Shown here in pieces: positions 1 through 64,000 of a stretch of DNA of 64,000 nucleotides. The stretch lies in contig JAFRRS010000013.1 in assembly GCA_017427985.1 (NCBI GenBank), forward strand, positions 4,565 to 68,564. Reading direction: 5' to 3'. The notes under the pieces were generated by a model. It had not been told where the DNA came from and ran no database searches. It was given only the letters and a program-made list of their open reading frames with translations. Numbering within the stretch: position 1 is the stretch's first letter; every line of letters begins with the position of its first letter. Origin of the DNA: Bacteroidales bacterium. Its GTDB lineage: Bacteria; Bacteroidota; Bacteroidia; Bacteroidales; F082. A program made the translations under genes and the position numbers.

Positions 1-300
1 TTTTCGGATTTTTCTTCAAAAACGACTTAAAAGCCTTCTCCGCCGTCTCATATTCGCCTGTAAGTATAAGACAATCAGCGTATTGGCTAAAATATTGAGC
101 CTGTCCGTATTTGTTGTAAAGAGCATAATAAATATCGCGTGCCTCCTCGTAGTTTTTCTTCATGTAATACTCACGCGCCAACGCCTCATCAAATCTCCTG
201 TTCTCGTCAACCGACTGAGCGTCAATGTTTTGCAAAAAAGAAAACATGAAAATGAAGGAAAATGCTATTGTCAGAAACAAAGGGAAACGCAGCGATTTCA
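1..300 (-). CDS. TPR-like secreted protein, 5' part only (gene runs off the window start); the signal-peptide segment is out of frame with the body
   Basis: A minus-strand frame is open from about 290 down to 1. It reads ..QNIDAQSVDENRRFDEALAREYYMKKNYEEARDIYYALYNKYGQAQYFSQYADCLILTGEYETAEKAFKSFLKKNPK, which is TPR-like. The ATG at 298-300 encodes a signal-like MKSLRFPLFLTIAFSFIFMF, but in another frame that stops after 46 codons. The two frames meet at the A6 run 234-239. Confidence 0.4.
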
Positions 301-305
301 TGGCG

Positions 306-779
306 TCACTCCTTCCTCAGTTGGTTCACGACTTCCTTCTGTGCGTCAAACTTTTCCTGAAAATATCTGATTTGAGCCTCCATCACGTCAAGCACCTTCT
401 CCTCTTCACGGGTGTATTGCCATGCTGTCTGCTCGTCGAGAATCTTGTTTTTGATGTCATCGTCCAAATCGGAGAGCTGTTTTCTTGAAAACTTCACGTT
501 ATCCTTTATCTCTTCACTCTGCGTTTCAAACTGTTGCAGATAAGCCTGCAGAAGCTGCATCTCTTCTCTAATGTCTCTGGTTCTTGCCACTGTAGTGTCG
601 AGTGCCTTATAAGCCTTCACAAGATAGTCAAAGTCCTGATTATAAAGCACTTCCACTTGACGCTCCACGACATCCACGCGTTTCTGCATCAACTTGATTT
701 GTCCTGACGGTGACTTGGAATTGCAAGCCACCATCAGAATCAAACCACTGATTGTCAATATTTTACTTAATAATTTCAA
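306..779 (-). CDS. small coiled-coil lipoprotein of unknown function
   Basis: 157-aa ORF with a lipoprotein-type signal MKLLSKILTISGLILMVAC. The rest is heptad-rich and helical. Its start overlaps the serS stop by 17 nt. Confidence 0.7.
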   Translation of the reverse strand: MKLLSKILTISGLILMVACNSKSPSGQIKLMQKRVDVVERQVEVLYNQDFDYLVKAYKALDTTVARTRDIREEMQLLQAYLQQFETQSEEIKDNVKFSRKQLSDLDDDIKNKILDEQTAWQYTREEEKVLDVMEAQIRYFQEKFDAQKEVVNQLRKE

Positions 780-2034
780 AGCCTGTGTATGGTTGAAGTG
801 CTTTTGGAATCAAAATACCGTCTTCTGTCTGGTTGTTTTCGAGCAACGCCGCCACGATTCTCGGGAGGGCGAGAGCGCTGCCGTTGAGGGTGTGTGCCAA
901 ACGGATATTGCCGTCTTTGTCTTTGAATCTCAGCTTCATACGGTTCGACTGGAACGTCTCGAAGCATGACACCGAGCTCACTTCGAGCCAGAGCTGCTGT
1001 GCTGCCGACCACACTTCGTAGTCGTAAGTCATTGCTGATGTCCAGCTCATGTCGCCGCCGCAGAGACGCAGCACATGGAACGGCAGTTCGAGTTTGCGAA
1101 GCAGTCCCGCCACGTGTTCCTTCATCGCCTCAAGGCGTTCGTAAGAGTTGTCAGGATGTGCAATCTCCACGATTTCCACCTTGTCGAACTGGTGCAGACG
1201 GTTCAATCCGCGCACGTTCTTTCCCCATGAGCCAGCCTCGCGGCGGAAGCAGTTGGAGTAGGCGACGCGTTTGATTGGGAGTTCGTTTTCCTGCACTATG
1301 ACATCGCGGAAGATGTTCGTCACCGGCACTTCGGCGGTAGGAATCATGTACATCTTATCGAGCGGCACCGCGTACATCTGAGCCTCTTTGTCCGGCAGCT
1401 GACCGGTGGCGTAGGCCGACGCCTCGTTGACGACGATAGGCGGCTGCACCTCGTAATATCCGTCTTTCACAGCCTCGTCGAGGAAGAAATTGATGAGGGC
1501 GCGTTGCAGACGTGCGCCTTTGCCTGTGTAGAACGGGAATCCGGCACCTGTCACCTTGTTGCCGAGTTCAAAGTCAGCAAGTTTGTATTTGTTGAGAAGC
1601 TCCCAGTGCGGAAGAGCGTTTTTCGGCAGCTCAGGCATCTTGCCTTCCTCGCTCACCACGAGGTTGTCGGCTGCTGTCTTGCCTCTCGGCACCATAGGAT
1701 GCGGAGTGTTAGGAATCTCTACCAACTTCTTCTGAATCAAGTCTTTAAGCTCTTCAAGACGGACACTTTTAACCTTGGTAAACTCCTTCAGTTCGGCAAC
1801 ACGCGCCTTCAACGGAGCAGCCTCAGCCGCCTTTCCCTGCTTGCATAAATCACCCACCTGACGCGCGATGGTGTTAGCCTCAGCCAAAGCCTCGTCGTTT
1901 TCCTGTTGTGTCTTACGGCGCTCATCGTCAAGAGCCAAAATCTCGTCAAGAAGCTCAAACCGCATGAAGTTCTTGATACTCAGACGGTTGATGCATTCTT
2001 CTTTATGTTCTCTAATATAAGGTATCGTTAACAT
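763..2034 (-). CDS. serS: seryl-tRNA synthetase
   Basis: 423 aa with an N-terminal coiled-coil arm. Class II motifs are present: NCFRREAGS (motif 2 region) and TLNGSALALPR (motif 3 region). Confidence 0.95.
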   Translation of the reverse strand: MLTIPYIREHKEECINRLSIKNFMRFELLDEILALDDERRKTQQENDEALAEANTIARQVGDLCKQGKAAEAAPLKARVAELKEFTKVKSVRLEELKDLIQKKLVEIPNTPHPMVPRGKTAADNLVVSEEGKMPELPKNALPHWELLNKYKLADFELGNKVTGAGFPFYTGKGARLQRALINFFLDEAVKDGYYEVQPPIVVNEASAYATGQLPDKEAQMYAVPLDKMYMIPTAEVPVTNIFRDVIVQENELPIKRVAYSNCFRREAGSWGKNVRGLNRLHQFDKVEIVEIAHPDNSYERLEAMKEHVAGLLRKLELPFHVLRLCGGDMSWTSAMTYDYEVWSAAQQLWLEVSSVSCFETFQSNRMKLRFKDKDGNIRLAHTLNGSALALPRIVAALLENNQTEDGILIPKALQPYTGFEIIK

Positions 2035-2074
2035 ATCTAAAAAATTTAACTCGCAAAAATAATAAAAATTTTTA

Positions 2075-2109
2075 AACTTCTAACTAAAAACTCCTAACTT
2101 CTAACTAAT
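2075..2109. repeat. heptanucleotide-periodic spacer AACTTCT AACTAAA AACTCCT AACTTCT AACTAAT
   Basis: Five consecutive 7-nt units were read directly. They fill the gap between the stop of the 610-aa gene (2105) and the serS leader. Confidence 0.8.
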
Positions 2110-3937
2110 TAAATCTCACGTCTCCCATGGTCATCAGCTTGTCGAGGTCCACCTTGTCGGGCTGCCAGGCGCGCACGTGAATCAGAGGCTGTGCACCGCG
2201 CAAATCGACAAGCAGGAAAAGATATCCCACATCGCCGTACGACGACGAGAAATATTCCTGTCTGACACGGATTCCGTAGACATCGTTGGTGTTGTTGGCT
2301 CTCGTGAACGCCGTCTCGGTGAATCTCAGCCTGATGTATTCGTTGTTGCCGAAGCACATCGCGAGGTTTTTCATGTAAGTGTCCTTGTCGTATTTAGTCA
2401 GCTCCGCCTCTTCCTTGGTGAGTTTCAGCGTCAGCCTGTCGGGAATCTCGGTCTTTTTCACCAATCGTCCCACGATAATCAGGGCGTCGTCGGAGTAGAT
2501 GCTTTCAAGGTAACGATGGCGTTTCAGCGCGTATGCCGTCTGGTAGTCCTCAAGGAAATTTATGAGGATAAGCCTCGACTCCTCGGGCCATTTCGTCTTC
2601 GAAACGATGTCGTATTCGGCTTGGTCGGAGAGCCTGAATGCCAGCGAGGTCACGACTTTGTTTATAGTGTCGAAGCGGAACACCACATCCTGCGAGAAAC
2701 CGACAGTGTTTTTGAAATCGAACTGCACCGTGATGCTGCGGCAGAGCACTTCGTCCTTGTATTTCAGCAACTTATACTCAGGTTTGCCTATCACCGTCAT
2801 CTTTCCGTAATGCGACAAGGTGTCGAGCATGTTGTAGCCTTCTGTTGAGAAGCAGTCGCGCACCCGTGTGATGTCGCCGCAACGTAAAGCGTTCTCTATC
2901 AACGACATCTTTTCAAGATAAACGTTCTCGGCGACGCTGCGGTTTTTCTCCACCTTGCGCCACGAAGGCGTCTCCTCCTCTTTTTTCACATTCATCGTCT
3001 TTTCAAGGTCGACGGTGTAGATATTATTCGAAAAACGCGGCACTTTGATGAGTTCTATGGCATTGGACACCGCGATGTTCATCTTCTTGGCGTCCTCCTT
3101 GAAGTCGTAGTTGACTTTTATTTTGAAGCTCTTGAGGTTTTTGTCGTGAAGCGTCACAATCAGCTTGCCGTCACGCACCGTGTTCGGCATGTATTTCCTG
3201 CCGTCGTGGCACTCGCAGCGCAGGTTCACCACGTCTTTCCCGACGGTGTTTTTCACCCTCAGTTTCACGATGATGTCTTCGCCCGAGCTCTCGATTCCAT
3301 TTTCTTTTGGAACGATGAAATTAAACGACTTCAAGATGCCGTCATTGCCGCTTATCTTATTTATAAGCCATTCATAATCAATATTTTGAACAAGAATATT
3401 ACCATCATTGTCCTTCACATCGAAACGGAGTTTTTTACCTTGAGGATGCGCGTAGCAAAGCATCAGGCTCCAGTAATACGACTTCAGCGCGTCTTCCAGG
3501 CAAGCCTCCTCCTCCATCTTGACAGCCTTGTTGATATAATTTCTAATATCATTTTTCCTGTCGTTGCACATCGACCTGAAATCCGAGCGTTTTACACATA
3601 TAAGGTATTGATACTGTTCGTCATCCTCGTCTTCGACGACAGCTTTTTGGCTCGATTTCTCCGCCAGTCTCTCCTTGAACGTCTTGACGATGTTTTCGAG
3701 TTGGTTGTCGCCGTTTCCTGGGAGATATATGGCATGCGAGTCGCAGTTTTTGGCGATATTTTCATAAAGACCGTCCATTGCCTTCTCCGTCGCTTCGTCG
3801 GAAGAGCTGCAAATATTGCTGATTCCATAAAACAGCGTGGTGTCATTCTTTATTGCCTCCACCTCCTTCTGCTTCATCTGCCCGAATGCGATGTTCGACA
3901 AAATGGTGATTATCAGTAACGTACAGAGTTTTTTCAT
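2105..3937 (-). CDS. secreted protein of unknown function
   Basis: 610-aa ORF with signal peptide MKKLCTLLIITILSNIAFGQ. I recognise no catalytic motif. A -7 box TATTTTTG (reverse complement of 3969-3976) lies upstream. Confidence 0.6.
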   Translation of the reverse strand: MKKLCTLLIITILSNIAFGQMKQKEVEAIKNDTTLFYGISNICSSSDEATEKAMDGLYENIAKNCDSHAIYLPGNGDNQLENIVKTFKERLAEKSSQKAVVEDEDDEQYQYLICVKRSDFRSMCNDRKNDIRNYINKAVKMEEEACLEDALKSYYWSLMLCYAHPQGKKLRFDVKDNDGNILVQNIDYEWLINKISGNDGILKSFNFIVPKENGIESSGEDIIVKLRVKNTVGKDVVNLRCECHDGRKYMPNTVRDGKLIVTLHDKNLKSFKIKVNYDFKEDAKKMNIAVSNAIELIKVPRFSNNIYTVDLEKTMNVKKEEETPSWRKVEKNRSVAENVYLEKMSLIENALRCGDITRVRDCFSTEGYNMLDTLSHYGKMTVIGKPEYKLLKYKDEVLCRSITVQFDFKNTVGFSQDVVFRFDTINKVVTSLAFRLSDQAEYDIVSKTKWPEESRLILINFLEDYQTAYALKRHRYLESIYSDDALIIVGRLVKKTEIPDRLTLKLTKEEAELTKYDKDTYMKNLAMCFGNNEYIRLRFTETAFTRANNTNDVYGIRVRQEYFSSSYGDVGYLFLLVDLRGAQPLIHVRAWQPDKVDLDKLMTMGDVRFN

Positions 3938-4020
3938 GATTGAATATTTTTCAATAACATTTAGAATGCAAAAATAAAAAATAGTTTAGAAAGTTGGTGA
4001 AGTTTTTGATGAAAAAGACT

Positions 4021-4575
4021 TCAGAATCCGTAATCGGCTTGTTCCTCGGCAGCGATTAGGAAGTCGTCCTCGTTCGGAAGGACGTATGTTTTTGGTGTCT
4101 TGGAGCAGGTTTTGAGGAAATAATCATGCAGTTGTATCTCGACTTTCTGCATTGTAGATTCGATTTTTGAAGGAGTGAGCCGGCATTCCCAGATGACAAT
4201 CACCTGCCAGCCGTTGTCCTGCAAAACCTGATAATTTTGTCTGTCCCGCTCCTGGTTTCTGCGTATTTTATTAATCCAAAACTCGCGGTTAGTATTCGGA
4301 ATCTTACAGCAATCCGAGTTCACAACTTCCAACTTCTCATTCCTAACTTCTAACTCGACATCGTGTCCGTGCCAGAAGCATCCGTTGACGAAAATCGCCG
4401 TGCGGTAGCGTCTCATCACGATATCAGGTTTTCCTGGAACTCCTTTAACATTAAGGCGATAGCGGTATCCGTGTTGCCACAGCCATTTGCGAACAAGCAA
4501 TTCCGGCTTCGTGTCGCGAGAATGGATGTGCGACATGCATAGGTGGCGTTGGGTGGGGGTCATTTTGTCGGTCAT
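4021..4575 (-). CDS. vsr: very-short-patch repair endonuclease (Vsr) carrying an extra ~16-aa segment
   Basis: Vsr hallmarks are present: SRDTKPEL, GKPDIV, NGCFWHGH ... PNTNREFW..KI..N..RD ... VIVIWECRL. Its start shares 1 nt with the stop of the upstream nuclease gene. Confidence 0.85.
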   Translation of the reverse strand: MTDKMTPTQRHLCMSHIHSRDTKPELLVRKWLWQHGYRYRLNVKGVPGKPDIVMRRYRTAIFVNGCFWHGHDVELEVRNEKLEVVNSDCCKIPNTNREFWINKIRRNQERDRQNYQVLQDNGWQVIVIWECRLTPSKIESTMQKVEIQLHDYFLKTCSKTPKTYVLPNEDDFLIAAEEQADYGF

Positions 4576-6794
4576 TATACAATGTATTTCATCAACTCGT
4601 CTCCTGTTTCGAAGATAGGTGTTCCATCTATGTAATCAGGTAATAATTTGGCGTCCGTAATTATGTCATGAAGACTAATTCTTGTCGAAAGCTGTACCTC
4701 TTCATCAAAGACGTAACATAAATAATTGCCTTGAGGATTTGGATATAATGCTTTTTTCATTCTTTCTTCATCCAATGTAGCATGATGATGAACATGAAAA
4801 ACGCGATATCCTTTGTTTTCAGCATTATATTCATAAAGGATTACGAATTTAACATCCAAACTTGCCAGATAAGTGGGTGATAAAGCACCGTCACGAACAT
4901 CGCTTCCGCGTTTCTTCAAGCGGACATTGTAAAGGTTGGTTCCTTTGTCGTTTTTGCCCATAATCCAATCCAGTTGTTCCTTCGAATGGTAGCAGCCAAT
5001 GAGGAAATGCTGGGTTGGATAGCGTTGAATATGGTGAGTGGTGAGCAGTGACACAGGTTGTATTGCTCTTTCAGGTTGAACAACGGTTGGCAAAACAGTT
5101 CGAGGGTCTTGTCCTAACGAACATTGTTTGCAATAAAAGCCTGTATCAACCAGATTTAGAATATACTCGTTCTCATCATTGTATTTTTTGTCTTTGTCGA
5201 GTGCGAGTGCAAAATACTGTTGTGTATCTGGAATATCATAAGGAGTGTAAACCTTTCCCAACAATTGTTGGAAATTATCTTTTATGAATTCCTCCGCATT
5301 GATTTCTTCACGTGGTGTCATGGCATAGAAATCATACTGCTCTTGGAGAACTTTTTTGATGTTTTCTCGAAATATCTTTCTGATTTCTTGTGTGCGCTCA
5401 CCGGCTCCCAGTACGTAACATGCAAGCACGAAAAGGAAATTGATATTATACGTCTGAAGGATTAGTGTGTCACGGTCAAAGAGTCGATTCTCAAAATGGT
5501 ACGAAATCCTGTGGCTCTTACCATCAATCATCTTCTCCAGTTGTAAATTGGCATTGCTGTAGTTGTTCAGTTGCTCGGCTTGCAGATGTCCGCGAATAAA
5601 GAAATTGGGCGTGATGTTGTAGCCTTCGGTCGTGTTGTCCCGGTATTGCAGGTTTGTCCGCTCAAACGCTTCTGGATCCTGATTAAAGAAATCGATATTG
5701 TATTGGATTACGTTCTTGGCGTACGTGAATTGTTTGTAAATGGAGTCCGGACCAATATCATTGTCATCCTTATAGTATTTGCTGTCACCGATGAAATAGA
5801 TTTGCTTTTTGTCTTCAATCAATGAATTGTCACGATAGATATGGTCGATGATCTTGCCGTCTTTATGTTTCTTAAGTCTATGATCCAGATTGTTGTCGCC
5901 GATGAGCGAGTCGATCATGTCCTCGAACACAAGGTTGAACTCACGAACAAGCATCGCCTGTTCATCCTGATTGTCTTTGCTTTGGACGTATTGGGATTGC
6001 TCGAAAAACGTAAAGAGCAAGTTCCAAAGCTGCACCATCTCATCCGTGAAATACTTACGTCGGTTCTGCCTGAGGACACGTACACCTTTGCCACTTTCTA
6101 TCATGGATTGGATATTTTCGGGTTTGAGCAGCTCATACCCAAAAGCAGGACGGACATTGAACTTGAATTCTTGTGCCAAATAGTTCAATACCGAGTAAAA
6201 TAGCACTATCAGTTCTTCATCAAAATTGATGTCTTTTTGTTTGGTGTGCGGATTGAGATACACTGGAACTCCGTTTTGAATCAGTGCCTTGGTCTTTGAG
6301 ATGGTTTTCTGCCAGTGTATCTTGTTTTGTCCGGAGTGCTTGAGACGGGTAATATAAGTAAATAGGCTCTTGTGTTCCTTGTCGAATTTCAAGAGTGAAA
6401 GGACAATGTCTATCATCGTTTCATTACTCGGACCTTGGTGGGAAACCACGTTTTGCATGATCTCCGCTTCGTCACTTGCCTTGTCCTTGCGTTGAAAATA
6501 GAGTTTAATGGCTCGATATATCCACACGGAAAGACTGAAGACGTTGGCCTTGTGCTCCTGTTTGAGATTGTCAAAATCGATTATCTCTTCCAGTTCATAT
6601 TCGCCGAAGGCTTTCCCGTAAATGATAAACACTTTCGGCAGAATAAACACCGTATCAGGGATTTTGCGCGAAAGGAAATAACCGACATAGGGTATCTTGG
6701 CTTTCCCATCGCGCATCTCCGTGAAATAGTGCGGGTCGAGTATGATGCTCAACCTGTCTTTATCATAGCCGTATTGCTCTATCAGTATCTTCAT
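4575..6794 (-). CDS. McrC-like / LlaJI R2-type restriction endonuclease subunit
   Basis: 739 aa, with a 4-nt ATGA overlap to the upstream McrB-like gene. It has a PD-(D/E)xK-type segment IYFIGDSKYYKD (D-x-K-Y as in McrC). The large size and gene order match LlaJI-type R2 proteins, as far as I remember them. Confidence 0.65.
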   Translation of the reverse strand: MKILIEQYGYDKDRLSIILDPHYFTEMRDGKAKIPYVGYFLSRKIPDTVFILPKVFIIYGKAFGEYELEEIIDFDNLKQEHKANVFSLSVWIYRAIKLYFQRKDKASDEAEIMQNVVSHQGPSNETMIDIVLSLLKFDKEHKSLFTYITRLKHSGQNKIHWQKTISKTKALIQNGVPVYLNPHTKQKDINFDEELIVLFYSVLNYLAQEFKFNVRPAFGYELLKPENIQSMIESGKGVRVLRQNRRKYFTDEMVQLWNLLFTFFEQSQYVQSKDNQDEQAMLVREFNLVFEDMIDSLIGDNNLDHRLKKHKDGKIIDHIYRDNSLIEDKKQIYFIGDSKYYKDDNDIGPDSIYKQFTYAKNVIQYNIDFFNQDPEAFERTNLQYRDNTTEGYNITPNFFIRGHLQAEQLNNYSNANLQLEKMIDGKSHRISYHFENRLFDRDTLILQTYNINFLFVLACYVLGAGERTQEIRKIFRENIKKVLQEQYDFYAMTPREEINAEEFIKDNFQQLLGKVYTPYDIPDTQQYFALALDKDKKYNDENEYILNLVDTGFYCKQCSLGQDPRTVLPTVVQPERAIQPVSLLTTHHIQRYPTQHFLIGCYHSKEQLDWIMGKNDKGTNLYNVRLKKRGSDVRDGALSPTYLASLDVKFVILYEYNAENKGYRVFHVHHHATLDEERMKKALYPNPQGNYLCYVFDEEVQLSTRISLHDIITDAKLLPDYIDGTPIFETGDELMKYIV

Positions 6795-8470
6795 TTAGAG
6801 GAAACGCCCAAGTAATCCATGAATTGTTGTAAGGTCTGCGTTGCTGCTTCTTCATACAAGTCTTTGAATATGAATTTGCTTGTCTGCTCTTTGTCGTCAA
6901 TGGTTGTTTTCTTGTAGAAGAAGTATTTGTTGTTCTCCGTTTCGTCACGCAGCACTTCATACCAAAGATAGAACATCACCTTGCTCTTGAATTCCTTTTC
7001 ATCCACAGAGTGCTTGATAAAGAAGTTTCCCAATTGTTTGTCCTCGCTCTGGGTGAGGTCAAAAATCCTCTTGTTGGCTTCTTTTATAAAGTCAACCCAG
7101 GGATAAGCCTTGTCTCCGATGGTTATTTCAAATGTGCCTGACTTGATATCAGTAGCATAGTTAATAGGGACATACTCCCATTCCCAACGGCGTTTAAACG
7201 CGCTGTCCATGGGAAACAGGCTTTGATCGGAGGTATTCATGGTGGCGAGAATATTCAGGTTAGCGGGCAAGCAGAGTTTTCCGTCTTTAATGCCTTCTGA
7301 ATCCTCTCCCAATTTGTCTATGAGATAGTTTGCCAAGTCTTTGTCTGCTTTGATTTTGTATTCAGAAACTCCACCTTTTCTGTCCAACAGTTGGAATAAG
7401 TCGCCGAAGATTTGTGCGCAGTTCCCGCGGTTGATTTCTTCAATGACGAGATAGGTTTGCTCTGTTGAATGGGTGTAAGCATAAATGTAGGCGTCTGTAA
7501 AGGCTTGCGGAACGAATTCATACACAATCTCCTCATCTTTGCCGGTCAAGGTCTTTTCCTCTTTGGACGTCGGTTTCATGGTAGGCTTGTAGCATCCCAC
7601 AAAAGAAGCATAATCCGTATCCGGATGGAAAGTTGTACGGAAAACATTGGGCAAATCTCTTTCTTCACCACTGTCTAATAGTTCCCCTGTTTGTTTCTTT
7701 ACTTCGTGGCTTTTGCCTGTGCCTGGGGCACCGAAGAAGATTTGCTGGAGAGGAGAATCTATCTTTGTTGTTTTCATGATAGATGGATTGTTAATAGTGT
7801 TAAATAGAGAATGAATATCGACATTAATTAATTGGCATACATCTTCATCAAACTCAACATAAGATGTGTCCGCTTGGTTAACATCATTAGTATAAATCGC
7901 ATCACAATAATCTGAAGTAAATAATGTATTCAGCGCACTTTTTATACCGTCCATATTCTCTTCAGGAATCTGTTTAAATCGAAGAAGCCAAACAATAAAA
8001 GCCAATCTTAACTCAGAAGAACCCAAATAAAAAGAAAAGCAATCATTTAGGTAATCACCCCGATATATTAACACTTGGTCTTGAATGTCCATGACAGGCT
8101 TCCACCCTGAACGTTTGGGGTATAAAAAAGTATTGTATGGGTTTGTTTTTGAATCTTTTACAGATGATTGGGAATAGAAATTGCTGCCACAATCAAAGTC
8201 TCTCCCATTTTGAGAAATACTCAAGAAAAAGTCTTTTGTGCAGTAGTCTTCATTAATTTTCACTATCTCTCCGACATGTGATGCAAATTCATCTCTATTG
8301 GCGGATAGTTTCAAATCGCAATTCTGGCTGTGATTTTTATAAAATAAGTCCAGAGCCGATGCGTATTTTAAGGCACTGACTTTTTGTGTAAGTCCTTGCT
8401 GTTTTTCAGAATCTATGCCAGAAAGCAACTTATAAGCATGTAATACTGTTGATTTTGCCAAATATGCCAT
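6791..8470 (-). CDS. McrB-family AAA+ GTPase (LlaJI R1-type) with an unassigned ~235-aa N-terminal domain
   Basis: Walker A FFGAPGTGKSH is present, along with EEINRGNCAQIFGDLFQLLDR. The McrB signature MNTSDQSLFPMDSAFKRRWEWEYV is also there. Confidence 0.8.
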   Translation of the reverse strand: MAYLAKSTVLHAYKLLSGIDSEKQQGLTQKVSALKYASALDLFYKNHSQNCDLKLSANRDEFASHVGEIVKINEDYCTKDFFLSISQNGRDFDCGSNFYSQSSVKDSKTNPYNTFLYPKRSGWKPVMDIQDQVLIYRGDYLNDCFSFYLGSSELRLAFIVWLLRFKQIPEENMDGIKSALNTLFTSDYCDAIYTNDVNQADTSYVEFDEDVCQLINVDIHSLFNTINNPSIMKTTKIDSPLQQIFFGAPGTGKSHEVKKQTGELLDSGEERDLPNVFRTTFHPDTDYASFVGCYKPTMKPTSKEEKTLTGKDEEIVYEFVPQAFTDAYIYAYTHSTEQTYLVIEEINRGNCAQIFGDLFQLLDRKGGVSEYKIKADKDLANYLIDKLGEDSEGIKDGKLCLPANLNILATMNTSDQSLFPMDSAFKRRWEWEYVPINYATDIKSGTFEITIGDKAYPWVDFIKEANKRIFDLTQSEDKQLGNFFIKHSVDEKEFKSKVMFYLWYEVLRDETENNKYFFYKKTTIDDKEQTSKFIFKDLYEEAATQTLQQFMDYLGVSSK

Positions 8471-8472
8471 AA

Positions 8473-9687
8473 CTATTTCTTTTTAACTTGTATATGATTC
8501 AATAAAGCCATTGCAACGACCCATGCCATAACGGGAGGAACGGCATTCCCTATTACTTTATATTGTGATTGTAGAGGTATTGCATTAAATCTAAAATTAT
8601 CTGGGAAAGATTGAATTCTTGCACATTCTCGTACCGAGTAACGCCTGTTTTCTACAGGATGTGTAATGCCACAATTTTCTGGCTGTGCAGAAGCTGTGAT
8701 GGTACCATTTATTTCACCAAAAGCAAAACGTCTGAAAAATTTCGGTGCATGATATTTCTTGGGATCATCCGCTATTTTCTTAAAACGAGGTGATAGTTTT
8801 TCGTATGGAATATCCTTCCACGAACGTCCTTCAAAAACAACAGAAGGTAATTCATTTTTGGAATACCCTTCATGAAACAATTCCATAGCCTTTTGTCCAT
8901 GTTTGCAGCCGCCAATTAATTCAACAGTATTTTGAGTAGTAACACTATATTCCCAGACGACATCGTCATTTTGTTCATGAACCCCCTGTAATATCCGACC
9001 CAAAAGAAGTTCTTCGTCTTTCCCTGTTAATGTTGACGGAACATTGTTCTTTTGAACCACTTTTAATAATAAATTGAAATCGAATGGCTTCAAATTCAAT
9101 TGCTTATCAATGCCAATTATGAGAACTCTGTATCTTTGTTGTGGAACGCCATAATCACTTGAGCAGACGAGTTTTATGCTTACATCGTAGCCCAACGCTT
9201 CCATTCTGTTTTGGATTTCCTGTGGGACTGTCCTTTCCCCGTCTGGCATTTTCGAAGAGAGAATACCTCTGACATTTTCAAACAAAAATGCCTTAGGGCG
9301 TTTATTTTCATCCGCCTTGGCTCGTATAATTCGTTCACATTCTTCAAACAAGGTTCCTCTCCCATTGGCATCATTAACGCCTTTTCTGCTTCCTGCATTA
9401 GAAAATGGTTGGCAAGGGAATCCTGCAAGCAAAATATCAAAATCTGGAATTTGTTTTGCATCCACATTTCGAATGTCTTCCAACAGACACTTTGCGCCAT
9501 CGTTCACTAATAAAGGATTTGCATTATAACACTTACACGCATCAATATCAAAGTCGTTTGCAAACACAATTTTTGTATTCAATCGTTTATAATCTTTCCC
9601 TAAAAAGGAAAAACCTCCTGCAAAGCCTAAATCAAGACCCCCGCAACCGGAAAAAAGGGATGCAATTTTATATTTTTTCTTGGACAT
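8473..9687 (-). CDS. DNA (cytosine-5)-methyltransferase (MTase 2)
   Basis: Motifs read: I LFSGCGGLDLGF, IV GFPCQPFS, VI FENVRGI, VIII QQRYRVLIIG, IX SVRECARIQSFPD, X IGNAVPP. Confidence 0.9.
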   Translation of the reverse strand: MSKKKYKIASLFSGCGGLDLGFAGGFSFLGKDYKRLNTKIVFANDFDIDACKCYNANPLLVNDGAKCLLEDIRNVDAKQIPDFDILLAGFPCQPFSNAGSRKGVNDANGRGTLFEECERIIRAKADENKRPKAFLFENVRGILSSKMPDGERTVPQEIQNRMEALGYDVSIKLVCSSDYGVPQQRYRVLIIGIDKQLNLKPFDFNLLLKVVQKNNVPSTLTGKDEELLLGRILQGVHEQNDDVVWEYSVTTQNTVELIGGCKHGQKAMELFHEGYSKNELPSVVFEGRSWKDIPYEKLSPRFKKIADDPKKYHAPKFFRRFAFGEINGTITASAQPENCGITHPVENRRYSVRECARIQSFPDNFRFNAIPLQSQYKVIGNAVPPVMAWVVAMALLNHIQVKKK

Positions 9688-9733
9688 AATTATTTGCCTT
9701 TTTTGCTAACTTTAAATTGTTGTATCACAACTT

Positions 9734-10642
9734 CTATTTCAGTAATTTGGAGAAAACGTCTGAATACTTAAGAATATTCTTTCTGATCTCCTTGATATCT
9801 TCATCATTAAAAGTTTTATCTCCTTTTTTCGTTATAAGAACTTCCTTCCCTTCCACTACTTTACTTACACAATGTGCCAATTGATTCCTGATTTCAACAA
9901 TTTCTGCCATATAGTCTTCAAAGAAGTTCGCGCGAGTAGGAGAATATAATTCTTTTGGGATTATATAGTTAACAGCTTTCGCCATTTGGGCTGATTCCAT
10001 ATTAGGTATTACTTCTTGTATCGGTATGCTTTTCCATTTGTGATAGCAAACCTTCTCCTTTTTACCACATCCATCCAAAGCATTCTTTATTCTTTCTTCT
10101 TGTTTTCTTGTTATATGATCGTGAAAAGTTTTTATTAGAATGTCTGTCTCATTCTGGACATAATATTTGTTTATCAAATCTAACATTATACCATCTAATT
10201 CGCTCACTTCAGCCATCACGAGCCCACGTAAATTATTCAAATCTTGAACTTTTCGAATGGTTGTCTGAATAACTACTTTTATCTTGTTTAAAAACAAGTC
10301 TTTATCTCGCCCCGAAAAATAGACACCTTCCAAATCCAAAGCTTGAGCTTTTTGTTTGATCTTTTGAAGCCCATCGGCAGAATAGAACACAACATCCGTA
10401 TAAATTTCTTTGTCTCGGATATTTTTTATCAGTAAATCTCCCGAAGGTTCGGTTTCAAGGTTTAAATCCATTAAAATGAGATCGTAGTTATTATATTGGA
10501 TTGTATCATCTTGTTTGGAATACAAATCCCAATTTAATACCAAACCATAGTCTCCTTCAACAATCTCTTTAAGATCGTCTTCTATGGATTCAGCCCAATC
10601 CGAATCATTTTCAACCCAAAGTATCTGATATTTTAATCTCAT
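9734..10642 (-). CDS. receiver (REC)-like protein with a C-terminal helical HEPN-like domain (R252-N-Q-L-A-H257)
   Basis: The N-terminus reads ILWVENDSD ... DLILMD59LNL ... VVFYS88A, which fits a CheY-like fold. The C-terminal ~160 aa is all-helical and carries RNQLAH (nt 9872-9889). A 2-nt gap separates it from the upstream kinase-like gene. Confidence 0.55.
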   Translation of the reverse strand: MRLKYQILWVENDSDWAESIEDDLKEIVEGDYGLVLNWDLYSKQDDTIQYNNYDLILMDLNLETEPSGDLLIKNIRDKEIYTDVVFYSADGLQKIKQKAQALDLEGVYFSGRDKDLFLNKIKVVIQTTIRKVQDLNNLRGLVMAEVSELDGIMLDLINKYYVQNETDILIKTFHDHITRKQEERIKNALDGCGKKEKVCYHKWKSIPIQEVIPNMESAQMAKAVNYIIPKELYSPTRANFFEDYMAEIVEIRNQLAHCVSKVVEGKEVLITKKGDKTFNDEDIKEIRKNILKYSDVFSKLLK

Positions 10643-10644
10643 AT

Positions 10645-13218
10645 TCAGAATATTATATCTAATTTTAACCCTTTTCCTTTGTTATTGTTTTGAGAACGAT
10701 AGGCCGTATCAATAGAAATAGAGCCTTTCAATTCTTTTTCAACAAACATTTTAGCATTAAACAACCCCAACCCAGATCCTGACGTTGTAGTTACTCCTTT
10801 CTCGAAAATATCCTGTTGATTTTCTAAACTATTTGCAATGCCATGTCCATCATCAAAAATGCTCATTTCAATTTGACTGCCCTTTTGAGAAAACACAACA
10901 TTGAAATGACGAGCTCCGGCTTTGATGGAATTAGAAAGAAGATTGTCAATTAATAGGTTTAACTCTAAAGGACGAAACTTCATAATGCGTTTGCAATTGT
11001 TTGTTTTACAAATGAGATTAATTTCTTCGTAATAATCCGGAAGCACGGATGTCAAATACTGATTTACAAACTCCACAATATCTGCGTCCAAAGATTCTCC
11101 TTCCACGTTAAAATTGGCTTTTGTGGCAAATCTTGAAATGGACAGCACCTTTCTATTTGCCTTGGAAATACGCTCCAACGCTTTAGTGAGATTACCTTTA
11201 TCTATTGTACCCTTATACAACTGTTTGATGATACTGTCCAAAGAATTCTGGATCGTATGCGCATTCAATCTGATATCGTGATGATACTTGATAATTCTAT
11301 CTTTATCGAGATTATCTACCGATTGCAGGAAAAGATTTTGTTTTGTTTTTTGATCAAGTTTTTTCTCTGCTTTTTTTCTCTTTTCTTCTTCCTCTTTTCT
11401 TTTCTGTTCAGCTTCTTTACGAAGCAATTCTTCTTCCCGTCTTTTAAGCTCTGCTTCTTTTGCTTGCAATTCTGCTTTTCGTTTTGCCTCGGCTTCTTCC
11501 TCTTTTTTCCTCTCTGCCTCTATTCTTTTAATTGTTTCTTCTTGGGCTTTGCGTTCAGATTCCTCTCTCTTTTTCTCCGCTTCGATGGCTCTTTGTTCAG
11601 CTTCCTCTTTTTCTTTTCTGAGTTTTCTTATATGTTGTTTTGCTTCGTCGATGCTCAGAAGCATATTTTCATCATTTGTGCTTTCAGCGATTTTCTCAAG
11701 ATCGTTGAGAAATTGAGGTTTTATGTTGTCAATCTCTTCTGGATCAGACAGAATATTTGCAAGATCTTTGTTGTAAGAGACGATTTCAACATTTTTATCA
11801 CGAGTAAGGGTTTTTATGAGTTGAATAAAATCTATCTTACTTCCAATGCTTGAATTAATCAAATAATTGGGATTGTCGTTCTCCTTATCATTTTCGAGTA
11901 GTTCTTTTCTTCTTTCCAGAGCTTCATTGGCATCTTTAAAATATTCTTTTTTCAAAAAAGCTTCGCCCCAAAGCACACCAGAAACATATCTCTCCAATCT
12001 TCTATGAGCAACTTCGAAAAGATTAAAAAGTTGTTGTGAAGTTTGGGTTTCAATCAATCCTCCATCGCGACTTGACACCTCCTTCAGTTCCTCAACATTA
12101 TCTGTCAAGACATCAACCCTGCCAAACAAATCACGTGTTCCAAGAAAACGATTATGTCCTTGTTGTGCACGGTAATCGAGCCCCCAGCTGTCATCTCCGG
12201 TATTGCCAAATGGCATTATCCTAAATCCATTTCTGAATAAAAAAACCGAACCATAATTAACAGGTTCAATGCCCATTAATCTGGTAAAATTATTTTTTGC
12301 AGAACGGTTTAGGAAATAGAGATTGATACTAACATCCTTCAGTTTGTCAAAAGAATTGTTTTTCTCATGAATAGTGTACATCTCGACCCCGCGATCGGTA
12401 AGTGTTGTGGTAATGTGATCGGGAGACAATTTCACATCTATCTGGGTCGTTTTTAGATCAAGAATGCTTGTTATACTATTTTTTAAAATCCCATTGACCA
12501 ACTCTCTTTCGTGTTTGCCTTTCTCAATACAACTCTTATCCTCAGCGAGCTCTCTATTGCACTTTATTTCGATGCCGAAATCACTCGTTTCCGCAAAAGG
12601 ATTGATTAATTTTTCAAGAGAATGCTTGAGATCCAATAAACGTTTCCTGTTCCAAGGCATTTTTTCATCATTCAGCCTTTTAATCTCAAGAATAGTTCCG
12701 TGTGTCTCTTTTTCAGGAAAAATCGCATTAGAAGTAGTTAAGGTATCGTGTCCTACATTAACATTAGCAAATTCTAAATTCTGGTCAATTTCGAAATCGG
12801 TCCAATCAACTTGAATAATTTCAAGCGTGTTTGAAGAAACACTTTTTGTCTTTAGTAATAATTCTTTGCCCAATCGATCACATGAAAAACGCCCAATACC
12901 TTTGGCTCCCGCATAATGACGCCTGATTTTATCTCTATATGATGTTTGTTTGTCATCTGAATCGTTATCTTCAGTACCATCCTTCTTAGCTGAGTACCCT
13001 AAAAAAAGCCATTTCTTTTTTATATCTTTTAAAGACATTCCCTTGCCATTATCTGCAATAATAATTTTGTCGTCAAGGAATTCTATTTCCACTTTTTTTG
13101 CGTAAGCATCATAGGCATTTTTCACCAACTCAAATATGGCCACATTATCATTGATAATTAAATCTTTACCAACAAGATCTTTTAAAGCCGAACTAATTTT
13201 AAACTGCAGCTGTTCCAT
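10645..13218 (-). CDS. dual-GHKL protein: N-terminal MORC/MutL/Hsp90-class ATPase, E/K/R-rich helix, C-terminal histidine-kinase core
   Basis: N-terminal motifs: ELVKNAYDA, ADNGKGM, GAKGIGRFS. Residues 531-622 are almost pure E/K/R/A/Q. The H-box-like segment is YHHDIRLNAHTI (aa 645-656). The kinase core has N-box DNLLSNSIKA, G1 DDGHGI and G2 GSGLGL. No TM segment or signal peptide is present. Confidence 0.65.
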   Translation of the reverse strand: MEQLQFKISSALKDLVGKDLIINDNVAIFELVKNAYDAYAKKVEIEFLDDKIIIADNGKGMSLKDIKKKWLFLGYSAKKDGTEDNDSDDKQTSYRDKIRRHYAGAKGIGRFSCDRLGKELLLKTKSVSSNTLEIIQVDWTDFEIDQNLEFANVNVGHDTLTTSNAIFPEKETHGTILEIKRLNDEKMPWNRKRLLDLKHSLEKLINPFAETSDFGIEIKCNRELAEDKSCIEKGKHERELVNGILKNSITSILDLKTTQIDVKLSPDHITTTLTDRGVEMYTIHEKNNSFDKLKDVSINLYFLNRSAKNNFTRLMGIEPVNYGSVFLFRNGFRIMPFGNTGDDSWGLDYRAQQGHNRFLGTRDLFGRVDVLTDNVEELKEVSSRDGGLIETQTSQQLFNLFEVAHRRLERYVSGVLWGEAFLKKEYFKDANEALERRKELLENDKENDNPNYLINSSIGSKIDFIQLIKTLTRDKNVEIVSYNKDLANILSDPEEIDNIKPQFLNDLEKIAESTNDENMLLSIDEAKQHIRKLRKEKEEAEQRAIEAEKKREESERKAQEETIKRIEAERKKEEEAEAKRKAELQAKEAELKRREEELLRKEAEQKRKEEEEKRKKAEKKLDQKTKQNLFLQSVDNLDKDRIIKYHHDIRLNAHTIQNSLDSIIKQLYKGTIDKGNLTKALERISKANRKVLSISRFATKANFNVEGESLDADIVEFVNQYLTSVLPDYYEEINLICKTNNCKRIMKFRPLELNLLIDNLLSNSIKAGARHFNVVFSQKGSQIEMSIFDDGHGIANSLENQQDIFEKGVTTTSGSGLGLFNAKMFVEKELKGSISIDTAYRSQNNNKGKGLKLDIIF

Positions 13219-14494
13219 GTTGTAGCATATTTAATAAAACTTCCCCCGCCAATTCCGCAAATAAAGGCGGAATGGCATTCCCAATTTGGGTGTAACGGGG
13301 TACTTCCAACTTGCGCATCTTGCCGCCAGTGGTATATTTCTTTTTAATCTCATACCAATCGGGAAACGATTGGATACGGGCACATTCACGAACGGTCATG
13401 ATGCGAGGTTCTGAATAGTGCAAATAGTCATCTGGACTGCCGGTAATGGTCGGAGAGACCACATTGGAATCCAAAATGGTGATGCCACGCTGCTTGATGC
13501 CCCATTGCTCACGTGTCTCTCCGTCAATTCGTTTGCCACGTTGCGGATATTCAGATAGCAAGCGTTTGTAGCAATTGATTTTATCTGGTGTTTGTTTGGC
13601 AAAACTGTGGCTATCTGCTATTCCATGCGTTTCTGGATAGTCGCCTCGCATCAACTTTTGGTATGCCGTCGGTTTCTTCTTGCCATATTTTCCGGAATAA
13701 AAGCCTTTGCGATCTGGTGTGGGTTCTTCTCCGTTGGATCGAAGCAAGTCAGAAATTGCGTCCTGCAAAGTGTTGGTGGACTTTAAGCCTTTTTGCGCCA
13801 GAAACGCATCTCGATTGGCTTTTAACAAACCTTCGAAACAATCAGGCGTTCCTAACTCTTTTCGAATTCCAACAAGAATAAAACGCTTGCGACGTTGAGG
13901 GACACCATACTCTGAAAAATCAATCACATGTGGTTTCACATTGTAACCCAAATCTCCCAACCCACGAATCACTTTGAGGGAATAGGGTTCATTCTCGGAA
14001 GAAGCCGATTTCCCTTTGTCGAAAGCATAAGTGAAGCCTTTCACATTCTCAAAAAGGATCATTTTAGGTCTAACTAAGTCGATGAATTTTATATATGAAA
14101 ACACCAACTGGTTTCTTACATCTTCTTCAACACGTTTGCCAGCCATAGAAAAACCTTGGCAAGGCGGTCCGCCAGCCACTAAGTCCACGTTCCCACGCAA
14201 AGATTTCAGTTGCTCCGAATACTTTTCCAATACCTCGTTGATGTCGTGTTCGGTTTTAGGCAGCCATTCCGGCCAATCAAAGTGGTTCTTGTTATCAATA
14301 AGGTTGTATTTTAATGTTTCAAAAGCAAATGCGTTTTTCTCAATAGCGAACAAGCCATGCCATCCCGATTGATAAAGCCCCAAAGACAAACCTCCACAAC
14401 CCGCAAATAGATCTATTACCGTACGAAACGCCAACTGTTTTCCCTTTTCAACAGAAGACAACTTATTATTACTCTTATAGTTAGCGTTTTTCAT
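13199..14494 (-). CDS. DNA (cytosine-5)-methyltransferase (MTase 1)
   Basis: Motifs read: I DLFAGCGGLSLG, IV GGPPCQGFS, VI FENVKGF, VIII QRRKRFILVG, IX TVRECARIQSFPD, X IGNAIPP. The stop overlaps the start of the kinase-like gene by 20 nt. Confidence 0.9.
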   Translation of the reverse strand: MKNANYKSNNKLSSVEKGKQLAFRTVIDLFAGCGGLSLGLYQSGWHGLFAIEKNAFAFETLKYNLIDNKNHFDWPEWLPKTEHDINEVLEKYSEQLKSLRGNVDLVAGGPPCQGFSMAGKRVEEDVRNQLVFSYIKFIDLVRPKMILFENVKGFTYAFDKGKSASSENEPYSLKVIRGLGDLGYNVKPHVIDFSEYGVPQRRKRFILVGIRKELGTPDCFEGLLKANRDAFLAQKGLKSTNTLQDAISDLLRSNGEEPTPDRKGFYSGKYGKKKPTAYQKLMRGDYPETHGIADSHSFAKQTPDKINCYKRLLSEYPQRGKRIDGETREQWGIKQRGITILDSNVVSPTITGSPDDYLHYSEPRIMTVRECARIQSFPDWYEIKKKYTTGGKMRKLEVPRYTQIGNAIPPLFAELAGEVLLNMLQHGTAAV

Positions 14495-14526
14495 ATCAAA
14501 ACAGATTTACTATATCCCTTAATTTG

Positions 14527-14534
14527 CAAATATA
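14527..14534 (-). promoter_or_regulatory. Bacteroidota -7 box (TATATTTG) for the defence-island operon
   Basis: The reverse complement of CAAATATA matches TAnnTTTG. It lies 32 nt upstream of the ATG at 14494. Confidence 0.45.
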
Positions 14535-14594
14535 AAAATTATTTTTCAAATAAAGTATACAATTTGTACATTTTTTTCTTAACATCAAAACACC

Positions 14595-14623
14595 AAAAAA
14601 AGCCGACGAGTTTCCTCATCGGC
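14595..14623 (-). terminator. rho-independent terminator of rplU-rpmA
   Basis: The minus-strand RNA reads GCCGAUGAG-GAAA-CUCGUCGGC followed by U7. Confidence 0.75.
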
Positions 14624-14672
14624 CTATTTTTCTGTTCGTTTCCAATTGGGCGAATATGATTCGCCCCTACGC

Positions 14673-14945
14673 TTACTCTGTCACCTCGGCGCTTACCGGG
14701 ATAACTGAAACGTAAGAACGGTTTTCTCTCTTCTTACGGAATTCCACGATGCCGTCTGTCAATGCGAACAAAGTGTGGTCCTTGCCCATGCCGACATTGT
14801 CACCTGGATTGTGTTTAGTACCGCGCTGGCGAACGATGATGTTGCCCGCGATGACTGCCTGTCCACCGAAAACCTTAACTCCGAGTCGCTTGCTGTGTGA
14901 TTCACGACCGTTTTCGGAACTACCAACGCCTTTCTTGTGTGCCAT
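14673..14945 (-). CDS. rpmA: 50S ribosomal protein L27
   Basis: The N-terminus [29 protein letters not shown] is the canonical L27 N-terminus. Confidence 0.97.
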
Positions 14946-14969
14946 AATTCTTTAAATTTTTTCGGTTTA

Positions 14970-15281
14970 TTATTCAGTGATGTTTTCAATGCGCACCTTG
15001 CTCAGATCCTGACGGTGGCCGTTGAGAGTCTGGTAACCTTTTCTTCTTTTCTTCTTGAAAACAAGAACCTTGTCTGCTCTCAGATGCTGGATGATCTTAG
15101 CATCTACCTTGGCACCTTCGAGGACGGGGGTGCCTACCCTTGTGCTGCCGTCATTGTCGATCAACAACACCTTGTCGAAGCTGATAGCGCTGTCGACATC
15201 GCCATTCAAGCGGTTGCAGAAGATTTCGTCTCCCTTGCTCACCTTGAACTGCTGCCCTGCTATTTCTACGATTGCGTACAT
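14970..15281 (-). CDS. rplU: 50S ribosomal protein L21
   Basis: The conserved N-terminus MYAIVEIAGQQFKV begins at the internal ATG 15281. A -7 box TATTTTTG (reverse complement of 15319-15326) lies between that ATG and the ORF-track start at 15329. Confidence 0.93.
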   Translation of the reverse strand: MYAIVEIAGQQFKVSKGDEIFCNRLNGDVDSAISFDKVLLIDNDGSTRVGTPVLEGAKVDAKIIQHLRADKVLVFKKKRRKGYQTLNGHRQDLSKVRIENITE

Positions 15282-15366
15282 TAATTTGTATTTATATTTT
15301 TTCAAATTTTTCGGACTGCAAAAATACAACTTTTATTAATACACGCAACAATTTTCTGAAATTAAT

Positions 15367-18300
15367 TTATCTCACCACAATTTTTTGTGTTTGTTCGTTT
15401 AATTTCAAAATGTATACGCCAGTTTGTAAAGACGTTTCAGGAAACGTCTCCACCCCATTTACGCGCCTGCTTGCAATCATGCGCCCCATCACATCGAAGA
15501 TTTGCAGCTCGCCTTCGCCTGTGATAATTATTTCAGCACCATTTTGATAGGCAAAATGCCCCTGCAGAGACGCAAAATTTTGCGTCTCTGCAAACACGAT
15601 TATAAACCTTTCTTGTCTATCGGTTGGCGAACCGATGAAGGTGTAGCGGTTGTTTTCGGTTAAATCAACAACAACATCTTCTAATCTATCGATTAATTTT
15701 ATGTCCGGTAGAGACGTTTCCTGAAACGTCTCACCCAAACGCGAAAAATAAGACGTTTCAGGAAACGTCTCTACGGAAATGGTATATTGTCCCATTTCTT
15801 TCGCCTTGAAATTCAGCGGAATCTCGCCCTGGCGGCTGCTAGAAACCATAGCGTAATCCTTGCCGTCTTGCGGGACGTATAATTTTGTGCTGCCGTCGAA
15901 GACCTGCAATTTCTCCATTGTTTTCTTGCTGTCGAAACGCACTATTGCGCGGTCGATGACGCTGCCACGGTTTCCTTTGCTGAGGTTGATGACTACCTGT
16001 CCTGATTCAGATTTTTGACCGCTGCCTTTGCCTGGCGCTTCGGTGGTGAATGTCAGCGTCTCACCGTCTTCGTCCGCGTGAACGAAGATGCCTTCCATAG
16101 CTTCAACATGGTAATCAGCGCGTTCAGCGAGTACAATTTCGCTGCCGTCGTCGTTCATAACATAGAAATCGCGGTCGATGTAAGCCGTTTCAGCAAACGG
16201 GTTGCCCACGAGGTTCCAGCCTTCCATTTCAGCACCCGGTGTCTTGGTGAGGGTGACCGTACCATCACCGCTGTAATGCTCGCCGTTGAAGGTGAGCGTC
16301 ACATCTTCGCTGTTGGCATAGAGATAGCCTCTTCCCTGCTCAAGGTCGAAATGATAGTGGTCGGATTCATCTGCCTTCCAGTTTTCCCATTCCGCATCGG
16401 CGGCTTGGTTGAAGCGGTATAGGTCGTAGGTGTTTTTGGTGAGGCCATTCACATCTGTTGGGAAGACGTCATTAGCCAAAGGCGAAGCGATGAGGTTCCA
16501 GCCGTCATTGCCATCGGGAGTGTAATGTGCTATGTCGAGAGTGACTGTTTGTTGGGATTCAACTTTCTTGTAAAGCGAAAACGATCCGCCAGTATTTGTT
16601 GTAGAGCAATCGAAACCTATGATCTGTCCGTAAGTATTGTGATATCTAAGATAAGGATAGCTTCCACCGCACCTGAAATCGTAAACGGATGTCCCCTCCA
16701 CCGTCCAGAGACCAAAGCCATCGTTATGGTCATTTGCATTTTCAACTAAATCAACCTTGTAGCAAAAATAATATGCTGCGTATTTTTGGGCTTCAGCGCT
16801 GTAGATAGTCCAACGGTCGTCATTTGGGGCGATGTGCCAAACAATGTCTGTTTGGTCTGTAGTAATCACGTCATCAATCGCAGTAACATTCGTATATTGG
16901 AATACACGGTTCATTAACATGCTGCTCATGGCAGCGCCATCTTTTACAATCAGATAGTCGCCTTCAACAAGGTCTCCGCTGAATAGTTCATAATGGTCAC
17001 CAGTTGGAGTGCCAGGCTCCACAGTGGCACTGACAGTCACGTTGGCATCGGGCATCACGAAGGAAAAAACGCCGTTGTCAGGCTCGATGTTGTAGTCGTT
17101 GCCGCCGTAAGAGAGGGTGGCTGAGGTGAGCTTATAGCCTTCTTGTGCGCCCAGCGTGACGGTATATCCGACACTGCTATAGATGTAGGTGGTATTGCCG
17201 TCGTTATATTTAATGGCATGGTTGCCAAAGCCGATGGCGGTAATGCCGCTCACGTTGTAGATGGTTTCCTCGCCTTTGAGGATGACGCCCTCGCCGAGAG
17301 TGATGGTGCGGGCGCGGCGAGCGCCGTCAATGTCGTTGCCCCTTACACCGCCAGGCACTATGGCACTGGTGGTGTTGTAGTAGTTGTTGGTGTAAAAGCA
17401 CTGATACATGTTACCGCCAATTATTGCGCCACTACTCTCATCGGAGATGACGGCAGTGCCGGTGTAAAGGCAGTTACAGACGATGGTATAGCAATCGTTG
17501 TTATAGAGTTCCGTGTTGTTGCCTACGATGCCGCCATACAAACGGCTAGCCGTTGACTCCACTCTGTTTTCGATGACGGTAGCGCCACTGACACATCCGA
17601 CCACTGAGCCCAGGTTATAGCCCGCGATGCCGGCGTGGCGAGGTGAAACGTCACCACCGGCATAGATGTTGACGCTATTCTCCACGCGGCAGTTATAAAT
17701 GATCCCTGTGTTGAGACCCACGATGCCGCCAACACTAGCTCTCCCAGCGAAGGTACAGTCGGTGAGGGCAACGTTCCTAACGGTAGCCGTAGTGTTATCG
17801 GTATCATAACCAATACGGCCGAAAAGACCGACATTTTCGTCGTTCCAGTTAACCCAGATGCCGCTTATGGTGTGGCCGCCGCCGTCATAAACGCCATTGA
17901 AAGTGTTTGCTAATTGGCGTCCGATTGGGACGTAGTTGTTTTCTGTGCCGTCATAAACCAGGTCGACTGTCTGGAGGAAGAACTTGTCGCTGTAATCGTT
18001 GCCTTCATTGACCTTGGTTGCCAGCCTATCCAAATCAAGGGTTGTTCTTATCAGGAAGGGGCTTTCAGCGGTACCATCACCGCTCCATGGGGCAATTTCG
18101 ATGATGGCTGTAACGGTGACATCCTTGTCGGGCATGTCGAAGGTGTAAACGCCGGCAGTTTCGGTTACAGCGACATCGTTGTTGTTTGAATCTTTCACGC
18201 TGAAACCGGCAAATGCGTAGTCATCGGGTGCAGTGCCGGTGTAATCGAGGGTTAGCGTCTGTGTGGCGCCGCTGAAGATAGGGTTGTTGCTACGACGCAT

Positions 18301-19752
18301 GGCGTAGTTGCCTGTGCCGATTGCGATGATAGCACTGACATTGTAAACGGTCGGGTCGCCCACAATGACGACATCCTCGCCAAGATTGACGGTACGGGCA
18401 CGGCGCGCGCCGTCCACGTCGCTGCTGTTGACGCCGCCGAGGTTGATGTTGTTATAATAGTTGTTGGTGAGATTAGAGCCTGCATTATAACCCGTGATAG
18501 AGCCGATTTTGTCGTCGCCGGTGACAATGGAACCGGTATAGAGGCAATTCTCTATAGTGCCTTCGTCGTTTTTGCCCACTATGCCACCGAAGTACTCGCA
18601 GCCACTCTTGCCATTATTGCTGACAGCAGCGCCGCTGAAGCAGCCGATGACTTTGGCATCGCTGGTATAATTATAACCAACTATTCCACCGTGGTACAAA
18701 GCATTACTGTGTCCGGCATGGATGACAACGCTGTTATTCACGCGGCAGTTCTGCACTGTGGTGAAACCACTTGCATTTCCATTGGAGAAACCAACGATAC
18801 CGCCAACATAATTATATCCCGTGAAGGTGCTGCTGGCAAGGATAACGTTTCGCACAGTGCCGGCAGAAATGCATCCGAAGAGACCGACACTACTGTCGGC
18901 ATCGGTGTTTCCAGTACGGTTGACAGTGATATTGCGGATGTAGCGTCCCTGACCATCGTAGGTGCCAGAGAAACAGGCAAAGTCATTTTCGTTATTGTAA
19001 TAGCCGATAGGGACGTACGTGTCATCACAATTGATGTCCTGTGTCTGCAAGAAAGAGAGGTTTTCACAGTCGTTATTACCGATATTGACGTATGAGGCGA
19101 GCACGGCGAGGTCGCGCTTCGACGTGATGTTATAAGTGTTGGCACTCGGACTGGTGAGCAGGGTAATAGGCGCCAAATCGGTGTAGGTAATTGCAATCCT
19201 GCCAAACGAGCTCCTCGAATTGAAACTCTCCTGCAACTGGTAGGCGTAGTCGAATGACGGATTCATGGGATGGTGGTTAATGTCGCTCATGCCGGTATTG
19301 CCTTCGTTGTTCAACATCTCGATTTTAGTGACAAAATAACGTCCACTGCCGCCGGTAACGGTGTAGGTGATGTATTTGTCTATACTCGGGGCATTGATGT
19401 TGATGCCACCTTGATTGCTGATTATTGCATTGCTGCCTGCCTCCCACTGTAAACGCAGGGTGAAGCCGTCGCTGAAGCTGACAGTGTAGTCGCCTGCACC
19501 ATTGCTCCCTCCCCCGTTATTGAGCGAACTCTCGTCGATATTCATCCAGTATAAGTTCTCATAGCCGTCAAATGGCATGTCGCTGCCATCGGCGCGGGAG
19601 AAGCCAACTTCATAGCAGTGGTAGTTTTGGTTGTAGTTCGCACTGCTGATTCTGTAAATCACGGTTTTGGTAGTAGCTTGTGCTATCTGCCCAAAAGCGA
19701 CTGCCATCACAAGCAGCAACGCTGCAAAAACTCTTGTGTATAAAGTCTTCAT
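15367..19752 (-). CDS. T9SS-sorted GLUG-repeat surface protein (1461 aa)
   Basis: Signal peptide MKTLYTRVFAALLLVMAVAFGQ. There are two GLUG-type modules (VGGIVG...NC...GGIVG). The T9SS-type C-terminus reads ...LQIFDVMGRMI...GVYILKLNEQTQKIVVR. Confidence 0.8.
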   Translation of the reverse strand: MKTLYTRVFAALLLVMAVAFGQIAQATTKTVIYRISSANYNQNYHCYEVGFSRADGSDMPFDGYENLYWMNIDESSLNNGGGSNGAGDYTVSFSDGFTLRLQWEAGSNAIISNQGGININAPSIDKYITYTVTGGSGRYFVTKIEMLNNEGNTGMSDINHHPMNPSFDYAYQLQESFNSRSSFGRIAITYTDLAPITLLTSPSANTYNITSKRDLAVLASYVNIGNNDCENLSFLQTQDINCDDTYVPIGYYNNENDFACFSGTYDGQGRYIRNITVNRTGNTDADSSVGLFGCISAGTVRNVILASSTFTGYNYVGGIVGFSNGNASGFTTVQNCRVNNSVVIHAGHSNALYHGGIVGYNYTSDAKVIGCFSGAAVSNNGKSGCEYFGGIVGKNDEGTIENCLYTGSIVTGDDKIGSITGYNAGSNLTNNYYNNINLGGVNSSDVDGARRARTVNLGEDVVIVGDPTVYNVSAIIAIGTGNYAMRRSNNPIFSGATQTLTLDYTGTAPDDYAFAGFSVKDSNNNDVAVTETAGVYTFDMPDKDVTVTAIIEIAPWSGDGTAESPFLIRTTLDLDRLATKVNEGNDYSDKFFLQTVDLVYDGTENNYVPIGRQLANTFNGVYDGGGHTISGIWVNWNDENVGLFGRIGYDTDNTTATVRNVALTDCTFAGRASVGGIVGLNTGIIYNCRVENSVNIYAGGDVSPRHAGIAGYNLGSVVGCVSGATVIENRVESTASRLYGGIVGNNTELYNNDCYTIVCNCLYTGTAVISDESSGAIIGGNMYQCFYTNNYYNTTSAIVPGGVRGNDIDGARRARTITLGEGVILKGEETIYNVSGITAIGFGNHAIKYNDGNTTYIYSSVGYTVTLGAQEGYKLTSATLSYGGNDYNIEPDNGVFSFVMPDANVTVSATVEPGTPTGDHYELFSGDLVEGDYLIVKDGAAMSSMLMNRVFQYTNVTAIDDVITTDQTDIVWHIAPNDDRWTIYSAEAQKYAAYYFCYKVDLVENANDHNDGFGLWTVEGTSVYDFRCGGSYPYLRYHNTYGQIIGFDCSTTNTGGSFSLYKKVESQQTVTLDIAHYTPDGNDGWNLIASPLANDVFPTDVNGLTKNTYDLYRFNQAADAEWENWKADESDHYHFDLEQGRGYLYANSEDVTLTFNGEHYSGDGTVTLTKTPGAEMEGWNLVGNPFAETAYIDRDFYVMNDDGSEIVLAERADYHVEAMEGIFVHADEDGETLTFTTEAPGKGSGQKSESGQVVINLSKGNRGSVIDRAIVRFDSKKTMEKLQVFDGSTKLYVPQDGKDYAMVSSSRQGEIPLNFKAKEMGQYTISVETFPETSYFSRLGETFQETSLPDIKLIDRLEDVVVDLTENNRYTFIGSPTDRQERFIIVFAETQNFASLQGHFAYQNGAEIIITGEGELQIFDVMGRMIASRRVNGVETFPETSLQTGVYILKLNEQTQKIVVR
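15430..15449. repeat. GAGACG-family hairpin H1 (AGACGTTTC-ag-GAAACGTCT)
   Basis: 9-bp stem with a 2-nt loop, inside the CDS. It encodes ..VETFPETS.. in the sorting domain. Confidence 0.9.
15563..15592. repeat. GAGACG-family hairpin H2, a 30-bp perfect palindrome TGCAGAGACGCAAAA|TTTTGCGTCTCTGCA
   Basis: Read directly. It encodes AETQNFASLQ and is identical to H6. Confidence 0.95.
15711..15732. repeat. GAGACG-family hairpin H3 (GAGACGTTTC-ct-GAAACGTCTC)
   Basis: 10-bp stem. The left flank is GTA, as in the GTAGAGACG consensus. Confidence 0.9.
15751..15770. repeat. GAGACG-family hairpin H4 (AGACGTTTC-ag-GAAACGTCT)
   Basis: 9-bp stem with right flank CTAC. It lies 18 nt from H3. Together the two encode VETFPETSYFSRLGETFQETS. 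Confidence 0.9.
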
Positions 19753-20010
19753 CTAACTTCCTTTTTTTTTCATCGCGTAACCTGCGCCTAATACTCCAAG
19801 GATTAGGAGACCGCTGCCGAGAGGAGCTTCGGCACCGTTATCGTTGTTTAAACCATGGGCTGTCGGCAACCCGAACTCCACATTATCGTATGTGTTAGTG
19901 CGATACAAATCGTTATCGACATCAGACCATTTGAAAAACATGTCGCTCTGGGCTTTTCCGCAGAATCCCATAAACATTAAAACTGCAATTGTTAAAAAGA
20001 ACTTTTTCAT
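19753..20010 (-). CDS. small secreted protein with a C-terminal hydrophobic helix and a KKK tail
   Basis: 85 aa. The signal peptide is MKKFFLTIAVLMFMGFCGKAQ and the C-terminus is APLGSGLLILGVLGAGYAMKKKGS. Its stop codon abuts the ATG of the 1461-aa gene (TAGATG). Confidence 0.6.
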   Translation of the reverse strand: MKKFFLTIAVLMFMGFCGKAQSDMFFKWSDVDNDLYRTNTYDNVEFGLPTAHGLNNDNGAEAPLGSGLLILGVLGAGYAMKKKGS

Positions 20011-20046
20011 TTATTTAATTTTTAATTGTTATTCTCTTTTTTATTA

Positions 20047-20131
20047 GTTTCCTCACCCTTTCAGGGTTCGGAATGACAACAGTCTTTGCTAACCAAACAC
20101 CCTTGTCATTCCGACCGAAGGGAGGAATCTC
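20047..20131. repeat. inverted pair of REP-like units (..CGGAATGACAA / TTGTCATTCCG..)
   Basis: Unit 20047-20078 and unit 20104-20131 are mutual reverse complements with a few mismatches. A 25-nt spacer separates them. The pair sits just downstream of the 2333-aa gene stop. Confidence 0.8.
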
Positions 20132-20133
20132 TC

Positions 20134-23100
20134 CTATTTAATGATTATTTTCTGTACGTTTTCGTTTAATTTCAGAATGTAAACGCCGGTTTGCAGAGAC
20201 GATGTGCACATCGTCTCTGCACCGTTGACGTGTTTCTGTATTATCATGCGGCCCATCACGTCGAAAACTTGCAATTCGCCTTCGCCGTTGATGATGAGGT
20301 CGGTGCCTGATTGATAGGCAAAATGGCCCTGCAGAGACGCAAAATTTTGCGTCTCTGCAAACACAATTGTAAACCTTGATTGTCTATCGGTTGGTGAACC
20401 GATAAATGTGTATCTGTTGTTTTCGGTTAAATCAACAACAACATCTTCTATTTTATCGAATAATTTTACGTCCGGTAGAGACGCGCCATGGCACGTCTCT
20501 ACAGAGATGGTATATTTCCCCATTTCTTTTGCCTTGAAATTCAACGGCATCTCGCCTTGGCGTTCTGAACCGACAATAGCGTAATCTCTGCCGTCTTGCG
20601 GGATATACAATTTGGTGTTGCCGTCGAAGATCTGCAATTTCGTCATGGTGCGGTCGCTGTCGAAACGCACGATGGCGCGGTCGATGACACTGCCGCCGTT
20701 TCCTTTGCCGAGGTTAATCACCAACGAGGCATCATCGCCACGGTTGCCTTTTACGTTTTTCGAACTTGGAGTGAATGTCACAACATCGCCGTCAGCATCT
20801 GCATGAACGAAGATGCCTTCCATCGCGTTAACGGTGGTGCTCATTGCAGGAATAATCTCCGAACCTTCTGCATTCATACAATAAAAATCTTTATCGACAG
20901 TGGCATTCTCACCCCACGGGTTACCCACAAGGTTCCAGCCTTCAAAATCAACATTATCGGTCTTGGTGAGCGTGACCTCGCCGTCGCCGCTGTAAGGTGC
21001 GCCTACAAAGTTGAGAGTCACATCGTCGCTATTGGCGTAGAGGTAGCCTTGACCATTTTCCAAAGCATGGAATGGATTCTCATTGTCATTTTGATGGGAT
21101 TTGTAGTTTTCCCATTCCGCAACGGCCGATTGGTTGAAACGGTAAAGGTCGTAGGTGTTGCTGGTGAGATTATTCACATTCGTAACCCAGGTTTTTCCTG
21201 CCAAAGGAGAAGCGATAAGGTACCAGCCGGTTTTCACGTTGTTGTCAGCGCCATAACCCACGATGTCTTTTGACAAGGTGACTGTATTCGGGGCTGCGGT
21301 GAGATACCCTGGATCGCTATAACCGCCATCAATGTGTGCATATCTAACATCATTGTTATTCCAATCATATGATGTATCCATGCCGCCCTTCAAACTTTGA
21401 CATGCATAAAACATTCCCTCACTATCATCAATATACACTTTGTCAGTGTTCCATAATGTGCTGACATAAATAGTGGTGAGGTCGTAGCAATAGAGGAACA
21501 TGCATGCCATATTTCGTACTTCCGATGTGTTCCACCCAGAAAGGTCTAATGTGGTAAGTTGATGGCATTCGCTGAATAAATATGACATATCTTGTACTGC
21601 CGACGTGTTCCACCTGGAGATGTTTAATGAGAACAGTGCCGTGCAGTGGGAAAACAATCCATCTAAATCAGTGGCTTTGGAGGTATCCCATCCAGAGAGA
21701 TCTAATGTGGTCAGACTTGAGCAGCCAGTGAACATATTACTCATGTCGACCACTTTGGATGTATTCCATTCAGAGACACCCGTAATTGTGGTCAGTTCAT
21801 CGCAACCGAAGAACATTTGCTCCATTGTTGTAACATTTGCGGTGTTCCATCCCGATACATTAATTGTGGTAAGGTTGAAATTGCTGACGAACATCATATG
21901 ACAACTTGTCATATTGTCGGTGTTAACATTGTGAAGGTCAATGCTCGTGCAGTTTTTCATAAAATAGAACAATCTAAAACAACTGCCTGTGAAACTGACA
22001 TTGCCGGTGGCGGTAACACTTGTAACCTCCGTTGTCACGACGTCGTCGCCCCATTTGTTTTCAGAGTTAAACTCACCCCAGTTGAGCGAAAGCGCTCCGG
22101 TGGTGCTGTCGTAGGTGTAGCGCGCCAAGACTTCCACTGTGACAATGGCATCTTCGTCAGCCACAACAAAAGTGTTGCCGGTGATGTAATTGCCGTTAAC
22201 TAAAAACAGCGCGCGCTCTTCATCAGGAACAGTGCCTGTGTAGCTCAATGTGACCTCGGTACCAGTTGTGTAGTATGAAACGTCGTTGAAGCTGGCAACC
22301 GCGGTGGCGGTGGCGGTTATGTCATCGCCGAGTGTGATGGTGTAAACCTGACGAGCACCATCCTGGTCGCTCGAAGCGCTTGAGCCGCCGTTCTCGCTGC
22401 CCACACCTACATTTGAGGCATTTGCTGTGCCTGCCACGGTGCAGTTGTAGTAGTAGTTTTGGCTTAGGTAGTTTCGATTATGACCAACGATTGCTCCTAC
22501 ATATTTACCCACTTCCGGAATACTTGCTTCCAACACAAGACAATTCTTGATTTCTCCATAATTATAGCCTACAATACCACCATAACCATTATGATCAGAA
22601 CCACCATAGGTAATACTTGCTGAACATGTGCAATCCGTAATGATTCCTGCATTTGAATTTAAACCTGCAATGCCTCCGTGATTATCGCAATAAGATCCAT
22701 GGATATTGACGGTGCCCGTAACGTGACAGTTTTGCAGTGTGCCATAGTAGTTTCTGCCGGCGATGCCACCTGTTCTGATTCTACCGTTAATGCGAGTGTC
22801 GGAAAGGGTTAGATTCTTAATAGTTCCATTGCCCAAATAGCCAATTAAACCAATATCGTCATTTAAAGTGTTGTAAATGCGGATACCTCTAACGGTGTAG
22901 CCACAACCATCTAAACTACCATGGAATACATTGTTTAAATTGCCAATGGAAGTGTAGTTGTTCTCAACACTTGTGGCATCGTCCCAGTTTGTAGTGTATG
23001 AATAAGTGATATCGTTGCCCAACTTAAAATGCTTTTTATAGAAAGTGTTGGCTGTGTAGCTATCGGTGCCGTTCACGTTCTTGGCCAATAGGTTGAGACC

Positions 23101-26100
23101 GGTAGTGGTGGTGATGATATATGGATGCTCCTCACTGCCGTCGGCGCCGTCAGCGATACCCCACACGTCGGTGAATGTGGCGCTGACAGTAACATCAGAT
23201 GCTGGCATTTCAAAACTGTTGCCGCTGATGGCATGGATGCTGCCGTCGTCGTATGAGTAAGCTAAGTTATATCCGGTGTTAATAGTGCCAGTATAGCTTA
23301 GTGCGACGTTCTGCGTGGCACCGCTGTAGATAGTGGTAGTGGTGCCGTTATTGTAGCTGATAGCCTTGTTGCCTATGGCGGTGAGGCCACTCAAGCTGTA
23401 AACCGTCTGGTTTCCCGCCAAGGCGATGTTTTCTTCCAATGTGATGACTCGTGCACGACGGGCACCGTTGCAGTCGCTTTGGTTCACACCGCCAATGCTG
23501 GAGGTGTAGTAGTTGTTTGTCAGGGTACCCCCATTATTAGTGCCGACAATGGATCCCCTACTTCCACCATTATGTATAGTACCAATAAAGATGCAGTCTT
23601 TTATAGTGCCTTGATAAGTGTTTCCCGCAATTCCGCCGAAGTTAGATCCGATACCATCAGTGAGGGTGGCTGCACTGACACAGCCACTTATAGTACCATA
23701 AGACTGTTTTCCCACGATGCCGCCATGATAAGACACACCATCTTTACAAAGGCGAATGGTCACATCGTTTTCCACACGGCAATTTGTCACGGTACAATGA
23801 TTAGTTTCTCCAATGATACCACCCACATTTTGAGCGCCGACAATAATGCTATTGGCAAGTATGACGTTCTTAACCGTACCATGACTAACTTCTCCGAATA
23901 TACCTTGATATCTTTTGTCAGTACGGATACGAATGCCGCTTATAGTTTTGTTGTTGCCGTCGAAGTTGCCGCAGAAGTATTTATTAAGGCCGATAGCGGT
24001 GTAGTTGCTCTCGTTTGCGCCCAGACCTTCATAGCTGTATGTGATGTCGGCACCCAATTTGAAATGCTTTCCATTGAAGCTGTTGGAGGTGTAGCCATCG
24101 ATGCCGTTCACATTCTTGGCCAATAAGTCGAGACCTGTGGTGTTAGTAATAATATATGGATGCTCCTCAGTGCCGTCGGCAGCTGGTGTGTTGGTGACAC
24201 CCCACACGTCGGAGACGATGGCGCTCACACTGACGTTATTGTCAGGCATGGTTAGAGTGTTGCCATTGACAGTGGCGTTATTTGTGGCAGTAAAACCGGT
24301 GCATCCGTAACCCAAAGCTGGCACACCAGTGTATCTCAGCTTGACGTTCTGTGTGGCTCCGCTGTAAAGAGTGGTGGTGGTGCCGTCGTTGTAGCTGAGG
24401 GCCGTGGTGCCAATGGCGGTGAGACCACTCAAGCTGTACGCTGCCTGGTCACCTGCGATGGCTATGTTCTCATCCAAGGTGATGACACGGGCACGACGGG
24501 CACCGTCACAGTCGTTGCCGCTGGGGTTTGCTATGCCAACGCCAACGCCCCAAATACCCTCTGTGGTGTAGTAGTTGTTGGTAAGGATGCCTGCGTTTGT
24601 TCCTGCAATGGCACCGTAGTAATTATATGCATCGACGGTGCTTCCAATATATATACAGTCCTTGACGGTACCGGAAGAGGCGTTAGCACCAACGATGCCA
24701 CCATAATAGCGGACGTTAGGCATATCATTTCTGTCGACGATGGCCGCGCTGATGCAGCCGGAGACAGTACCTATGTTCTCACCAACGATGCCTCCATGAT
24801 AAAGAGAAATATAGTCTTTCGGTAATATTTCAACAGAACCTTCTATGCGGCAATTCGTCAAGATACCATTATTCCGACCTGCGATGCCACCGACATTAGT
24901 TTTGCCTTTAAATATGCTGTTAGCAAGGACGACGTTCTTCACCGTGCCATTGATACCGACACTTTTGAATACACCTTGGGAATCGTTGGTAGTGTAGATT
25001 CGGATGCCGCTGATGGTCTTGTTGTCGCCGTCGAATGTGCCGTGGAATTTATAGCTGCCAGTGCCGATGGGAGTATAGTTGCTCTCATTCTCGTCGAGGC
25101 CTTCATAGCCATAGGTGATGTCGGCGCCCAGCTTGAAGAACTTGTTGTTGTATTCATTGCCTCCGTTCACGTTGGATGCCAGCAGGTCGAGTTGAGAAGG
25201 ATACATAATGACGTATGGGTCTTCCTCACTGTCGCCGCTGCCTGTCCAAGGGATGGTAGTCCATTGCGCGTAAAGATCGATGATGGTTCCGTCCTCGGTG
25301 GTGAGACCTAAGACTTCCTGGCTGTTACTGTAGCTATCGCCGTTTCCGCCAGGCTGGGTGTTCCATCCTGCAAAGCTGAATCCCTCGCGACTGAAAGCAT
25401 TGGCGGTGAGATTCTGCGCCACGCCATATTCGAAGACCTGATCGCTCATCGTCCCTGTAACAGGGAAGACAACACTTCCATTCCCATTGAATCGGAAGGT
25501 GTAGGTGCTCCAGCGAATTGGGAAAGTGGTGCTGAGTGAGCCGGTGTAGCTGCCAGTGCCAGTGGCGGTGACAGTGCCGTTGCCAGCCGAGGTGTTGTTA
25601 GCCCATGCTAAGGTGTAGTTAGTGGCCTCAGTGAGTTGCACACGGTTAGAGTTATCCATGATACCTTTATAGAAATACACCGTCGGATGCGGCTCGATGG
25701 CAGTGGTGTTCACCACATATTCGTTTGCCAACCCAGCGAAAGAGGTATTGGTGGCGGCAAGAGTGTAAGTGGCTGTGCAGGTGACACCTGTAAAAGTCTT
25801 GTTGAAACTACTGTTGCTGCCTTGATAATAGTTACCCGAAAGGTCGTTGAAGAGACTGTTGTTGATGCCTGTAATCGCCAAGGTGGTACCCGCCGAAGCG
25901 TTGATGATGCCCTTGTAGGTGATGACGTTGGTGTAGTCGCCTGCGACATATTCCACATCGCCCCATGTTGTATTCAACTTTCTGTACGCTCCCGAGACAT
26001 GCACAATCTCGCTGAACGGCACGCTGATATAGAAAGTGTTGCCTTTGACGTATGGACCAGCTGATACGGTGATGTATGATGTGCTGTTGTTAAAGAGCGT

Positions 26101-27135
26101 CGGCAATGCTATATCGACAGCTTGGATGTGAGCCTTGACGTTCTTGGCATACCAGTCGTCGTCTCCCGAACCCGAGGCGTTGAGGCGAATCACAATGGTG
26201 TCAAATGTCGTGGGCACGATGAGACGGCCGTCGCCAGCACGATAATTCGACTTGAACAATTGTTTTGTGAGGGGGTGGGTCGTTCCGTATCCCCAGGGGT
26301 TGGTAGCGCCTTCATTGCTGCCTACAGTGGTGACGGGGAACGAGTAGTTTCGGTAGGTATCGTCGATGCTTCCGGTATTCATCTCAAATCCTGCCGTGTA
26401 GCGCGAGAGGCTTGGAGTGCCGGGATTACCGTTTTGGGGGTTGAGGGAGGTGCCAGGGCGGCTGTCGCAGCTAACGGTGTTGTCAAACAGTATCTGCAGG
26501 TACTGGTAGCCGTCGTCTGACTCCTTGGCATCGAAGGATAGCGTCATGCGCAACTGGGCACCGATGGCTTGGAAATAGGCCTTGGGTGCGGCATTGTTGA
26601 AATAGTTGCTGCTGAGTGCGTACTTGTATCCGTTGTCTAAATAGCCATCGTCGGTGACCAAATAGGCGCTCGATTGGATGGTGACCGTTTTCTCAGCGAA
26701 GACGCCAGACGTGGGAACACTGGTGCCGTTGGTGAAGGAGCGGTCGTAATAAGCCAGCTGGAATCCGTTGACGTCGAGCACCTCGAAGCGATAGGAACGC
26801 TGACTGGTGCTCTGATATTTGAAAGCCTCGGTACCCGCCGCACTTTCAGTAACTTCCACTATCTTGGTAGTAATGCCTTCAGGGAAGGTGTAGTCGTTGC
26901 TCACTGCAGTGTAGTGCTGTCCGGCATAAGCCGAGAGGTTCACCGTGCGGTATTTGATGGTCTGCTCCGGCAGACTGCTGCCGCTACGCGTGATGGTGAA
27001 CGTGGTTTTGTGGGTGCTGCCGTTGTGCGATGCCTCAATGGTGAAGGTCTGAGCCCAGACAGTCTGTCCAAAAGCGACAGCCGCCATAATCATTATCGTT
27101 GAAATGATCTGCTTGAAAGTAAAAGTTTTTTTCAT
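20134..27135 (-). CDS. giant T9SS-sorted multidomain adhesin-like protein (2333 aa)
   Basis: It has a signal peptide and a Calx-beta-like N-terminus (YRTVNLSAYAGQHYTAV..FPEG). A Listeria/Bacteroides-type repeat is present (GFSFAGWNTQPGG). There are three GLUG modules and BspA-type LRRs (CSSLTTLDLSGWDTSKATDLDGLF). The T9SS C-terminus reads ..LQVFDVMGRMI..GVYILKLNENVQKIIIK. Confidence 0.85.
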   Translation of the reverse strand: MKKTFTFKQIISTIMIMAAVAFGQTVWAQTFTIEASHNGSTHKTTFTITRSGSSLPEQTIKYRTVNLSAYAGQHYTAVSNDYTFPEGITTKIVEVTESAAGTEAFKYQSTSQRSYRFEVLDVNGFQLAYYDRSFTNGTSVPTSGVFAEKTVTIQSSAYLVTDDGYLDNGYKYALSSNYFNNAAPKAYFQAIGAQLRMTLSFDAKESDDGYQYLQILFDNTVSCDSRPGTSLNPQNGNPGTPSLSRYTAGFEMNTGSIDDTYRNYSFPVTTVGSNEGATNPWGYGTTHPLTKQLFKSNYRAGDGRLIVPTTFDTIVIRLNASGSGDDDWYAKNVKAHIQAVDIALPTLFNNSTSYITVSAGPYVKGNTFYISVPFSEIVHVSGAYRKLNTTWGDVEYVAGDYTNVITYKGIINASAGTTLAITGINNSLFNDLSGNYYQGSNSSFNKTFTGVTCTATYTLAATNTSFAGLANEYVVNTTAIEPHPTVYFYKGIMDNSNRVQLTEATNYTLAWANNTSAGNGTVTATGTGSYTGSLSTTFPIRWSTYTFRFNGNGSVVFPVTGTMSDQVFEYGVAQNLTANAFSREGFSFAGWNTQPGGNGDSYSNSQEVLGLTTEDGTIIDLYAQWTTIPWTGSGDSEEDPYVIMYPSQLDLLASNVNGGNEYNNKFFKLGADITYGYEGLDENESNYTPIGTGSYKFHGTFDGDNKTISGIRIYTTNDSQGVFKSVGINGTVKNVVLANSIFKGKTNVGGIAGRNNGILTNCRIEGSVEILPKDYISLYHGGIVGENIGTVSGCISAAIVDRNDMPNVRYYGGIVGANASSGTVKDCIYIGSTVDAYNYYGAIAGTNAGILTNNYYTTEGIWGVGVGIANPSGNDCDGARRARVITLDENIAIAGDQAAYSLSGLTAIGTTALSYNDGTTTTLYSGATQNVKLRYTGVPALGYGCTGFTATNNATVNGNTLTMPDNNVSVSAIVSDVWGVTNTPAADGTEEHPYIITNTTGLDLLAKNVNGIDGYTSNSFNGKHFKLGADITYSYEGLGANESNYTAIGLNKYFCGNFDGNNKTISGIRIRTDKRYQGIFGEVSHGTVKNVILANSIIVGAQNVGGIIGETNHCTVTNCRVENDVTIRLCKDGVSYHGGIVGKQSYGTISGCVSAATLTDGIGSNFGGIAGNTYQGTIKDCIFIGTIHNGGSRGSIVGTNNGGTLTNNYYTSSIGGVNQSDCNGARRARVITLEENIALAGNQTVYSLSGLTAIGNKAISYNNGTTTTIYSGATQNVALSYTGTINTGYNLAYSYDDGSIHAISGNSFEMPASDVTVSATFTDVWGIADGADGSEEHPYIITTTTGLNLLAKNVNGTDSYTANTFYKKHFKLGNDITYSYTTNWDDATSVENNYTSIGNLNNVFHGSLDGCGYTVRGIRIYNTLNDDIGLIGYLGNGTIKNLTLSDTRINGRIRTGGIAGRNYYGTLQNCHVTGTVNIHGSYCDNHGGIAGLNSNAGIITDCTCSASITYGGSDHNGYGGIVGYNYGEIKNCLVLEASIPEVGKYVGAIVGHNRNYLSQNYYYNCTVAGTANASNVGVGSENGGSSASSDQDGARQVYTITLGDDITATATAVASFNDVSYYTTGTEVTLSYTGTVPDEERALFLVNGNYITGNTFVVADEDAIVTVEVLARYTYDSTTGALSLNWGEFNSENKWGDDVVTTEVTSVTATGNVSFTGSCFRLFYFMKNCTSIDLHNVNTDNMTSCHMMFVSNFNLTTINVSGWNTANVTTMEQMFFGCDELTTITGVSEWNTSKVVDMSNMFTGCSSLTTLDLSGWDTSKATDLDGLFSHCTALFSLNISRWNTSAVQDMSYLFSECHQLTTLDLSGWNTSEVRNMACMFLYCYDLTTIYVSTLWNTDKVYIDDSEGMFYACQSLKGGMDTSYDWNNNDVRYAHIDGGYSDPGYLTAAPNTVTLSKDIVGYGADNNVKTGWYLIASPLAGKTWVTNVNNLTSNTYDLYRFNQSAVAEWENYKSHQNDNENPFHALENGQGYLYANSDDVTLNFVGAPYSGDGEVTLTKTDNVDFEGWNLVGNPWGENATVDKDFYCMNAEGSEIIPAMSTTVNAMEGIFVHADADGDVVTFTPSSKNVKGNRGDDASLVINLGKGNGGSVIDRAIVRFDSDRTMTKLQIFDGNTKLYIPQDGRDYAIVGSERQGEMPLNFKAKEMGKYTISVETCHGASLPDVKLFDKIEDVVVDLTENNRYTFIGSPTDRQSRFTIVFAETQNFASLQGHFAYQSGTDLIINGEGELQVFDVMGRMIIQKHVNGAETMCTSSLQTGVYILKLNENVQKIIIK
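20192..20221. repeat. GAGACG-family hairpin H5, a 30-bp perfect palindrome TGCAGAGACGATGTG|CACATCGTCTCTGCA
   Basis: Read directly. It encodes AETMCTSSLQ, at a position homologous to H1. Confidence 0.95.
20330..20359. repeat. GAGACG-family hairpin H6, identical to H2
   Basis: The sequence is TGCAGAGACGCAAAATTTTGCGTCTCTGCA. Confidence 0.95.
20475..20502. repeat. GAGACG-family hairpin H7 (GTAGAGACGCGCCA|TGGCACGTCTCTAC, one mismatch)
   Basis: It encodes VETCHGASL, at a position homologous to H3/H4. Confidence 0.9.
21435..22040 (-). repeat. BspA-type leucine-rich repeat block inside the 2333-aa CDS (approximate bounds)
   Basis: The protein shows repeated ..C..LTT(I/L)(D/N)(L/V)SGW(N/D)TS.V..M..MF units. 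Confidence 0.6.
22160..25260 (-). repeat. three tandem ~1.03-kb GLUG modules inside the 2333-aa CDS (approximate bounds)
   Basis: Each module begins (S/E)EE(D/H)PY(V/I)I... followed by ...LDLLA(S/K)NVNG. Antisense ORFs at 23066 and 24101 share the N-terminus MPFTFLAN and lie exactly 1035 nt apart. Confidence 0.7.
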
Positions 27136-27174
27136 GTATAATTTTTACTATTTATCTTGATTTTTTTGAGGTCG

Positions 27175-27182
27175 CAAAAATA
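27175..27182 (-). promoter_or_regulatory. -7 box TATTTTTG upstream of the 2333-aa gene
   Basis: The reverse complement of CAAAAATA matches the box. It lies 40 nt upstream of the ATG at 27135. Confidence 0.4.
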
Positions 27183-27311
27183 TACCAAAAAAACATCGGG
27201 GATTTTATTCTCGATGTATAACATTTTATTTTACGTGTACAAGGTGTTTTAATTTTTAGAATTGAGACAATAATTTTATTATTTTTGCGCCCTCAAATAC
27301 TAAAAGGAATA

Positions 27312-28346
27312 ATGAAGGAAATGCAGTTTTCGGCAGTGGTGATGACGACGCTGATGGCGTTGGCGCTGGTTTTCATGTTACCGACCAAGGTCCATGAAGA
27401 CCGTGTGGCAAATCGCTCGCGCTGGCTCATGACAGGCGGTCTCGTGCTGATTGGAGTGCAGTTCCTCATCCAATATCTCAGCGGCATGCGCACCTCAAAT
27501 ATGACGCATGCCGTGATGGTGAATCTGGTGCATTTCATCCCCGCCGCAGTGCTGATGTCGCTCAACGTCATCAACCTGGAACGCCAGGGGCGCATCAAAC
27601 GCATCGAATGGATAATCGGCGCGGCGACATGGGTCGTGGCGACGGTGCTTGTGCTCTGCAAATCGCTTGTGGCGGCGAGCGTGATTTACGGAATCATGCA
27701 GATTTACTACAGCTACATACAGCTTCACGAGATGTCGCGCCTCGAGTTCATGCTCGACGAATATTACGACGACGGTCGCCGCGGACTGCTGTGGTGGATG
27801 AAGCTCACCATAGTGAACCTGTCGCTCACCACAGTGATGGTGCCTCTCATGATTTTCAGCCAAGACTGGCTTTTGACGAGCTTCGCCCTCGTTCTCTTCA
27901 TCGGAATATTTTACATGTGGTTCTGCTTCGTGCGCTACGTCGTCTCAGGCGCGTCGAGTCATCTGCAGGAAGCTGAGCAGAGCGCCGAGCAGGAGCAACA
28001 CGAGATATCCGCGACAGCTGAATCGCTGCAAAGAGTTGAAAAAGCCGTGGAAAAATGGACGGCGGCGGGCGGACATCTGCACAGCGGCACCACCAAGCCT
28101 ATGGCGGCACAGGAGATGAAGCTGCCGCAATACCTGTTGTCGGCATGGATCAAGGCGCAAGGCTACGCCTCTTATTCAAAATGGATCACCACATTACGCG
28201 TTGAAGAGGCGAAAAACACCATCAGCGCGCATCCCGAATGGTCAAACGAGGCCGTCGCCGACCACTGCGGCATCAGCCGTTCCCACTTCCAGCGAGTGTT
28301 TCTGGAAATTACTGGCGTGACGCCCACACAGTTTCAGAAAAACTAA
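27312..28346 (+). CDS. membrane-anchored AraC-family transcriptional regulator
   Basis: It has about 6 N-terminal TM helices and a C-terminal AraC HTH (AVADHCGISRSHFQRVFLEITGVTPTQF). The ORF-track TTG start at 27285 overlaps a TATTTTTG -7 box. I therefore prefer the first ATG at 27312. Confidence 0.75.
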   Translation: MKEMQFSAVVMTTLMALALVFMLPTKVHEDRVANRSRWLMTGGLVLIGVQFLIQYLSGMRTSNMTHAVMVNLVHFIPAAVLMSLNVINLERQGRIKRIEWIIGAATWVVATVLVLCKSLVAASVIYGIMQIYYSYIQLHEMSRLEFMLDEYYDDGRRGLLWWMKLTIVNLSLTTVMVPLMIFSQDWLLTSFALVLFIGIFYMWFCFVRYVVSGASSHLQEAEQSAEQEQHEISATAESLQRVEKAVEKWTAAGGHLHSGTTKPMAAQEMKLPQYLLSAWIKAQGYASYSKWITTLRVEEAKNTISAHPEWSNEAVADHCGISRSHFQRVFLEITGVTPTQFQKN

Positions 28347-28350
28347 CTGA

Positions 28351-28815
28351 CTAACTGAACAACTTCAAAAACGCACGACACCCTTCTGTTATATCTCTAA
28401 ACGTTGTCTCAAAATCCCCAGTGTACCACGGGTCTGCCACATCGCGATGCTTGCCTGCGTAGCTCATCATGAGCGAAATTTTATGTTCAGTGTCCTCACC
28501 AAGCATTCTCTTCAAATTTCTTAAATTATTCTCATCCATTGCGATGATGTAATCGTAATAATCATAGTCTTTTCTGGTAATTTGCCTCGCCTGCCGTGAG
28601 TTGAATTTTATGCCTTTTTGAGTCAAAATCCTCTTCGCCGGCGGATAGATGTCATTCCCGATTTCCTCGGTCGATGTCGCCGCCGACGCAATCTCAAACT
28701 CCCCTGCCCTTCCAGCCTTCTCGACCATATCTTTGAAAATAAACTCCGCCATCGGGCTCCGGCAGATATTGCCATGGCAAATAAAAAGAATGCGATGATT
28801 TTGCATAAGAATCAA
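28351..28815 (-). CDS. low-molecular-weight protein-tyrosine phosphatase
   Basis: The P-loop ILFICHGNICRSPMAE (C-X5-R-S) is present. The DPWY acid loop is also there. Confidence 0.9.
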   Translation of the reverse strand: MILMQNHRILFICHGNICRSPMAEFIFKDMVEKAGRAGEFEIASAATSTEEIGNDIYPPAKRILTQKGIKFNSRQARQITRKDYDYYDYIIAMDENNLRNLKRMLGEDTEHKISLMMSYAGKHRDVADPWYTGDFETTFRDITEGCRAFLKLFS

Positions 28816-28819
28816 TCAA

Positions 28820-29233
28820 TTAACAAACCGACAACAATTCTCGTCCTATTTCATGAACGCCATCGACAATACGCTGACGTTGCGCTGGACGCGGATTGCG
28901 CAAGCCGTTGGCATAATGAGATAAAAGCCGTTGGTTTATACCAGTAACACGGCTCAATGCAGCCATTTTTGCATACGGCTCACAAGCATGAAGCAGCGAC
29001 GCCACATCAACATAATTATAATCAAAAGTATAATCGCCTGTGACTAGCCATTGTGGAACGAAATCGCCGTCTTGAAGCATGCCGTCTATATGAAAACGGA
29101 GCGTGTCGGAAATCTCCTTTTTCAACTCATTGATGTCATGAGCGGTAACAACAACAGAACCTGGCACATTATCGCCCAATGCCGCACAGAAGTTCTTCTC
29201 AATCCATTCGATATTAACTTTAATTGTTTCCAT
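28820..29233 (-). CDS. HicB-like antitoxin-fold protein with a C-terminal HTH (orphan)
   Basis: The N-terminus METIKVNIEWIEKNFCAALGDNVPGSVVVTAHDINELKKEI resembles HicB/UPF0150-type proteins. The C-terminus LSRVTGINQRLLSHYANGLRNPRPAQ looks like an XRE-like HTH. The assignment is from memory only. Confidence 0.4.
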   Translation of the reverse strand: METIKVNIEWIEKNFCAALGDNVPGSVVVTAHDINELKKEISDTLRFHIDGMLQDGDFVPQWLVTGDYTFDYNYVDVASLLHACEPYAKMAALSRVTGINQRLLSHYANGLRNPRPAQRQRIVDGVHEIGRELLSVC

Positions 29234-29376
29234 AAAATATATCAAAATATCAATCCACCCATTAAATTAACGATGCAAAGATATAAAAAATAATATCATG
29301 AAAAGAATTTCTTGAAAAATTTTTGCCAAAACAAGATTTTCCACGCAGTGATTGGAAAATCTCTGGCCACATGCAT

Positions 29377-29418
29377 AAAAAAACTGTGCCACACTAACAG
29401 TTTTGTAGAATGGCACAG
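29377..29418 (-). terminator. rho-independent terminator after the 71-aa gene
   Basis: The minus-strand RNA reads CUGUGCCA-(19-nt loop)-UGGCACAG followed by U7. Confidence 0.6.
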
Positions 29419-29455
29419 TTTGGTTTACACTTCTAAATTAACATTTAGTTGATGC

Positions 29456-29671
29456 TTATTTTTTCGAAACATCAAACCAAGCTTTGTTAACGCATGTTTT
29501 GGACAAATCTTGACCATACTTGTTTTTAAAGGCATCAAATACTTTCTGTTTACCTTCGTTCGTGTTAAACAAATTGCCAAATGTGTCGTCAATCTCAACC
29601 GACGCTCCTGGTGACAGCTTCACTCCGTTTGAATTAACCACACTTTTTAATAATACTTTAAATAAACCCAT
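29456..29671 (-). CDS. small conserved-looking protein (71 aa), function unknown
   Basis: The ORF reads MGLFKVLLKSVVNSNGVKLSPGASVEI...YGQDLSK. It resembles a small Bacteroidota family (DUF6140-like, from memory) and has its own terminator. Confidence 0.45.
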   Translation of the reverse strand: MGLFKVLLKSVVNSNGVKLSPGASVEIDDTFGNLFNTNEGKQKVFDAFKNKYGQDLSKTCVNKAWFDVSKK

Positions 29672-29734
29672 AATATAAATTATTAAATACCCTACTCACT
29701 TTAATATCGGCTTTTCGGACACTCCGATAATATA

Positions 29735-30265
29735 TTATTCTATACCTCTCGATGAAATCACTTCCGTTATATCTGGATTAAAAATAACTTCGACTTTAAC
29801 ATAGCCTTCACCATAAAATGTCTTTGCCTTGCATCTTAATAATGCCTTATAACCTAACATATATGGTTCAAAATTATTTTTGAAATCGTTTGCTTTATGT
29901 ATACAACCATCTCTTGCCTCCACGCATTTATAATACATTTCATAAGCTTTTTCTATTTCCTCCTCAGAACTCGACGAACGCCATTTTGTTAATTTATTAT
30001 AGTAATAATCTACGTAATCCACAAAAGAATTGTAGTCCTCTTCAATTTTTTGATATTCTGGATCTTCTGTGTAGTCATTTATATACACCGGTTCTATTTT
30101 ATTTATTTCAATATTAGTAATCTCTGTGTTTTCTTCTTCAAAGATATAGTTCTTAAATAGTTTTTTCATTCTTCGTTCAGTAGAATTACATGAAGCCAAA
30201 GCGATTAACATTATTAATGCTACAAATAGCATGATCATGTTTTTAGAAATTAGTGTGTTTTTCAT
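29735..30265 (-). CDS. lipoprotein of unknown function
   Basis: 176 aa with a lipobox LIALASC. The gene is AT-rich. Confidence 0.6.
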   Translation of the reverse strand: MKNTLISKNMIMLFVALIMLIALASCNSTERRMKKLFKNYIFEEENTEITNIEINKIEPVYINDYTEDPEYQKIEEDYNSFVDYVDYYYNKLTKWRSSSSEEEIEKAYEMYYKCVEARDGCIHKANDFKNNFEPYMLGYKALLRCKAKTFYGEGYVKVEVIFNPDITEVISSRGIE

Positions 30266-30346
30266 TTGATTTAATTTTTTAGTTAAACATTAATTTGATT
30301 GTTACCTTAGTTTTGACAATAAAAAAAACCGTGAAACTTTTTGTTC

Positions 30347-30460
30347 TGAAACTGAGGTTCGGCAAAACCTTTACTACTGAACAAGAAAGCCCACGGTAAT
30401 CGTGAGCGTTTCTCCTTTCTTGAAGTAGTAAAGAACTAAAATTTGCCGATTTCAGTTTCA
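30347..30460. other. 114-nt long imperfect hairpin (candidate sRNA, leader structure or MITE-like element)
   Basis: Nested complementary arms were read by eye: TGAAACTGA/TCAGTTTCA, TCGGCAAA/TTTGCCGA, CTTTACTACT/AGTAGTAAAG, CAAGAAAG/CTTTCTTG and CACG/CGTG. Confidence 0.7.
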
Positions 30461-30545
30461 ACAAGAAAGCGAAAACGCCTTTTTATATGTCTTTAAATTC
30501 TTTTACTTTTTTCTGTTTCTTATTATTCTTTTTAGATTTAACCCT

Positions 30546-30591
30546 GCAAAGATAGGGATTTTTTTGAACAAAACAAAAATATTTTTGAAAA
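30546..30591 (-). promoter_or_regulatory. promoter module copy 1 (-7 box TATCTTTG at 30547-30554)
   Basis: The sequence is GCAAAGATAGGGATTTTTTTGAACAAAACAAAAATATTTTTGAAAA. About 90 percent of it recurs at 31980-32026. Confidence 0.5.
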
Positions 30592-30605
30592 AGTGGCTGA
30601 CAATT

Positions 30606-30678
30606 CGAAAAAACAAAATCCAACCGCCTTTTTAGTAGAGTAGCACCGTAATCGGGTTAGCAAACTACAAAGGCGGTT
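30606..30678 (-). terminator. putative terminator of the DUF1016 gene
   Basis: AACCGCCTTT (30622-30631) pairs with AAAGGCGGTT (30669-30678). A T-rich run follows on the minus strand. The 37-nt loop is large. Confidence 0.4.
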
Positions 30679-30837
30679 TCTCTTTTATATCACCACACTA
30701 ATATTCTCCGTTATCTCTCCGTTTCCGAATGGCATTATATCCTATTTCAGGCAATGGAGTTTGTTGCCCTCCAATTTGAGTGATGTCATCACAAAATGTG
30801 ATGAGATACCAGCATTACACGTTGTCTTCACAACTCA

Positions 30838-31866
30838 TCAGCCTTGGACAATCCTTTTTAGTTCCTCCTCGGTTGGCATATATAATTTGTATTGAGAAGA
30901 GAAAAGCTGTTTGCTTTCTGAAAGCATTGAATACTCGACAACTGTCTTGTCATTTTGCGAACATAATATAATACCAATAGTTGGATTGTCGGTTTCTGTT
31001 CGTTTCTGTTTCTCATAAAGTCGCACATACATATCCATCTGGCCGACATCCTGAGGCGTCAAAACACCAGTTTTCAAATCAATCAAAACAAAGCATTTCA
31101 AAATATAATTGTATAAAACCAAATCAACGTAGTAATGCTTTCCTGCTTCGGTCGTTATTCTCTGCTGTCGAGCTACAAAAGCAAATCCTTTGCCAAGTTC
31201 AAGCAGGAAATCCTGAAGCTTGCTTATCAAAGCCTTCTCCAAATCGGCTTCCAGATAATCGGAATTCTCTTTAATATCAAGAAATTCAAGAACATAAGGG
31301 TCTTTCAAAAGTTTTGAAGGAGATACATTGACATTATTCTTTTCTGCTTCGTGTTTGACAACATCCTTGTTATGGCTTGCAAGCAGTCGCTGATAATAAA
31401 ATGAGTTTATTTGTCTTTCAAGTTGTCGCGAACTCCAGCCGTTATCTGCAGCCTCTTTTAGATAAAACGTTCTAACTTTTTCATCTTCAACACGAAGCAA
31501 AAGGCGATAATGTGTCCAACTCAATTCGCCACGCAGTGCGTGACCAATTGGAAACATCATATAAAACTGCCTGATATACTTCAAGTTAGTTATTCCAAAT
31601 CCTTTACCAAACTCTTTTGTTAAAGCAACAGATAATTTCTCAATAATTTGTTTGCCATATTCAGCACGACCACTACCATTCTGTTCCTGCATCACAATTC
31701 GTTTCCCTATCAGCCAATAAGCCTGAACCATAGCAGTATTTACACTGCTTGCCACGTATTTTCGTGCAGCGTGCAAAATGTTACTGATGTCGTTGATGTA
31801 ATCCGTTGTTTCTTTGATGTTTAATAACGAAACATCTTTCTTTTCGTAAAACTCATTTTTTGCCAT
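30838..31866 (-). CDS. PDDEXK nuclease-fold protein, YhcG/DUF1016 family (copy 1)
   Basis: The C-terminal core reads YYVDLVLYNYILKCFVLIDLKTGVLTPQDVGQMDMYV...PTIGIILC. Confidence 0.75.
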   Translation of the reverse strand: MAKNEFYEKKDVSLLNIKETTDYINDISNILHAARKYVASSVNTAMVQAYWLIGKRIVMQEQNGSGRAEYGKQIIEKLSVALTKEFGKGFGITNLKYIRQFYMMFPIGHALRGELSWTHYRLLLRVEDEKVRTFYLKEAADNGWSSRQLERQINSFYYQRLLASHNKDVVKHEAEKNNVNVSPSKLLKDPYVLEFLDIKENSDYLEADLEKALISKLQDFLLELGKGFAFVARQQRITTEAGKHYYVDLVLYNYILKCFVLIDLKTGVLTPQDVGQMDMYVRLYEKQKRTETDNPTIGIILCSQNDKTVVEYSMLSESKQLFSSQYKLYMPTEEELKRIVQG

Positions 31867-31979
31867 ACTTTTTTATTTTTTAATTATTAAACAATAAAAT
31901 ATACTATCGCAATCATGCGAATCCTCATCCCATTCAATCTGTTTTACGATGCTATTTTAGTTTCGATTCTAATTCAAGC

Positions 31980-32026
31980 GCAAAGATAGGGATTTTTTTT
32001 GAACAAAACAAGGCTATTTTTGAAAA
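31980..32026 (-). promoter_or_regulatory. promoter module copy 2 (-7 box TATCTTTG at 31981-31988)
   Basis: It matches 30546-591 in the same orientation. It lies upstream of the DUF1016 copy 1 start. Confidence 0.5.
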
Positions 32027-32031
32027 TTGTT

Positions 32032-32262
32032 GAGATTCCTCGCACTTCGTGCTCGGAATGACAAATCATTATTAATTAATTCTGTGGCGCGGCATGCGAG
32101 AACCCGCTAATTCAAAGGAACCATCAAGCCGCGCCTTAATGATACCACCATTATACCTGTCATTCCGAGCGCAGCGAGGAATCTCAATTTGTTTGTCGGA
32201 GATTTCTCCGCTTCGCTGCGGTCGAAATGACGAGTTGAAAATATTGCTTTAGTCGAAATGAC
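32032..32262. repeat. cluster of REP-like units (GAGATTCCTCGC..CGGAATGACA types)
   Basis: Units 32032-32063 and 32158-32185 form an inverted pair. The pair encloses a GGCGCGGC/GCCGCGCC stem. A GAGATTTCTCCGC..GGTCGAAATGAC unit lies at 32199-32231, with a partial copy at 32252-32262. Confidence 0.8.
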
Positions 32263-32273
32263 GGCTGGAAGTG

Positions 32274-32318
32274 CAATCCTGTTAATCTTGTTAATCCTGT
32301 CTAAAAAATCAATCCTGT
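32274..32318 (+). repeat. 9-nt tandem repeat CAATCCTGT TAATCTTGT TAATCCTGT CTAAAAAAT CAATCCTGT
   Basis: Read directly from the sequence. Confidence 0.85.
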
Positions 32319-32367
32319 CAGAAGAAATTTTTTCTGCTTTTTCTGTTGTTTCTGCGTGAGAATTTAT

Positions 32368-32375
32368 TAATTTTG
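32368..32375 (+). promoter_or_regulatory. -7 box TAATTTTG for purL
   Basis: It matches TAnnTTTG and lies 20 nt upstream of the ATG at 32396. Confidence 0.5.
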
Positions 32376-32395
32376 CGCCTTGAAAATTTCATATC

Positions 32396-35300
32396 ATGAT
32401 AATCTTTTTCAAAACCCGTCAGAACACTGTCATCGCTGTTGAAAGCGTTGAAAATCACAATGATAACGACATCAAGAAGTTTAACTGGCTCTTCGGCGAC
32501 GCCACAAAAATCGAAGAAAATGTCGTCAAAGGCTTCTTCTTCGGACCGCGCCGCGAGATGATAACACCTTGGAGCACCAACGCCGTCGAAATAACTCAAA
32601 ACATGGGCATTCGCGGCGTTTCTCGTATCGAGGAATTCCATCCCGTCGAGGAAAACGACAACAGCTTCGACCCGATGCTGCAAAACAAATACCACGACCT
32701 CGACCAGAACGTGTTTTTCATCGACCGCAAGCCTGAGCCGCTGAAATATATCACCGACATCGACGCATACAACAACGAGGAAGGACTCGCACTCAGCCAG
32801 GAAGAGATTGATTATCTGAAAGGTATAAGCAAGAAGATAGGCCGCGCCCTCACCGACTCGGAGGTCTACGGCTTCGCACAGGTCAACTCGGAGCACTGCC
32901 GCCATAAGATTTTCAACGGCACCTTTATTATTAATGGCAAGGAGATGCCCGACACGCTCTTCGCACTCATCAAGAAGACCTCGAAGACCAACACCAACCG
33001 CCTCGTTTCGGCATACAAAGACAACGTCGCCTTCATCCTCGGACCGAAGGTCGAGCAGTTCGCGCCGGCAACACAGCACAAAGCCGACTTCTTCAAAATC
33101 AAAGATATAGACACCGTTATCTCTGTCAAGGCAGAGACACATAACTTCCCGACGACCGTCGAGCCGTTCAACGGAGCCGCAACAGGCACCGGCGGTGAGA
33201 TCCGTGACCGTCTCGCTGGCGGTAGAGGCTCTATCCCGTTAGCAGGAACAGCCGTTTACATGACTTGCTACCCTCGTAACGACGAGAGCCGCGAGTGGGA
33301 AGACAACTTCAAAGCACGTCCGTGGCTCTATCAGACTCCTGAAGAGCTGCTCATCAAGGCATCGAACGGCGCATCAGACTTCGGAAACAAGTTCGGGCAG
33401 CCGCTCATCAACGGCTCGCTCCTTACCTTCGAACATAGCGAAAACGACAATAAAACCAACGACTATGGCTACGACAAGGTCATCATGCTCGCAGGCGGTA
33501 TCGGATTCGCTCCAGCCGACGACAGCATGAAGGAAGACCCAGAGCCGGGCGACCTCATCATCGTTTTGGGCGGCGACAACTACCGCATCGGTATGGGCGG
33601 CGCCGCGGTCTCGAGCGTGGGTACCGGACAATATTCCAACGCCATCGAGCTCAACGCCGTGCAGCGTGCCAACCCGGAGATGCAGAAACGTGTGGCTAAC
33701 GTCATCCGCGCCATGGTGGAAAACGACAGCAACCCTGTGCGTTCGATCCACGACCACGGCGCCGGCGGTCACCTCAACTGCCTCAGCGAGCTCATCGACA
33801 AGAGCGGCGGCACGGTCTATGTCGATAACCTCCCGGTCGGCGACCCTACCCTTTCCGACAAGGAAATCATCGGAAACGAGTCGCAGGAACGCATGGGACT
33901 ACTTGTAAATAAACAAGATACGGAGATCATCCGTCAGACAGCCGAACGCGAACGCGCACCTTATTATATGGTTGGCGAATCGACCGACGACCAGCGCCTG
34001 AGATTTGTCCGCAAAAACGGCGTCAATCCTATCGATTTGAGCCTCTCCGACTTCTTCGGAAGCGCTCCAAAGACCGTCCTGACCGACAACGACGTCGATT
34101 ACAAATTCAAGAAAATAGAATATCAGAATAATAAGTTCGAAGATTACCTCAAGAAGGTGCTTCAACTCGAAGGCGTGGCTTGCAAAGACTGGCTCACCAA
34201 CAAGGTTGACCGCTCGGTTACAGGTCGCGTCGCCTTGCAGCAGTGCGCCGGCGAGGTGCAGCTTCCACTCACCGACCTCGGCATTATGGCACTTGACTAT
34301 CAAGGTGTTAGAGGTATCGGAACAGCCCTCGGTCACGCTCCTGCAGCGGCTTTGATAAGCCCTGAAGCAGGCTCGAGATTGTCTGTTGCTGAGTCACTTA
34401 CCAACTTGGTGTGGGCACCGATTGAGGAAAACCTCAAAGGCGTTTCATTGAGTGCCAACTGGATGTGGCCAGCCAAGAACCCGGGCGAGAACGCACGACT
34501 CTATCGCGCTGTTAAAGCGTTGAGCGACTTTGTGTTAGCTCTCGGCATCAACGTCCCGACAGGTAAAGACTCCTTGTCGATGACGCAGAAATACAAGAAC
34601 GGTCAGAAGGTCCTCGCTCCTGGCACCGTCATCGTGACGGCAGCAGGCGAAGTCACCGACATCCGTAAAGCCGTTAAGCCAGTGATTGTCAACGACAAAG
34701 ACACTGAGATTCTGTACATCGACTTCTCGAAAGACGCATTCAAACTCGGCGGCAGCAGCTTCGCACAGATTATCAACAGAGTCGGCGAAAATACTCCAGA
34801 CATCGTTGATACTGAATACTTTAAGAAGTGTTTCAACACCTTACAGAAGCTCCTTGAGCAGAAACTCGTCCTTGCAGGTCACGACGTGTCGGCAGGCGGC
34901 TTGATCACCACTTTGCTTGAGATGACGTTCGCCAACAACGAAGGCGGTATGGACATCGACCTCAGCGCTTTCGCAGGCAACGACCTCATCAGCGTGGCAT
35001 TCAGCGAGCAACCGGCTGTCGTTATCCAAGTTAGAGATAAGAAAGTCAAGGAGTTACTCGACAAAGAAGGCGTTAAATATGCCGTCATCGGCAAGCCAAA
35101 CAGCAAGCGCAGTATTTCGTTGAAGAAAGATAAAGAAGCTTACGAATTGGATATCAATGCTTTACGCGACCTCTGGTATAAGAGTTCATATCTCCTCGAC
35201 AGAAAACAGAGCGGCGAAGCGAAGGCAAAAGAACGTTTCGAAAACTATAAGAATCAAGCACTTAAGTTCGATTTCGGCAGTTTCACAGGCAAGGCCAAAG

Positions 35301-36091
35301 ATTTGGGCATCGACATGCACCGTCGCACTCCTTCGGGCATAAAAGCCGCCATCATCCGTGAAAAAGGCTGCCAATGTGACCGCGAAATGGCTTATGCGCT
35401 CTACACCGCCGGATTCGACGTCAAGGACGTGCACATGACCGACCTCGTAAGCGGACGCGAAGACCTCAGCGACGTGAACATGATAGTGTTTGTTGGCGGT
35501 TTCAGCAACTCCGACGTTCTCGGTTCGGCTAAGGGCTGGGCAGGAGCATTCCTCTTCAACGAGAAAGCTCGCAAAGCTCTCGAGAACTTCTACAAACGTC
35601 CTGACACCATGAGTCTCGGCGTCTGCAACGGCTGCCAGCTCATGACCGAGCTCAACCTCATTTACCCTGACCACGACAAGCATCCGCACATGATTCACAA
35701 CGACTCACACAAGTTCGAGTCTGGATTCGTGAACGTAAACATCGAGGACAGCAACAGCATCATGCTCTCGACGCTCAAAGGACGCCGTCTCGGTGTGTGG
35801 ATTGCTCACGGCGAGGGCAAGTTCAACTTCCCTTACGGCGAAGAGAAATACGACATCGCGATGCGTTACAGCTACAGCGGATACCCAGCCAATCCTAACG
35901 GTTCGCCATGGTCGGCAGCGGCCATCACCTCCGCCGACGGCCGTCATCTCGCGATGATGCCTCACCTCGAAAGAGCTTTCTTACCATGGCAGTGGGCGTA
36001 CTATCCAGACGACCGCAAAAACGACGAGATAGCACCATGGATTGAGGCGTTTGTGAATGCGAGGGAATGGATAAAGAAAAATAAGAAGTAG
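32396..36091 (+). CDS. purL: phosphoribosylformylglycinamidine (FGAM) synthase, single-chain form
   Basis: 1231 aa. It has duplicated AIR-synthase-like halves and a C-terminal glutaminase with [10 protein letters not shown]. Confidence 0.97.
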
Positions 36092-37204
36092 TTACATCAA
36101 CTTCTTCAAATCCTCCATATCCGGCAAGGCTTCCCGAAGTCTTGCCGGAAGTTCTTTTGATGTACGATAAGTCGCGACACCCATTGGTTTCGAGGTATCT
36201 GAAAACGATAGTTGTACAATCTCTTCATTTTTCGATTTACACAAAATTATCCCAATTGACGGATTCTCATCTGGGAGTTTCACATATTTATCCAATGCTG
36301 CAAGATAAAAATTGAGTTTCCCAGTATATTCAGGCTTAAACTCACCTCTTTTTAATTCAAAAGCCACCAAGCTTCTCAGCTTACGCGAATAAAAAAGCAG
36401 ATCGACGAAATATTCCTTTCCTGCCACTTCCACTCGGAACTGATTGCCGATGTAAGCGAAATCGGAGCCAAAAGCCATTATAAAATTCTTGATATTTCTG
36501 ATGATCTCGTTTTCAATAACACGTTCATCAACTACATCATCATTTTCAACATCAACAAAATCAATCACATAGTTATCTTTAAATGACTGCAGTGCCTTTT
36601 GTTTAAACTTCGGTTCAGCAAGCGTCGTCCCAAAATTAGTCTGATGAATTTTGCCTTCTTTCTCGTAAAGGTTTTCGTTGATGTGGTATCTTGTTGTATC
36701 AACATCCCAGAACTCAGATGCACATCTTCTGATATAAAACAATCGCTCTTTAAATGATTTAGTTTTCGATAATATTACATTATGATTCGTAAAACTAACA
36801 TTTAAAAAAGCATTCAAATCGTCGTCGGTAAATTCGTCAGTTGACAACTGACGAATTTCTAACTCTTTGACTATTATACTATTAAAATCGCCAGTTGACA
36901 ACTGGCGATTTTCAAACACATCTTTCCAGCTCTCATAAAAAGTTCTCATCAACTTAATATTTGATTCTGAATATCCCCTTAATCCCGGCAACTCCTTTTG
37001 CAAAAGTTCGGAAATGATTTTTATGGCATTACTACCCCACTTCGCCGAACGGCTGTTGATGGAAATGAACCGCCCGATAGCGTAATTAAGGTACAAAACC
37101 TCTTTGTTGACATGTTGAATCGCGCGATAACGGCTCTGCGTTATGGCATCTTTCAAGGCTTTCACCGCCTGCAAATAATCTTGTGTAATCATTAAAGATT
37201 CCAT
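36092..37204 (-). CDS. PDDEXK nuclease-fold protein, YhcG/DUF1016 family (copy 2)
   Basis: The core reads YFVDLLFYSRKLRSLVAFELKRGEFKPEYTGKLNFYL...PSIGIILC. Its stop codon directly abuts the purL stop. Confidence 0.75.
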   Translation of the reverse strand: MESLMITQDYLQAVKALKDAITQSRYRAIQHVNKEVLYLNYAIGRFISINSRSAKWGSNAIKIISELLQKELPGLRGYSESNIKLMRTFYESWKDVFENRQLSTGDFNSIIVKELEIRQLSTDEFTDDDLNAFLNVSFTNHNVILSKTKSFKERLFYIRRCASEFWDVDTTRYHINENLYEKEGKIHQTNFGTTLAEPKFKQKALQSFKDNYVIDFVDVENDDVVDERVIENEIIRNIKNFIMAFGSDFAYIGNQFRVEVAGKEYFVDLLFYSRKLRSLVAFELKRGEFKPEYTGKLNFYLAALDKYVKLPDENPSIGIILCKSKNEEIVQLSFSDTSKPMGVATYRTSKELPARLREALPDMEDLKKLM

Positions 37205-37354
37205 AAATTTTAAATTACATAGTTAAACAAAAATAAAACGATAATATCAACTTATCGTTTGAGTTTCATGTTACAAAAATACAAAAAATATTTAAAAAAA
37301 GCAACTTTTTAACTTTTTTTTCTTCCAAATTGATTTGTATTTCATTTTTATTCT

Positions 37355-37362
37355 TATCTTTG
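37355..37362 (+). promoter_or_regulatory. -7 box TATCTTTG
   Basis: It matches TAnnTTTG. It lies ~320 nt upstream of the lipoprotein ATG at 37682. Confidence 0.45.
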
Positions 37363-37369
37363 TACCGTT

Positions 37370-37620
37370 GTTAGCTAAGTTGTTAACAACAAACATATTA
37401 AGAAAAGGCGTTGTACTACGCTTTATCTGCGGAAAACAGAATCTCGCAAATTCAAACCGTCTGCACGATAAGGCAAAGCTAACGCCCATTAGTTGCTTAT
37501 ACATTCCTTATTGTATATTCTAACAGCGTGGGCTTCAGCATTGCTTATTCTCAGACGGTGGGCAATGCGAGAGCCTTGTTTTCGGGATGAGCAATAGTTC
37601 TGACTCCCGCGCTTCTTTTT
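37370..37620 (+). ncRNA. candidate structured leader or ncRNA (unclassified)
   Basis: Nested long-range helices were read by eye. GAAAACAG (37432-39) pairs with CT(T)GTTTTC (37574-83). TCTCGCA (37443-49) pairs with TGCGAGA (37566-72). ACCGTCTG (37456-63) pairs with CAGACGGT (37552-59). The T-run 37612-37621 follows a weak CGGGA/TCCCG stem. Confidence 0.35.
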
Positions 37621-37681
37621 TATATGTTTCCAAAGTAATCTTTTAATTAGCGTTTGGGGAGTAACGCATAAAGGAGGTTTT

Positions 37682-38593
37682 ATGATAAAATCAAAAATAA
37701 TAATGCTGTTTATAACAACGGCATTGTTACTATCTTCATGTGCCACTTATCTTGACGTCAAAGGGGTAGCGTATCAATCAATTCGCTCGGAAAATTATGC
37801 CGACACGAAAGAGATTCCATCAGATGTATCTATTGTGGTTTATTGCAATATAGATGCTTCAGGTTTGTTTGATGTAACAATTTTGAACAACACTGACAAG
37901 GTTATGACCATTGACCGGACTAAAACTTTTTTTAGCGATGGAACTGGCAATTCGATTACTTACTATGACCCGACCATCATAGCAAACTCACAATCTGTAA
38001 CACAGGGTAATACAACAGGAGGCAGTGTTAATCTTGGTGCCATTGCCGGAGCTGTTGGTGTAGGCGGTGCTTTAGGCACTGCACTAAGCGGTGTTACCGT
38101 TGGTGGTGCTAACAGCACTGCCACAACTAACACTAACACCACTTATGTTATTGATCAACCACAAATACACATACCTCCTCATGGTTTATCTTCTTTGGGA
38201 AGGGTTTTTCAAATCTCAGGCATTGGAAAAGGATTCCTTAGCCAAGCTATTAATTCCACATCTCAAGATGTTAATAATTCTTTTACACCAAAACAGACTT
38301 ACGCATCCGTCAACTTATGTGTTTCATATTCGACAGACAATGAAACATTTGAAACTATAGTAACAGACATCTATGCAAACAGTCTATTGGTCAGCAAAGT
38401 TAGGACAACTGGCAAAGTTAACGATGCATTGAGAAGAATTTATACCTATAAAAACGATGCGTTGTCAGAATCATGGTATTTATTGTTTTTCGAATCAAAA
38501 GCTGGTGATAGCAACAATTATTTCGAATGGCCACAAGAATATAGGGGCAATAATTTTTATTCAGAAACAAAATCTTTTATTAATTACAAATAA
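37682..38593 (+). CDS. lipoprotein of unknown function with a Gly/Thr-rich middle
   Basis: 303 aa with lipobox LLLSSC. AAGGAGG at 37671-37677 sits 4 nt before the ATG. Confidence 0.6.
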   Translation: MIKSKIIMLFITTALLLSSCATYLDVKGVAYQSIRSENYADTKEIPSDVSIVVYCNIDASGLFDVTILNNTDKVMTIDRTKTFFSDGTGNSITYYDPTIIANSQSVTQGNTTGGSVNLGAIAGAVGVGGALGTALSGVTVGGANSTATTNTNTTYVIDQPQIHIPPHGLSSLGRVFQISGIGKGFLSQAINSTSQDVNNSFTPKQTYASVNLCVSYSTDNETFETIVTDIYANSLLVSKVRTTGKVNDALRRIYTYKNDALSESWYLLFFESKAGDSNNYFEWPQEYRGNNFYSETKSFINYK

Positions 38594-38595
38594 TC

Positions 38596-39120
38596 ATGAA
38601 AAAGCAAATATTTAAAATAATAGCACTTTTGCTAACAATAGCAATGCTGTCATCGTGCAGCACGCAAACTTTTATTGTTCATGGCACTCCAGGTACAGTT
38701 ATTTCTAATTCAAACAACGAAGATATTGCTGTTATTGATAAAACAGGGCAAGCAAATATTACTTTGGAAAGAAAACCTTATTCACATTATCTATTGGCAA
38801 AATCTCCAAATTCTGATGTAAAGGTCCCATTCGCCTTAGATTATAAAAACCATAATAGAAATCTTCCGAACAGCCTAATATGCGTAGGAGCTGCCGCCAT
38901 ATCGTTAGCAATAGCAGTAACGGCTGGTCAGGGAGAACCAATGAATATTCCTAATCTTGTTATCGGTATAGTAGGTGTAGTAGGAAGTTATATGGCTTTT
39001 ATTAAAATCATGACAAATTCTGGTAGGGAAAACGACGTTTATCGCAATTATGATTATTTACCGAATCAAACAACAAATAACGATTTGATAATTAACAACA
39101 ATACTAAAATCACAGAATAA
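38596..39120 (+). CDS. lipoprotein/membrane protein of unknown function
   Basis: 174 aa with lipobox AMLSSC and two C-terminal hydrophobic helices. A 2-nt gap separates it from the upstream gene. Confidence 0.6.
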   Translation: MKKQIFKIIALLLTIAMLSSCSTQTFIVHGTPGTVISNSNNEDIAVIDKTGQANITLERKPYSHYLLAKSPNSDVKVPFALDYKNHNRNLPNSLICVGAAAISLAIAVTAGQGEPMNIPNLVIGIVGVVGSYMAFIKIMTNSGRENDVYRNYDYLPNQTTNNDLIINNNTKITE

Positions 39121-39219
39121 GAATTTCGTTTAAATTAGTGCCGGAGGCACGACACCTTATTTACCCCGCACAAGCGCAGCGCAGTGTGGGGGCCTCGCAG
39201 AGAAAAACCAAACAATAAT

Positions 39220-39255
39220 GGTGAGGCGCGCCGGAACGGCGCGCCTCACCATTTT
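39220..39255 (+). terminator. strong rho-independent terminator
   Basis: The stem GGTGAGGCGCGCCG-gaa-CGGCGCGCCTCACC (14 bp) is followed by ATTTT. Confidence 0.85.
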
Positions 39256-39346
39256 GATATATATCACATCCTATCACAAATCGCCCCAGGCGTTGCCTGG
39301 GGCTAATAGGATGGCGTGCCTTCAGCACGCTTTGGACTCAACAGAT

Positions 39347-39694
39347 TTACTCCATTTCTGAAATCATTTTTTCAATAAAAGGTTTCATTGTCGGGATATC
39401 ATTTTGTATAGTTTCCCATAATTGGTCTGGACGAATTTTATAATACCCATGAACCAAAACATGACGCATTCGCTCAATGTCATCCCAAGGAAGTTCATTA
39501 TGTTCAATGCGAAATTCTTTTGTCAGCATGTAAACTGCTTCACCAATAATTTCAACTTGTTTAACAAATCCATAAAACACAATAGGATCAGTTGAAACCT
39601 CTTCAAATGTATGCTTTTCTTTTGATGAAAGTATTACATTTATAGAGTTCAATATGTGCTCTAACCTTTCCTTATCCCTAATTTTCTCTCTCAT
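39347..39694 (-). CDS. hepT: HepT-like HEPN toxin (DUF86)
   Basis: 115 aa with an Rx4H motif in ERMRHVLVHGYY. It overlaps the upstream NTase gene by 17 nt. Confidence 0.8.
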   Translation of the reverse strand: MREKIRDKERLEHILNSINVILSSKEKHTFEEVSTDPIVFYGFVKQVEIIGEAVYMLTKEFRIEHNELPWDDIERMRHVLVHGYYKIRPDQLWETIQNDIPTMKPFIEKMISEME

Positions 39695-39983
39695 AAATCA
39701 AAATCTTATCTCTATTTGCACTCTCAGCTGCACTCGGTATCAAACATCCTTCCTCAACAAGGTCAACGCGACGATTTAACACCTTTTCAAGCATTCCCAT
39801 CATGTGAGAAATCGTCATCAATGAAATCCTTGCATTTTTATCATATCTGACAAGAATATCCACATCACTTTCAGAAGTCTCCTCCCCTCTTGAAAACGAA
39901 CCAAACAGCCATGCTTTCAAAACAGGTTGTGTTTTGAAATAATTGGCAATTAAATCGGTCATTTCCAGTGTATGTATACTCAT
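39678..39983 (-). CDS. mntA: MntA-like minimal nucleotidyltransferase antitoxin
   Basis: The motif LFGSFSRGEETSESDVDILV (GSxxRG..DxD) is present. I prefer the internal ATG (MSIHTLEM..). Confidence 0.8.
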   Translation of the reverse strand: MSIHTLEMTDLIANYFKTQPVLKAWLFGSFSRGEETSESDVDILVRYDKNARISLMTISHMMGMLEKVLNRRVDLVEEGCLIPSAAESANRDKILIYEREN

Positions 39984-40048
39984 TGTATTATTGTTGATTT
40001 TGCAAAAATACAAAATAATTACAATTTCGTCAAGTTTTTTCTGTTTTT

Positions 40049-41047
40049 TTATCTCATCAGCTTATATATCATCTCCCGATACAAATCCTTTTGACTTATA
40101 TCGCCGACGTTGTATCCTTTTGATTTCAAATCAAATTCCCTTAAAACGGCAATGTTTTCAACGCATTTTTTGATATTGTAACGTCGGGCGGCCTCGAAGT
40201 AATCGTCGACAAAGAAGGGACTTACACCTAAAACACTTGCAACGTTGTTTTTCGATTTGTCGGTGGCGTAATGCAGCTTCAGGAGCTTGCAGTAATAGGC
40301 GTAAAGCATTATCACTGTGGCGATTAGCGGATTTTCTTTTGTGTTGTCGCCGAAATAATTGATGATTTGAACCGCCTTGGGGAAGTCGCCATAGCTGATG
40401 GCTTTCTGAAGCTCAAACACATTGAAATCCTTGGAGATTCCGATGTTGTACTCCACGTCGAAATCGTCGATTTCTTTTTTCTGAGGCACCGCAACCATCA
40501 GCTTTTCCAACTCGTTGCGCACCTTCAGCAGGTCGGTGCCGAGATAGTCGGCGAGCATCTGGCAGGCTTTGTGCTGAATCTTATAGTTGCGCCCGCTGAG
40601 ATAATTGACAATCCATTTCGGGATGTCGCGGTCGTATAGCTTCTTCGACTCGAACAAAACATAGTCTTTGTCTAATGTTTTCGCGAACTTCAGACGCTTG
40701 TCGAGCTTTTTGTATTTGTAGTTTAAAACTAAAATCGTGGTCTCAGGAATCATCTCCAAAAACGGTTCCATCGACTCGATATTTTTCACGTCTTGAGCTT
40801 CTTTTACAATGATTACCAAGTAGTTACCCATCATCGGGAAGTTGCGCGCCTGCGTCACGATGTCGTGCACATTGACGTCCTTTCCGTAAAGGATAATCTG
40901 GTTGAAAGCCTTGTCGGCTTCATCCAGCACGGTGCTCTCGATGGCGTCGCTGATTGAGTCGATGAAATACGGCTCCTCACCCATCAGAAAATACACCGGA
41001 TGGTAAATCTTGTTTTTGATGTCCGAAAGAATCTGCTCGTAGGTCAT
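40049..41047 (-). CDS. holA: DNA polymerase III delta subunit
   Basis: 332 aa. The N-terminus YHPVYFLMGEEPYFID and the overall layout are typical of HolA, from memory. Confidence 0.75.
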   Translation of the reverse strand: MTYEQILSDIKNKIYHPVYFLMGEEPYFIDSISDAIESTVLDEADKAFNQIILYGKDVNVHDIVTQARNFPMMGNYLVIIVKEAQDVKNIESMEPFLEMIPETTILVLNYKYKKLDKRLKFAKTLDKDYVLFESKKLYDRDIPKWIVNYLSGRNYKIQHKACQMLADYLGTDLLKVRNELEKLMVAVPQKKEIDDFDVEYNIGISKDFNVFELQKAISYGDFPKAVQIINYFGDNTKENPLIATVIMLYAYYCKLLKLHYATDKSKNNVASVLGVSPFFVDDYFEAARRYNIKKCVENIAVLREFDLKSKGYNVGDISQKDLYREMIYKLMR

Positions 41048-41817
41048 CAGAACTGCAAGTGTTTGACTGTCAGTTTGTTTTCTATAATCTGATGTAATGC
41101 GTCGATGCCTATCTTGATGTGCTCGTCAACGAACATCGAGCTCACTTTCTTGTCGCTTGCCTCAGTTTTCACGCCTTCAGGAATCATCGGCTGGTCGGAA
41201 ACGAGGAGCAATGCGCCTGTTGGAATCTCATTGGCAAAGCCGGCGGCAAAGATGGTAGCAGTCTCCATATCGACCGCCATGCAACGTGTCTTGTGCAGAT
41301 ATTCCTTAAATTCTTCATCGTATTCCCACACGCGTCTATTTGTTGTATAGACGGTACCTGTCCAGTAGTCGTGACCGTGGTCGCGGATGGTTGTCGAGAT
41401 AGCTTTCTGCAGCGAGAAGGCCGGCAGCGCAGGAACTTCAGGCAAGAGATAGTTGTTCGACGTTCCTTCGCCACGGATTGCAGCGATAGGCAGGATGAGG
41501 TCACCGACCTGGTTTTTCTTCTTCACACCGCCGCATTTTCCCAGGAAAAGCACGGCTTTCGGATGAACAGCGCTCAGCAAATCCATGATTGTGGCAGCGT
41601 TGGCGCTTCCCATTCCGAAGTTGATCATCGTGATGTCGCCTGCCGTGGCGCAAGGCATCGAGCGGTCGCGGCTCACTATCGAGACGTGGTTCCAGAATGC
41701 AAAAAGCTCCAGATAATGAGAGAAATTCGTCAAAAGAATATATTCCCCAAACTTGTCCAGCGCTTGTCCAGTGTAGCGTGGCAGCCAGTTTTCCGTGATT
41801 TCCTGTTTCGTCTTCAT
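41047..41817 (-). CDS. AMP nucleosidase (short PNP/UDP-fold form)
   Basis: 256 aa with a PNP_UDP-type core (NFGMGSANAATIMDLL, VDMETATIFA). The N-terminus ENWLPRYTG matches Bacteroidota AMP nucleosidases as I recall them. Confidence 0.65.
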   Translation of the reverse strand: MKTKQEITENWLPRYTGQALDKFGEYILLTNFSHYLELFAFWNHVSIVSRDRSMPCATAGDITMINFGMGSANAATIMDLLSAVHPKAVLFLGKCGGVKKKNQVGDLILPIAAIRGEGTSNNYLLPEVPALPAFSLQKAISTTIRDHGHDYWTGTVYTTNRRVWEYDEEFKEYLHKTRCMAVDMETATIFAAGFANEIPTGALLLVSDQPMIPEGVKTEASDKKVSSMFVDEHIKIGIDALHQIIENKLTVKHLQF

Positions 41818-41878
41818 AACGTATAATTTTTTGCAAAGATAGGTTAAATTTTCTGTATTTTTGCAAAAATTTTTGAAA

Positions 41879-42655
41879 ATGGCAATATTATTTGAAAATC
41901 TGGTTTTCGGGCCGATTCATAGTCGCAGGTTGGGTAACTCGCTGGGTGTCAATTTGATGCCGGTGATTGGAAAGATTTGCACCTTTAACTGTGTTTATTG
42001 CGAATGCGGCTGGAATCCGGAGAAAAGAAACGAGCGCCCGCATCTGGCGACACCGCAGGAATATGAGCAAACACTGGAGAATGCGCTGAAAGAACTCGTC
42101 GGGACGACAAAAGAACCCGACAGCATCACGTTTTCAGGCAACGGCGAGCCGACACTGCATCCTGATTTTCCGGAAATCATCGACATAACCGTAAGACTAC
42201 GAGACAGATACGTTCCGAAAGCCGTCATCAGCGTGCTGACGAACGGCACGAGGATTCACGACGAGAAAATCTTCAAGGCACTGCATAAAGTCGACAACAA
42301 CATCTGCAAACTAGACGGCGGCACCATCGACACAATTAATAAGGTGAATCTTCCAAACGTAAAAATCAATCTCGAGCAATACATCGAAGACCTGCAACGC
42401 TTTGACGGTCAAGTGGTTATACAAACGCTTTTCCTACGCGGAGAGCACAATGGCGAGATAATCGACAACACGACGGAAGAGGAAATCAACCTCTGGCTCG
42501 ACCATCTTAAAAAGATAAAACCAAGAAAAACAATGATTTACGTCATCGACAGAGAGACTCCCGAGAAAAACCTCGAGAAGCTTTCAAAAGAAGAGATGAG
42601 CAGCATAGCCGAAAGAGTTAAATCATTGGGTTTCAACGTGGAATATTATTCATAA
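41879..42655 (+). CDS. radical SAM protein
   Basis: The CxxxCxxC motif occurs in GKICTFNCVYCECGW. The ORF-track TTG start overlaps the -7 box TATTTTTG (41856-41863). I therefore use the ATG at 41879. Confidence 0.8.
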   Translation: MAILFENLVFGPIHSRRLGNSLGVNLMPVIGKICTFNCVYCECGWNPEKRNERPHLATPQEYEQTLENALKELVGTTKEPDSITFSGNGEPTLHPDFPEIIDITVRLRDRYVPKAVISVLTNGTRIHDEKIFKALHKVDNNICKLDGGTIDTINKVNLPNVKINLEQYIEDLQRFDGQVVIQTLFLRGEHNGEIIDNTTEEEINLWLDHLKKIKPRKTMIYVIDRETPEKNLEKLSKEEMSSIAERVKSLGFNVEYYS

Positions 42656-42735
42656 AATATTTTTAAAAATTTTAGTTCCTATTAAAAAAATTGCTAAATT
42701 TGCAACGCAAAAAATGTAAATAAAAGTTAATCATC

Positions 42736-43344
42736 ATGAATAATAAGAAACTGACTATCATCAACATCGCATTGGCACTCGTCTCGTGCGTGTTAGTCTA
42801 CTTGATTTACAAAAGCATCAGCGAGCCTGTAGTTTTTGAAAACACACGTAAAGAAAGAGAAGTAAAAGTTGTGCAGAGCCTCAAGGACATCAGAAGCACA
42901 CAAACCCTGTTCAAACAGACTTACAACAGGTTCACCGCCGACTTCGATTCTCTCATCAACTATATCCAGACTGGCGAACTTCCAGTCGTAAATATCATCG
43001 CTGACCCTAACGATACAACTTTCACGAAGACCATCAACGACACAGTGGGTTACATCTCAGTTTATGACTCATTGTTCAAGAAAAGAGAAAACTTCGACAT
43101 CAACAGCATCAAAGTTGTCCCTTATTCACAAAACGATATCTTCGAACTCCAGGCAGGTTACATCACCCGCGGCGGTTTGAAAGTGGCTGTGTTCGAGGCA
43201 AAGACACCTTTCAACACTTATCTTTGGGATCTCGACCAGCAGAGAGTCAACAACCTGAGAGCCGAGCAGGAAGACCTTGAAAAATACGCAGGTCTGAAAG
43301 TCGGTTCGATGGACGAGGCCTCATTAAACGGTAACTGGGAATAA
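42736..43344 (+). CDS. membrane-anchored protein of unknown function
   Basis: 202 aa with a single N-terminal TM helix (LTIINIALALVSCVLVYLIY). Confidence 0.55.
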   Translation: MNNKKLTIINIALALVSCVLVYLIYKSISEPVVFENTRKEREVKVVQSLKDIRSTQTLFKQTYNRFTADFDSLINYIQTGELPVVNIIADPNDTTFTKTINDTVGYISVYDSLFKKRENFDINSIKVVPYSQNDIFELQAGYITRGGLKVAVFEAKTPFNTYLWDLDQQRVNNLRAEQEDLEKYAGLKVGSMDEASLNGNWE

Positions 43345-43345
43345 T

Positions 43346-43900
43346 ATGTCTCCGGAGACCGCAAACGTGAACAAACAAGAAACAACCATCCAGCATTCGT
43401 TGGATGGTTTTTCGTATGTTTTGGTGCCAGCCGCCCTTTATCAGGAAGATTTAAAAGAGAAATATCTCGACTTTCTCGGACTTATGAAAGAAGGCTGCGT
43501 CGTATGCACCGATTACATTGAAGCAGCAGATGCGTACAACGTGTACTGCCTTCCAGAAAAGAAGGAGTTTCGTCATCCCACAAGCATACTTTTGGAGAAT
43601 CTGATAAAGGAAAACAAAGAGCGCACCGACGACGCCCGCATCTATCTGAACATCAAAGACCAGCAGTTCGAGATGATAGTTTTGAAAGGAACCAAGTTGT
43701 TGTTTTACAACACTTTCCGTTTCAAGACGAAAGAAGATTTCCTTTATTTCCTGCTTTTCTCGATAGAGCAGCTGCATCTTGAAGCCGAGTCGGTGCCGGT
43801 ATATTTTCTCGGCATGATTGAGGAAGACTCGAAGCTTGTGGAATTCACCTCGCGTTACGTGCGCGACATCCGTTTCAAAAAAGAGATAAAATGCGAATAA
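43346..43900 (+). CDS. hypothetical protein (DUF3822-like, from memory)
   Basis: 184-aa ORF. It is tightly coupled to the upstream gene (1-nt gap) and to downstream rsmD (10-nt overlap). Confidence 0.45.
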   Translation: MSPETANVNKQETTIQHSLDGFSYVLVPAALYQEDLKEKYLDFLGLMKEGCVVCTDYIEAADAYNVYCLPEKKEFRHPTSILLENLIKENKERTDDARIYLNIKDQQFEMIVLKGTKLLFYNTFRFKTKEDFLYFLLFSIEQLHLEAESVPVYFLGMIEEDSKLVEFTSRYVRDIRFKKEIKCE

Positions 43901-44442
43901 TAAGAGGAAGACACCAGAGACGACAGATTGTGGCGCCCGACAACCTGCCAACACGCCCTACCACCGACATGGCGAAGGAGAGTCTGTTTAACATCCTTGA
44001 AAATCAAATAGATATAGAAGAGACAACGGCTCTCGACTTGTTTGCGGGCACGGGAAACATCTCTTACGAACTCGTTTCGAGAGGCTGCCCGCATGTCACT
44101 GCCGTCGATGAGAACAGCAACTGCGTGAAATTCATCAGAGAGACTGCCAGCAAGCTGAATATGAACGAGTTATCGGTTGTGAAATCGGACGTTTTCAGGT
44201 TTCTGCCGATGCACAAGGCGAAATACGACTTGATTTTCGCCGACCCGCCATACGACTGCAAGCATTATGACCTGCTTGTCGATTTGGTTTTCCAGAATGA
44301 GCTTCTGAAAGAAGACGGCATCTTCGTTGTGGAGCACGACAGGACTATTGATTTCTCGGGGCATCCGAATTATTATGACCATAGAAAATATGGGAAGGTT
44401 AATTTTACTTTTTTTAGTTTAGAGTGTAGTGTTGATAGTTAA
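43891..44442 (+). CDS. rsmD: 16S rRNA (guanine966-N2)-methyltransferase
   Basis: The motifs LDLFAGTGNISYE (SAM motif I) and LIFADPPY are present. Confidence 0.85.
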   Translation: MRIIRGRHQRRQIVAPDNLPTRPTTDMAKESLFNILENQIDIEETTALDLFAGTGNISYELVSRGCPHVTAVDENSNCVKFIRETASKLNMNELSVVKSDVFRFLPMHKAKYDLIFADPPYDCKHYDLLVDLVFQNELLKEDGIFVVEHDRTIDFSGHPNYYDHRKYGKVNFTFFSLECSVDS

Positions 44443-44462
44443 GTAATTTAAAAGTTTAAGAT

Positions 44463-46055
44463 ATGAAAGTAACCATTAAAACTTTAATCACTTTGGTGAT
44501 AATCGCGATGACGATGAGCATTAACGCTCAGGTCAATGTTGACGAATACGAATTTGAAGGCGCGAACTGCACCAGCATCATGGTGGGCAAGGACGCCTCC
44601 ACCGACGGCTCGGTGATGACATCGCACACATGCGACAGCCGTTACCGCACCTGGATGCGCTGGGAGAAAGCCACCAACAACGAGAAAGGCGCGACGATGA
44701 AGGTCTACAAAGGCACCATGCACACCGCCGACCCATACGACAGCCGCGGGGTGAAGGAAGCAGGCGAGATTCCGCAGGCAGCGCACACCTTCGCCTACCT
44801 CAACACTGCTTATCCATGCTTCAACGAGAAACAGCTTGCCATCGGCGAGACCACATTCTCAGGTCCTGACACTCTCGTGAACAATAACGGAATGTTCATG
44901 ATTGAGGAACTCGAGCGCGTGGCGCTGCAGCGTTGTGACAACGCCCGCGACGCCATAAGACTCATCGGCGAGCTCATCAAGGAATACGGATACGGCGACG
45001 GCGGCGAGGCAATAACCATCGCTGACACCAAAGAGGTGTGGCTGATGGAAATCATGGGCGAGGGCCCGAAGAAAATCGGCGGCATCTGGGCGGCGCAGAG
45101 AGTGCCTGACGGCGAAGTCAGCGTCTCTGCCAACATCCCGAGAATAAAATACTTGGACAGAGACAACAAAGACTATTTCATGTGCTCCGACAACGTCGAG
45201 AAGGTGGCGAAGAAATACGGCCTCTGGGACGGCAAGGAAGAGTTTATATGGTACAAGGCTTTTGCAAGCAGCTACTCCAACGGCAAGAACTTCCGCGAGC
45301 GTGAGTGGTTCATCTTCAACGAGCTGGCTCCGTCGTTGAACCTCGACAGAGACGCACAGGACATCCCGTTCTCAGTGAAGCCGGAAAACAAAGTCGACGT
45401 GCGCGACGTGATGAGGCTCCTCCGCAGCTACTACGAAGGCACCGACATGGACCTCACGCGCAACCTCAAAATCGTGAGCCGCAACGGCGACACCATCGTC
45501 TCCCCTACCGCCAACCCGTGGATGGGCGGCAACGAGCAGAAGGTTTACAATATGCTGAAACCCGGAACTATTGAATTTAAACGCGGCGTAGCGATGTCGT
45601 GGTGCTCGTATTCTTTCGTGGCTCAGCTCCGCGGCTGGATGCCTGACGAAATCGGCGGCATCTGCTGGATGGGCGTCGAGAACCCGGGACAAAGCCCGAG
45701 AATCCCTGTTTACAGCGGCAGCACCGAGATGCCTTCATGCTTCAACAGATGCGGTCACGACCATTTCGACGAGAGCACCGTTTTGTGGCGCTACAGAAAA
45801 GCCAACAAGCTCGCCCAAGTCAACTGGGGATTGTGCAAAGACTTGATGTACAGCAACATACAGCGTTATGAAGACAAGGCGATGATTGAGATGCCTGAAC
45901 TCGAGAAAAGAGTTGAAAGTCTCCTCAAAGATGGCAAAAAAGACGAGGCAGCGAAAGAACTGAACCGTTACACCGCCGACTTCGAGGCTGCAACAGCAGA
46001 AACATGGAAGGAAATGGAACACAAATTCTGGGAGAGATTCTGGACCGGATTCTAA
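44463..46055 (+). CDS. C69-family dipeptidase
   Basis: A signal peptide is followed by the nucleophile context GANCTSIMVGKDASTDGSVMTSHTCD. Confidence 0.85.
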   Translation: MKVTIKTLITLVIIAMTMSINAQVNVDEYEFEGANCTSIMVGKDASTDGSVMTSHTCDSRYRTWMRWEKATNNEKGATMKVYKGTMHTADPYDSRGVKEAGEIPQAAHTFAYLNTAYPCFNEKQLAIGETTFSGPDTLVNNNGMFMIEELERVALQRCDNARDAIRLIGELIKEYGYGDGGEAITIADTKEVWLMEIMGEGPKKIGGIWAAQRVPDGEVSVSANIPRIKYLDRDNKDYFMCSDNVEKVAKKYGLWDGKEEFIWYKAFASSYSNGKNFREREWFIFNELAPSLNLDRDAQDIPFSVKPENKVDVRDVMRLLRSYYEGTDMDLTRNLKIVSRNGDTIVSPTANPWMGGNEQKVYNMLKPGTIEFKRGVAMSWCSYSFVAQLRGWMPDEIGGICWMGVENPGQSPRIPVYSGSTEMPSCFNRCGHDHFDESTVLWRYRKANKLAQVNWGLCKDLMYSNIQRYEDKAMIEMPELEKRVESLLKDGKKDEAAKELNRYTADFEAATAETWKEMEHKFWERFWTGF

Positions 46056-46093
46056 GGGAACCCCATTCAGAAAGAAACAATCTCAAAATAAGA

Positions 46094-46127
46094 AAAGGCT
46101 TTGATGAACTCAAAGCCTTTCTTTTTT
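46094..46127. terminator. bidirectional terminator between convergent genes
   Basis: The stem AAAGGCTTTGA-tgaac-TCAAAGCCTTT (11 bp) is flanked by A-rich and T-rich runs. Confidence 0.75.
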
Positions 46128-47568
46128 ATGGTAAAAACCTTTTAATCTGATAAATCAAATCGGACGCTTTCTTGAACAGCGAGAAGCCTTTCCTTGATTT
46201 CTCCTTCACGACGTCAACAGCGCCTTTTGCCTTGTCGATCACCGATGGCGACTGGTCCTCAAAGACCTCATCGAGGTTATGCTCCCCGATTTTCCCCTCC
46301 ACGTTGTTCAAAAACTCCTCCAAATTCCAAGGCTTCGCCGCCGAAGTCTTTTTCGGCTTCATTCCTTTTGAGATTTTCTCCATATATTCCTCGCCGTAAC
46401 GCGCATCGTAGTACGCCTTCAAAATGTAGAAAGGCTTGTCCTGGTCAGGGTTTTCCTCCCTCTTCGCATTTTGAATCTCTGTCCTTTTGCTAATAAAACT
46501 CTGCGGAAACTGGTTAAACGGCTTGCAAACAGGATAGACTTCCAACAGAAGATGCTCCACAATCTCCTGCGAATGAATCATCGTATAAGCCTTTATCTCA
46601 TGGATGAACGACTGGTCGTGGATGATGTCCTTAAGCTTCAATCCGAAATAGTGAAGAAGCAGTTTCTCGTATTCCCAGATGACGCCAGGCATGATGTTTT
46701 TGTCTCTCTCAATGGCCTGTTTCCTCTTTTCGACATCGAAAATCATAGCCCACGGCTCCACATTCATCGCGAAAGGACAATGTGCCATCTCCCACAAGTC
46801 CAAATCATCGAGGATGTTTTTGAAAATATGGTAAATCTGGTCGCGTTTCTTTATCTCGGGCGCGTATTTCCATTCTATTTTCTTCTCCACGAACTCCCAC
46901 ACGTGCGCGTCGACTTTTCCGAACTTGTTCATCCTAGCCAGTTGGTCGTAAGCCTCGAGTTTCTCTTCAAGAACCTTGATTTCCAAGTCCTGGCTGATGG
47001 TGCATTTGTAGCAATCGAGTTGTGTTTCAAGAACTTTTCTCGTTATTGAGCTCGCGTTGAAGTCATCGAGTCCGCGCTCGATTTGCAGGCGCAGGAAGTT
47101 AGGATATGTCATTCCAGGCTCTTCCGACAGCGCAATCAGTTCTTCGACGCCTTTTATCAGCTCCTCGGGGTTGTTGTCGACCATGATTCTCTGGCGGTCG
47201 GCATCAGAAGCCTCTTTCAACACTTTCTCGAAGCTCTCGCGCATCGCCTTCACGCTGTCGTGCAAAGTCTTGACATACATCTTCATGAGAGTGTCGTCGT
47301 CATAAATCCCGCCACCATTGTTCGCGCTTTCCGCTTGCTCGGTAAGTGCGCGAGAATAAGCGTCGGAGATTTTCACGGCTATGTTCTCGTCGTTCATCTT
47401 CGCATAGAAAGTGTTGACATCGGGCGACGTCTCCATGAGTTCGAGAAGCCTGTTATAGTATTTTTCCGCTTCGTCGTAATATTTTCCAGTAATATTACGG
47501 TTTTTCATGTCATCAAGGATATTCTTGTAGCCTTGCTTGATCGATTCAGCCATTTGTTTTTCCATCAT
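46126..47568 (-). CDS. cytoplasmic helical protein of unknown function
   Basis: 480-aa ORF with backbone-like GC content. It has no signal peptide and no motif I recognise. Confidence 0.55.
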   Translation of the reverse strand: MMEKQMAESIKQGYKNILDDMKNRNITGKYYDEAEKYYNRLLELMETSPDVNTFYAKMNDENIAVKISDAYSRALTEQAESANNGGGIYDDDTLMKMYVKTLHDSVKAMRESFEKVLKEASDADRQRIMVDNNPEELIKGVEELIALSEEPGMTYPNFLRLQIERGLDDFNASSITRKVLETQLDCYKCTISQDLEIKVLEEKLEAYDQLARMNKFGKVDAHVWEFVEKKIEWKYAPEIKKRDQIYHIFKNILDDLDLWEMAHCPFAMNVEPWAMIFDVEKRKQAIERDKNIMPGVIWEYEKLLLHYFGLKLKDIIHDQSFIHEIKAYTMIHSQEIVEHLLLEVYPVCKPFNQFPQSFISKRTEIQNAKREENPDQDKPFYILKAYYDARYGEEYMEKISKGMKPKKTSAAKPWNLEEFLNNVEGKIGEHNLDEVFEDQSPSVIDKAKGAVDVVKEKSRKGFSLFKKASDLIYQIKRFLP

Positions 47569-47583
47569 AACCTGTTCCTCCTT

Positions 47584-48273
47584 TTATCCTTTGATGTTGA
47601 TGATTTCCTTATATTTTTTCAGCTGCTTCTCAATGTCCTCGTCGCTGTAAGGCATGAGGCGGCGGTATCTGTTTTCCCTGACAAGATTAGGGTCGATGCG
47701 TCTTCCTTTTGACCAGGCCTTGAAGTATTTCTCGTTTCTTTCGTTGCGCTCCTGCATCTCCTTTTTAATGTCGACAACGAATTTCTGCATGTAATACTTA
47801 TATTTTCCAGGCACCACGGCGTTGGTGTAGACATCGATTTCGTCGAGATGGTTCCATTCGTCGAGAAGAGCCTTTCCTCCAGCTTCGTCGTAATAAATCT
47901 CGTTGTTGTTCTGGTTTGTCAACTCGGTAATCTTAGTCCCCATATCGATGACCGATGAGTTTGAAAGTCCGGTTTTTGGGTATTTTTCAATCTCGTCGAG
48001 AATCTTGTCGGCACATTTTTTGCGCACCGGATCATCCACCTCTTTATAGTATTCGCTTTCCATCTCGTACTGGTCCTGCCATGCGGCGAAGGCACAGTCG
48101 ATGTTGAGTGAGCCCAGGTTGTCCTTGATTTCCTCGAAGCTGTCGTATTTATACATCAAATCCCTGAGATTCGACTCAGCCTCGAACGAATGTTTCTTCT
48201 TGGGATTGTTGGCGTACCGTTCAACCCTTGCGTCGTAATACGCACGATACTCTTCCATTCTTTTGTCAGCCAT
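47584..48273 (-). CDS. cytoplasmic protein of unknown function
   Basis: 229-aa ORF, 15 nt upstream of the 480-aa gene. Confidence 0.55.
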   Translation of the reverse strand: MADKRMEEYRAYYDARVERYANNPKKKHSFEAESNLRDLMYKYDSFEEIKDNLGSLNIDCAFAAWQDQYEMESEYYKEVDDPVRKKCADKILDEIEKYPKTGLSNSSVIDMGTKITELTNQNNNEIYYDEAGGKALLDEWNHLDEIDVYTNAVVPGKYKYYMQKFVVDIKKEMQERNERNEKYFKAWSKGRRIDPNLVRENRYRRLMPYSDEDIEKQLKKYKEIINIKG

Positions 48274-48348
48274 AATTACAGATTTAGTTGTTTGCCTGAC
48301 TGCAAATTTACGGAATTTTTCGAATAAAACAAGTTTTGTTTTAAAAAA

Positions 48349-48921
48349 CTATATCATCCTGATGTTGTTGACAAACATATTGACTGCAATCGCCAGTAAA
48401 ATCACGCCGAAGAACTTGCGAAGTATAAAGATGAGATTCTGGCCCAAGAGTTTCTGTATTTTGTCAAGATAGCGAATCACGATGTAATCGAGGGCGATAT
48501 TCAGGAGCAAGCCTATCAAGATGTTGACGATGGCGTAGTCGGCGCGCAGCGACAGCAGACCGGTCAAGGCACCGGGACCGGCTATCAGCGGGAACGCCAC
48601 AGGCACTATGCTCGCTCCTCCGTTGTTGTTCTCGTTTTTTATAATCTCACGTCCGAGAATCATTTCCACGGCGAGGACGAAAAGCACGAACGAGCCAGCC
48701 ACCGCAAACGACGCCGAGTCGATGCCGAACAGCCTCAGCAAGCCGTCGCCCGCGAAGAAAAACGCCAGAAACAAGCCCAGAGCCACCAGACAGGCCTGCC
48801 CCGCCTTGATAACCTTGTCCTGTTCCCTCATGCTAACAAAAATCGGGATGGAGCCGAAGATGTCGATGATGGCTGCCATCACGAAGAAAGCACCGAATAT
48901 TTCTACGAAGTTGATGTTCAT
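48349..48921 (-). CDS. MarC-family (UPF0056) membrane protein
   Basis: Multi-TM protein starting at the internal MNINFVEIFGAFFVMAAIIDIFGSIPIF. The 23-codon extension in the ORF track is read through a REP unit (..SIPLRFSRNDE..). Confidence 0.78.
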   Translation of the reverse strand: MNINFVEIFGAFFVMAAIIDIFGSIPIFVSMREQDKVIKAGQACLVALGLFLAFFFAGDGLLRLFGIDSASFAVAGSFVLFVLAVEMILGREIIKNENNNGGASIVPVAFPLIAGPGALTGLLSLRADYAIVNILIGLLLNIALDYIVIRYLDKIQKLLGQNLIFILRKFFGVILLAIAVNMFVNNIRMI

Positions 48922-48942
48922 TTTTATACTTGTTTCGTTTTC

Positions 48943-49028
48943 GTCATTTCGACTGAAGCGTAGCGGAATGGAGAAATCTCCTGCAAACACATGAGATTTC
49001 TCCGCTCCCTACGATCGGTCGAAATGAC
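48943..49028. repeat. inverted pair of REP-like units (GTCATTTCGAC...GGAGAAATCTC / GAGATTTCTCC...GTCGAAATGAC)
   Basis: Units 48943-48980 and 48993-49028 were read directly. They belong to the same family as 32199-32231. Confidence 0.85.
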
Positions 49029-49035
49029 GGGGTTA

Positions 49036-50349
49036 TTACATGTTTCTGCAGATATAGTGATAATGCGGGCCGAAGCGTTTGAATGCGGCTTCATCGAGTT
49101 CCTCCTGATATTTCGGGTGGGCTACTGAGATGATGAGCCGTGCGCGTTCCTGCAGCGAGCGTCCGTAGAGGTTCACTGCGCCGTATTCTGTGATAAACCA
49201 ATGGATATGGTTGCGTGTGGTGACAGCGCCGGAGCCCAAATCGAGAGCAGGCACGATCTTGTTGATACCTTTTTTGGTTGTCGAAGGCATCGCTATGATA
49301 GCCTTGCCGCCTTGGGCGCGCGACGAGCCGTAAACGTAGTCGATCTGACCGCCCACACCTGAGTAAATCTTGTCACCCAGCGAGTCGGCGCACACCTGCC
49401 CTGAAAGGTCGATCTGGATTGCCGAGTTGATAGACGTCATCTTTGGCTGCTGCGCAATGACAAACGGGTCGTTGGTGTATTCCACGTCTTTCAGCAAGAC
49501 CTCGTGGTTGCCGTCGATGAAGTTATAAATCTTCTGCGAGCCCATCACGAAGGTGGAGACGATTTTGCCTTTGTCGAGCTTCTTGTTGTCACCGGTGATG
49601 ACGCCTTCTTTCACCAAAGGCAAGATGCCGTCGGAGAACATCTCGGTATGGATTCCGATGTTCTTGTGGTTATGAAGACACGAAAGGATGGCGTTAGGGA
49701 TGCTACCGATACCCATCTGGAGGCAGGCGCCGTCCTCGATGAGCTCAGCGCAATAACGCCCTATGGTCTTCTCCACTTCGTTCGGCTCAGGCATATCGAC
49801 AGTGAGCAACGGGGTGTCGTCTTCAACGAAAACATTGATTCTGCTGATGTGGACGAGCGCGTCGCCGAAAGTGCGCGGCACGTGTTTGTTGACAACCGCG
49901 ATGACGAACTCGGCACTCTCCATTGCCGCCAAGGTCGCGTCGACGGAAGAACCTAACGACACATAGCCGAACTTGTCGGGCGGACACACCTGAATCATAG
50001 CGACGTTGCATTTGATATATTTCTCGCGATAGAGTTTCGAGGTCTCGCCAAGAAACACCGGGATGTAGTCTGCAAGACCTTTCTGCACGCTCTCGCGGAC
50101 GTTGGCGCCGACGAAGAAGGCGTTGTGCTGGAAGATACCCTCAAACTCCGGATTGACGTATGGGGCCGCGCCCTCGGTGTGAAGGTGGTGGATATAAACG
50201 TTTTTCAACTCTCCTGCCCTTCCGCGGTCACAGAGAGCCTTCACCAGACACTGCGGCACACTCGACACCGAACTGATGTGAACATGGTCGCCCGATTTTA
50301 TGACTTTCACGGCATCAGCCGCTGAAACTGCTTGATATTGTTTCCTCAT
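49036..50349 (-). CDS. acetyl-CoA hydrolase/CoA-transferase family enzyme (4-hydroxybutyrate/succinate CoA-transferase-like)
   Basis: 437 aa with LQMGIGSIPNA, HTEMFSDG and SGVGGQIDYV. Confidence 0.85.
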   Translation of the reverse strand: MRKQYQAVSAADAVKVIKSGDHVHISSVSSVPQCLVKALCDRGRAGELKNVYIHHLHTEGAAPYVNPEFEGIFQHNAFFVGANVRESVQKGLADYIPVFLGETSKLYREKYIKCNVAMIQVCPPDKFGYVSLGSSVDATLAAMESAEFVIAVVNKHVPRTFGDALVHISRINVFVEDDTPLLTVDMPEPNEVEKTIGRYCAELIEDGACLQMGIGSIPNAILSCLHNHKNIGIHTEMFSDGILPLVKEGVITGDNKKLDKGKIVSTFVMGSQKIYNFIDGNHEVLLKDVEYTNDPFVIAQQPKMTSINSAIQIDLSGQVCADSLGDKIYSGVGGQIDYVYGSSRAQGGKAIIAMPSTTKKGINKIVPALDLGSGAVTTRNHIHWFITEYGAVNLYGRSLQERARLIISVAHPKYQEELDEAAFKRFGPHYHYICRNM

Positions 50350-50361
50350 GATGATAATCTA

Positions 50362-53300
50362 CTATTTAATGATTAAACGTTCTGTAAAGACGCAAGATTT
50401 TGTGTCTCTGCCATCATAATTGACGCGAATAATATACATTCCAGGATTCAATTCTGAAACATTGATTTCCGTTTCGGTTGATGTCAGAACCTTGCGACCT
50501 GTAATGTCGTAAATTTCAATGCGTTGTTGAGACGCAAAATTCTGCGTCTCTATGGGCAAATGATGATTTGACCCTACGAATATGATATCATGGGCTGGGT
50601 TCGGGTAAACCGAAATCGTCACATCGCCGTTTTCTGCAATGCCATCAGGGACGAAATTCATTGTGACATCGAACTCGAAATCGACATGTTGTCCGTCGCT
50701 GGTGGCGCGCATAACGAGGTGTGCACTGCCACTTTCATTTGTAAGACGTGTCATATTGAGAGCCTTGCCGTCCATATTCGCCTCGAGCGCGTTCTCGTTG
50801 GAATTTGAGACGATGCTGTAAACGATTGCCTCGTCTGGGTCGTCAGGGTCGGATGCCACGCCTTCGAGATTGACTTCAATTGTCTGCGGGAACTCGCTGA
50901 AGACCACGTTTTCCACAGGATTCACAATATATGGCGGCAAATCCTGAGGCACGCCAGGAGCTGTCCCGTTGAAGTCGTCGATGCAGAAATAAGCCGGAGT
51001 CAACATTCCGTAGGCGTTTCCTTTAGTTGATGAGAGGCTGAATGAGATGGTGTGAACGGCACCGAGCTGGCTGAGGTCAAACCACTCCCATGTGTCGACG
51101 ACGTAATCTTCATCGTTGTTGTCAAAACGATAATCCGCCAAGTAAAAATCAAGTGTTCCAACGACTTGGCCGCTTGCGTTTTTGCCTGTCGCGGTAAGCT
51201 TGAACCAGTCAGGGTCGTTGCCTGTAGTGCCGCCAAATGGTGTTGAAGACGCGTCTCCCTCGACGACGCTCTGATAAGCCCAAAGGTTGTTGGTGACATA
51301 ACATCCAGTGATGGCATGTGCCTGACCGTCAGAGGCATAGACATCGGTCTGTGCGCCGAATGTGTAAGCGACACCGTATTGTGCCGTGCTGTTGTGACCG
51401 CCGGCAGTCACCGCGGTGTATTGTGCATCCATGCCTGTCTGCGTCAAATCAGTGTGGTTTGAAGCGGTGAATCCGCCCCAGAAATATGAAGAGTAATAAT
51501 TCGTGAAGATCCAGCCGCCGCTGAACATCTCGTTCTCGCCTTCACTGCCAATCCAGTAGCCGCTTGTGCCAATCTCGACATCTTCAAATGAGGCGGTCCC
51601 GACTGTCACCACGACTTCAACGCCCGACACGCTGACGTTCATGTCGACGTGCTTGCCGTTGCTTGTGGCACGGATAACCAACGTCTTGTTTGTGAACGCG
51701 TTAGCGGTGTTTCTTGTCACCGTAAGCATGTCGTCATCGTCGATTGAGGCGGTGATTTCCGACGGGCAGCTCTGCACCGTGATGACGATGAAAGCGTTGT
51801 TGTTGTCGGGGTCGTCGAAAGTGTCGCTGAGGTCGAAATTCAGACTCTCCGGATAGCTCGTGAAGTTGATTGGAGCGAGCTGGTTTGCAACGACAGGCGG
51901 CAAATCCTCGGCGACGCATTCCACCGAGAAGCTTGTCTGCACCGATTGTCCTGCGCTTTCGGCATTGAGCGTGATTGTAGCTGTTCCGCCAGTGCTTGCG
52001 AGACGTGTGACGGTTAAAACCTTATTGTTCAAAGTCGTTGAAACGAGTGTCGGGTTGCTGTTTGAAGCGACGGTGATAACGATGTTGTTGTTCGGGTCGT
52101 CAGGGTCGTTGAAAGTGTTGGTCAGGTTGACGGTCTGGCTTGCCGGATATGTGTTGAAAGTGATGTTGCTGATTGGGTTTGCCACGACTGGCGGAAGGTT
52201 TGTTCCTGAAGCGTATTCGTCGGCACCGGCACAAGGTGTTGAAGCTGAACGGTTCTGCTCGTCGATGTCTTTCGGAACGTATGAAAGCGGGTTCGCGACT
52301 GTCAAGCCATCAGCTGAAGTGACATGTAAGTCGCTGGCACCCACGAAGTTAGGCGTGCAGAGACTTGAATGCGTGTCGAAACCGGTAGCCGTTGTCCAGT
52401 CGCCCAATGTGGCGCAGTTTGTGGAAGCGAAATACCCAATATTGCTTCCCGAAAACTGGATGCGGTTGTAGTCGCTCATGCGGCTTTCGACGTTGTTGTT
52501 GAAGCGGAAAACATAGCCGTTTGATGAAGTGTTTACAAGCAAATTGTTGTAAAAATTGAAGTTTGTTCCGTTTTTCTGAACGAAAATGTTTCCATTGTTA
52601 CCTGTTCCGCTGCATTTGATGGTGTTATGCGCAAAATCGACATAAGCGCAGTCGTTGTAGTCGATGGAGAAAGCATAACTGTTGCTGCTCGCGTTAGAGT
52701 TCAAATTGATGATGTTGTTTCTGATAATCACGTGGTTGTCGGCTGTTCCAACGCAAGGACGAATCGCGAAAACAGTGGAATAGCTCGTCGTGCGGGTGAC
52801 GTTCATAATGTTTTTCTCAAAAACAGCGCTGTTGTAGCATTGGAAAACGTCAATAGCCCTGTAATCCGTCTTGAAATCGTTGGCGTTGACAATGGTGTTG
52901 CCACGAATGATAATATTATGGTAAAAAGTAGGGTAAATCGACTTGAACTGTTGGTTTTCGAAGTAGCAGTTTTCGATGAGCAGACCTTCGTTGAACTGGC
53001 TCATGTTCTTACCTTGGACGTAAAGCGCGATGCAGCCGTTGATGAACTGGCAGCCCACGAACTGTGTGTCGTGGTTGATGATGCCGTCGCCGTTGTTCAT
53101 GTGGACGAGGTTTTTGTCGTTATCGCTTGAATTTGTAGGCACTTCGACGCCCACGAAGCGCACGTTTTCAAAGCGGTCATAGTCGCATTGTCCGTCAAAC
53201 ACCAGCAGTCTTGCCTTTGACGTCGATGTCGTTGTCAGCGTCATGTTTTCGAAAGTGACGTAGTCGGCGCCACTGAGTTTGAGTGTGCTGTTGTCGGTGT

Positions 53301-53604
53301 AGCCGGCGTTGCTTGTCACCACGACTTGCTGGTTGTCGGCGCCCATGCCTCTGAAAACCACGCGGTTGGTAGCCGATGCGCCGTTGATTTGGTTGATTGT
53401 CACGTATTCTTCATAAGTCCCCGGGGCGATTTCAAAAATCACCTGACCCGACACGCCTGCCGACAACGCCGAGGCCGCCGCGCTGAGCGAGGTGTAGTTG
53501 GGGTTTTGTGAAGAATTGCTGTTGATGGTGTAAGTGCCTGACAATTGGGCATTTACGATTGTCGCAAAAAGAAGCGACAGTGCTAAAAAGAAACACTTTT
53601 TCAT
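50362..53604 (-). CDS. T9SS-sorted surface protein: N-terminal parallel beta-helix repeats, Ig-like repeats, DUF4465-like domain
   Basis: It has a signal peptide and repeated N..F..N beta-helix rungs. The DUF4465-like block ASFEDVEIGTSGYW..FWGGFTASNHTD..AQYGVAYTF maps to about nt 50964-51609. The T9SS C-terminus reads VYPNPAHDIIFVG...MYIIRV...RLIIK. Confidence 0.75.
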   Translation of the reverse strand: MKKCFFLALSLLFATIVNAQLSGTYTINSNSSQNPNYTSLSAAASALSAGVSGQVIFEIAPGTYEEYVTINQINGASATNRVVFRGMGADNQQVVVTSNAGYTDNSTLKLSGADYVTFENMTLTTTSTSKARLLVFDGQCDYDRFENVRFVGVEVPTNSSDNDKNLVHMNNGDGIINHDTQFVGCQFINGCIALYVQGKNMSQFNEGLLIENCYFENQQFKSIYPTFYHNIIIRGNTIVNANDFKTDYRAIDVFQCYNSAVFEKNIMNVTRTTSYSTVFAIRPCVGTADNHVIIRNNIINLNSNASSNSYAFSIDYNDCAYVDFAHNTIKCSGTGNNGNIFVQKNGTNFNFYNNLLVNTSSNGYVFRFNNNVESRMSDYNRIQFSGSNIGYFASTNCATLGDWTTATGFDTHSSLCTPNFVGASDLHVTSADGLTVANPLSYVPKDIDEQNRSASTPCAGADEYASGTNLPPVVANPISNITFNTYPASQTVNLTNTFNDPDDPNNNIVITVASNSNPTLVSTTLNNKVLTVTRLASTGGTATITLNAESAGQSVQTSFSVECVAEDLPPVVANQLAPINFTSYPESLNFDLSDTFDDPDNNNAFIVITVQSCPSEITASIDDDDMLTVTRNTANAFTNKTLVIRATSNGKHVDMNVSVSGVEVVVTVGTASFEDVEIGTSGYWIGSEGENEMFSGGWIFTNYYSSYFWGGFTASNHTDLTQTGMDAQYTAVTAGGHNSTAQYGVAYTFGAQTDVYASDGQAHAITGCYVTNNLWAYQSVVEGDASSTPFGGTTGNDPDWFKLTATGKNASGQVVGTLDFYLADYRFDNNDEDYVVDTWEWFDLSQLGAVHTISFSLSSTKGNAYGMLTPAYFCIDDFNGTAPGVPQDLPPYIVNPVENVVFSEFPQTIEVNLEGVASDPDDPDEAIVYSIVSNSNENALEANMDGKALNMTRLTNESGSAHLVMRATSDGQHVDFEFDVTMNFVPDGIAENGDVTISVYPNPAHDIIFVGSNHHLPIETQNFASQQRIEIYDITGRKVLTSTETEINVSELNPGMYIIRVNYDGRDTKSCVFTERLIIK
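50387..50409. repeat. GAGACG-family hairpin H8 (degenerate: AAAGACGCAAGA|TTTTGTGTCTCT)
   Basis: It has two mismatches plus one G-T pair. It encodes GRDTKSCVFTE in a different frame from H2/H6. Confidence 0.7.
50529..50550. repeat. GAGACG-family hairpin H9 (GAGACGCAAAA|TTCTGCGTCTC, one mismatch)
   Basis: It encodes IETQNFASQQ, between the first two strands of the sorting domain. Confidence 0.85.
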
Positions 53605-53644
53605 TTTAATTTAATTTTAATCCCGAAATAAATTTAACAATATC

Positions 53645-53780
53645 GCTTGGCAAGGTCTTCTGACTCGCCCGAGTCTGCCGCCTTCCCATCTTTCGACAGT
53701 GGCTTGATTGACAGACCTTTACGCCGGACTTACAGCAGCGGGTACTGTTGCCGATTCCCACGGCATTCCCTTTTCCAAAG
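53645..53780 (-). promoter_or_regulatory. cobalamin (B12) riboswitch
   Basis: The minus-strand RNA reads ..GGAAAAGGGAAUGCCGUGGGAAUCGGCAACAGUACCCGCUGCUGUAAGUCCGG..GUCAAUCAAGCCACUGUCGAAAGAUGGGAAGGCGG... It contains AGGGAA, the GGUG-GAA-UCC-like stem, ACCCGC.GCUGUAA, the B12 box GCCACUG and GGGAAGGC. Confidence 0.85.
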
Positions 53781-53786
53781 CGGCTG

Positions 53787-53794
53787 CAAAGGTA
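53787..53794 (-). promoter_or_regulatory. -7 box TACCTTTG driving the riboswitch transcript
   Basis: The reverse complement of CAAAGGTA matches TAnnTTTG. It lies just upstream of the riboswitch 5' end. Confidence 0.5.
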
Positions 53795-53995
53795 CAAATA
53801 TTTTTCTCGTCAGATATCATATTTCAGATAATTATTTTTCAGATAAAAAATATCGTTATCTTTGCACCGACAAACACTCTATCCCATGTCAAAGACTGAC
53901 GATTTCAAAACAAACCGCACTATTCGCAAAGTGTCATTGCCGGCTGACGGCGACAGACTGTTGGAGGTTTTCGAGGCGACGAACGTTTAGCTTAT

Positions 53996-54275
53996 CAGAA
54001 AATTACAGAAAAGAAAAAACTTTCCCTTACCGCCCAAATCGGCATCGCGCTCGTGCTGGCGGTGATAGCGGGCGTGCTGCGGCGGCATCGACCGCATCAT
54101 CGACATGGGACGCACAGTGATGTCGGTCACAGGCGACTATCTGATAAGCGTCAACGAGGTGGAAATCAACGATTACTGCACTTATTTAAACATTGTCGAC
54201 AATGCCAAGGCAAATGATGATTCGCCCCGACGTTATGTCTTCCGCTCGCCCGAAGGTGAGATAAAAGAGTTTTAA
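53996..54275 (+). pseudogene. remnant of a dicarboxylate/amino-acid:cation symporter (DAACS) gene with a large internal deletion
   Basis: An N-terminal-like frame (ITEKKKLSLTAQIGIALVLAVIAGVL) joins a C-terminal-like frame near 54070-54090, with a +1 shift. The C-terminal frame reads GIDRIIDMGRTVMSVTGDYLISV.. (compare GltP GIDRILDMARTALNVVGNAL). No intact ORF remains. Confidence 0.55.
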
Positions 54276-54278
54276 TAT

Positions 54279-55190
54279 TTAATACGCGTGCATTCCGCCA
54301 AGGAGATTGACACCGAAGTAGGTCATCAGCACAAAAAGAAATGCGAAGATGTTGAAAATGTGATAGTTAAGAGGTTTCTGCAAGAATCTTATCTTGCCTC
54401 TGTGCAACGGAATCGCATAAACTATCAGCGTTATCAGCGACCAGGTCTCCTTCGGGTCCCACGACCAGTAATTACCCCATGAAATGTTAGCCCACACCGA
54501 ACCAATCATGATTCCGAAAGCGAGGCACATCACACCTGGATAATGCAGCTGACGCGACACTTTTGCCATACGCTCTATTTCAAACATCGAGTTTTTGTTG
54601 CAAATCCTGACAATCACAGCAGCCAAGCCGTTGATTAACATAAAGGCGAGCAAGGCGTAGGCAACCATAATTATCGCGACATGCAGACCGAGCAATGGCG
54701 ACGAGAGCACCGGCATCAACGGAGTGATTTTCGGGTTTGCCGAACTCATCACCGCGACGAGCATCATCAATCCGCTGACAATCAATCCAGTGGCGACAAT
54801 GTTGACCCTGCCGTCTTTCTTCAAAGCCATTATGCCGGCGATTAGCAGCGACACCCATGCCATGAAATGCTGTGTCTCGGCGCTGCTGGCAAGCGGAATG
54901 TGACCGGCAACTATCCAGCGCAGGATTATTAAAAATGTCAAAAATGCAAAGATTATCCAATTTATTGATAATGAGATATTTGCAAGCGATTTTGGCATGT
55001 TTTTTCCAATAGCCGTGAAAACGCAATACAAAACGAAGAACACCAATCCAAAGAACAATGAGCCATACGCCACGTAGTTGTATTTTGACCAGACGTTGTA
55101 GATGTAAATGTCACCCAATTCGGCAGCGACATCTTTCGGTAAAGTCTTGAGTTCCTGAGCGTTAGCCATTGTGCCGAACATCAGCATCAC
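54279..55190 (-). CDS. ccsA: cytochrome c biogenesis protein CcsA/ResC family
   Basis: Multi-TM protein with the Trp-rich heme-handling motif WGNYWSWDPKETW. Confidence 0.75.
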   Translation of the reverse strand: MMLMFGTMANAQELKTLPKDVAAELGDIYIYNVWSKYNYVAYGSLFFGLVFFVLYCVFTAIGKNMPKSLANISLSINWIIFAFLTFLIILRWIVAGHIPLASSAETQHFMAWVSLLIAGIMALKKDGRVNIVATGLIVSGLMMLVAVMSSANPKITPLMPVLSSPLLGLHVAIIMVAYALLAFMLINGLAAVIVRICNKNSMFEIERMAKVSRQLHYPGVMCLAFGIMIGSVWANISWGNYWSWDPKETWSLITLIVYAIPLHRGKIRFLQKPLNYHIFNIFAFLFVLMTYFGVNLLGGMHAY

Positions 55191-55630
55191 AAACAGAATG
55201 ATTTCTGAATCCAGAACTGTTCGAGAGCCACCTCGCCGCCACGCTCGATTTCGTGTTCGAATTCGCCAGTCTCTTCGGCTTCCATCTCCACCGCCACCTC
55301 GTTGCCGCCATGCTCAAACTCAATCTCGCTGCCCATCGTCCAGCCATGACCGAAGTCATAACCTATATTAATAACAACATGCGGCAGGTCGACTCTACCA
55401 TGACCTGGAGAGTCTTTGTAACGGTCGGGATGCGAGTAGCGGAAGATGTTATCGCTATAAAAATTGCGGGTATAAACAGCCTCGCCGTAGCCTCCAATTG
55501 TTAATTTTGACTTTGTAACTTTTTGATTTTCAGTAGAGATTGTGTCGTTTTCAGCAGCTTTTGCATCTTCCGTCAAGGAGAAGGAAATCAAAGCCGTCAG
55601 AGCGAAAAATGATAATAAAAACCTTTTCAT
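55187..55630 (-). CDS. secreted protein resembling the N-terminal third of an outer-membrane beta-barrel; possibly truncated
   Basis: 147 aa with a signal peptide. It contains GGYGEAVYTRNF.. and ends ..EQFWIQKSFCL, overlapping ccsA by 4 nt. The truncation is inferred from length only. Confidence 0.35.
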   Translation of the reverse strand: MKRFLLSFFALTALISFSLTEDAKAAENDTISTENQKVTKSKLTIGGYGEAVYTRNFYSDNIFRYSHPDRYKDSPGHGRVDLPHVVINIGYDFGHGWTMGSEIEFEHGGNEVAVEMEAEETGEFEHEIERGGEVALEQFWIQKSFCL

Positions 55631-55911
55631 TTCCTAAAAAATAACCTTTTAATTCACGATGCGAAAATAGTTCACATCAAAAAGTGCCAGGGTCACCATT
55701 TTTAGGTATTTTGAGGTTTAGGAGTCATTATTTTAGGGGATTTTTATTTATAAAAAATTATTTCTTTTGTAAATTGTTGCTTTTCAATACATTGCAATAA
55801 ATATTAAAAATTTTTTAAAAAAATCTCAACTTTTTTGTAGTTTATATTATAAACTTGTTTATCTTTGCAGCGTCGTTTAAGACATAAAGTGCACTTAAAA
55901 TTATTTGATGA

Positions 55912-55974
55912 TTTAAAAATTTAAAATTCAAAGATTCAAATTTACAATTAAAACTAACAATTTAAAATTTAAAA
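55912..55974 (+). repeat. heptamer-periodic AT-rich leader (nine units of ~TTTAAAA/ATTCAAA type)
   Basis: The units TTTAAAA ATTTAAA ATTCAAA GATTCAA ATTTACA ATTAAAA CTAACAA TTTAAAA TTTAAAA sit directly before the ATG at 55977. Confidence 0.8.
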
Positions 55975-55976
55975 CT

Positions 55977-56561
55977 ATGGAAAACAACATTGAAAACAAA
56001 GAAATGACAGCTCAGCAGAGCCTCGGAATCATCACCGAGATGATGAACAACAGCCGCAAATCGATCCTTCAAGACAGCGGCAAGCACTTTATCCTTTGGG
56101 GAGTGCTGCTTATCGTGGTCTCAATCGTCAACTACGAGCTTTGGCACATCACCGGCAACCCGGCGTGGAACTGCCTGTGGTTTGCAATGCCTGCGATAGG
56201 CTTCCCTGTCGTACGAATCCTCGAAAGGAAAAATTCAGATGTTCCACAGAGCTACCTCAACAGGCAAATCGGTGCGATATGGCTCGCCTACTGTATTTTC
56301 GCGCTTACGATCAGCATTATCGCGATGCTGGCTGTCCCGATGCCCATCACACTCGTTATTGTAATCGCCTTTGGCTTTGCCGAATGTATCTCAGGAATAC
56401 TTTTGAAAAACTGGGCGATTATCATCAGCGGCTTCATCCTCGGTGTCGGCGGTGCCGTAGCTGCGGCGATGCTTTTCTCTGCAGAGCAATTGCTGATATT
56501 TACAGTCGGTGGAATTATCCTTGTCGCCACTGGCTTGATTGTCAAATCCCAATACAAATAA
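55977..56561 (+). CDS. integral membrane protein of unknown function
   Basis: 194 aa with 4-5 TM helices. Confidence 0.6.
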   Translation: MENNIENKEMTAQQSLGIITEMMNNSRKSILQDSGKHFILWGVLLIVVSIVNYELWHITGNPAWNCLWFAMPAIGFPVVRILERKNSDVPQSYLNRQIGAIWLAYCIFALTISIIAMLAVPMPITLVIVIAFGFAECISGILLKNWAIIISGFILGVGGAVAAAMLFSAEQLLIFTVGGIILVATGLIVKSQYK

Positions 56562-56564
56562 GCC

Positions 56565-56846
56565 ATGTTTCCGAAACTTGACCCAATATTGCATTCCGAG
56601 CTGAGGCTGGCGGTGATGTCAATCCTGGCTGGTGTCGACAGTGCCGAGTTCAGCTACATCAAGAAGCAGACCGGCGCCACGTCGGGCAACCTCAGCGTGC
56701 AGCTTGACAAGCTCAGCGCGGCGGGCTACATCAGCGTCGAGAAAGGCTTCAAGGGCAAGGTGCCTTGCACGACCTGCAAAATCACACAGGCAGGACTCGC
56801 AGCCTTCGAAAACTACGTCAACTCACTGAAAGAGTACCTCATTTAA
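56565..56846 (+). CDS. small winged-helix transcriptional regulator
   Basis: 93 aa reading LHSELRLAVMSILAGVDSAEFSYIKKQTGATSGNLSVQLDKLSAAGYISVEK. Confidence 0.6.
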   Translation: MFPKLDPILHSELRLAVMSILAGVDSAEFSYIKKQTGATSGNLSVQLDKLSAAGYISVEKGFKGKVPCTTCKITQAGLAAFENYVNSLKEYLI

Positions 56847-56868
56847 GACTTAATACATAAAGATTTTT

Positions 56869-56900
56869 GGGGGACAAAGTGATTTTTGTCCCCTTTTTTT
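56869..56900 (+). terminator. rho-independent terminator
   Basis: The stem GGGGACAAA-gtgatt-TTTGTCCCC is followed by T7. Confidence 0.85.
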
Positions 56901-56970
56901 GTTATCTTTGCAGTCATAAACCGCAGTAAAATGGCGCTATTTGAATTTTTTTAAAAATTTTTTTAAAAAT

Positions 56971-57017
56971 ATCGTACACGATATAAAAATATTTTGTAAT
57001 TTTGCATCGTGAACGAT
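56971..57017 (+). promoter_or_regulatory. two ATCGTnnACGAT palindromic operators bracketing a -7 box
   Basis: The first operator is ATCGTacACGAT (56971-56982). The -7 box is TAATTTTG (56997-57004). The second operator is ATCGTgaACGAT (57006-57017). Confidence 0.55.
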
Positions 57018-57055
57018 ATAATTCAAATCAATATTAACAATTAAAATTTATAATT

Positions 57056-57511
57056 ATGGACAAACAGAAATCAATCGAAGCATTGCAGTTCTTCGTGACA
57101 GGCCTCTCGGAAGGCGCTTTCGTACACAAAGTACAGGGACAGATTTTCAACTCGGAAAACTTCAACAAACTCGGCGAGAAATACATCGGCCACTACAATG
57201 AGGAGATGGAATGGGTTGAGAAATTCATCGACCGCATCATCGACCTCGGCGGCTGCCCGAAAGTTGAGAAACACGACGCTCGCGAGCTGATTTGCGATCC
57301 TCTGGAATACGTCAAGGCTGACCTCGCCATCCAAGTGCAAGGCGTGGAAATCCTACGCAAATGCATGGCAACAGTGGCAGACGACCCAACGACTTACGAC
57401 ATGCTGAAAGCCTACTTGCTCGACGAAGAGGAAGACCAGTATTGGAGTGAGGAACAACTCGAGCTTATCGAGAAAATCGGCTACCAGAACTGGCTCATCA
57501 AGCAGCTGTAA
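57056..57511 (+). CDS. ferritin-like / bacterioferritin-like protein
   Basis: 151 aa with a four-helix ferritin-like pattern (..HYNEEMEWVEKFIDRIIDLGG.. ..LLDEEEDQYW..). Confidence 0.65.
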   Translation: MDKQKSIEALQFFVTGLSEGAFVHKVQGQIFNSENFNKLGEKYIGHYNEEMEWVEKFIDRIIDLGGCPKVEKHDARELICDPLEYVKADLAIQVQGVEILRKCMATVADDPTTYDMLKAYLLDEEEDQYWSEEQLELIEKIGYQNWLIKQL

Positions 57512-57526
57512 TCAAGAAATGCTGAA

Positions 57527-57967
57527 ATGAGACCCGAGTTCCTTTTGGAAAACCAGCTCTGTTTTAGGCTCTATACCGCTTCGCGCCTTCTCACACAGGC
57601 CTATCATCCGCTGCTTTCTGAACACGGATTGACTTACCCGCAGTACCTGGTGCTGCTGGTGCTGTGGGAGAAGGACGCCCAGCCGGTGAACGACATCGCC
57701 AAACGTCTTTATCTGGAGACCAACACGGTGACGCCGCTCATCCAACGTATGGAAAAGGAAGGCATCGTCACGCGTTCTAAAGGCGAGAAAGATGCCCGTC
57801 AGATGATTGTCCGATTGACCAAGAAAGGCTGGGATCTTCAGGTTGAACTCGTTGATGTCCCAACAGCAATGGGCAACGCCGTCATCTGCGAAAGCGTCAA
57901 TACTGAGACCGCTCCCGAGCTGTTCAAGATGTTGGACGACATAATCGCAAAGCTTAAAACAAAATGA
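57527..57967 (+). CDS. MarR-family regulator, OhrR-type
   Basis: It has the N-terminal LENQLCFRLYTASR (the reactive-Cys context of OhrR) and a wHTH core. Confidence 0.8.
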   Translation: MRPEFLLENQLCFRLYTASRLLTQAYHPLLSEHGLTYPQYLVLLVLWEKDAQPVNDIAKRLYLETNTVTPLIQRMEKEGIVTRSKGEKDARQMIVRLTKKGWDLQVELVDVPTAMGNAVICESVNTETAPELFKMLDDIIAKLKTK

Positions 57968-58584
57968 AAAAAGGTATAATCTGCATGGCCGTCGGTCTGC
58001 TTTTGGCTCTGGCGTCATGCGTTCAAAACAATGGAAAAATGACTACGATTTATGATTTCAAAGCCCTCTCAAACAGAGGCCGGGAAGTGGATATGGCCCA
58101 GTATAAAGGTCAGGTCCTGATGATTGTCAACACCGCCTCGAAGTGCGGCTTCACCCCGCAATACGACGGTTTGGAGGCTCTTTATCAGAAATATAAAGAC
58201 CAGGGATTCGTCATTCTCGGCTTCCCATGCGACCAGTTCAAACACCAGGAACCGGGTACCGACGAGGAAATCGCAGAATTCTGCCGCATCAACCACGGCG
58301 TCACATTCCCTCTGATGAAGAAAATCGACGTGTTTGGCGAGAACGCCGACCCTATCTTCAAATATCTCACCACCCAGGTTCCTGATGAAGAGGTCCACGG
58401 ACTGAAAGACAAGGCCACTATGAAACTCGTCGACAGCATAAGCAAGGCCGACGGCCGCAAGCCGGGCGAAATCCGCTGGAACTTCACCAAATTCCTCATC
58501 TCAAAAGACGGCAGCGTAATCAAACGTTTCGCTCCGACAACAAAACCTGAAGAGATGGAGGACGACATCAAGGCGATGCTGTAA
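57964..58584 (+). CDS. glutathione peroxidase-family protein (Cys type) with a lipoprotein-like signal
   Basis: The motifs NTASKCGFTPQY, LGFPCDQF and WNFTKFLI are present. It overlaps the MarR gene by 4 nt. Confidence 0.9.
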   Translation: MKKGIICMAVGLLLALASCVQNNGKMTTIYDFKALSNRGREVDMAQYKGQVLMIVNTASKCGFTPQYDGLEALYQKYKDQGFVILGFPCDQFKHQEPGTDEEIAEFCRINHGVTFPLMKKIDVFGENADPIFKYLTTQVPDEEVHGLKDKATMKLVDSISKADGRKPGEIRWNFTKFLISKDGSVIKRFAPTTKPEEMEDDIKAML

Positions 58585-58606
58585 AGATTTTTATTATCTT
58601 TGCGGC

Positions 58607-59416
58607 ATGGAATTTTGTGATAACTATGTCATAATAGACAATAGCCTCGACCGCTTGACCGAGCCGGCGATGGGCGATTACATCACTCATGCCTATTGTT
58701 CGGCAGGCATATGCGAGATATGGTACAACGACGCGTGTTTCAACCTCCACAAGGGCGACAGCATGATTATCGTGGCGAACCGGTCTGTTACAAAGGTCGT
58801 TCCTTCGCCCGATTTTCAGGTTAAAGTGATTTATGTGGAGATGGGATTCCTGCAGGTGTGCGCTCCGCATTCCAACTACGGCACGCGCGGAGGCTTGTCG
58901 CTTTACATCGACCCGATTATGCGGCTCAACGATGACGAGCAACGTCGCTGTGAGCGCGACTTCGACGATGTTTTCCATCGCGTGGAGCATCCGCACAAAT
59001 ATTTCCATGGCGACGAGATGTCGGTGGCGCTTCAGCTGCTTTTCATTGACTTTTTCGAGTTCCATTCCAGAATATACGGCGACGTCGACCTCTCGGCGCA
59101 GACCACCTCGGTGATGAACCGTTTCGTCGATATGCTCGACAACGGCGACTACAAGAAATCGCGCGAGGTGGCATATTTCGCGTCGGAGCTCTGCGTCAGT
59201 CCGAAGTACCTCTCCGAGGTGTGCAAAAAAGTGAGCGGCTATTCGGCCAACTACTGGATCAACCGCTACGCCGCCATCGAGATCTCCCATCTTTTAAAAG
59301 ACAGAACCCTTTCATTGACAGACATTTCCGACATTTTCGGCTTCTCGTCGCTGTCGCATTTCTCCAGATTCGTGCAGAACAATTTAGGAGCGTCGCCGAG
59401 TTCGTTTAGAGAATAA
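58607..59416 (+). CDS. AraC-family transcriptional regulator
   Basis: The C-terminal double HTH reads ..ASELCVSPKYLSEVCKKVSGYSANYWINRY.. ..FGFSSLSHFSRFVQNNLGASPSSF. A -7 box TATCTTTG (58595-58602) ends only 4 nt before the ATG, so the mRNA may be leaderless. Confidence 0.8.
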   Translation: MEFCDNYVIIDNSLDRLTEPAMGDYITHAYCSAGICEIWYNDACFNLHKGDSMIIVANRSVTKVVPSPDFQVKVIYVEMGFLQVCAPHSNYGTRGGLSLYIDPIMRLNDDEQRRCERDFDDVFHRVEHPHKYFHGDEMSVALQLLFIDFFEFHSRIYGDVDLSAQTTSVMNRFVDMLDNGDYKKSREVAYFASELCVSPKYLSEVCKKVSGYSANYWINRYAAIEISHLLKDRTLSLTDISDIFGFSSLSHFSRFVQNNLGASPSSFRE

Positions 59417-59464
59417 CCGCAAAATTTGAAAATTTTACCTCAAAATGTGTAACGGCCATATTAA
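59416..59464 (+). promoter_or_regulatory. conserved ~49-nt upstream module, copy A
   Basis: The sequence ACCGCAAAATTTGAAAATTTTACCTCAAAATGTGTAACGGCCATATTAA matches 63312-63360 at about 41 of 49 positions. It is followed by a -7 box TAATTTTG. Confidence 0.5.
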
Positions 59465-59523
59465 TTTATGGTGGTAATTTTGCATTGTCAAATTAAACAT
59501 TTAAAATTTAAAGATTTAAGAAT

Positions 59524-60369
59524 ATGCAGAATATCAGATTATCGAACGGCGTTGAGATGCCGGTTTTGGGTTACGGAGTGTTTCAGGTGCCGCCACAAGA
59601 GGCGGAAAGATGCGTAAGCGACGCATTGTCAGTGGGTTATAGACTTATCGATACAGCTCAGGCTTATGCCAACGAAGAAGGCGTGGGCGAGGCTGTCGCG
59701 AAAAGCGGCATCAAACGCGAGGACATTTTCATTGTGACGAAGGTGTGGATCAGCAACAACGGCGAAGAGAAGGCGGCTAAAAGCATCGACGAGAGCCTTC
59801 GCAAGCTGAAGACCGACTATATCGACCTTTTGCTCATCCATCAGGCCTACGGCGACGTATTCGGCACCTGGAGAGCCATGGAAGACGCCTACCGCGACGG
59901 CAAGCTCCGCGCAATAGGTGTGAGCAACTTCCAGCAGGCACGTTTCTTCGACTTTACGCATTACGTGGATATGAAGCCAATGGTCAATCAGCTGCAGTGC
60001 AATGCCATGATACAGCAAACCGGCATCGAGCCTACGCTCAACGAGTTCGACACCAAGATGATGGCATGGGGACCGCTCGGCGGTCAGGGCGTGGACGGCA
60101 TCATCAAGAGCGAATTGTTAGGCGGCATCGGCGCAAAATACGGCAAGACCGCATCGCAGGTGGCACTACGCTGGCTCACACAGCGCGGCATCGTGGCAAT
60201 TCCGAAATCAACACATAAAGAAAGAATGCAGCAGAATCTCGACATCTTCGACTTCGAGCTCACAGCAGAAGATATGAAGCAAATCGCCACGATGAACCAG
60301 ATGGACACCGGCGCCATCAACTTCAGCGATATTAATTTTGTGAAGTATTTGATTGAGACTTACGGTTAG
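59524..60369 (+). CDS. aldo/keto reductase
   Basis: 281 aa with LIDTAQAYANE, YIDLLLIHQ and IPKSTHKERM. Confidence 0.9.
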   Translation: MQNIRLSNGVEMPVLGYGVFQVPPQEAERCVSDALSVGYRLIDTAQAYANEEGVGEAVAKSGIKREDIFIVTKVWISNNGEEKAAKSIDESLRKLKTDYIDLLLIHQAYGDVFGTWRAMEDAYRDGKLRAIGVSNFQQARFFDFTHYVDMKPMVNQLQCNAMIQQTGIEPTLNEFDTKMMAWGPLGGQGVDGIIKSELLGGIGAKYGKTASQVALRWLTQRGIVAIPKSTHKERMQQNLDIFDFELTAEDMKQIATMNQMDTGAINFSDINFVKYLIETYG

Positions 60370-60373
60370 TAAA

Positions 60374-60408
60374 TTGACAATTGATAATTGAAAGTTGATA
60401 ATTGATAA
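60374..60408 (+). repeat. heptamer tandem TTGACAA TTGATAA TTGAAAG TTGATAA TTGATAA
   Basis: Read directly. It fills most of the 48-nt spacer between the reductase stop and the next ATG. It places stop codons in all three frames. Confidence 0.9.
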
Positions 60409-60417
60409 GGATAGGAT

Positions 60418-61539
60418 ATGAAAAAATTAGCATTATTCGCATTAGCGATGCTGATGCTGGCCGCTTGTGGAACTAAATCCATTAAAGAAAACGAAAAACC
60501 TATGGATACTCTCACTTTCAACGCTGAGCAGGCCGCTTTTATGTCAGCAATCGCCTGCAACGAAGCAAAAGCTGACTATATTGCTTTAGCAGATGCCATC
60601 AACGGCGGACTCGACGCCGGTTTGACAGTCAGTCAGGTGAAGGAGGCTCTGAGCCATCTTTACGCTTACACAGGATTTCCACGCTCTTTGAACGCTCTCG
60701 GCACCTTGCAGAAGGTGCTTGAGCAGCACAAAAACGAAGGCAAAACCACCATCCAAGGCGTAGATGCCTCGCCATTGCCAAAAGATTTCGACGCTTTGAA
60801 AGTCGGCACCGAGGTGCAGACCAAAGTCAGCGGCCGTGCCTTCGACTATGCTTTCTGTCCGGCTGAAGATTACTATCTGAAAGCACATCTTTTTGGTGAC
60901 ATCTTCGCCCGCGACAACCTCACCTATGCCGACCGTGAACTCATCACTGTGAGTGCTTTGAGCGGATTGGAAAACGTGATGCCGCAGCTTCAGGCACATG
61001 TGCGCGGAGCGTTGAACATGGGAGTCACTGAAGAGCAGCTTAGAAACATTCCTGTGGCATTGAAAGCCAATGGCTTAACATCAGAAGCATTGCGTTGTGA
61101 ATCAGCTATCGCCGCTGCTGTTGACGGAAAAACCGATGTCGTTTGTTCACAATCGGAGTGGCCTATTGGTGAGCCGAATACAATGTTTGAGAAATATTTC
61201 ATCGGCAACAGCTATCTTGCTGTCCTCGACCCGTCGGTTGGTTTGTGCAACGTCACATTCGAGCCTGGTTGCCGCAACAACTGGCACATCCATCACGGAG
61301 CGGTGCAGGTGCTGATGTGTGTGAGCGGTCGCGGATGGTATCAGGAGTGGGGCAAGGAGCCTGTCGAGCTGAAACCTGGCGTTGTCATAGCCATCCCCGA
61401 AGGCGTGAAACACTGGCACGGTGCCGCCACCGACTCATGGATGCAGCACTTGACATATCACGCCGACGCAAAGCCGGGAAACAGCACGGAATGGCTGGAA
61501 GAGGTTGATGACACGCAATATAATTCAGTTATTAGATAG
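60418..61539 (+). CDS. carboxymuconolactone decarboxylase (AhpD-like) - cupin fusion protein with a lipoprotein signal
   Basis: The signal reads LAMLMLAAC. The CMD-type helical half contains ..LSHLYAYTGFPRSLNA... The C-terminal cupin contains NNWHIHHGAVQVLMCVSGRGWYQEWG. Confidence 0.78.
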   Translation: MKKLALFALAMLMLAACGTKSIKENEKPMDTLTFNAEQAAFMSAIACNEAKADYIALADAINGGLDAGLTVSQVKEALSHLYAYTGFPRSLNALGTLQKVLEQHKNEGKTTIQGVDASPLPKDFDALKVGTEVQTKVSGRAFDYAFCPAEDYYLKAHLFGDIFARDNLTYADRELITVSALSGLENVMPQLQAHVRGALNMGVTEEQLRNIPVALKANGLTSEALRCESAIAAAVDGKTDVVCSQSEWPIGEPNTMFEKYFIGNSYLAVLDPSVGLCNVTFEPGCRNNWHIHHGAVQVLMCVSGRGWYQEWGKEPVELKPGVVIAIPEGVKHWHGAATDSWMQHLTYHADAKPGNSTEWLEEVDDTQYNSVIR

Positions 61540-61565
61540 TACGGATAAGGCTGCCTTATCCGTAC
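61539..61565. other. perfect 12-bp hairpin GTACGGATAAGG-ctg-CCTTATCCGTAC
   Basis: Read directly. It starts at the last base of the stop codon of the CMD-cupin gene. No clean T-run follows. Confidence 0.7.
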
Positions 61566-61599
61566 AGGTTTAAGTTTGAAGTTTTGGAAGAAAATTACT

Positions 61600-62217
61600 A
61601 TGAAAGCATTACTTATTAACGGAAGTCCACATGCAAACGGCTGCACCGCTACAGCATTGGACATAGTGGCAAAAGAACTGGAAAACAACGGCATTGAAAC
61701 AGAAATCGTTCATGTAGGTAATAAAAACATCCGCGGCTGCATAGCCTGTTTCAAATGCCAGCAAACAGGTCGCTGCGTGTTCGACGACATGGTCAACGAG
61801 CTGGCTCCGAAGTTCGAACAAGCTGACGCTTTGGTCATCGGCTCCCCGGTGTATTACGCCGGAATGGCCGGTACCATGAACTCATTCCTCGACCGATTCT
61901 TCTTCAGCACACCATTCGAGAAACGCATGAAAGTCGGCGCCGCTGTCTGCTCGGCACGTCGCGCAGGCACCACCGCCACTTTCGACCAGATGAACAAGTA
62001 TTTCACTATCAGTGAGATGCCTATAGCGGCAGGACGTTATTGGAACATGGTGCATGGTTACACACCTGAAGACGTGATGGCTGATGCTGAAGGCGCACAG
62101 AACCTCCGTATCCTCGGTCGCAACATTGCATTTCTCGTAAAGGCCATCGCTGCCGAAAAGGAAAAGAACGGCTTGCCGGAGAAGGAAGAGACTGTTTACA
62201 CGAATTTTATCAGGTGA
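61600..62217 (+). CDS. FMN-dependent NAD(P)H oxidoreductase / iron-sulfur flavoprotein-like
   Basis: MKALLINGSPHANGCT (flavodoxin-like fold) is followed by a Cys cluster RGCIACFKCQQTGRC. I prefer the internal ATG at 61600. Confidence 0.8.
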   Translation: MKALLINGSPHANGCTATALDIVAKELENNGIETEIVHVGNKNIRGCIACFKCQQTGRCVFDDMVNELAPKFEQADALVIGSPVYYAGMAGTMNSFLDRFFFSTPFEKRMKVGAAVCSARRAGTTATFDQMNKYFTISEMPIAAGRYWNMVHGYTPEDVMADAEGAQNLRILGRNIAFLVKAIAAEKEKNGLPEKEETVYTNFIR

Positions 62218-62234
62218 TAGCTTAATAGAAGAAG

Positions 62235-62390
62235 ATGTACAGCCTAAAATATAAAGTAACCACAAGCACCTGCGACAGCGAGGGACGGCTGAAACTGTAT
62301 TCGGCACTGCAGATGATGCAGGACTGCTCGGAGATGTGGATCGACTCGACGGCGGTATCATCATTTCAATGGCTTTGGGCAATGAAGTGA
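62235..62390 (+). pseudogene. 51-codon remnant resembling an acyl-ACP thioesterase N-terminus
   Basis: It reads MYSLKYKVTTSTCDSEGRLKLYSALQMMQDCSEMWIDS.. and then stops. Full-length family members are ~250 aa. The assignment is from memory. Confidence 0.35.
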
Positions 62391-62421
62391 GCGTGATTAT
62401 GGAGTTTATCAACTAATCGTC

Positions 62422-63345
62422 ATGAAAACAAAAAAAATCATCAAGTCATCTGCTGCTCTCGGTCCGGCTCTCATCATCCTTGCCGGGATATTTTGGGGCA
62501 GCATGGGAATTTTCGTGCGGCATCTGGCCGAATATGGCTTCACACCAATCCAGATCGTCTGTATCCGTGTGGTGCTTGCCGCACTGCTGTTTTGCGTGAT
62601 ACAGCTCATCATCGACCCCAAGGGCTTCCACATCGCTCTGCGCGACATACCGCTCTTCCTGGGCCTCGGACTCGGCAGCATACTCTTCTTCACGGTGTGC
62701 TATTTCACCGCCATCTCGATGATGACGCTCTCCACGGCGGCCATCCTGCTCTACACCTCGCCAATATGGATTATGCTGATGTCGTTGCTGTTTTTCCACG
62801 AGAAGCTGACCGGACGAAAAGTCATTGCCCTTATTTTAGCCTTTGGCGGCTGCGTTCTGGTGTCGGGCATCTCGGGCGGCGGACTGACTCTGGTGGGACT
62901 CCTTGTCGGACTCGGCTCCGGCATCGGTTACGGACTTTACAGCATCCTCGGCACCGTCGCCCTGCGGCGTTATTCGCCCTACACCGTCACCACCTGGACG
63001 TTTATCATTGCGGCCATTGGCTCGATTTTTATAAGCCATCCTGCCGATATGGTTGAGAAAATCTCTGCCGCATCATCTTTTTCTGGACTGTTGGGCTTCA
63101 GTTTGCTTACCGCATTGGTGACGGCAGTGATTCCGTTCCTCGCCTATACGCTCGGCCTGCGCAGTGTTGAAGCCAGCAAAGCGGGAATCCTCGCCACAAT
63201 CGAGCCGATGGTCGCCACACTGTTCGGAATATTGGTCTTCTCCGAACCCTTGACCCTTATGTCGGGACTCGGTGTGCTGCTGATTCTGGCGGCGGTGGTG
63301 ATTCTAAATTTACCGCAAAATTTGAAAAATTTACCTCCAAATTGA
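62422..63345 (+). CDS. EamA/DMT-family transporter
   Basis: 307 aa with 10 TM helices in two EamA halves. The last ~11 codons (LPQNLKNLPPN) are read through upstream-module copy B. Confidence 0.85.
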   Translation: MKTKKIIKSSAALGPALIILAGIFWGSMGIFVRHLAEYGFTPIQIVCIRVVLAALLFCVIQLIIDPKGFHIALRDIPLFLGLGLGSILFFTVCYFTAISMMTLSTAAILLYTSPIWIMLMSLLFFHEKLTGRKVIALILAFGGCVLVSGISGGGLTLVGLLVGLGSGIGYGLYSILGTVALRRYSPYTVTTWTFIIAAIGSIFISHPADMVEKISAASSFSGLLGFSLLTALVTAVIPFLAYTLGLRSVEASKAGILATIEPMVATLFGILVFSEPLTLMSGLGVLLILAAVVILNLPQNLKNLPPN

Positions 63346-63360
63346 TAATTGCCATTTTAA
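63312..63360 (+). promoter_or_regulatory. conserved ~49-nt upstream module, copy B
   Basis: The sequence is ACCGCAAAATTTGAAAAATTTACCTCCAAATTGATAATTGCCATTTTAA. It is followed by a -7 box TATTTTTG (63372-63379). Confidence 0.5.
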
Positions 63361-63425
63361 TAATTTTTTTGTATTTTTGCAGTGAGATATAGCTTAGTAG
63401 CTTGATAGTTTAAAAGATTAAATTT

Positions 63426-64000
63426 ATGAAAAGATTAGCAATCATCGCAGCCTTAGCTGTGCTTTTGGCATCGGGCTGCTGCCCTAAACAAGTAAAACAA
63501 GACACGATGAAACAGCAACTGACATTAACCCAAGAGTGGGACAAGGTGTTCCCACTGAGCGAGAAAGTAAACCACAGCAAAGTAACGTTCGAAAACCAGT
63601 ACGGCTTGACACTCGCCGCTGACCTTTACACTCCCAAAGAGGCGGAAGGCAAACTGGCTGCCATTGCCGTCAGCGGACCGTTCGGCGCCACAAAGGAACA
63701 GTCGAGCGGACTTTATGCTATGCGTATGGCAGAACATGGTTTTGTTACATTGGCATTCGACCCCTCCTACACCGGTGAGAGCAGCGGAGAACCCCGTCGC
63801 ACAGCTTCACCCGACATCAACACCGAGGACTTTATGGCCGCTGTAGATTATCTCTCGCAGCTGGAGAATGTGGATGCCGACCGCATCGGCATCATCGGCA
63901 TCTGCGGCTGGGGTGGCATAGCCCTCAACGCTGCCGCCGCCGACCCTCGTATTAAGGCTACGGTGGCAAGCACCATGTACGATATGTCGCGTGTAAGTGG
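63426..64000 (+). CDS. alpha/beta hydrolase (dienelactone-hydrolase-like, Cys nucleophile), 5' part; runs off the window end
   Basis: It has a lipoprotein-like signal LLASGC and ..IAVSGPFGATKEQ... The elbow is IIGICGWGG (GxCxG). The frame is open to 64000. Confidence 0.75.
   Translation, partial: MKRLAIIAALAVLLASGCCPKQVKQDTMKQQLTLTQEWDKVFPLSEKVNHSKVTFENQYGLTLAADLYTPKEAEGKLAAIAVSGPFGATKEQSSGLYAMRMAEHGFVTLAFDPSYTGESSGEPRRTASPDINTEDFMAAVDYLSQLENVDADRIGIIGICGWGGIALNAAAADPRIKATVASTMYDMSRVS

Follow-up and report, generated by a model that had tools for sequence, protein, structure and literature searches.

A composite, predicted defence island in a strain-variable hotspot beside rpmA joins a methylase-kinase-receiver triad to a LlaJI-like restriction module and Vsr

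Gene content and borders of the inserted block

We analysed a stretch of 64,000 nucleotides (the window) from a rumen Bacteroidales bacterium (GCA_017427985.1, JAFRRS010000013.1:4565-68564). Immediately beyond the ribosomal gene rpmA, a block of seven genes is bordered by the T-run of the rpmA terminator on one side and the -7 box of the next gene on the other (Table 1). An earlier sequence-only reading had called seven minus-strand ORFs here, with gene junctions of -20, +2, +46, +2, -4 and -1 nt; the ORFs and every junction length were reproduced exactly, as was the position of the TATATTTG box on the minus strand.

Table 1. Features of the island and its borders, in window coordinates.
Feature	Position	Strand	Details
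-7 box TATTTTTG of the downstream 610-aa backbone gene	3969..3976	-	kept in the empty site
Inserted block	3986..14605	.	~10.6 kb; blastn and boundary alignment against the empty site of congener G020
Gene 7, Vsr T:G mismatch endonuclease	4021..4575	-	184 aa; PF03852 E 9e-33
Gene 6, McrC/LlaJI.R2-like nuclease subunit	4575..6794	-	739 aa; uncharacterised C-terminal extension
Gene 5, McrB-like AAA+ GTPase	6791..8470	-	559 aa; AAA_5 E 1e-8
Gene 4, m5C DNA methyltransferase of the McrBC/LlaJI-like module	8473..9687	-	404 aa; PF00145 E 1e-67
Seam between modules	9688..9733	-	46 nt; weak palindrome at 9719-9731
Gene 3, receiver and HEPN-like domain, putative phosphorylation-gated RNase effector	9734..10642	-	302 aa
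Gene 2, paraMORC-type GHKL ATPase fused to histidine kinase	10645..13218	-	857 aa; profile matches
Gene 1, m5C DNA methyltransferase of the triad	13199..14494	-	431 aa; PF00145 E 1e-56
Bacteroidetes-type -7 box TATATTTG	14527..14534	-	first methylase ATG 32 nt further on; candidate promoter of the island
rplU-rpmA intrinsic terminator	14600..14625	-	11-bp stem, T-run, -19.8 kcal/mol; backbone, not cargo

The same reading had placed the insertion right after the rpmA terminator, and a strong terminator does lie there (14625-14600). Its position is shared by all congeners examined, and its stem sequence differs among them. In relatives from other contexts, the upstream DNA is unrelated, yet each carries a TAnnTTTG box. 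Neither such a box nor a terminator was found in the 46-nt gap between genes 3 and 4, so a single-operon arrangement of the seven genes is plausible.

The block has a GC content of 38.8%, compared with 44.5% for the genome (z = -2.2), and only 2.6% of 10.6-kb genome windows match or undercut it. GC3 is 30-48% in six island genes against 56-68% in the flanking genes; that of vsr, at 58%, is host-like. The single-row GC counts behind the earlier description of an AT-rich island (28.3%, 33.3% and 51.7%) are accurate, but the rows are not representative, the block mean being 38.8% and not 28-33%. All ORFs of the block are accounted for, and none encodes an integrase or transposase. The borders share no significant direct repeat; the longest common string is an AT-rich 10-mer, a length reached by 8% of shuffles. 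The proposed lack of a mobility gene and of flanking repeats is thereby borne out, and we rejected an integrase-mobilised genomic island on these grounds.

A strain-variable hotspot next to rpmA

A search around rpmA for an empty site, suggested beforehand, succeeded in congener G020, where rpmA with its terminator and the next gene are retained and the aligned flanks are just 53 nt apart. Congener G012 carries unrelated PEGA-domain genes at the same insertion point. In strains and metagenome contigs whose L27 protein is identical, the site is filled by five or more different cassettes, and homology to these contigs breaks at window position 14624, 14521, 13106 or 12872. The other defence genes that fill the hotspot are Mrr, Fic, AAA_15/DUF3226, a HaeIII R-M system and McrBC-like genes. 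The L091 allele of this hotspot encodes an HgiDII-like protein of 654 aa with a single GHKL module, adjoining a methylase.

The empty site and the different cargo in identical-L27 strains support the proposal that the defence island was acquired horizontally. In our reading it is composite and occupies a strain-variable hotspot between the rpmA terminator and the promoter of the next backbone gene. The acquisition route had been called unclear, which is no longer wholly the case: the mosaic breakpoints among strains suggest cassette exchange by homologous recombination, and entry and exchange probably proceed in this way and not through mobility genes of the island's own.

A conserved methylase-kinase-receiver triad

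Genes 1-3 form a conserved triad. The gene 1 methylase contains the FxGxG, PCQ, ENV, QRR and GN motifs. From the N-terminus, the gene 2 product comprises a GHKL ATPase, a middle domain, an E/K-rich coiled coil, a DHp domain with His647 and a histidine-kinase CA domain. HATPase_c_3 and HATPase_c match at residues 25-146 and 751-841, the N-terminus resembles that of the BbrUII/HgiDII REases (E 1e-18), and residues 639-834 align to the DHp and CA domains of ZraS. The features of a two-component kinase, that is, the DHp histidine and the N, G1 and G2 boxes, are all present. In the alignment of 44 sequences on which our residue-conservation counts for the triad are based, E30, N34, D37, D56, G58 and G60 of DxGxG, H647, N763, G816 and G818 are invariant, and N759, D789, G791, G793 and G814 are kept in at least 90%.

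In gene 3, the N-terminal domain adopts a REC fold, with REC structures as the top Foldseek matches (TM about 0.76-0.83). The phospho-acceptor D59 at the end of beta3 is invariant, S88 lies at the end of beta4, and the conserved REC lysine after beta5 is replaced by Arg112 in this clade. The C-terminal domain carries the HEPN catalytic motif Rx4-6H as R252-N-Q-L-A-H257, of which R252, N253, A256 and H257 are invariant in the 44 sequences. Its structural model is confident (pLDDT 92) and mostly alpha-helical, and a Foldseek search with it returned no PDB match at E <= 0.001. As there is no significant PDB neighbour, the HEPN assignment is drawn from the motif and from sub-threshold HMM matches. 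The isolated domain matches HEPN_RiboL-PSP at E 7e-4 (19.9 bits, under the 28.4 cut-off). Across the C-domains of 37 members, HEPN families are the consistent top Pfam matches: RiboL-PSP matches eight (best 1e-7), MAE_28990 six, Swt1 five and Abi_2 four. Six HEPN-type models occur among the matches, five of them within the eight most frequent.

Homologues of the receiver-HEPN gene were used to retrieve 42 tabulated loci, and in all 42 the methylase, kinase and receiver-HEPN genes are collinear, with the gene 1 orthologue immediately before the kinase gene. This orthologue is 50-82% identical in 41 loci and about 30-39% identical in the exception, L062. The loci span Bacteroidota, Treponema, Fibrobacter, Patescibacteria, proteobacteria and archaea. 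Within the order, the triad is sporadic (6/401 genomes), and no relative was found in IMG/VR. It often stands alone, and in Alistipes-like contigs it does so beside integrases. An HNH_2 nuclease adjoins about a quarter of triads, so DNA cleavage may belong to some versions; the host genome has no HNH_2. McrBC-like genes neighbour the triad in about a quarter of loci, so the two may be functionally coupled; most loci are without McrBC. Between alleles with a 93%-identical methylase, the N-terminal halves of the kinases are just 37-59% identical, which speaks against a kinase that itself reads the sequence motif of the methylase.

A LlaJI-like restriction module and Vsr

The downstream half had been read as an m5C methylase with a McrB/McrC (LlaJI)-like restriction module, and the profile matches to PF00145, AAA_5/McrB and RE_LlaJI agree. 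Gene 5, separated from gene 4 by 2 nt, further matches McrB NF008457 (E 1.5e-8) and the PADLOC model REase_II (E 2e-44), and carries a Walker A motif GAPGTGKS and an EEINRGN...FGD signature. Its N-terminal domain of ~240 aa is swappable and presumably reads DNA: residues 241-559 share about 95% identity with the homologue in locus L079, and the N-terminus is unrelated. In near-identical relatives, the McrB N-terminal domain and the methylase class swap together. A relative with an 83%-identical motor has a D12-class adenine methylase in place of gene 4; in L079 the same McrB motor and McrC have a D12 adenine methylase as partner, and in L087 they occur without an adjacent methylase.

Gene 6 matches PF09563 RE_LlaJI marginally (25.4 bits, cut-off 23.6) over profile positions 82-321 of 365. 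It has a D-S-K motif within IGDSKYYK at residues 337-339 and is syntenic with the McrB-like gene in relatives. Gene 7 scores 141.8 bits against TIGR00632 (cut-off 97.85); a gene caller favours an alternative start that gives 180 aa. Beyond the two m5C methylases and the Vsr of the island, no other enzyme of either kind was detected in the genome.

The two halves meet at the 46-nt gap. Relatives with a 93-94% identical receiver protein have different genomic surroundings and different genes downstream, and DNA homology to such triads stops at 9715 or 9669. By these comparisons, the island is two separable modules plus Vsr and not one unit. The palindrome noted earlier in the gap is where it was placed, and reads GTTGT-gat-ACAAC, but the idea that it is an operator found no support. 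Its 5-bp hairpin is weak (-3 to -4.8 kcal/mol), with a stability that 9.6% of shuffled sequences reach, and one close relative has it broken, so nothing indicates an operator.

Comparison with known systems

A sister architecture of the triad has been described computationally, with a C5 methylase, a HATPase_c_3-HEF_HK-HATPase_c protein, Response_reg_2 and often Vsr or HNH_2 (Bellieny-Rabelo et al. 2021, PMC8011034). That paper treats these two-component-like elements as means of signalling and of responding to environmental cues, and mentions neither phage, abortive infection nor HEPN. Gene order is the same in both, from C5 methylase through the HATPase_c_3...HATPase_c protein to the receiver, and Vsr or HNH_2 is often nearby in both. 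Over its N-terminal 400 aa, gene 2 shows homology to L039, a bona fide member (25% identity, E 7e-22). The HEF_HK model PF19191 detects L039 (E 2e-29) but finds no match in the window kinase even at E <= 10, and none in its relatives. The Response_reg_2 model PF19192 matches neither gene 3, 32 relatives nor anything in the whole genome, and exceeds its cut-off in 5/201 genomes of the order. The receivers also differ: here a 302-aa protein with classical REC and HEPN-like domains, there an unrelated one of about 530 aa (hhalign probability 0.1%). We rejected membership in the HEF_HK/Response_reg_2 family, since PF19191 and PF19192 are both unmatched; as judged from its genes, the triad is a variant of this computationally described family, with a predicted function.

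Detocs, an anti-phage abortive infection system (bioRxiv 10.1101/2023.01.24.525353), follows the same logic of a cytoplasmic histidine kinase sensor and a receiver-effector. In the island, by contrast, the sensor is a paraMORC GHKL module, the effector is HEPN-like and not a nucleosidase, a dedicated methylase is always present in the triad, and there is no buffer receiver protein. PADLOC matched no Detocs component (DtcA, DtcB or DtcC); gene 3 had no PADLOC match, and those of gene 2 were at the GHKL level only. Lacking a PADLOC component match and a stand-alone buffer receiver gene, the triad was not assigned to Detocs.

A link between a GHKL or ABC ATPase and a HEPN RNase in R-M neighbourhoods is also seen in paraMORC-HEPN (Ymh) fusions and PrrC/RloC, which are predicted to be a second line of defence; for the fusions found in R-M contexts, an action similar to that of PrrC/RloC has been predicted (Anantharaman et al. 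2013, PMC3710099). In the triad, the ATPase and HEPN domains reside on separate proteins, connected by a putative His-Asp phosphorelay. The BbrUII/HgiDII-type REases have a paraMORC-type GHKL and m5C methylases. The match of gene 2 to their model NF050001 is limited to residues 16-190 (67 bits, cut-off 550), and the protein continues instead with a coiled coil, a DHp domain and a kinase CA domain, without a match to the remainder of that family.

The LlaJI system of Lactococcus pNP40 comprises two m5C methylases plus R1 and R2. In the island module, as in LlaJI/McrBC-like systems, an m5C methylase shows translational coupling to an AAA_5 GTPase like McrB and to a McrC-like subunit of RE_LlaJI type, and the presumed specificity domain lies at the McrB N-terminus. 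It differs in having a single methylase and an R2 of 739 aa, with about 370 extra residues and a RE_LlaJI score barely over the cut-off.

A proposed mechanism and its alternatives

We favour a composite island of three units, namely a self-contained triad, a LlaJI-like restriction unit and Vsr, exchanged by homologous recombination (probability about 0.6). In the triad, gene 1 would mark host DNA, and the paraMORC-type GHKL ATPase-histidine kinase would be a sensor, probably of DNA without the mark and possibly in complex with the methylase. We propose that the sensor autophosphorylates at His647, that the phosphate moves to Asp59 of the receiver-HEPN protein, and that the activated RNase domain arrests the infected cell. 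In the second unit, the gene 4 methylase would shield host sites, the McrB-like GTPase would recognise the unmethylated site through its exchangeable N-terminal domain, and the McrC-like PD-(D/E)xK subunit would be the cutter. Vsr would mend the T:G mismatches arising from m5C deamination at the sites of both methylases. On this view, a conventional restriction system shares the island with a signalling module that runs from kinase to RNase, has been little studied and is under the guard of a DNA methylase.

The triad could instead be mainly a selfish addiction module, in which loss of the methylase leaves unmethylated sites that trigger the RNase and kill the segregant, with phage defence incidental. 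Its R-M-like logic with a tightly coupled methylase, its presence inside integrase-bearing elements in some genomes and its near-identical copies in different contexts fit this idea, which is compatible with defence and not exclusive of it; given a hotspot so full of other defence genes, we consider it unlikely. Somewhat less credible is that the C-terminal domain of gene 3 is no RNase, the true output being either signalling between proteins or a DNA nuclease from another gene, for example the HNH_2 of relatives. The missing structural match to solved HEPN proteins, the sub-threshold Pfam match of the window protein itself and the HNH_2 genes beside other triads would agree with such an output. 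It is opposed by the R252-N-x-x-A-H257 motif, invariant in 44 sequences from many phyla, by the HEPN-type models prominent among the matches and by a host genome devoid of HNH_2.

Two further explanations would tie the kinase and receiver to restriction, and both appear improbable to us. One casts the pair as an R-M control device like the C-proteins, timing methylase against nuclease by mRNA cleavage and not an immune effector. The pair is indeed embedded between methylase genes, its output domain is of RNase and not DNA-binding type, and the sister family has been discussed in terms of signalling. Many triads, however, have no restriction nuclease within 10 kb that the pair could regulate, the N-terminus of the kinase shares homology with paraMORC restriction enzymes, and the distribution is patchy and hotspot-located. 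The other merges all seven genes into one LlaJI-type system, each methylase modifying one strand of an asymmetric site and the kinase and receiver regulating the McrBC-like enzyme. Two methylases are what LlaJI has, all genes share a strand and tight junctions with no promoter box in the gap, and about one locus in four has McrB/McrC-like genes after the triad. Against such a merger, methylase 1 accompanies the kinase and receiver genes in 42/42 loci, most of them without McrBC; the McrB motor and McrC are paired with another methylase class in L079 and with no adjacent one in L087; and DNA homology to relatives breaks exactly within the gap.

A composite island at a strain-variable site behind rpmA

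The window belongs to genome G000, an assembly of 27 contigs and 2.49 Mb, and a 1461-aa protein bearing a T9SS sorting domain places the organism within Bacteroidota. The ORF listing of the window returned seven minus-strand ORFs with coordinates identical to those of the sequence-only reading, and with the same junctions (-20, +2, +46, +2, -4 and -1 nt). The rpmA terminator, the minus-strand TATATTTG box and the small palindrome it had described were each found in place. Its single-row GC values are also right, but the chosen rows are unrepresentative and overstate the AT-richness: the block averages 38.8% GC and the genome 44.5% (z = -2.2). GC3 is 30–48% in the island genes versus 56–68% in the flanking genes, with vsr being host-like. 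The start of vsr is ambiguous, as the 184-aa reading shares 1 nt with the upstream stop and the gene caller picked a 180-aa start, 12 nt downstream, on identical contigs.

Coordinates of the island, its flanks and compared loci (window positions unless a locus is named)
Feature	Position	Strand	Description
rplU	14970-15329	minus	flank upstream of island
rpmA	14673-14945	minus	flank upstream of island
rpmA terminator	14625-14600		-19.8 kcal/mol
TATATTTG	14527-14534	minus	
Gene 1	13199-14494	minus	m5C methylase
Gene 2	10645-13218	minus	N-terminal HATPase_c_3, coiled coil, C-terminal histidine-kinase HATPase_c
Gene 3	9734-10642	minus	weak Response_reg; C-terminal half without family assignment
Palindrome	9719-9731		
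Gene 4	8473-9687	minus	m5C methylase
Gene 5	6791-8470	minus	McrB-like AAA_5
Gene 6	4575-6794	minus	RE_LlaJI, slightly above threshold
Gene 7	4021-4575	minus	Vsr
610-aa gene	2105-3937		family unknown; downstream flank, serS also on this side
Truncated m5C methylase start after triad	L079:10909-11020		MPNKK-stop
Truncated m5C methylase start after triad	L083:10957-11094		45-aa ORF, begins MPKKKYTFIDFF
Two-gene replacement of REC-HEPN	L084:12111-13429		
Two-gene replacement of REC-HEPN	L087:9737-11135		
Two-gene replacement of REC-HEPN	L086:10181-11430		
L091 cargo	L091:780-8614		AAA_15/21 ATPase + DUF3226, m5C methylase, HgiDII-like 654-aa GHKL protein, AAA_5, Fic, DUF2357/PDDEXK_7 (McrC-like)
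L039 cluster	G130:C1:1333000-1350000		methylase 341 aa, kinase-like 992 aa, receiver-like 533 aa, AAA_15/21 ATPase 594 aa, Vsr 140 aa

In the congener G020, the 610-aa gene and rplU-rpmA both align to the window and lie only 53 nt apart, and window ~3979-14667 has no counterpart, which bears out an insertion right after the rpmA terminator. According to the shared flank sequence, the cargo is bounded on one side by the T-run of the terminator and on the other by TATTTTTG, the conserved -7 box of the 610-aa gene. In G009, serS immediately follows rpmA. At the same insertion point, the congener G012 carries an unrelated 2.6-kb insert (L022:2884-5321) encoding two proteins, one of 450 aa with a PEGA domain and one of 360 aa; considered as a second defence cargo, it was ruled out on its PEGA-domain content. 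Family searches of all ORFs in the island found no integrase or transposase, and direct or inverted repeats at its borders did not exceed chance, in agreement with the earlier reading.

Contigs from other metagenomes, with an identical L27 and with the T9SS gene upstream in common, carry different cargo at this hotspot. Contig L085 matches the window at 100% identity. L084 has the first methylase in common with it (93% aa) and diverges inside the kinase gene at 12872, beyond which lie other small proteins, an Mrr-like gene and a HaeIII-type R-M system. L087 and L088 break from the window at 13106, lack the second methylase and rejoin at the McrB motor and the McrC-like gene (90% DNA identity). 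L086, L089 and L090 break at 14521, and their methylase, kinase and receiver set are all different. L091 is 99.85% identical across rplU and rpmA to 14624, at the terminator, and has wholly different cargo beyond, in which the HgiDII-like protein holds a single GHKL module. Since the mosaic breakpoints fall inside shared genes, cargo is probably exchanged by homologous recombination. The island is a composite at a probable recombination hotspot. The locus offers a clean example, in nature, of a defence hotspot beside a ribosomal-protein operon, at which alleles trade methylase, kinase and effector parts at intragenic breakpoints, and it is useful for studying the co-evolution of cognate kinase, receiver and effector sets.

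Separation of the triad from the downstream half

Loci were fetched via homologues of gene 3, 38 of them from GTDB-representative genomes, and 42 were tabulated. The order of methylase-1 orthologue, kinase and receiver protein (genes 1–3, the triad) is kept in all 42. The methylase is 50–82% identical in 41 of the 42, with the receiver protein down to 27–35%. The hosts include Bacteroidales, Treponema, Fibrobacter, Patescibacteria and Holosporaceae, one gammaproteobacterium, Methanosarcina and an Aenigmarchaeote, so that the family extends to archaea. McrB/McrC-like genes are near the triad in roughly one quarter of the loci, an HNH_2 nuclease in about one quarter and Vsr in about 12 of 42. 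On Alistipes-like contigs, the triad stands alone, adjoining integrases. The island is composite, with the triad separable from the McrBC-like half.

The closest triads (among them L079 and L083, receiver 93–94% identical) sit in unrelated genomic contexts. Their DNA is homologous to window 14426 to 9715, and then again only to 7752-4693. Because the first stretch stops at 9715, the 46-nt gap is the seam between the modules. L079 and L083 retain a short leftover of the second methylase 5' end after the triad, and these remnants suggest that the triad–methylase-2 junction of the window is the ancestral arrangement, overwritten afterwards. The island may still be transcribed as one operon, which is plausible because neither a TAnnTTTG box nor a terminator occurs in the gap and relatives keep the tight junctions. 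The palindrome in the gap is weak, as 9.6% of shuffles reach equal stability, and it is broken in L083; a role as operator or terminator was rejected on folding energy and conservation.

Across wider collections, the family is abundant, with 427 receiver-protein clusters (E <= 1e-3) and kinase relatives in the thousands. When 401 genomes of the order were sampled, a profile of the receiver C-domain matched 6, all from different genera, and a pattern scan of IMG/VR for the receiver protein found no relative.

The downstream restriction-modification unit

Genes were assigned with Pfam, NCBIfam and PADLOC. The family matches agree with the earlier description of the downstream half as an m5C methylase with McrB-like, McrC/LlaJI-like and Vsr proteins. 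By tblastn, the two island m5C methylases and the island Vsr are the sole ones found in the genome. From residue 241 on, the McrB-like protein and its homologue in L079 are ~95% identical, but the N-terminal ~240 residues are unrelated; the methylase adjoining the McrB-like gene in L079 is a D12-class adenine methylase. Methylase and McrB reader domain therefore exchange as a pair. Such a swap is expected of a methylation-sensitive LlaJI-like enzyme, not of a methyl-dependent Type IV enzyme. The C-terminal extension of gene 6 (~170 aa, residues ~570–739, window 4575-5090) has no family match, and a homologue at L041 aligned to query residues 1–568 only. A plasmid collection searched with gene 6 gave one match, unannotated, from Pedobacter. 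The LlaJI/McrBC-like R-M unit with its Vsr is ordinary.

Domains and conserved residues of the triad

The HATPase_c_3 domain of gene 2 matches the N-terminus of the restriction enzymes BbrUII/HgiDII (E 1e-18) and also MutL and sacsin. In a 44-sequence alignment, the N-terminal GHKL catalytic set is kept (E30, N34, D37, DxGxG at 56–60 and a G-rich loop at 104–110). In the C-terminal half, the invariant His647 precedes an acidic residue, the N, G1 and G2 boxes are kept, and residues 639–834 align to DHp+CA of ZraS. In the receiver protein, D59, T82 and S88 are kept and R252-N-x-L-A-H257 is invariant.

The AlphaFold model of the receiver protein (pLDDT 85) displays a (beta-alpha)5 REC followed by a helical domain. 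Foldseek with the full model returned REC domains only, which confirms the REC fold; modeled alone (pLDDT 92), the C-domain had no significant neighbour in the PDB. Sequence searches of the PDB gave nothing beyond kinase and REC matches. Matches of the isolated C-domain include the HEPN models RiboL-PSP, MAE_28990, Swt1, Abi_2, DUF4145 and Apea, the first four all within the five most frequent C-domain families. RiboL-PSP matches 8 of 37 C-domain members (best 1e-7), the window's own domain at 7e-4. These matches suggest that the C-domain is HEPN-like.

Relation to known systems and a possible mechanism

Clusters of a C5 methylase, HATPase_c_3-HEF_HK-HATPase_c and Response_reg_2, often with Vsr or HNH_2, have been described, without mention of HEPN or phage (Bellieny-Rabelo et al., 2021; PMC8011034). 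The same order contains a bona fide HEF_HK/Response_reg_2 cluster at L039. The window proteins match neither PF19191 nor PF19192, and the receiver proteins are unrelated; homology is seen between the N-terminal halves of the kinases (E 7e-22). This combination makes the triad a sister variant of that family. ParaMORC-HEPN fusions in R-M contexts have been likened to PrrC/RloC (Anantharaman et al., 2013; PMC3710099), and paraMORC1 proteins with a C-terminal extension co-occur with HNH nucleases (Iyer et al., 2008). The validated two-component defence system is Detocs; none of its components matched here. A DefensePredictor figure legend on predicted systems with domains not yet validated as defensive has HATPase and REC among its domain abbreviations. 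Our literature search for a relay from a paraMORC kinase to REC-HEPN found no description, one for receiver-HEPN/histidine-kinase defence turned up only PMC8011034, the HEPN survey and Detocs, and no published experiment on the triad family was found.

In the best-supported reading, the methylase would guard and the sensor kinase would switch on an RNase. In a more novel reading, with a probability of about one in three, genes 1–3 would form an abortive-infection system that stands alone, is gated by methylation and has so far not been demonstrated in kind. A paraMORC DNA clamp derived from a restriction enzyme would signal unmodified DNA by a His-Asp phosphorelay, without cutting, to an exchangeable receiver-linked effector, a HEPN RNase here and maybe a caspase-like protein in sister alleles, the latter on a GHG...C motif alone. 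In these hotspot alleles, two small genes stand in place of the single REC-HEPN gene. The first is REC-like (ILVIDD...SDFDL); the second encodes 210–233 aa with a conserved GHG...C pattern and no Pfam match, and this pattern recalls caspase-fold proteases.

Among alleles with a 93%-identical methylase, the kinase N-terminal halves are only 37–59% identical. Since these halves diverge despite the near-constant methylase, we speculate that sequence recognition comes from the methylase rather than the kinase; in Type III systems, Mod supplies sequence recognition. If the triad works as proposed, it joins the epigenetic self/non-self discrimination of R-M to two-component phosphorelay signalling, two usually separate fields for which it is a compact three-gene test case. 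The triad, an uncharacterised variant of a family known from computational description, deserves experiment.

Small repeats near rplU-rpmA

A 19-nt palindrome, GGGCGAAT-ATG-ATTCGCCC (window 14648-14666), lies after the rpmA stop codon and before the terminator and is missing at the orthologous G020 site. The genome holds 13 copies of GGGCGAAT-N3-4-ATTCGCCC, which thus look like a small REP-like element family. Meanwhile, a stretch of ~60–90 nt upstream of rplU (window ~15281-15369), including the rplU promoter region, has at least 17 other genomic matches at 75–86% identity and many in congeners; either a dispersed repeat or a shared promoter or leader may account for it.

Follow-up and report, generated by a model that had tools for sequence, protein, structure and literature searches.

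In a 64,000-nucleotide stretch of DNA from a Bacteroidales bacterium (hereafter, the window; contig JAFRRS010000013.1, assembly GCA_017427985.1), genes for a C5 cytosine DNA methyltransferase (C5-MTase), a protein with two GHKL domains and a receiver-like protein follow one another on the minus strand, and a LlaJI-type restriction module lies next to them. Such a locus raises the question of whether these three genes, referred to below as the trio, belong to the restriction module, regulate it, or constitute a system of their own. An earlier note on this DNA regarded the trio as wedged into the LlaJI operon, and as the best candidate for an undescribed defence system in which a sensor kinase gates a HEPN effector.

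Related genes have been described in silico by Bellieny-Rabelo, Pretorius and Moleleki (2021): a kinase composed of HATPase_c_3, DHp and HATPase_c domains, with an adjacent RR-like gene and an upstream C5-MTase gene (PMC8011034). In that study, the TCS-like kinase family was argued to descend from paraMORCs, the RR-like protein was left without an assigned domain in its C-terminal half, and a regulatory role was proposed; it contains no HEPN or effector assignment, no claim of defence and no experiment (PMC8011034). No functional test of the trio was found in the literature searched.

In this work, domain and structure predictions for the window were combined with comparative analysis of homologous loci. 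A search of 185,579 species genomes yielded at least 525 relatives, of which 80 loci were kept for comparison.

Results and discussion

Organization of the locus and putative expression signals

The trio comprises open reading frames of 431 (Dcm1), 857 (kinase) and 302 (receiver protein) aa (Table 1). The first two share 20 nt, and a gap of 2 nt precedes the third; these boundaries, along with the domains and every motif quoted in the earlier note, were as claimed when ORFs, Pfam matches and motif positions were checked. Together with the four genes that follow, the trio forms a seven-gene array with spacings of -20, +2, +46, +2, -4 and -1 nt. A chance arrangement of the trio can be dismissed, because this order of the three genes, start/stop coupling included, is seen again in dozens of loci spread over many phyla; the trio is a translationally coupled unit, co-inherited across many phyla.

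Table 1. Features of the trio and of the neighbouring genes, in window coordinates
Feature	Position	Strand	Evidence
Intrinsic terminator of the upstream rplU-rpmA genes	14600..14625	-	11-bp stem, 6 G-C pairs, then T-run
Candidate Bacteroidota -7 promoter element TATATTTG	14527..14534	-	fits TAnnTTTG; 33 nt upstream of Dcm1 start codon
Dcm1, complete C5 cytosine DNA methyltransferase	13199..14494	-	PF00145 E 1e-56; TIGR00675 6e-46
Soluble paraMORC-type GHKL ATPase + histidine kinase fusion, 857 aa	10645..13218	-	Pfam, profile, conservation
N-terminal GHKL (HATPase_c_3, MutL/MORC class), residues 25-146	12781..13146	-	PF13589 6e-21
Middle region, residues ~150-510	11689..12771	-	strong conservation in alignments A2, hkfull
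Helical Glu/Lys/Arg/Ala-rich linker, 118 residues (515-632)	11323..11676	-	76% E, K, R, A or Q
Histidine kinase core (DHp + CA), residues 635-857	10648..11316	-	profile + conservation
Receiver protein, 302 aa	9734..10642	-	
REC domain, residues 1-133	10244..10642	-	Foldseek + conservation
C-terminal effector domain, residues 136-302, probable HEPN RNase	9737..10237	-	AF2, motif, Pfam
Dcm2, second C5-MTase	8473..9687	-	PF00145 1e-67; neighbour, outside trio
McrB-like AAA_5 GTPase/ATPase (R1.LlaJI-like subunit)	6791..8470	-	PF07728 1e-8; PADLOC REase_II 2e-44
LlaJI-like endonuclease subunit (R2-like)	4575..6794	-	PF09563 RE_LlaJI 1e-5, 25.4 bits, cut-off 23.6
Vsr very-short-patch repair endonuclease	4021..4575	-	PF03852 9e-33; TIGR00632 1e-41; last gene of the array

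A low-GC island flanked by rpmA and serS contains the trio, and the upstream edge of this island is marked by the terminator; translation of the DNA upstream of this terminator gave L21/L27-like proteins. The -7 element in front of Dcm1 is a putative promoter, and the TAnnTTTG pattern is enriched in the window as a whole (71 matches vs 44 +/- 6 in shuffled sequences). Neither a -7 motif nor a terminator was found in the 46-nt spacer between the receiver gene and Dcm2. The LlaJI-type module is probably co-transcribed with the trio from the same promoter and probably shares with it the function of Vsr, an enzyme that repairs the T:G mismatches left by deamination of 5-methylcytosine.

Autonomy of the trio and its link to Dcm1

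The likely single operon read from the motif at 14534-14527 could also be taken for a composite seven-gene system, as in the earlier note, with Dcm1 and Dcm2 as the M1 and M2 methylases of LlaJI and the kinase and receiver inserted as an Abi layer, either dependent on the McrB/LlaJI nuclease or in control of it. Canonical LlaJI systems do possess two methylases, and in eight of the 80 loci, from gut and rumen Bacteroidales and Treponema, the trio is followed on the same strand by one or more Dcm genes and an McrB-like gene (a LlaJI-like match is also present in three of these eight). Against this composite organization, Dcm1 orthologues accompany the kinase and receiver in the approximately 90% of loci where McrB/LlaJI genes are missing, and in three loci (L015, L017 and L018) the LlaJI-like module contains two Dcm genes of its own in addition to Dcm1. 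Furthermore, the closest genome relative (L005) has an intact trio, 73% identical to that of the window at the DNA level, next to a decayed LlaJI-like part from which Dcm2 and the N-terminal part of McrB have been deleted. We therefore consider the composite system highly improbable, and the claim that the trio is wedged into a LlaJI operon was not upheld.

Overall, 76 of the 80 loci have a Dcm1 orthologue (phmmer E 1e-56 to 1e-235) as the gene immediately upstream of the kinase gene, the spacing being -26 to +9 nt. In two of the remaining loci (L070 and L075) it is found within 1 kb on the opposite strand, and the other two (L068 and L071) are cut by contig ends. McrB/LlaJI-like genes are close by in only about 10 of the 80 loci, and in Campylobacter the trio stands alone, adjoining guaA. 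Because of this contrast, the trio is considered autonomous and Dcm1 is its own methylase, that is, its modification gene. The almost absolute linkage to a C5-MTase bears out the tie to DNA methylation that the earlier note had suggested, and the methylase-kinase-receiver neighbourhood is conserved with or without McrB genes. Dcm2, missing from most trio loci, serves the adjacent LlaJI-type module as its modification gene, and the best explanation for Dcm2, the McrB-like and LlaJI-like genes and Vsr is a separate conventional restriction-modification (R-M) module that the trio does not need.

Dcm1 matches positions 2-319 of the 324 positions of the PF00145 profile. Its target-recognition region is moderately conserved across phyla, whereas R-M systems usually show diversifying specificity; this speaks against the model proposed below.

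Wherever a locus is uncut, the kinase gene is followed by a partner gene, which encodes a REC-HEPN protein in 54 loci and a short REC protein in 19.

The MORC-type histidine kinase

The kinase has a two-GHKL architecture common to thousands of homologues. The kinase and the receiver protein are considered soluble, as the earlier note had it for the kinase, because in neither does any 19-residue window attain the hydropathy typical of membrane helices (highest values 0.88 and 1.01, respectively). The N-terminal GHKL domain gave weak PDB matches to PMS1, MutL and MORC3, and eight of its residues (E30, N34, D56, G58, G60, G104, G107 and G109) do not vary among 74 sequences. The middle region is among the best conserved stretches of the protein, outscored only by the N-terminal GHKL blocks, and contains the invariant D343 and R384 (74 sequences). 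It had no Pfam or PDB sequence match and could be an S5/transducer-like or DNA-clamp module. The helical linker, which joins the MORC-like module to the kinase core, is kept in homologues with poor sequence conservation.

The kinase core contains HATPase_c (PF02518) at residues 751-841 (1e-18), the HHD motif at 646, the N box at 758, and the G1 and G2 boxes at 789 and 814. The profile of alignment A2 matched solved DHp+CA structures, including ZraS (2e-11), SrrB (6e-10) and HK853 (1e-9). The candidate phospho-acceptor H647 (codon 11278-11280) is located in the DHp helix, opposite the H-box histidine in the alignment with SrrB. H647, D758, N763, G816 and G818 are invariant in the 74 sequences; the acidic residue after H647 (D648 in the window) varies across the family. 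The C-terminus of the kinase co-varies with the type of partner (median 94 vs 60 bits, Mann-Whitney p = 1e-8), which is the pattern expected of cognate kinase-receiver pairs; the N-terminus, unlike the C-terminus, shows greater similarity in the short-partner group.

The receiver domain

The receiver-like N-terminus recognized in the earlier note was confirmed by modeling to have the REC fold: the AlphaFold2 model (pLDDT 85) reached TM-scores of up to 0.8 against isolated REC domains in a Foldseek search of PDB, and the Pfam Response_reg match of the window receiver (24.5 bits) is below the cut-off of 30.2. W9, D54, the candidate phospho-acceptor D59 (LMDLN; codon 10466-10468) and Y87 are invariant in 55 sequences, and all of them have S or T at position 88, the Ser/Thr site after strand 4. 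The second acidic, Mg-binding position (12) is Asp in 50 of the 55 sequences, and the window's clade has E11-N12. At the usual strand-5 Lys position the window has R112, this position is variable across the family, and a Lys is not clearly present.

Phosphotransfer could thus be impaired in the window's clade, where N12 replaces the Mg-binding Asp. A degenerate relay of this kind, in which the kinase controls a pseudo-receiver via binding rather than phosphotransfer, forms one half of an alternative that we judge unlikely as a whole (its other half, an addiction module, is considered below). Even in the N12 clade, however, D59, H647 and the ATP-binding residues of the kinase are invariant, which argues that phosphotransfer is retained. 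The sequence features of the pair support a working histidine kinase and receiver; the proposal of a sensor kinase with its receiver is strengthened by the invariance of H647 and D59 and weakened by N12.

The receiver protein's C-terminal domain

The C-terminal domain occurs almost exclusively in the REC fusion of approximately 300 aa. It contains the motif R252-N-Q-L-A-H257 (9872-9889), in which R252, A256 and H257 are present in all 55 sequences and N253 in 54; the Arg and His are also invariant in the 46-member alignment A5. HEPN domains are defined by an Rx4-6H motif in which the Arg is followed by a polar residue (N, D or H), and by four helices in an up-down bundle, where an insert separates helices 2 and 3 and the motif ends helix 3 (Anantharaman et al. 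2013; PMC3710099). The AlphaFold2 (AF2) model of residues 136-302 (pLDDT 91, pTM 0.84) has four long helices: in domain numbering, helices at 2-28 and 32-53, an insert at 54-104, a helix at 105-121, a beta-hairpin and a helix at 145-166. RNxxAH, at 117-122, falls at the end of helix 3 in this model. The predicted topology fits HEPN as judged by the order of secondary-structure elements.

Pfam matches point in the same direction. For the window domain, HEPN_RiboL-PSP was found at 7e-4 (19.9 bits, cut-off 28.4) and Abi_2 at 0.018. Among the 46 members, HEPN_Swt1 (9), RiboL-PSP (7, best 1e-7) and MAE_28990 (5) were the three commonest families, followed by Abi_2 (2), and the HEPN matches were mostly below the curated cut-offs; in a 10-member sample, a HEPN family was matched in three only, at E of about 0.01-0.02. 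A Foldseek search with the domain against PDB and BFVD gave no match at E <=0.001, to HEPN structures or any others, and a sequence-profile search of PDB returned no HEPN protein. Since Foldseek gave no structural match, the assignment as a HEPN RNase is probable rather than proven. Of the points raised in the earlier note, the conservation of R252 and H257 held in every homologue compared, and the HEPN fold itself is backed by the predicted topology and the recurrent Pfam matches and lacks support from Foldseek.

Variants, neighbours and mobility

Effectors other than REC-HEPN are found in sister variants of the system: one has a separate gene for an effector of approximately 220 aa with a caspase-like His/Cys dyad, and HNH_2 genes adjoin others. 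Effector swapping is common among defence systems.

These observations bear on a purely regulatory two-component system, in which the kinase senses an intracellular cue (e.g. nucleotide levels) and the receiver, rather than acting as a toxic effector, governs how R-M genes nearby, Dcm1 and the LlaJI-like module among them, are expressed or how active they are. This role was put forward as speculation in the 2021 study (PMC8011034); R-M genes are the commonest neighbours of the trio, and the seven genes in the window are tight enough for one transcription unit. However, a DNA-binding output domain was not found in the receiver protein with any library searched, its C-terminal domain contains the invariant RNase-type motif, there is usually no R-M nuclease beside the trio that could be the target, and the protease-like or HNH genes paired with sister kinases are of effector type rather than regulator type. 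For these reasons a regulatory function seems to us very unlikely.

The Dcm-kinase core was also detected in IMG/VR on nine viral contigs, six of which encode the REC-HEPN partner. The location in mobile DNA of low GC content, and in some cases on viral contigs, would suit a selfish addiction module or epigenetic switch in place of an anti-phage system: once Dcm1 methylation is lost from a cell, the kinase and receiver-RNase would kill it or arrest it (post-segregational killing). The strict methylase linkage suits addiction as well as defence. Yet the two are compatible in R-M systems, and this explanation, the other half of the unlikely alternative introduced with the receiver, differs from a defence function in emphasis more than in mechanism.

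Comparison with known systems

The trio is most similar to the system of the 2021 study (PMC8011034). Its kinase resembles the 'group 1' kinases described there, being soluble, with N-terminal HATPase_c_3, a core DHp His and C-terminal HATPase_c; shared as well are the adjacent RR-like gene with a conserved Asp, the upstream C5-MTase, Vsr and HNH_2 as frequent neighbours, and the genera Bacteroides, Prevotella, Flavobacterium, Chryseobacterium and Pseudomonas. In contrast to that description, the RR-like protein here has a probable HEPN RNase as its C-terminal half, and the trio can be read as an effector system complete in itself. HEF_HK (PF19191) and Response_reg_2 (PF19192) gave no match in the window proteins at E <=10. 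Neither family was found at E <=0.01 in the relatives from Pseudomonas, Chryseobacterium, Paenibacillus, Stenotrophomonas, Rhizobium and Klebsiella, nor in 10 other family members or in precomputed Pfam annotations. These searches were run without a positive control, and a library or filter fault is possible for all of them.

Detocs (DtcA-DtcB-DtcC) is an anti-phage system that acts by abortive infection and requires the kinase His and the receiver Asp (Rousset et al. 2023; 10.1101/2023.01.24.525353). Like Detocs, the trio combines a cytoplasmic kinase with a receiver whose output is a (here predicted) toxic enzyme rather than DNA binding, and variants of both swap effectors. Detocs alone has TPR sensing, the buffer receiver DtcB, mostly PNP ATP-nucleosidase effectors and no methylase, whereas the trio has a MORC-type GHKL ATPase as putative sensor, no buffer receiver, a HEPN-like effector and an obligatory C5-MTase; neither a TPR domain in the kinase nor a third receiver gene was found in the array. 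PADLOC v2.0.0, which may lack Detocs models, gave no named-system match to the kinase or receiver beyond weak GHKL matches. No named-system model in PADLOC thus fits these two proteins, but the trio is not undescribed, its architecture and C5-MTase linkage having been reported in 2021 (PMC8011034).

GHKL ATPases of the paraMORC type were described in R-M systems by Iyer et al. 2008 (PMC2292703), and VcSduA (paraMORC3/Shedu type I-D) demonstrated experimentally that a GHKL module is able to control a defence nuclease (PMC12137116). The kinase shares with paraMORCs the intact N-terminal MutL/MORC-class GHKL followed by a conserved middle domain, and surroundings rich in methylase and Vsr genes; paraMORC3, however, is fused to a PD-(D/E)xK nuclease, whereas the window kinase has a histidine kinase core and a separate effector. 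BbrUII/HgiDII (NCBIfam NF050001) also has an N-terminal GHKL, matched at E 1e-18 over kinase residues 16-190, but the score of 67 bits against a cut-off of 550 covers the first 175 of 659 profile positions only, and the nuclease part is absent. As for LlaJI (M1-M2-R1-R2), the Dcm2, AAA_5 McrB-like and RE_LlaJI-like genes fit the R1/R2 layout with at least one m5C methylase. The downstream module differs in having one methylase only, and the trio contains no LlaJI component and is mostly found without LlaJI.

In Ire1 and RNase L, a HEPN-family RNase is activated when the signalling domain attached to it dimerises in response to phosphorylation or nucleotides. Their KEN domain is classed as HEPN (PMC3710099). 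The parallel with the trio is one of mechanism by analogy only: the trio would use His-Asp chemistry and two proteins, while Ire1 and RNase L are eukaryotic proteins in which a Ser/Thr (pseudo)kinase is part of a single fused polypeptide.

Proposed mechanism and implications

Conservation extends to the two ATP-binding sites of the kinase, to H647 and D59, and to the R-N-x-x-A-H motif. The model that we favour, and to which we give about an even chance, is methylation-gated phosphorelay abortive infection: R-M logic in which the restriction arm is a two-component phosphorelay ending in an RNase, the trio being an autonomous, horizontally mobile conflict system. According to this model, methylation of the host genome by Dcm1 would mark self, and the N-terminal MORC/MutL-type GHKL together with the middle region would serve as a cytoplasmic DNA sensor; this MORC-like module would bind DNA or read its methylation. 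The trigger would be unmethylated DNA, either foreign or newly unprotected, or another infection cue. The long Glu/Lys-rich helix would relay the signal to the kinase core, which would autophosphorylate on H647 and pass the phosphoryl group to D59 of the receiver. Phosphorylation would cause dimerisation of REC and pair two HEPN domains, resulting in a composite Rx4H RNase site; HEPN RNases act generally as dimers. Cleavage of RNA would then stop growth, which would amount to abortive infection or post-segregational killing.

A more far-reaching version, which we offer tentatively and with greater doubt, is restriction by signalling: a MORC-type clamp would sense the missing C5 mark without cutting and, via the His-Asp relay, would drive interchangeable effectors, possibly the HEPN RNase of the fusion in the window and, in the sister systems, a caspase-like protease or an HNH nuclease. 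If true, this would represent a new class of methylation-based immunity and a prokaryotic precedent for MORC proteins that read the methylation state of DNA.

Organization and setting of the gene array

The genes for a C5-methyltransferase (Dcm1), a kinase and a receiver protein, here termed the trio, head an array of seven tightly packed genes on the minus strand of the window (see table), whose junctions measure, in order, -20, +2, +46, +2, -4 and -1 nt. The genes and domains described in the earlier note were recovered by Pfam, NCBIfam and PADLOC, and every motif quoted there lies at the residue assigned to it: Dcm1 is a complete C5-MTase, the kinase carries HATPase_c_3 at its N-terminus and HATPase_c at its C-terminus, and the Dcm, McrB-like, LlaJI-like and Vsr set is located downstream. 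No membrane-type hydrophobic segment was found in the kinase or the receiver protein. Identical copies of all three trio proteins are present in a Bacteroidales MAG, and public records label them “DNA cytosine methyltransferase”, “ATP-binding protein” and “hypothetical protein”.

Upstream of the array, the ribosomal protein genes rplU and rpmA end at a strong terminator, which is followed by a Bacteroidota-type -7 element, TATATTTG, with the Dcm1 start 33 nt further on. The Bacteroidota -7 motif TAnnTTTG is enriched across the whole window (71 matches versus 44 +/- 6 in shuffles) and is located just 5' of several gene starts (serS, orf610 and Dcm1). Since neither a -7 element nor a terminator was found in the 46-nt spacer ahead of Dcm2, all seven genes may share a single transcript. 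The GC content of the array is low, 34-42% versus about 50% in the flanks.

The array is followed on its 3' side by a 610-aa gene (orf610) and then by serS. The orf610 product has no match in Pfam, PADLOC, NCBIfam or PDB and no homologue in any related locus; with its signal-peptide-like N-terminus and its own promoter-like motif, the gene was rejected as a member of the system. Elsewhere in the window, two paralogues of the YhcG/DUF1016 PD-(D/E)xK nucleases, both in low-GC patches (34-37% GC), lie on either side of purL. Two giant proteins with DUF285, GLUG and Listeria-Bacteroides repeats also match Por_Secre_tail, the C-terminal sorting domain of type IX secretion, below threshold (22.2 and 26.4 bits; the cut-off is 27), which fits a Bacteroidota chromosome.

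Features of the window and of the related loci compared with it (L-numbers)
Feature	Position	Strand	Size	Remark
Dcm1	13199-14494	-	431 aa	
Kinase	10645-13218	-	857 aa	
Receiver protein	9734-10642	-	302 aa	
Dcm2	8473-9687	-	404 aa	
McrB-like AAA_5 protein	6791-8470	-	559 aa	
RE_LlaJI-like protein	4575-6794	-	739 aa	
Vsr	4021-4575	-	184 aa	
orf610	2105-3937		610 aa	between Vsr and serS
TAnnTTTG of orf610	3976-3969			
Terminator after rplU and rpmA	14625-14600			
-7 element of Dcm1	14534-14527			
Kinase residues 515-632	11323-11676		118 residues	
Receiver E11-N12	10607-10612			
YhcG/DUF1016 paralogue	30838-31866			E 5e-56
purL	32396-36091			
YhcG/DUF1016 paralogue	36092-37204			E 2e-52
Giant protein	15367-19752		1461 aa	22.2 bits
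Giant protein	20134-27135		2333 aa	26.4 bits
L005, region of gene loss	13491-17275			versus window 4575-9792
L018, four-gene sister variant	12517-13948			Dcm, kinase, ~230-aa REC-like, ~220-aa gene
L044, four-gene sister variant	12505-13879			same four genes
L086, four-gene sister variant	8135-9462			same four genes
L085, distant relative	124171-137489			plasmid NZ_CP063918.1
L096, split kinase gene	7989-11972			pieces 7989-8996 (N-terminal) and 10683-11972 (C-terminal)

Distribution and independence of the trio

At least 525 relatives of the kinase were found among approximately 185,000 species genomes, one genome per species, in Bacteroidota, Spirochaetota, Campylobacterota, Verrucomicrobiota, Fibrobacter, Paenibacillus, Pseudomonas, Alphaproteobacteria, bacteria of the candidate phyla radiation (CPR) and methanogenic Methanimicrococcus archaea. 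E. coli genomes gave no match to the window, phage records no match to the receiver, and plasmids only distant N-terminal relatives. Nine viral contigs of IMG/VR contain the Dcm-kinase core, and the partner combining a REC domain with a probable HEPN domain was detected in six of them; in one IMG/VR contig (L096) the kinase gene is in two pieces with about 1.7 kb between them, possibly disrupted by an insertion.

The earlier note had placed the trio as a cassette wedged into a McrBC/LlaJI-type restriction operon, and the tight packing and possible common transcript are compatible with a single system of seven genes. The 80 loci compared speak for a smaller unit. A Dcm1 orthologue (phmmer E 1e-56 to 1e-235 in these loci) lies immediately 5' of the kinase in 76 of them, separated by -26 to +9 nt; in two of the remaining four it lies on the opposite strand less than 1 kb away, and two loci are broken by a contig end. 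The partner gene is found 3' of the kinase in all loci that are not cut off. McrB- or LlaJI-like genes occur within 10 kb in only about 10 of the 80 loci, eight of which, from gut or rumen Bacteroidales and Treponema, share the gene order of the window; several loci with this order have two additional Dcm genes (L015, L017, L018). In Campylobacter the trio stands alone, adjoining guaA. The trio of L005, a sheep-rumen Bacteroidales MAG and the closest genome relative, shows 73% DNA identity; Dcm2 is absent there, as are the first 237 residues of the McrB-like protein, while the LlaJI-like gene is kept, so that the R-M module beside the intact trio seems to be decaying. This comparative evidence assigns Dcm1 to the trio as its methylase and sets the LlaJI-like genes apart as a neighbouring module that can be separated from it. 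The proposed insertion into a LlaJI operon is thus wrong, and the trio is a conserved neighbourhood with or without McrBC genes. The target-recognition region of Dcm1 was tested for hypervariability; it is only moderately variable and was not informative.

The kinase

The N-terminal domain of the kinase belongs to the MutL/MORC class (HATPase_c_3, 6e-21), with weak matches to MutL, PMS1 and MORC3 and a further, partial one to the GHKL portion of the BbrUII/HgiDII restriction enzymes. A profile built from 18 homologues aligns, over residues ~623-849, with the complete DHp+CA core of HisKA-type kinases of solved structure (ZraS 2e-11, SrrB 6e-10, HK853 1e-9). In the SrrB alignment the H-box histidine pairs with H647; the register of the ZraS alignment is off by one heptad. 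Among 74 members of the kinase family H647 is invariant and H646 variable. Invariant in the same 74 proteins are D758, N763 and the ATP-lid residues G816 and G818, as well as E30, N34, D56, G58, G60, G104, G107 and G109 of the N-terminal GHKL domain (Bergerat fold), by which both ATP sites look active.

Conservation within residues 150-510 is among the highest in the protein, and nothing known matches this region. Residues 515-632, which join the MORC-like module to the kinase core, consist to 76% of Glu, Lys, Arg, Ala and Gln and look like a single long charged helix or coiled coil; this segment produced spurious TolA and Mitofilin matches.

The receiver protein

The AlphaFold2 model of the receiver protein, based on 29 homologues, has a pLDDT of 85, and a Foldseek search with the full model returned REC domains only (target TM-scores 0.6-0.8). 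In 55 diverse receivers W9, D54, D59 and Y87 never vary, and residue 88 is either S or T. Only a weak Response_reg match was obtained with Pfam. In place of the Lys that normally comes after strand 5 the window receiver has R112, and this position varies across the family. Position 12 is the second Mg-binding Asp in 50 of the 55 receivers. Asn occupies this acidic-pocket position in the window receiver and all 28 of its close homologues, and may change metal binding and phosphorylation kinetics in this clade. A version of the system with a pseudo-receiver would suit this Asn; the invariant D59 and the invariant H647 of the kinase point to a phosphorylated REC domain, the reading preferred here.

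The C-terminal domain (residues 136-302), modelled alone (pLDDT 91, pTM 0.84), consists of two long helices, an insert of ~50 residues, a third helix closed by R252-N-Q-L-A-H257, a beta-hairpin and a fourth helix. HEPN domains are four-helix up-down bundles with inserts between helices 2 and 3 and an Rx4-6H motif at the end of helix 3, where the Arg is followed by a polar residue (PMC3710099); the order of elements in the model agrees with this description. None of the 55 receivers departs from R252, A256 or H257, and 54 of them have N253; R139, G140, E145, S147, D150 and R287 are conserved as well. A Pfam scan of 46 isolated C-terminal domains put HEPN families in the first three places by frequency (HEPN_Swt1 in 9, HEPN_RiboL-PSP in 7, HEPN_MAE_28990 in 5), with Abi_2 in 2 more; the best E-value for HEPN_RiboL-PSP was 1e-7, that of the window's own domain 7e-4, and most of these HEPN matches fall under the curated cut-offs. 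A ten-member sample gave HEPN matches in 3 only (E ~0.01-0.02). Close homologues share the Ex3[KR] acidic motif of helix 2 (E182-x3-K186), but it is not conserved family-wide and was therefore not counted as evidence. Foldseek searches of PDB and BFVD with the domain alone gave nothing significant, the HEPN toxin 5yep ranking no higher than 44, within the noise; a sequence profile of the domain family, run against PDB, retrieved no HEPN protein. The HEPN-like effector proposed in the earlier note thus keeps its conserved motif, predicted topology and recurrent Pfam matches but finds no significant structural match in Foldseek; on balance the domain is probably HEPN. Among 1.84 billion representative proteins it occurs in 134 clusters, nearly all of proteins ~300 residues long with the domain at ~136-305, and by this distribution it is reserved for this REC fusion.

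Sister variants and probable effector exchange

The REC-HEPN partner was found in 54 loci. In 19 others the partner is a REC-like protein of ~230 aa in which the RNxxAH motif is absent, and in 18 of these 19 there is a further coupled gene, the fourth, which is ~220 aa long and whose GHG and SCxS motifs are invariant. Against the caspase large subunit the profile of this gene scores weakly (E 0.15-0.9) but consistently, with both catalytic residues aligned, making its product a candidate caspase-fold protease effector. The C-terminal core of the kinase co-varies with the partner type (median 94 versus 60 bits, p = 1e-8), a pattern that cognate pairs of kinase and receiver exchanged together should show; for the N-terminal part, similarity is higher in the group with short partners. 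A distant relative on a Klebsiella variicola plasmid (L085) combines an N6-methylase, a frameshifted GHKL-kinase, a 168-aa REC-like protein and an HNH protein, so the theme is not tied to cytosine methylation. These variants support a modular effector system.

Relation to known systems

Soluble kinases composed of HATPase_c_3, a new DHp domain (HEF_HK) and HATPase_c were described by Bellieny-Rabelo et al. in 2021; 91.6% were linked to a gene for a response regulator (RR)-like protein (Response_reg_2) in which no further domain was found, an upstream C5-MTase was striking, and Vsr and HNH_2 were frequent neighbours (PMC8011034). Their architecture and context agree with those of the window trio, and the genera overlap; the trio is therefore not undescribed, as the earlier note had it. 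The Pfam models for HEF_HK and for Response_reg_2 matched none of the proteins in a scan that had no positive control, and the window proteins were therefore not filed under these families. That study, in silico and without experiments, proposed descent from paraMORC and a regulatory link to R-M systems (PMC8011034). A purely regulatory trio would accord with this proposal and with the commonest Pfam families of the two genes after the trio (DNA_methylase, HNH_2, ResIII, DEAD, Vsr and Metallophos), which are mostly of R-M type, further restriction-enzyme families being next in frequency; the probable HEPN domain and the candidate protease of the sister variant argue for a toxic output. The finding is real and interesting but less new than claimed: the kind of trio was described before only in silico, and what is added is a probable RNase effector and clear genomic evidence of autonomy.

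The trio bears resemblance to two experimentally established cases. Detocs, a real anti-phage system, pairs a kinase with a REC-effector protein (10.1101/2023.01.24.525353); unlike the trio, it has no methylase, and its sensor, buffer protein and effector are different. VcSduA of V. cholerae, a paraMORC3-type GHKL-nuclease fusion, is a validated defence protein (PMC12137116). As candidates for the same system, VcSduA (a GHKL-Shedu fusion), MADS (N6-methylase, eight genes) and WonAB of V. cholerae (an OLD-ABC ATPase system) were rejected; also rejected was the HATPase/REC system in the DefensePredictor figure, which appears Detocs-like from the legend abbreviations (TPR, HATPase, REC) and the purine phosphorylase domain named in the text. 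Neither a REC-HEPN nor a MORC-kinase fusion is described in the 2013 HEPN survey, the 2008 MORC paper or the 2020 eLife paper, and the literature searched yielded no paper that combines HEPN, response regulator and GHKL, reports a REC-HEPN protein or names the trio as a defence system. As the earlier note had supposed, no named system covers the kinase or the receiver in PADLOC, NCBIfam or Pfam.

Proposed mechanism and significance

Gene linkage, conserved catalytic residues and co-variation with the partner are seen directly in the sequences compared, and the trio is likely to be an autonomous two-component conflict system that is linked to a methylase and equipped with a toxic effector. In the mechanism that we propose, Dcm1 would mark host DNA, and the MORC-type ATPase module would sense unmarked DNA or another infection signal. 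The kinase would then phosphorylate itself on H647 and pass the phosphate to D59, REC dimerisation would build the two-part HEPN RNase site, and RNA cleavage would arrest the cell. We infer the trigger, the direction in which the system switches and the effector's RNase activity, and the full chain from methylation mark through phosphorelay to RNase arrest has about even chances of being right. An addiction-only version would agree equally with the linked methylase.

For annotation, the RR-like protein of 2021 acquires a probable effector domain, and the trio is to be handled as one unit that includes its own methylase; the family is common, yet the PADLOC profiles scanned hold no model for its kinase or receiver. 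If the proposed mechanism is true, methylation-based discrimination of self from non-self would be coupled by phosphorelay to RNA-targeting abortive infection. Three subjects now studied apart would be brought together, namely R-M systems, two-component systems with a defensive role, Detocs among them, and the HEPN toxins of abortive infection, and a tractable bacterial model would be at hand in which to ask what MORC-type GHKL ATPases detect on DNA.

What the first reader, a model, noticed from the sequence alone, without database searches (positions are those of the whole stretch)
9734..10642. Receiver domain fused to a putative HEPN RNase output instead of a DNA-binding output
The REC-like N-terminus has acidic residues in ILWVENDSD, D59, S88 and a basic residue near the beta5 position. 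It is followed by ~160 helical residues with no HTH-like motif. That region carries RNQLAH (nt 9872-9889) ~45 residues from the C-terminus, the usual position of the HEPN catalytic helix. By itself Rx4H has a non-trivial chance occurrence, which I estimate at roughly 10-20 percent in a domain of this size. The added Asn after the Arg and the defence context raise the prior. A second, canonical HEPN toxin (HepT) at 39347-39694 shows the motif in its ordinary TA context for comparison.
Basis: inference. Interest (0 to 1): 0.65.

Follow-up and report, generated by a model that had tools for sequence, protein, structure and literature searches.

The report
Receiver domain fused to likely RNase
This gene encodes a two-component response regulator whose output is very probably a HEPN-type RNase, and it is the last gene of a widely spread three-gene cassette (cytosine methylase, MORC-like histidine kinase, regulator) that looks like a restriction-modification-style phage defence signalling by phosphotransfer.

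Summary
The ORF at 9734-10642 (-) encodes 302 aa, and RNQLAH lies at nt 9872-9889, 45 residues from the C-terminus.

The N-terminal ~130 residues model as a CheY-like receiver. D59 is invariant in 115 diverse relatives.

The C-terminal ~170 residues are probably HEPN, but this is not proven.
- For: R252, N253 and H257 are near-invariant. The motif sits at the end of the third core helix, after a variable insert. Relatives repeatedly give co-linear, sub-threshold hits to five Pfam HEPN families and to Cas13, Csx1 and CARF-HEPN models.
- Against: Foldseek, PDB profile searches and hhalign against the window's HepT family gave nothing significant.

In all 25 genome loci where the upstream flank is present, the order is C5 DNA methylase, then a kinase with an N-terminal MutL/MORC-type ATPase, then this regulator. 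The loci span nine bacterial lineages and Methanosarcina. DNA nuclease modules downstream vary or are absent.

A sister cassette was published in 2021 without an assigned output. Detocs shows receiver-effector defence, and paraMORC-HEPN fusions are known.

I read this as a phosphorylation-activated RNase effector of a defence cassette, a new variant of a known kind. Nothing here has been tested experimentally.

The parts
13199..14494 (-). C5 cytosine DNA methyltransferase, first gene of the conserved three-gene cassette. It overlaps the kinase gene by 20 nt.
   Evidence: PF00145 at E 1.3e-56 and TIGR00675. It lies immediately upstream of the kinase in all 25 genome loci where that flank is present. 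It is the most conserved cassette member, 52-86% identical across phyla including Archaea.
10645..13218 (-). 857-aa soluble sensor kinase. It has an N-terminal MutL/Hsp90/MORC-type GHKL ATPase module, an E/K-rich coiled coil, and a DHp plus histidine-kinase ATPase.
   Evidence: HATPase_c_3 at residues 25-146 (E 6e-21) and HATPase_c at residues 751-841 (E 1.4e-18). The N-terminal profile matches MutL, PMS1, HtpG/Hsp90 and MORC3. The C-terminal part matches ZraS and PrrB kinases. The N-terminus also resembles the BbrUII/HgiDII restriction enzyme family.
11983..13218 (-). paraMORC-like sensor module (kinase residues 1-412): the GHKL ATPase plus a conserved ~260-residue domain of unknown fold.
   Evidence: tblastn shows this block alone is shared with GHKL / 'ATP-binding' / 'sensor histidine kinase' proteins on 100 plasmids. 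The ATP-binding motifs ELVKNxxDA, DNGxGM and GxKGxGRF are conserved in 27 homologues.
11314..11706 (-). Glu/Lys-rich predicted coiled-coil linker (kinase residues ~505-635), variable in length among homologues.
   Evidence: Read directly from the sequence. This is an alignment gap region in the 27 kinase homologues of 753-903 aa that were aligned.
10648..11304 (-). Transmitter core (kinase residues 639-857). The H-box is YHHDIRLNAH, with H647-D648 as the predicted phospho-histidine site (H647 at nt 11278-11280). The catalytic ATPase follows.
   Evidence: H647 is at least 96% conserved, and D/E follows it, in 27 homologues. The N, G1 and G2 boxes are conserved. phmmer matches the ZraS kinase at residues 639-834.
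10247..10642 (-). Receiver (REC) domain of the finding's protein, residues 1-132. Acidic E11/N12, phospho-acceptor D59 (nt 10466-10468), S88, and R112 in place of the usual Lys.
   Evidence: The AF2 model has a (beta-alpha)5 pattern with pLDDT 87. Foldseek's top 50 hits are all receiver-domain structures, a few of them full-length response regulators or engineered fusions. A profile of 89 close relatives matches CtrA at E 6e-5, aligning D59 with the phospho-Asp. D59 is kept in 115/115 and S/T88 in 114/115.
9737..10246 (-). C-terminal ~170-residue helical output domain (residues 133-302), assigned as HEPN-like. Helix 1 is 135-163, helix 2 is 167-188, the variable insert is 189-239, helix 3 is 240-256, a beta-hairpin is 258-271, and helix 4 is 280-301.
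   Evidence: AF2 models of the full protein and of the isolated domain agree (pLDDT 87 and 88). In the 1.84-billion-protein library the domain lies at ~130-300 of ~300-aa proteins in nearly all full-length hits, the shorter entries being fragments. Relatives give recurrent sub-threshold HEPN family hits.
9872..9889 (-). RNQLAH, the predicted catalytic Rx4H motif with a polar Asn after the Arg.
   Evidence: R is kept in 114/115, N in 112/115 and H in 115/115 representatives. All three are invariant in the 42-sequence C-terminal alignment, which includes 23-27% identical members. The position at the end of helix 3 matches the published HEPN description.
10199..10240 (-). Most conserved stretch of the whole protein, LNNLRGLVMAEVSE (residues 135-148), at the start of the output domain. 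R139 and G140 are invariant, and E145 and D150 are nearly so.
   Evidence: R139 is kept in 115/115, G140 in 114, E145 in 107 and D/E150 in 113. Its role (a second active-site arginine, a dimer interface, or REC coupling) is an inference.
4021..9687 (-). Accessory downstream module, frequent but not obligatory. It comprises a second C5 methylase (8473-9687), a McrB-like GTPase (6791-8470, NxxD motif MNTSDQS), a LlaJI-R2/McrC-like nuclease (4575-6794) and a Vsr endonuclease (4021-4575).
   Evidence: Pfam PF00145, AAA_5, RE_LlaJI and Vsr. McrB/LlaJI-R2 homologues lie next to the cassette in 8 of 27 genome loci. Other loci carry HNH_2, ResIII+RE_endonuc or a helicase-MTES_1575 nuclease, or nothing related.

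Best explanation
The ORF encodes the response regulator of a dedicated cytoplasmic two-component pair, and its output domain is a HEPN-type, metal-independent RNase. It is the last gene of a mobile three-gene cassette: a C5 DNA methylase, a kinase whose sensor is a MutL/MORC-type (paraMORC) GHKL ATPase module, and this REC-HEPN protein.

Proposed mechanism:
1. The methylase marks host DNA.
2. The paraMORC module of the kinase monitors DNA state. It responds to unmodified or foreign DNA, or to failure of the neighbouring restriction system.
3. This drives autophosphorylation at H647.
4. The phosphoryl group passes to D59.
5. Phosphorylation-induced receiver dimerisation brings two HEPN domains together, so the two RNxxAH motifs form the composite active site.
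6. The resulting cleavage of cellular or phage RNA (possibly tRNA) arrests the infected cell. This would be an abortive-infection or back-up arm analogous to PrrC/RloC.

Shown here: the domain anatomy, the conservation, the gene linkage and the intact catalytic motifs.

Inferred: the HEPN fold and RNase activity, the signal that is sensed, activation by dimerisation, and the defence phenotype.
For: REC.
- CheY-like fold.
- Profile match to CtrA with D59 on the phospho-Asp.
- D59, Y87 and S/T88 invariant or nearly so in 115 representatives.

Kinase competence.
- The H647-D/E H-box and both ATP-binding sites are conserved.
- The transmitter matches ZraS and PrrB.
- The N-terminal GHKL matches MutL/Hsp90/MORC3.

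Coupling.
- The kinase stop and regulator start are 2 nt apart in the window, and overlap by 4 nt in many loci.
- The cassette order is conserved in 25/25 genome loci where the upstream flank is present. These cover Bacteroidales, Verrucomicrobia, Clostridia (Alkaliphilus), Treponemataceae, Fibrobacter, Holosporaceae, Pirellulales, Omnitrophota and Methanosarcina.
- The cassette stands alone in Alistipes finegoldii and several other loci.

HEPN.
- The RNxxAH motif is near-invariant: H257 in all 115 representatives, R252 in 114, N253 in 112.
- It lies at the end of core helix 3, after a variable insert that is almost deleted in the most distant members. That is where HEPN inserts occur.
- 25 hits from 115 members fall on five HEPN-clan Pfam families: Swt1 11, RiboL-PSP 6 (best E 1e-5), MAE_28990 4, Abi_2 2, HepT 2. 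No competing non-REC family recurs to a similar extent.
- The RiboL-PSP hits cover helix 1 through the motif, for example 142-266 against profile 35-163.
- There are 13 hits to CARF_HEPN, Cas13 and Csx1 models in PADLOC.

Precedents.
- HEPN domains fused directly to paraMORC ATPases in R-M neighbourhoods (PMC3710099).
- Detocs shows that a kinase plus a REC-effector can be a bona fide abortive-infection system requiring the His and Asp (bioRxiv 10.1101/2023.01.24.525353).
- Sister cassettes on plasmids carry regulators with different C-terminal domains, as expected for swappable effectors.

Evolutionary rates. The effector evolves fastest (23-65% identity) and the methylase slowest (52-86%).
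Against: - No fold-level or significant profile-level proof of HEPN. Foldseek on the isolated domain gave a best E of 1.6. PDB profile searches were empty. hhalign against the HepT family aligned only the motif, at probability 0.25%.
- All Pfam HEPN hits are below the gathering thresholds. The window protein itself reaches only Abi_2 at E 0.056.
- The usual HEPN acidic Ex3[KR] in helix 2 is not conserved. The conserved acidic residues lie in helix 1.
- The receiver is atypical. Arg replaces the conserved Lys (R in 88/115), the window protein has Asn at the second acidic position, and the Pfam REC score is 24.5, below the cut-off of 30.2.
- No PADLOC model hits the window protein.
- There are no experimental data for any member.
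- DNA nuclease genes often follow the cassette, so it may be a regulator of those systems rather than an effector.
Confidence: 0.6

Rival explanations
1. The cassette is a regulator of the adjacent restriction-modification genes rather than an immune effector. The REC-HEPN protein would be a sequence-selective RNase or RNA-binding protein. It would tune the mRNA of the downstream nuclease genes (McrB/LlaJI-R2, HNH_2 and others) or of the methylase, for example to delay restriction when the element enters a new host.
For: The regulator gene lies between a methylase and co-oriented nuclease genes in the window and in many loci. The 2021 description of the sister cassette proposed a regulatory role for R-M systems (PMC8011034). 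Bell et al. noted two-component genes inside McrBC operons (PMC11090510).
Against: The downstream nuclease type is not constant, and it is absent in about ten of 27 loci, including Methanosarcina, Omnitrophota and Alistipes. Only the methylase-kinase-regulator trio is invariant. An invariant catalytic-type motif with a fast-evolving remainder fits an effector better than a specific regulator.
Confidence: 0.17
2. The C-terminal domain is a new helical output domain that is not a nuclease, for example a protein-protein or nucleic-acid binding module acting on the methylase or on DNA. The conserved R, N and H would serve binding or structural roles.
For: There is no significant structural or profile match to any solved HEPN. 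All HEPN family hits are sub-threshold. The strongest conservation is in helix 1 (RGLVMAExSELD), which is not a classical HEPN motif.
Against: The chance of RNx3H is about 1% per sequence, and it is near-invariant over 115 diverse members. Its position and the helix/insert topology match HEPN. Weak hits fall repeatedly on HEPN families only, in two independent libraries. paraMORC-HEPN fusions exist.
Confidence: 0.15
3. The receiver is a pseudo-receiver that is not phosphorylated. The kinase-like protein acts only as an ATP-driven clamp, and the two proteins interact constitutively, with REC serving as a dimerisation or docking module.
For: Lys is replaced by Arg at the beta5 position in most members. 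The window clade has Asp replaced by Asn at the second acidic position. The Pfam REC score is sub-threshold.
Against: D59 is invariant, S/T88 and the acidic residue 11 are conserved, the H-box histidine is conserved, and the catalytic ATPase motifs in the kinase are complete. Such conservation is not expected if phosphotransfer were lost.
Confidence: 0.06

Closest known systems
TCS-like HEF_HK / Response_reg_2 cassette associated with C5 methylases and paraMORC ATPases (Bellieny-Rabelo et al. 2021, PMC8011034)
   Same: The gene order and architecture are the same: an upstream C5 DNA methylase, a soluble kinase-like protein with N-terminal HATPase_c_3, a DHp-like H-box and C-terminal HATPase_c, then an adjacent receiver-like protein. 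Vsr and HNH_2 genes are frequent neighbours. The distribution includes Bacteroides, Prevotella and Akkermansia.
   Different: That paper assigns no output domain and never mentions HEPN or an RNase. Neither PF19191 nor PF19192 was reported for the window proteins or their relatives, so this is a separate sequence family or sub-family. Related plasmid cassettes have regulators with unrelated C-termini.
Detocs, the defensive two-component system (Rousset et al. 2023, bioRxiv 10.1101/2023.01.24.525353; PADLOC PDC-M60)
   Same: A histidine kinase plus a regulator whose receiver is fused to a cell-killing effector instead of a DNA-binding domain. Effector domains are swappable and the logic is abortive infection. 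A few relatives of the window protein weakly hit the Detocs receiver models PDC-M60B and PDC-M60C (best E 5e-5 and 9e-6).
   Different: The Detocs kinase senses through TPR repeats and has no paraMORC module. Detocs has a third 'buffer' receiver protein, no obligatory methylase, and usually a PNP ATP nucleosidase as effector. The window proteins hit no Detocs model.
paraMORC-HEPN (Ymh family) fusion proteins in R-M neighbourhoods, and the PrrC/RloC anticodon nucleases (Anantharaman et al. 2013, PMC3710099)
   Same: These show a functional link between a MutL/MORC-type GHKL ATPase and a HEPN RNase inside R-M gene neighbourhoods. They were proposed as an RNA-targeting back-up to DNA restriction.
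   Different: There the ATPase and HEPN are one polypeptide. Here they are separate proteins connected by a His-Asp phosphorelay. The HEPN-like domain gives no Ymh hit among the reported families.
Effector-domain-activated HEPN RNases: Csm6/Csx1 (CARF-HEPN) and Ire1/RNase L (kinase-KEN)
   Same: A sensor or dimerisation domain N-terminal to a HEPN domain whose RNxxxH-type motif forms a composite site in a dimer. Relatives weakly hit CARF_HEPN and Csx1 models. The RN...H form of the motif is described in PMC3710099. That the motif acts as a composite site in a dimer rests on my own knowledge of these enzymes.
   Different: Activation here would be by aspartyl phosphorylation of a receiver domain, not by cyclic oligoadenylate or 2-5A binding or by kinase-domain back-to-back dimerisation. 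No significant homology to these proteins was found.
LlaJI-type / McrBC-like restriction system with two C5 methylases and Vsr
   Same: The window carries a McrB-like GTPase (NxxD), a RE_LlaJI-like McrC homologue, C5 methylases and Vsr directly downstream. Bell et al. 2024 noted two-component genes in methylase-associated McrBC operons.
   Different: This module is an optional neighbour, present in 8 of 27 loci, and is not part of the invariant trio. Bell et al. report the two-component association for the NxD branch, whereas the window's McrB has NxxD.

Membership tests
CheY-like receiver (REC) superfamily | (beta-alpha)5 flavodoxin-like fold | tested here: met
   The AF2 model has five alternating strands and helices over residues 4-132, at pLDDT 87. 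Foldseek hits to receiver structures have E about 1e-4 and TM (target) 0.7-0.83.
CheY-like receiver (REC) superfamily | Phospho-acceptor Asp at the end of beta3 | tested here: met
   D59 aligns with the CtrA phospho-Asp and is kept in 115/115 representatives.
CheY-like receiver (REC) superfamily | Acidic pair after beta1, Thr/Ser after beta4, Lys after beta5 | tested here: inconclusive
   Position 11 is always E or D. Position 12 is D in 89 and N in 25 members, including the window protein. Position 88 is S or T in 114/115. The Lys position is R in 88 and K in only 7 of 115.
CheY-like receiver (REC) superfamily | Pfam PF00072 score at or above the gathering threshold | tested here: not met
   The window protein scores 24.5 bits against a cut-off of 30.2. 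However, 100/115 relatives match PF00072 at E<=1 and some exceed the cut-off, for example 35.7 bits.
HEPN superfamily | Conserved Rx4-6H motif with a polar residue (N/D/H) after the Arg | tested here: met
   RNQLAH is present. R is kept in 114/115, N in 112/115 and H in 115/115. The motif is invariant in members 22-29% identical to the window protein.
HEPN superfamily | Motif at the end of core helix 3 of a four-helix up-down bundle, with a variable insert between helices 2 and 3 | tested here: inconclusive
   The secondary-structure order fits: H135-163, H167-188, insert 189-239, H240-256 carrying the motif, a hairpin, then H280-301. The insert is nearly deleted in distant members. The criterion is from PMC3710099.
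HEPN superfamily | Significant profile similarity to an established HEPN family | tested here: inconclusive
   25 sub-threshold hits from 115 members fall on five HEPN Pfam families (best E 1e-5, all below gathering scores). A sub-family consensus matches RiboL-PSP-HEPN at E 1.1e-4. hhalign against the HepT family is not significant, at probability 0.25%, although R aligns with R and H with H.
HEPN superfamily | Structural similarity to solved HEPN domains | tested here: not met
   Foldseek of the isolated domain model (pLDDT 88, pTM 0.81) against the PDB gave a best E of 1.6 and no HEPN entry in the 50 matches listed.
HEPN superfamily | Conserved acidic residue in helix 2 (Ex3[KR]) | tested here: not met
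   No conserved acidic or basic pair occurs in residues 165-191. The conserved E145 and D150 lie in helix 1. PMC3710099 describes this feature as present in many families, not all.
HEPN superfamily | Metal-independent RNase activity dependent on the R and H | not testable with these tools
   This requires biochemistry.
HEF_HK / Response_reg_2 TCS-like cassette (PMC8011034) | C5 methylase, then a HATPase_c_3...H-box...HATPase_c protein, then a receiver-like protein, as adjacent genes | tested here: met
   This order is seen in the window and in 25/25 genome loci where the upstream flank is present.
HEF_HK / Response_reg_2 TCS-like cassette (PMC8011034) | Match to Pfam PF19191 (HEF_HK) and PF19192 (Response_reg_2) | tested here: inconclusive
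   Neither accession appeared for the window proteins, 115 relatives, or plasmid homologues, even at E<=10. I could not verify that both models are still in the Pfam copy used.
Detocs | DtcA kinase, DtcB stand-alone receiver and DtcC receiver-effector, matching the PADLOC PDC-M60 models | tested here: not met
   No PDC-M60 hit for the window kinase or regulator. There is no stand-alone receiver gene in the cassette. Only 6 and 2 of 115 relatives weakly hit M60B and M60C.
paraMORC GHKL ATPases | N-terminal MutL/Hsp90/MORC-type Bergerat ATP-binding domain in an R-M gene neighbourhood | tested here: met
   HATPase_c_3 at E 6e-21. The profile matches MutL, PMS1, HtpG and MORC3. The ATP-binding motifs are invariant. 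Methylase and nuclease genes are neighbours.

The most novel reading that the evidence does not exclude
The methylase-kinase-regulator trio is a self-contained, restriction-modification-like immune system in which the 'restriction' arm is not a DNA nuclease. A MORC-type ATPase reads the methylation or foreignness of DNA and converts that reading into a His-Asp phosphorelay. The relay switches on a HEPN RNase by receiver dimerisation. This would be the first case of epigenetic self/non-self discrimination wired to two-component signalling with an RNA-targeting abortive response. It occurs in at least nine bacterial lineages and in Methanosarcina.
Probability: 0.3. Interest if true: 0.8.

Novelty: new variant of a known kind. 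Interest (0 to 1): 0.6.

Why it matters
Response regulators are thought of mainly as transcription factors. Detocs showed they can be immune effectors.

A receiver fused to a HEPN RNase would add an RNA-targeting effector to that class. It would also give a simple, testable activation mechanism: phospho-dependent dimerisation that assembles a composite HEPN site.

It would assign a function to a cassette already reported in more than 600 genomes without any proposed output. It would also link bacterial MORC-type ATPases, whose function is poorly understood, to a readable signalling output.

Strict linkage to a highly conserved C5 methylase makes one idea directly testable by methylase deletion: that DNA methylation state is sensed and transduced by phosphorelay.

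Tried and rejected
- Foldseek of the full-length model against PDB and BFVD was dominated by receiver-domain hits and told nothing about the C-terminus.
- Foldseek of the isolated C-terminal model against the PDB gave no significant match, so the fold test is inconclusive.
- HMM searches of the C-terminal domain against PDB sequences, with a close alignment and a diverse one, gave only noise.
- hhalign against a HepT alignment built from the window's own HepT aligned only a 14-column motif stretch and was not significant. That profile is shallow, with homologues 62-100% identical.
- The global family consensus scanned against Pfam reached only HEPN_Swt1 at E 0.13. One sub-family consensus gave RiboL-PSP-HEPN at E 1.1e-4.
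- I looked for the classical Ex3[KR] in helix 2 and did not find it conserved.
- The search for related loci with the diverse alignment failed because no stretch was conserved enough. It worked with the closer alignment.
- An HMM of the C-terminal domain searched against all six-frame ORFs of the window and 42 loci found only orthologues. It found no second architecture and not the HepT.
- I considered membership in Detocs and rejected it.
- I considered that the upstream methylase is simply M1 of a LlaJI-type M1/M2 pair. I rejected this because the methylase travels with the kinase and regulator even where no McrB/LlaJI genes exist.
- Model coordinates were not exposed, so residue proximity (R139 to R252/H257) could not be measured.
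Full report
**1. Observation**

The ORF at 9734..10642 (minus strand) is real and encodes 302 residues.
- ILWVENDSD at residues 7-15
- D59
- S88
- a basic residue (R112) after the fifth strand
- RNQLAH at residues 252-257, nt 9872-9889, 45 residues from the end

Composition-preserving shuffles of the 173-residue C-terminal part give 15.2% for Rx4H and 1.0% for RNx3H. On one sequence, the motif is therefore weak evidence.

**2. Family-level conservation**

The protein has 427 relatives at E<=1e-3 in the 5.8-billion-protein collection. I searched the C-terminal domain alone against 1.84 billion cluster representatives and found 195 clusters. In nearly all full-length hits the domain occupies about 130-300 of a ~300-residue protein, and the shorter entries are fragments. 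The fusion to the N-terminal domain is thus the only architecture seen.

Conservation in 115 full-length representatives (25-49% identical to the window protein):

| Residue | Kept in |
|---|---|
| D59 | 115/115 |
| Y87 | 115/115 |
| S/T88 | 114/115 |
| R139 | 115/115 |
| G140 | 114/115 |
| E145 | 107/115 |
| R252 | 114/115 |
| N253 | 112/115 |
| H257 | 115/115 |

The motif also survives in the most distant homologues (22-29% identity; Pirellulales, Omnitrophota, Methanosarcina). In the first two of these, about 50 residues between the second and third long helices are deleted.

**3. The N-terminal domain is a receiver**

The AlphaFold2 model (mean pLDDT 86.9) shows a (beta-alpha)5 pattern over residues 4-132. 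Foldseek's top 50 PDB matches are all response-regulator receiver structures, with target-normalised TM up to 0.83. A profile of close relatives matches CtrA at E 6e-5, with D59 on the phospho-acceptor Asp.

The domain departs from the canon in three ways:
- The Pfam score of the window protein (24.5 bits) is below the gathering score of 30.2.
- The Lys after beta5 is Arg in 88 of 115 members.
- The window clade has Asn at the second acidic position.

I take it as a divergent but probably phosphorylatable receiver.

**4. The C-terminal domain: evidence for HEPN**

- *Anatomy.* Both the full-length and isolated-domain models (pLDDT 87 and 88, pTM 0.81 for the domain) give the same order: helix 135-163, helix 167-188, a poorly conserved segment 189-239, helix 240-256 with RNQLAH at its C-terminal end, a beta-hairpin, then helix 280-301. 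Anantharaman et al. describe HEPN as a four-helix bundle with variable inserts between helices 2 and 3. The Rx4-6H motif lies at the end of helix 3, usually followed by N, D or H. In the Csx1 family a hairpin follows the motif (PMC3710099).
- *Pfam hits.* I scanned the 115 representatives one by one. The receiver family matched 100 members. The only other families hit by more than a few members were a second receiver model (cREC_REC) and the HEPN-clan families: HEPN_Swt1 (11 members), HEPN_RiboL-PSP (6, best E 1e-5), HEPN_MAE_28990 (4), Abi_2 (2) and HepT-like (2). The Pfam clan grouping is from my own knowledge. Individual hits are co-linear with the whole domain, for example P0215 residues 142-266 on RiboL-PSP profile positions 35-163 at E 7.5e-4.
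- *PADLOC hits.* The same scan gives 13 hits to CARF_HEPN, Cas13 and Csx1 models.
- *Statistics.* All these hits are below curated thresholds. Their concentration on one clan is far beyond what scattered false positives would give (inference).

**5. The C-terminal domain: evidence against or missing**

- Foldseek on the isolated domain found nothing (best E 1.6).
- Profile searches of PDB sequences found nothing.
- hhalign against a HepT-family alignment aligned only 14 columns. R fell on R and H on H, but the probability was 0.25%.
- The classical helix-2 acidic residue is not conserved. The strongest conservation is instead in helix 1, RGLVMAExSELD.

I put the probability of a HEPN-fold RNase at roughly 0.75.

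**6.

On the same strand and tightly packed lie a C5 methylase (13199-14494), an 857-residue kinase (10645-13218) and the regulator. The methylase overlaps the kinase gene by 20 nt. The kinase stop is 2 nt from the regulator start.

The kinase has four parts:
- An N-terminal HATPase_c_3 domain. Its profile matches MutL, PMS1, HtpG/Hsp90 and MORC3, and it resembles the N-terminus of BbrUII/HgiDII restriction enzymes.
- A conserved ~260-residue domain.
- An E/K-rich coiled coil.
- A transmitter with a conserved H647-D H-box and a complete histidine-kinase ATPase.

A scan of one genome per species returned 27 loci: Bacteroidales, Muribaculaceae, Verrucomicrobia, Clostridium, Alkaliphilus, Treponemataceae, Fibrobacter, Holosporaceae, Pirellulales, Omnitrophota and Methanosarcina. 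In every locus where the upstream flank is present (25 of 25), the order is methylase, kinase, regulator, often with a 4-nt overlap between kinase and regulator.

Identity to the window across these loci is 52-86% for the methylase, 33-78% for the kinase and 23-65% for the regulator.

What follows the trio varies:
- McrB-like plus LlaJI-R2-like genes in 8 loci, as in the window, which also has a second methylase and Vsr
- HNH_2 endonucleases in 3 loci
- a ResIII helicase with an endonuclease domain
- a helicase-MTES_1575 nuclease
- nothing related, in Alistipes finegoldii, Methanosarcina and Omnitrophota

The trio is therefore the unit.

**7. Prior knowledge**

- Bellieny-Rabelo et al. (2021, PMC8011034) described essentially this architecture in 628 strains. 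A HATPase_c_3-HEF_HK-HATPase_c protein is linked to a 'Response_reg_2' protein, with upstream C5 methylases and nearby Vsr and HNH_2 genes. They related it to paraMORC ATPases. They proposed a regulatory link to R-M systems, assigned no output domain, and never mention HEPN. Neither of their Pfam models was reported for the present proteins, so this is a sister family.
- Related cassettes on plasmids (Campylobacter pTet, Acaryochloris pREB1, Stenotrophomonas) have regulators with different C-termini. That is what one expects of interchangeable effector domains.
- Anantharaman et al. (2013) reported HEPN domains fused directly to paraMORC ATPases in R-M neighbourhoods and compared them with PrrC/RloC. 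This is an independent link between the two domains that are joined here by a phosphorelay.
- Rousset et al. showed with Detocs that a kinase plus a receiver-effector is a bona fide abortive-infection system needing the His and the Asp, with swappable effectors. PADLOC's PDC-M60 is Detocs. A few relatives weakly hit its receiver models, but the window proteins do not.
- Bell et al. (2024) noted two-component genes in methylase-associated McrBC operons without analysing them.
- Full-text searches for HEPN together with receiver, response regulator or paraMORC found no description of a REC-HEPN regulator.

**8. Mechanism proposed**

Shown: a receiver with an invariant Asp; a cognate-looking kinase with an intact H-box and two intact ATP sites; strict three-gene linkage; a C-terminal domain with an invariant RNxxAH at the HEPN position.

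Inferred:
- The paraMORC module senses DNA state, in relation to the mark laid down by the co-inherited and unusually conserved methylase. Alternatively it senses failure of neighbouring restriction.
- The kinase autophosphorylates at H647 and transfers the phosphoryl group to D59.
- Receiver dimerisation juxtaposes two HEPN domains and forms the composite active site, as ligand- or kinase-driven dimerisation does in Csm6/Csx1 and Ire1/RNase L (my own knowledge).
- RNA cleavage arrests the cell.

Rivals:
- an RNase that regulates neighbouring R-M transcripts
- a non-catalytic helical output
- a pseudo-receiver

**9. Verdict**

The real entity is larger than the finding: the effector of a conserved methylase / paraMORC-kinase / regulator cassette.

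It is a new variant of known kinds (TCS-like R-M-associated cassettes, defensive two-component systems, paraMORC-HEPN linkages) rather than a categorically new thing. No member has been tested experimentally.

Noticed in passing
window 39347-40013 (minus strand): A canonical HepT-MNT toxin-antitoxin pair. HepT (115 aa, PF01934, E 1.8e-19, motif RHVLVH) lies at 39347-39694. It overlaps an upstream 111-aa ORF at 39678-40013 that carries the nucleotidyltransferase motif GSFSRGEETSESDVD.
   Followed up: partly
window 4021-9687 (minus strand): A LlaJI-like, McrBC-type restriction module directly downstream of the finding. It comprises a second C5 methylase, a McrB-like GTPase with NxxD signature MNTSDQS, a 739-aa RE_LlaJI-like McrC homologue, and Vsr. 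In locus L011 the McrB and McrC homologues follow the regulator with no second methylase. The cassette's own methylase may therefore also protect against this nuclease.
   Followed up: partly
window 2105-3937 (minus strand): A 610-aa ORF immediately downstream of Vsr with no Pfam match at E<=0.01. It is also called as a gene in the identical metagenome contig (L007 16706-18538). It could be a further defence-island gene.
   Followed up: no
L039 5995-10425 (Campylobacter coli plasmid pTet_BCH-10879) and 42 other Campylobacter plasmids: Conjugative pTet plasmids carry a sister cassette: a HATPase_c_3...HATPase_c 'sensor histidine kinase', a 331-aa 'response regulator' with a receiver domain and a C-terminal domain unrelated to the one studied here and without an Rx4H motif, and a convergent dcm gene. 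The nature of that output domain is unknown.
   Followed up: partly
window 11314-11706 (kinase residues ~505-635): A ~130-residue, almost pure Glu/Lys/Arg/Ala stretch (EEAEQRAIEAEKKREESERKAQEE...) links the paraMORC module to the transmitter. Its length varies widely among the 27 aligned homologues (753-903 aa in total). It may act as a rigid single alpha-helix or coiled-coil ruler.
   Followed up: no
L018 5664-6437, L019 10997-11770, L027 10905-11681: In three Bacteroidales loci a ~258-aa HNH_2 endonuclease gene follows the regulator directly. This is the same association that Bellieny-Rabelo et al. reported for their Response_reg_2 family.
   Followed up: partly
window 13199-14494 and homologues in L011-L037: The cassette's C5 methylase is unusually conserved for an R-M methylase: 52-56% identical between Bacteroidales, Methanosarcina, Pirellulales and Omnitrophota, and 76-86% within Bacteroidales. 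This suggests a fixed target specificity co-inherited with the kinase. The target sequence was not determined.
   Followed up: no
window 15367-27135 (minus strand): Two very large ORFs (1461 and 2333 aa) with Flg_new, GLUG and DUF285 repeats and a Por_Secre_tail (type IX secretion sorting) domain. These place the window in Bacteroidota, consistent with the closest homologues coming from Bacteroidales/Prevotella genomes assembled from metagenomes, several of them from rumen samples.
   Followed up: no
A2 members (relatives of the window protein): Eleven of 115 relatives weakly hit Pfam cREC_REC (PF20274, 'cyclic-phosphate processing receiver domain', best E 0.0033). HEPN RNases leave 2',3'-cyclic phosphate ends, so the coincidence may deserve a look. 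It may also be only generic receiver similarity.
   Followed up: no
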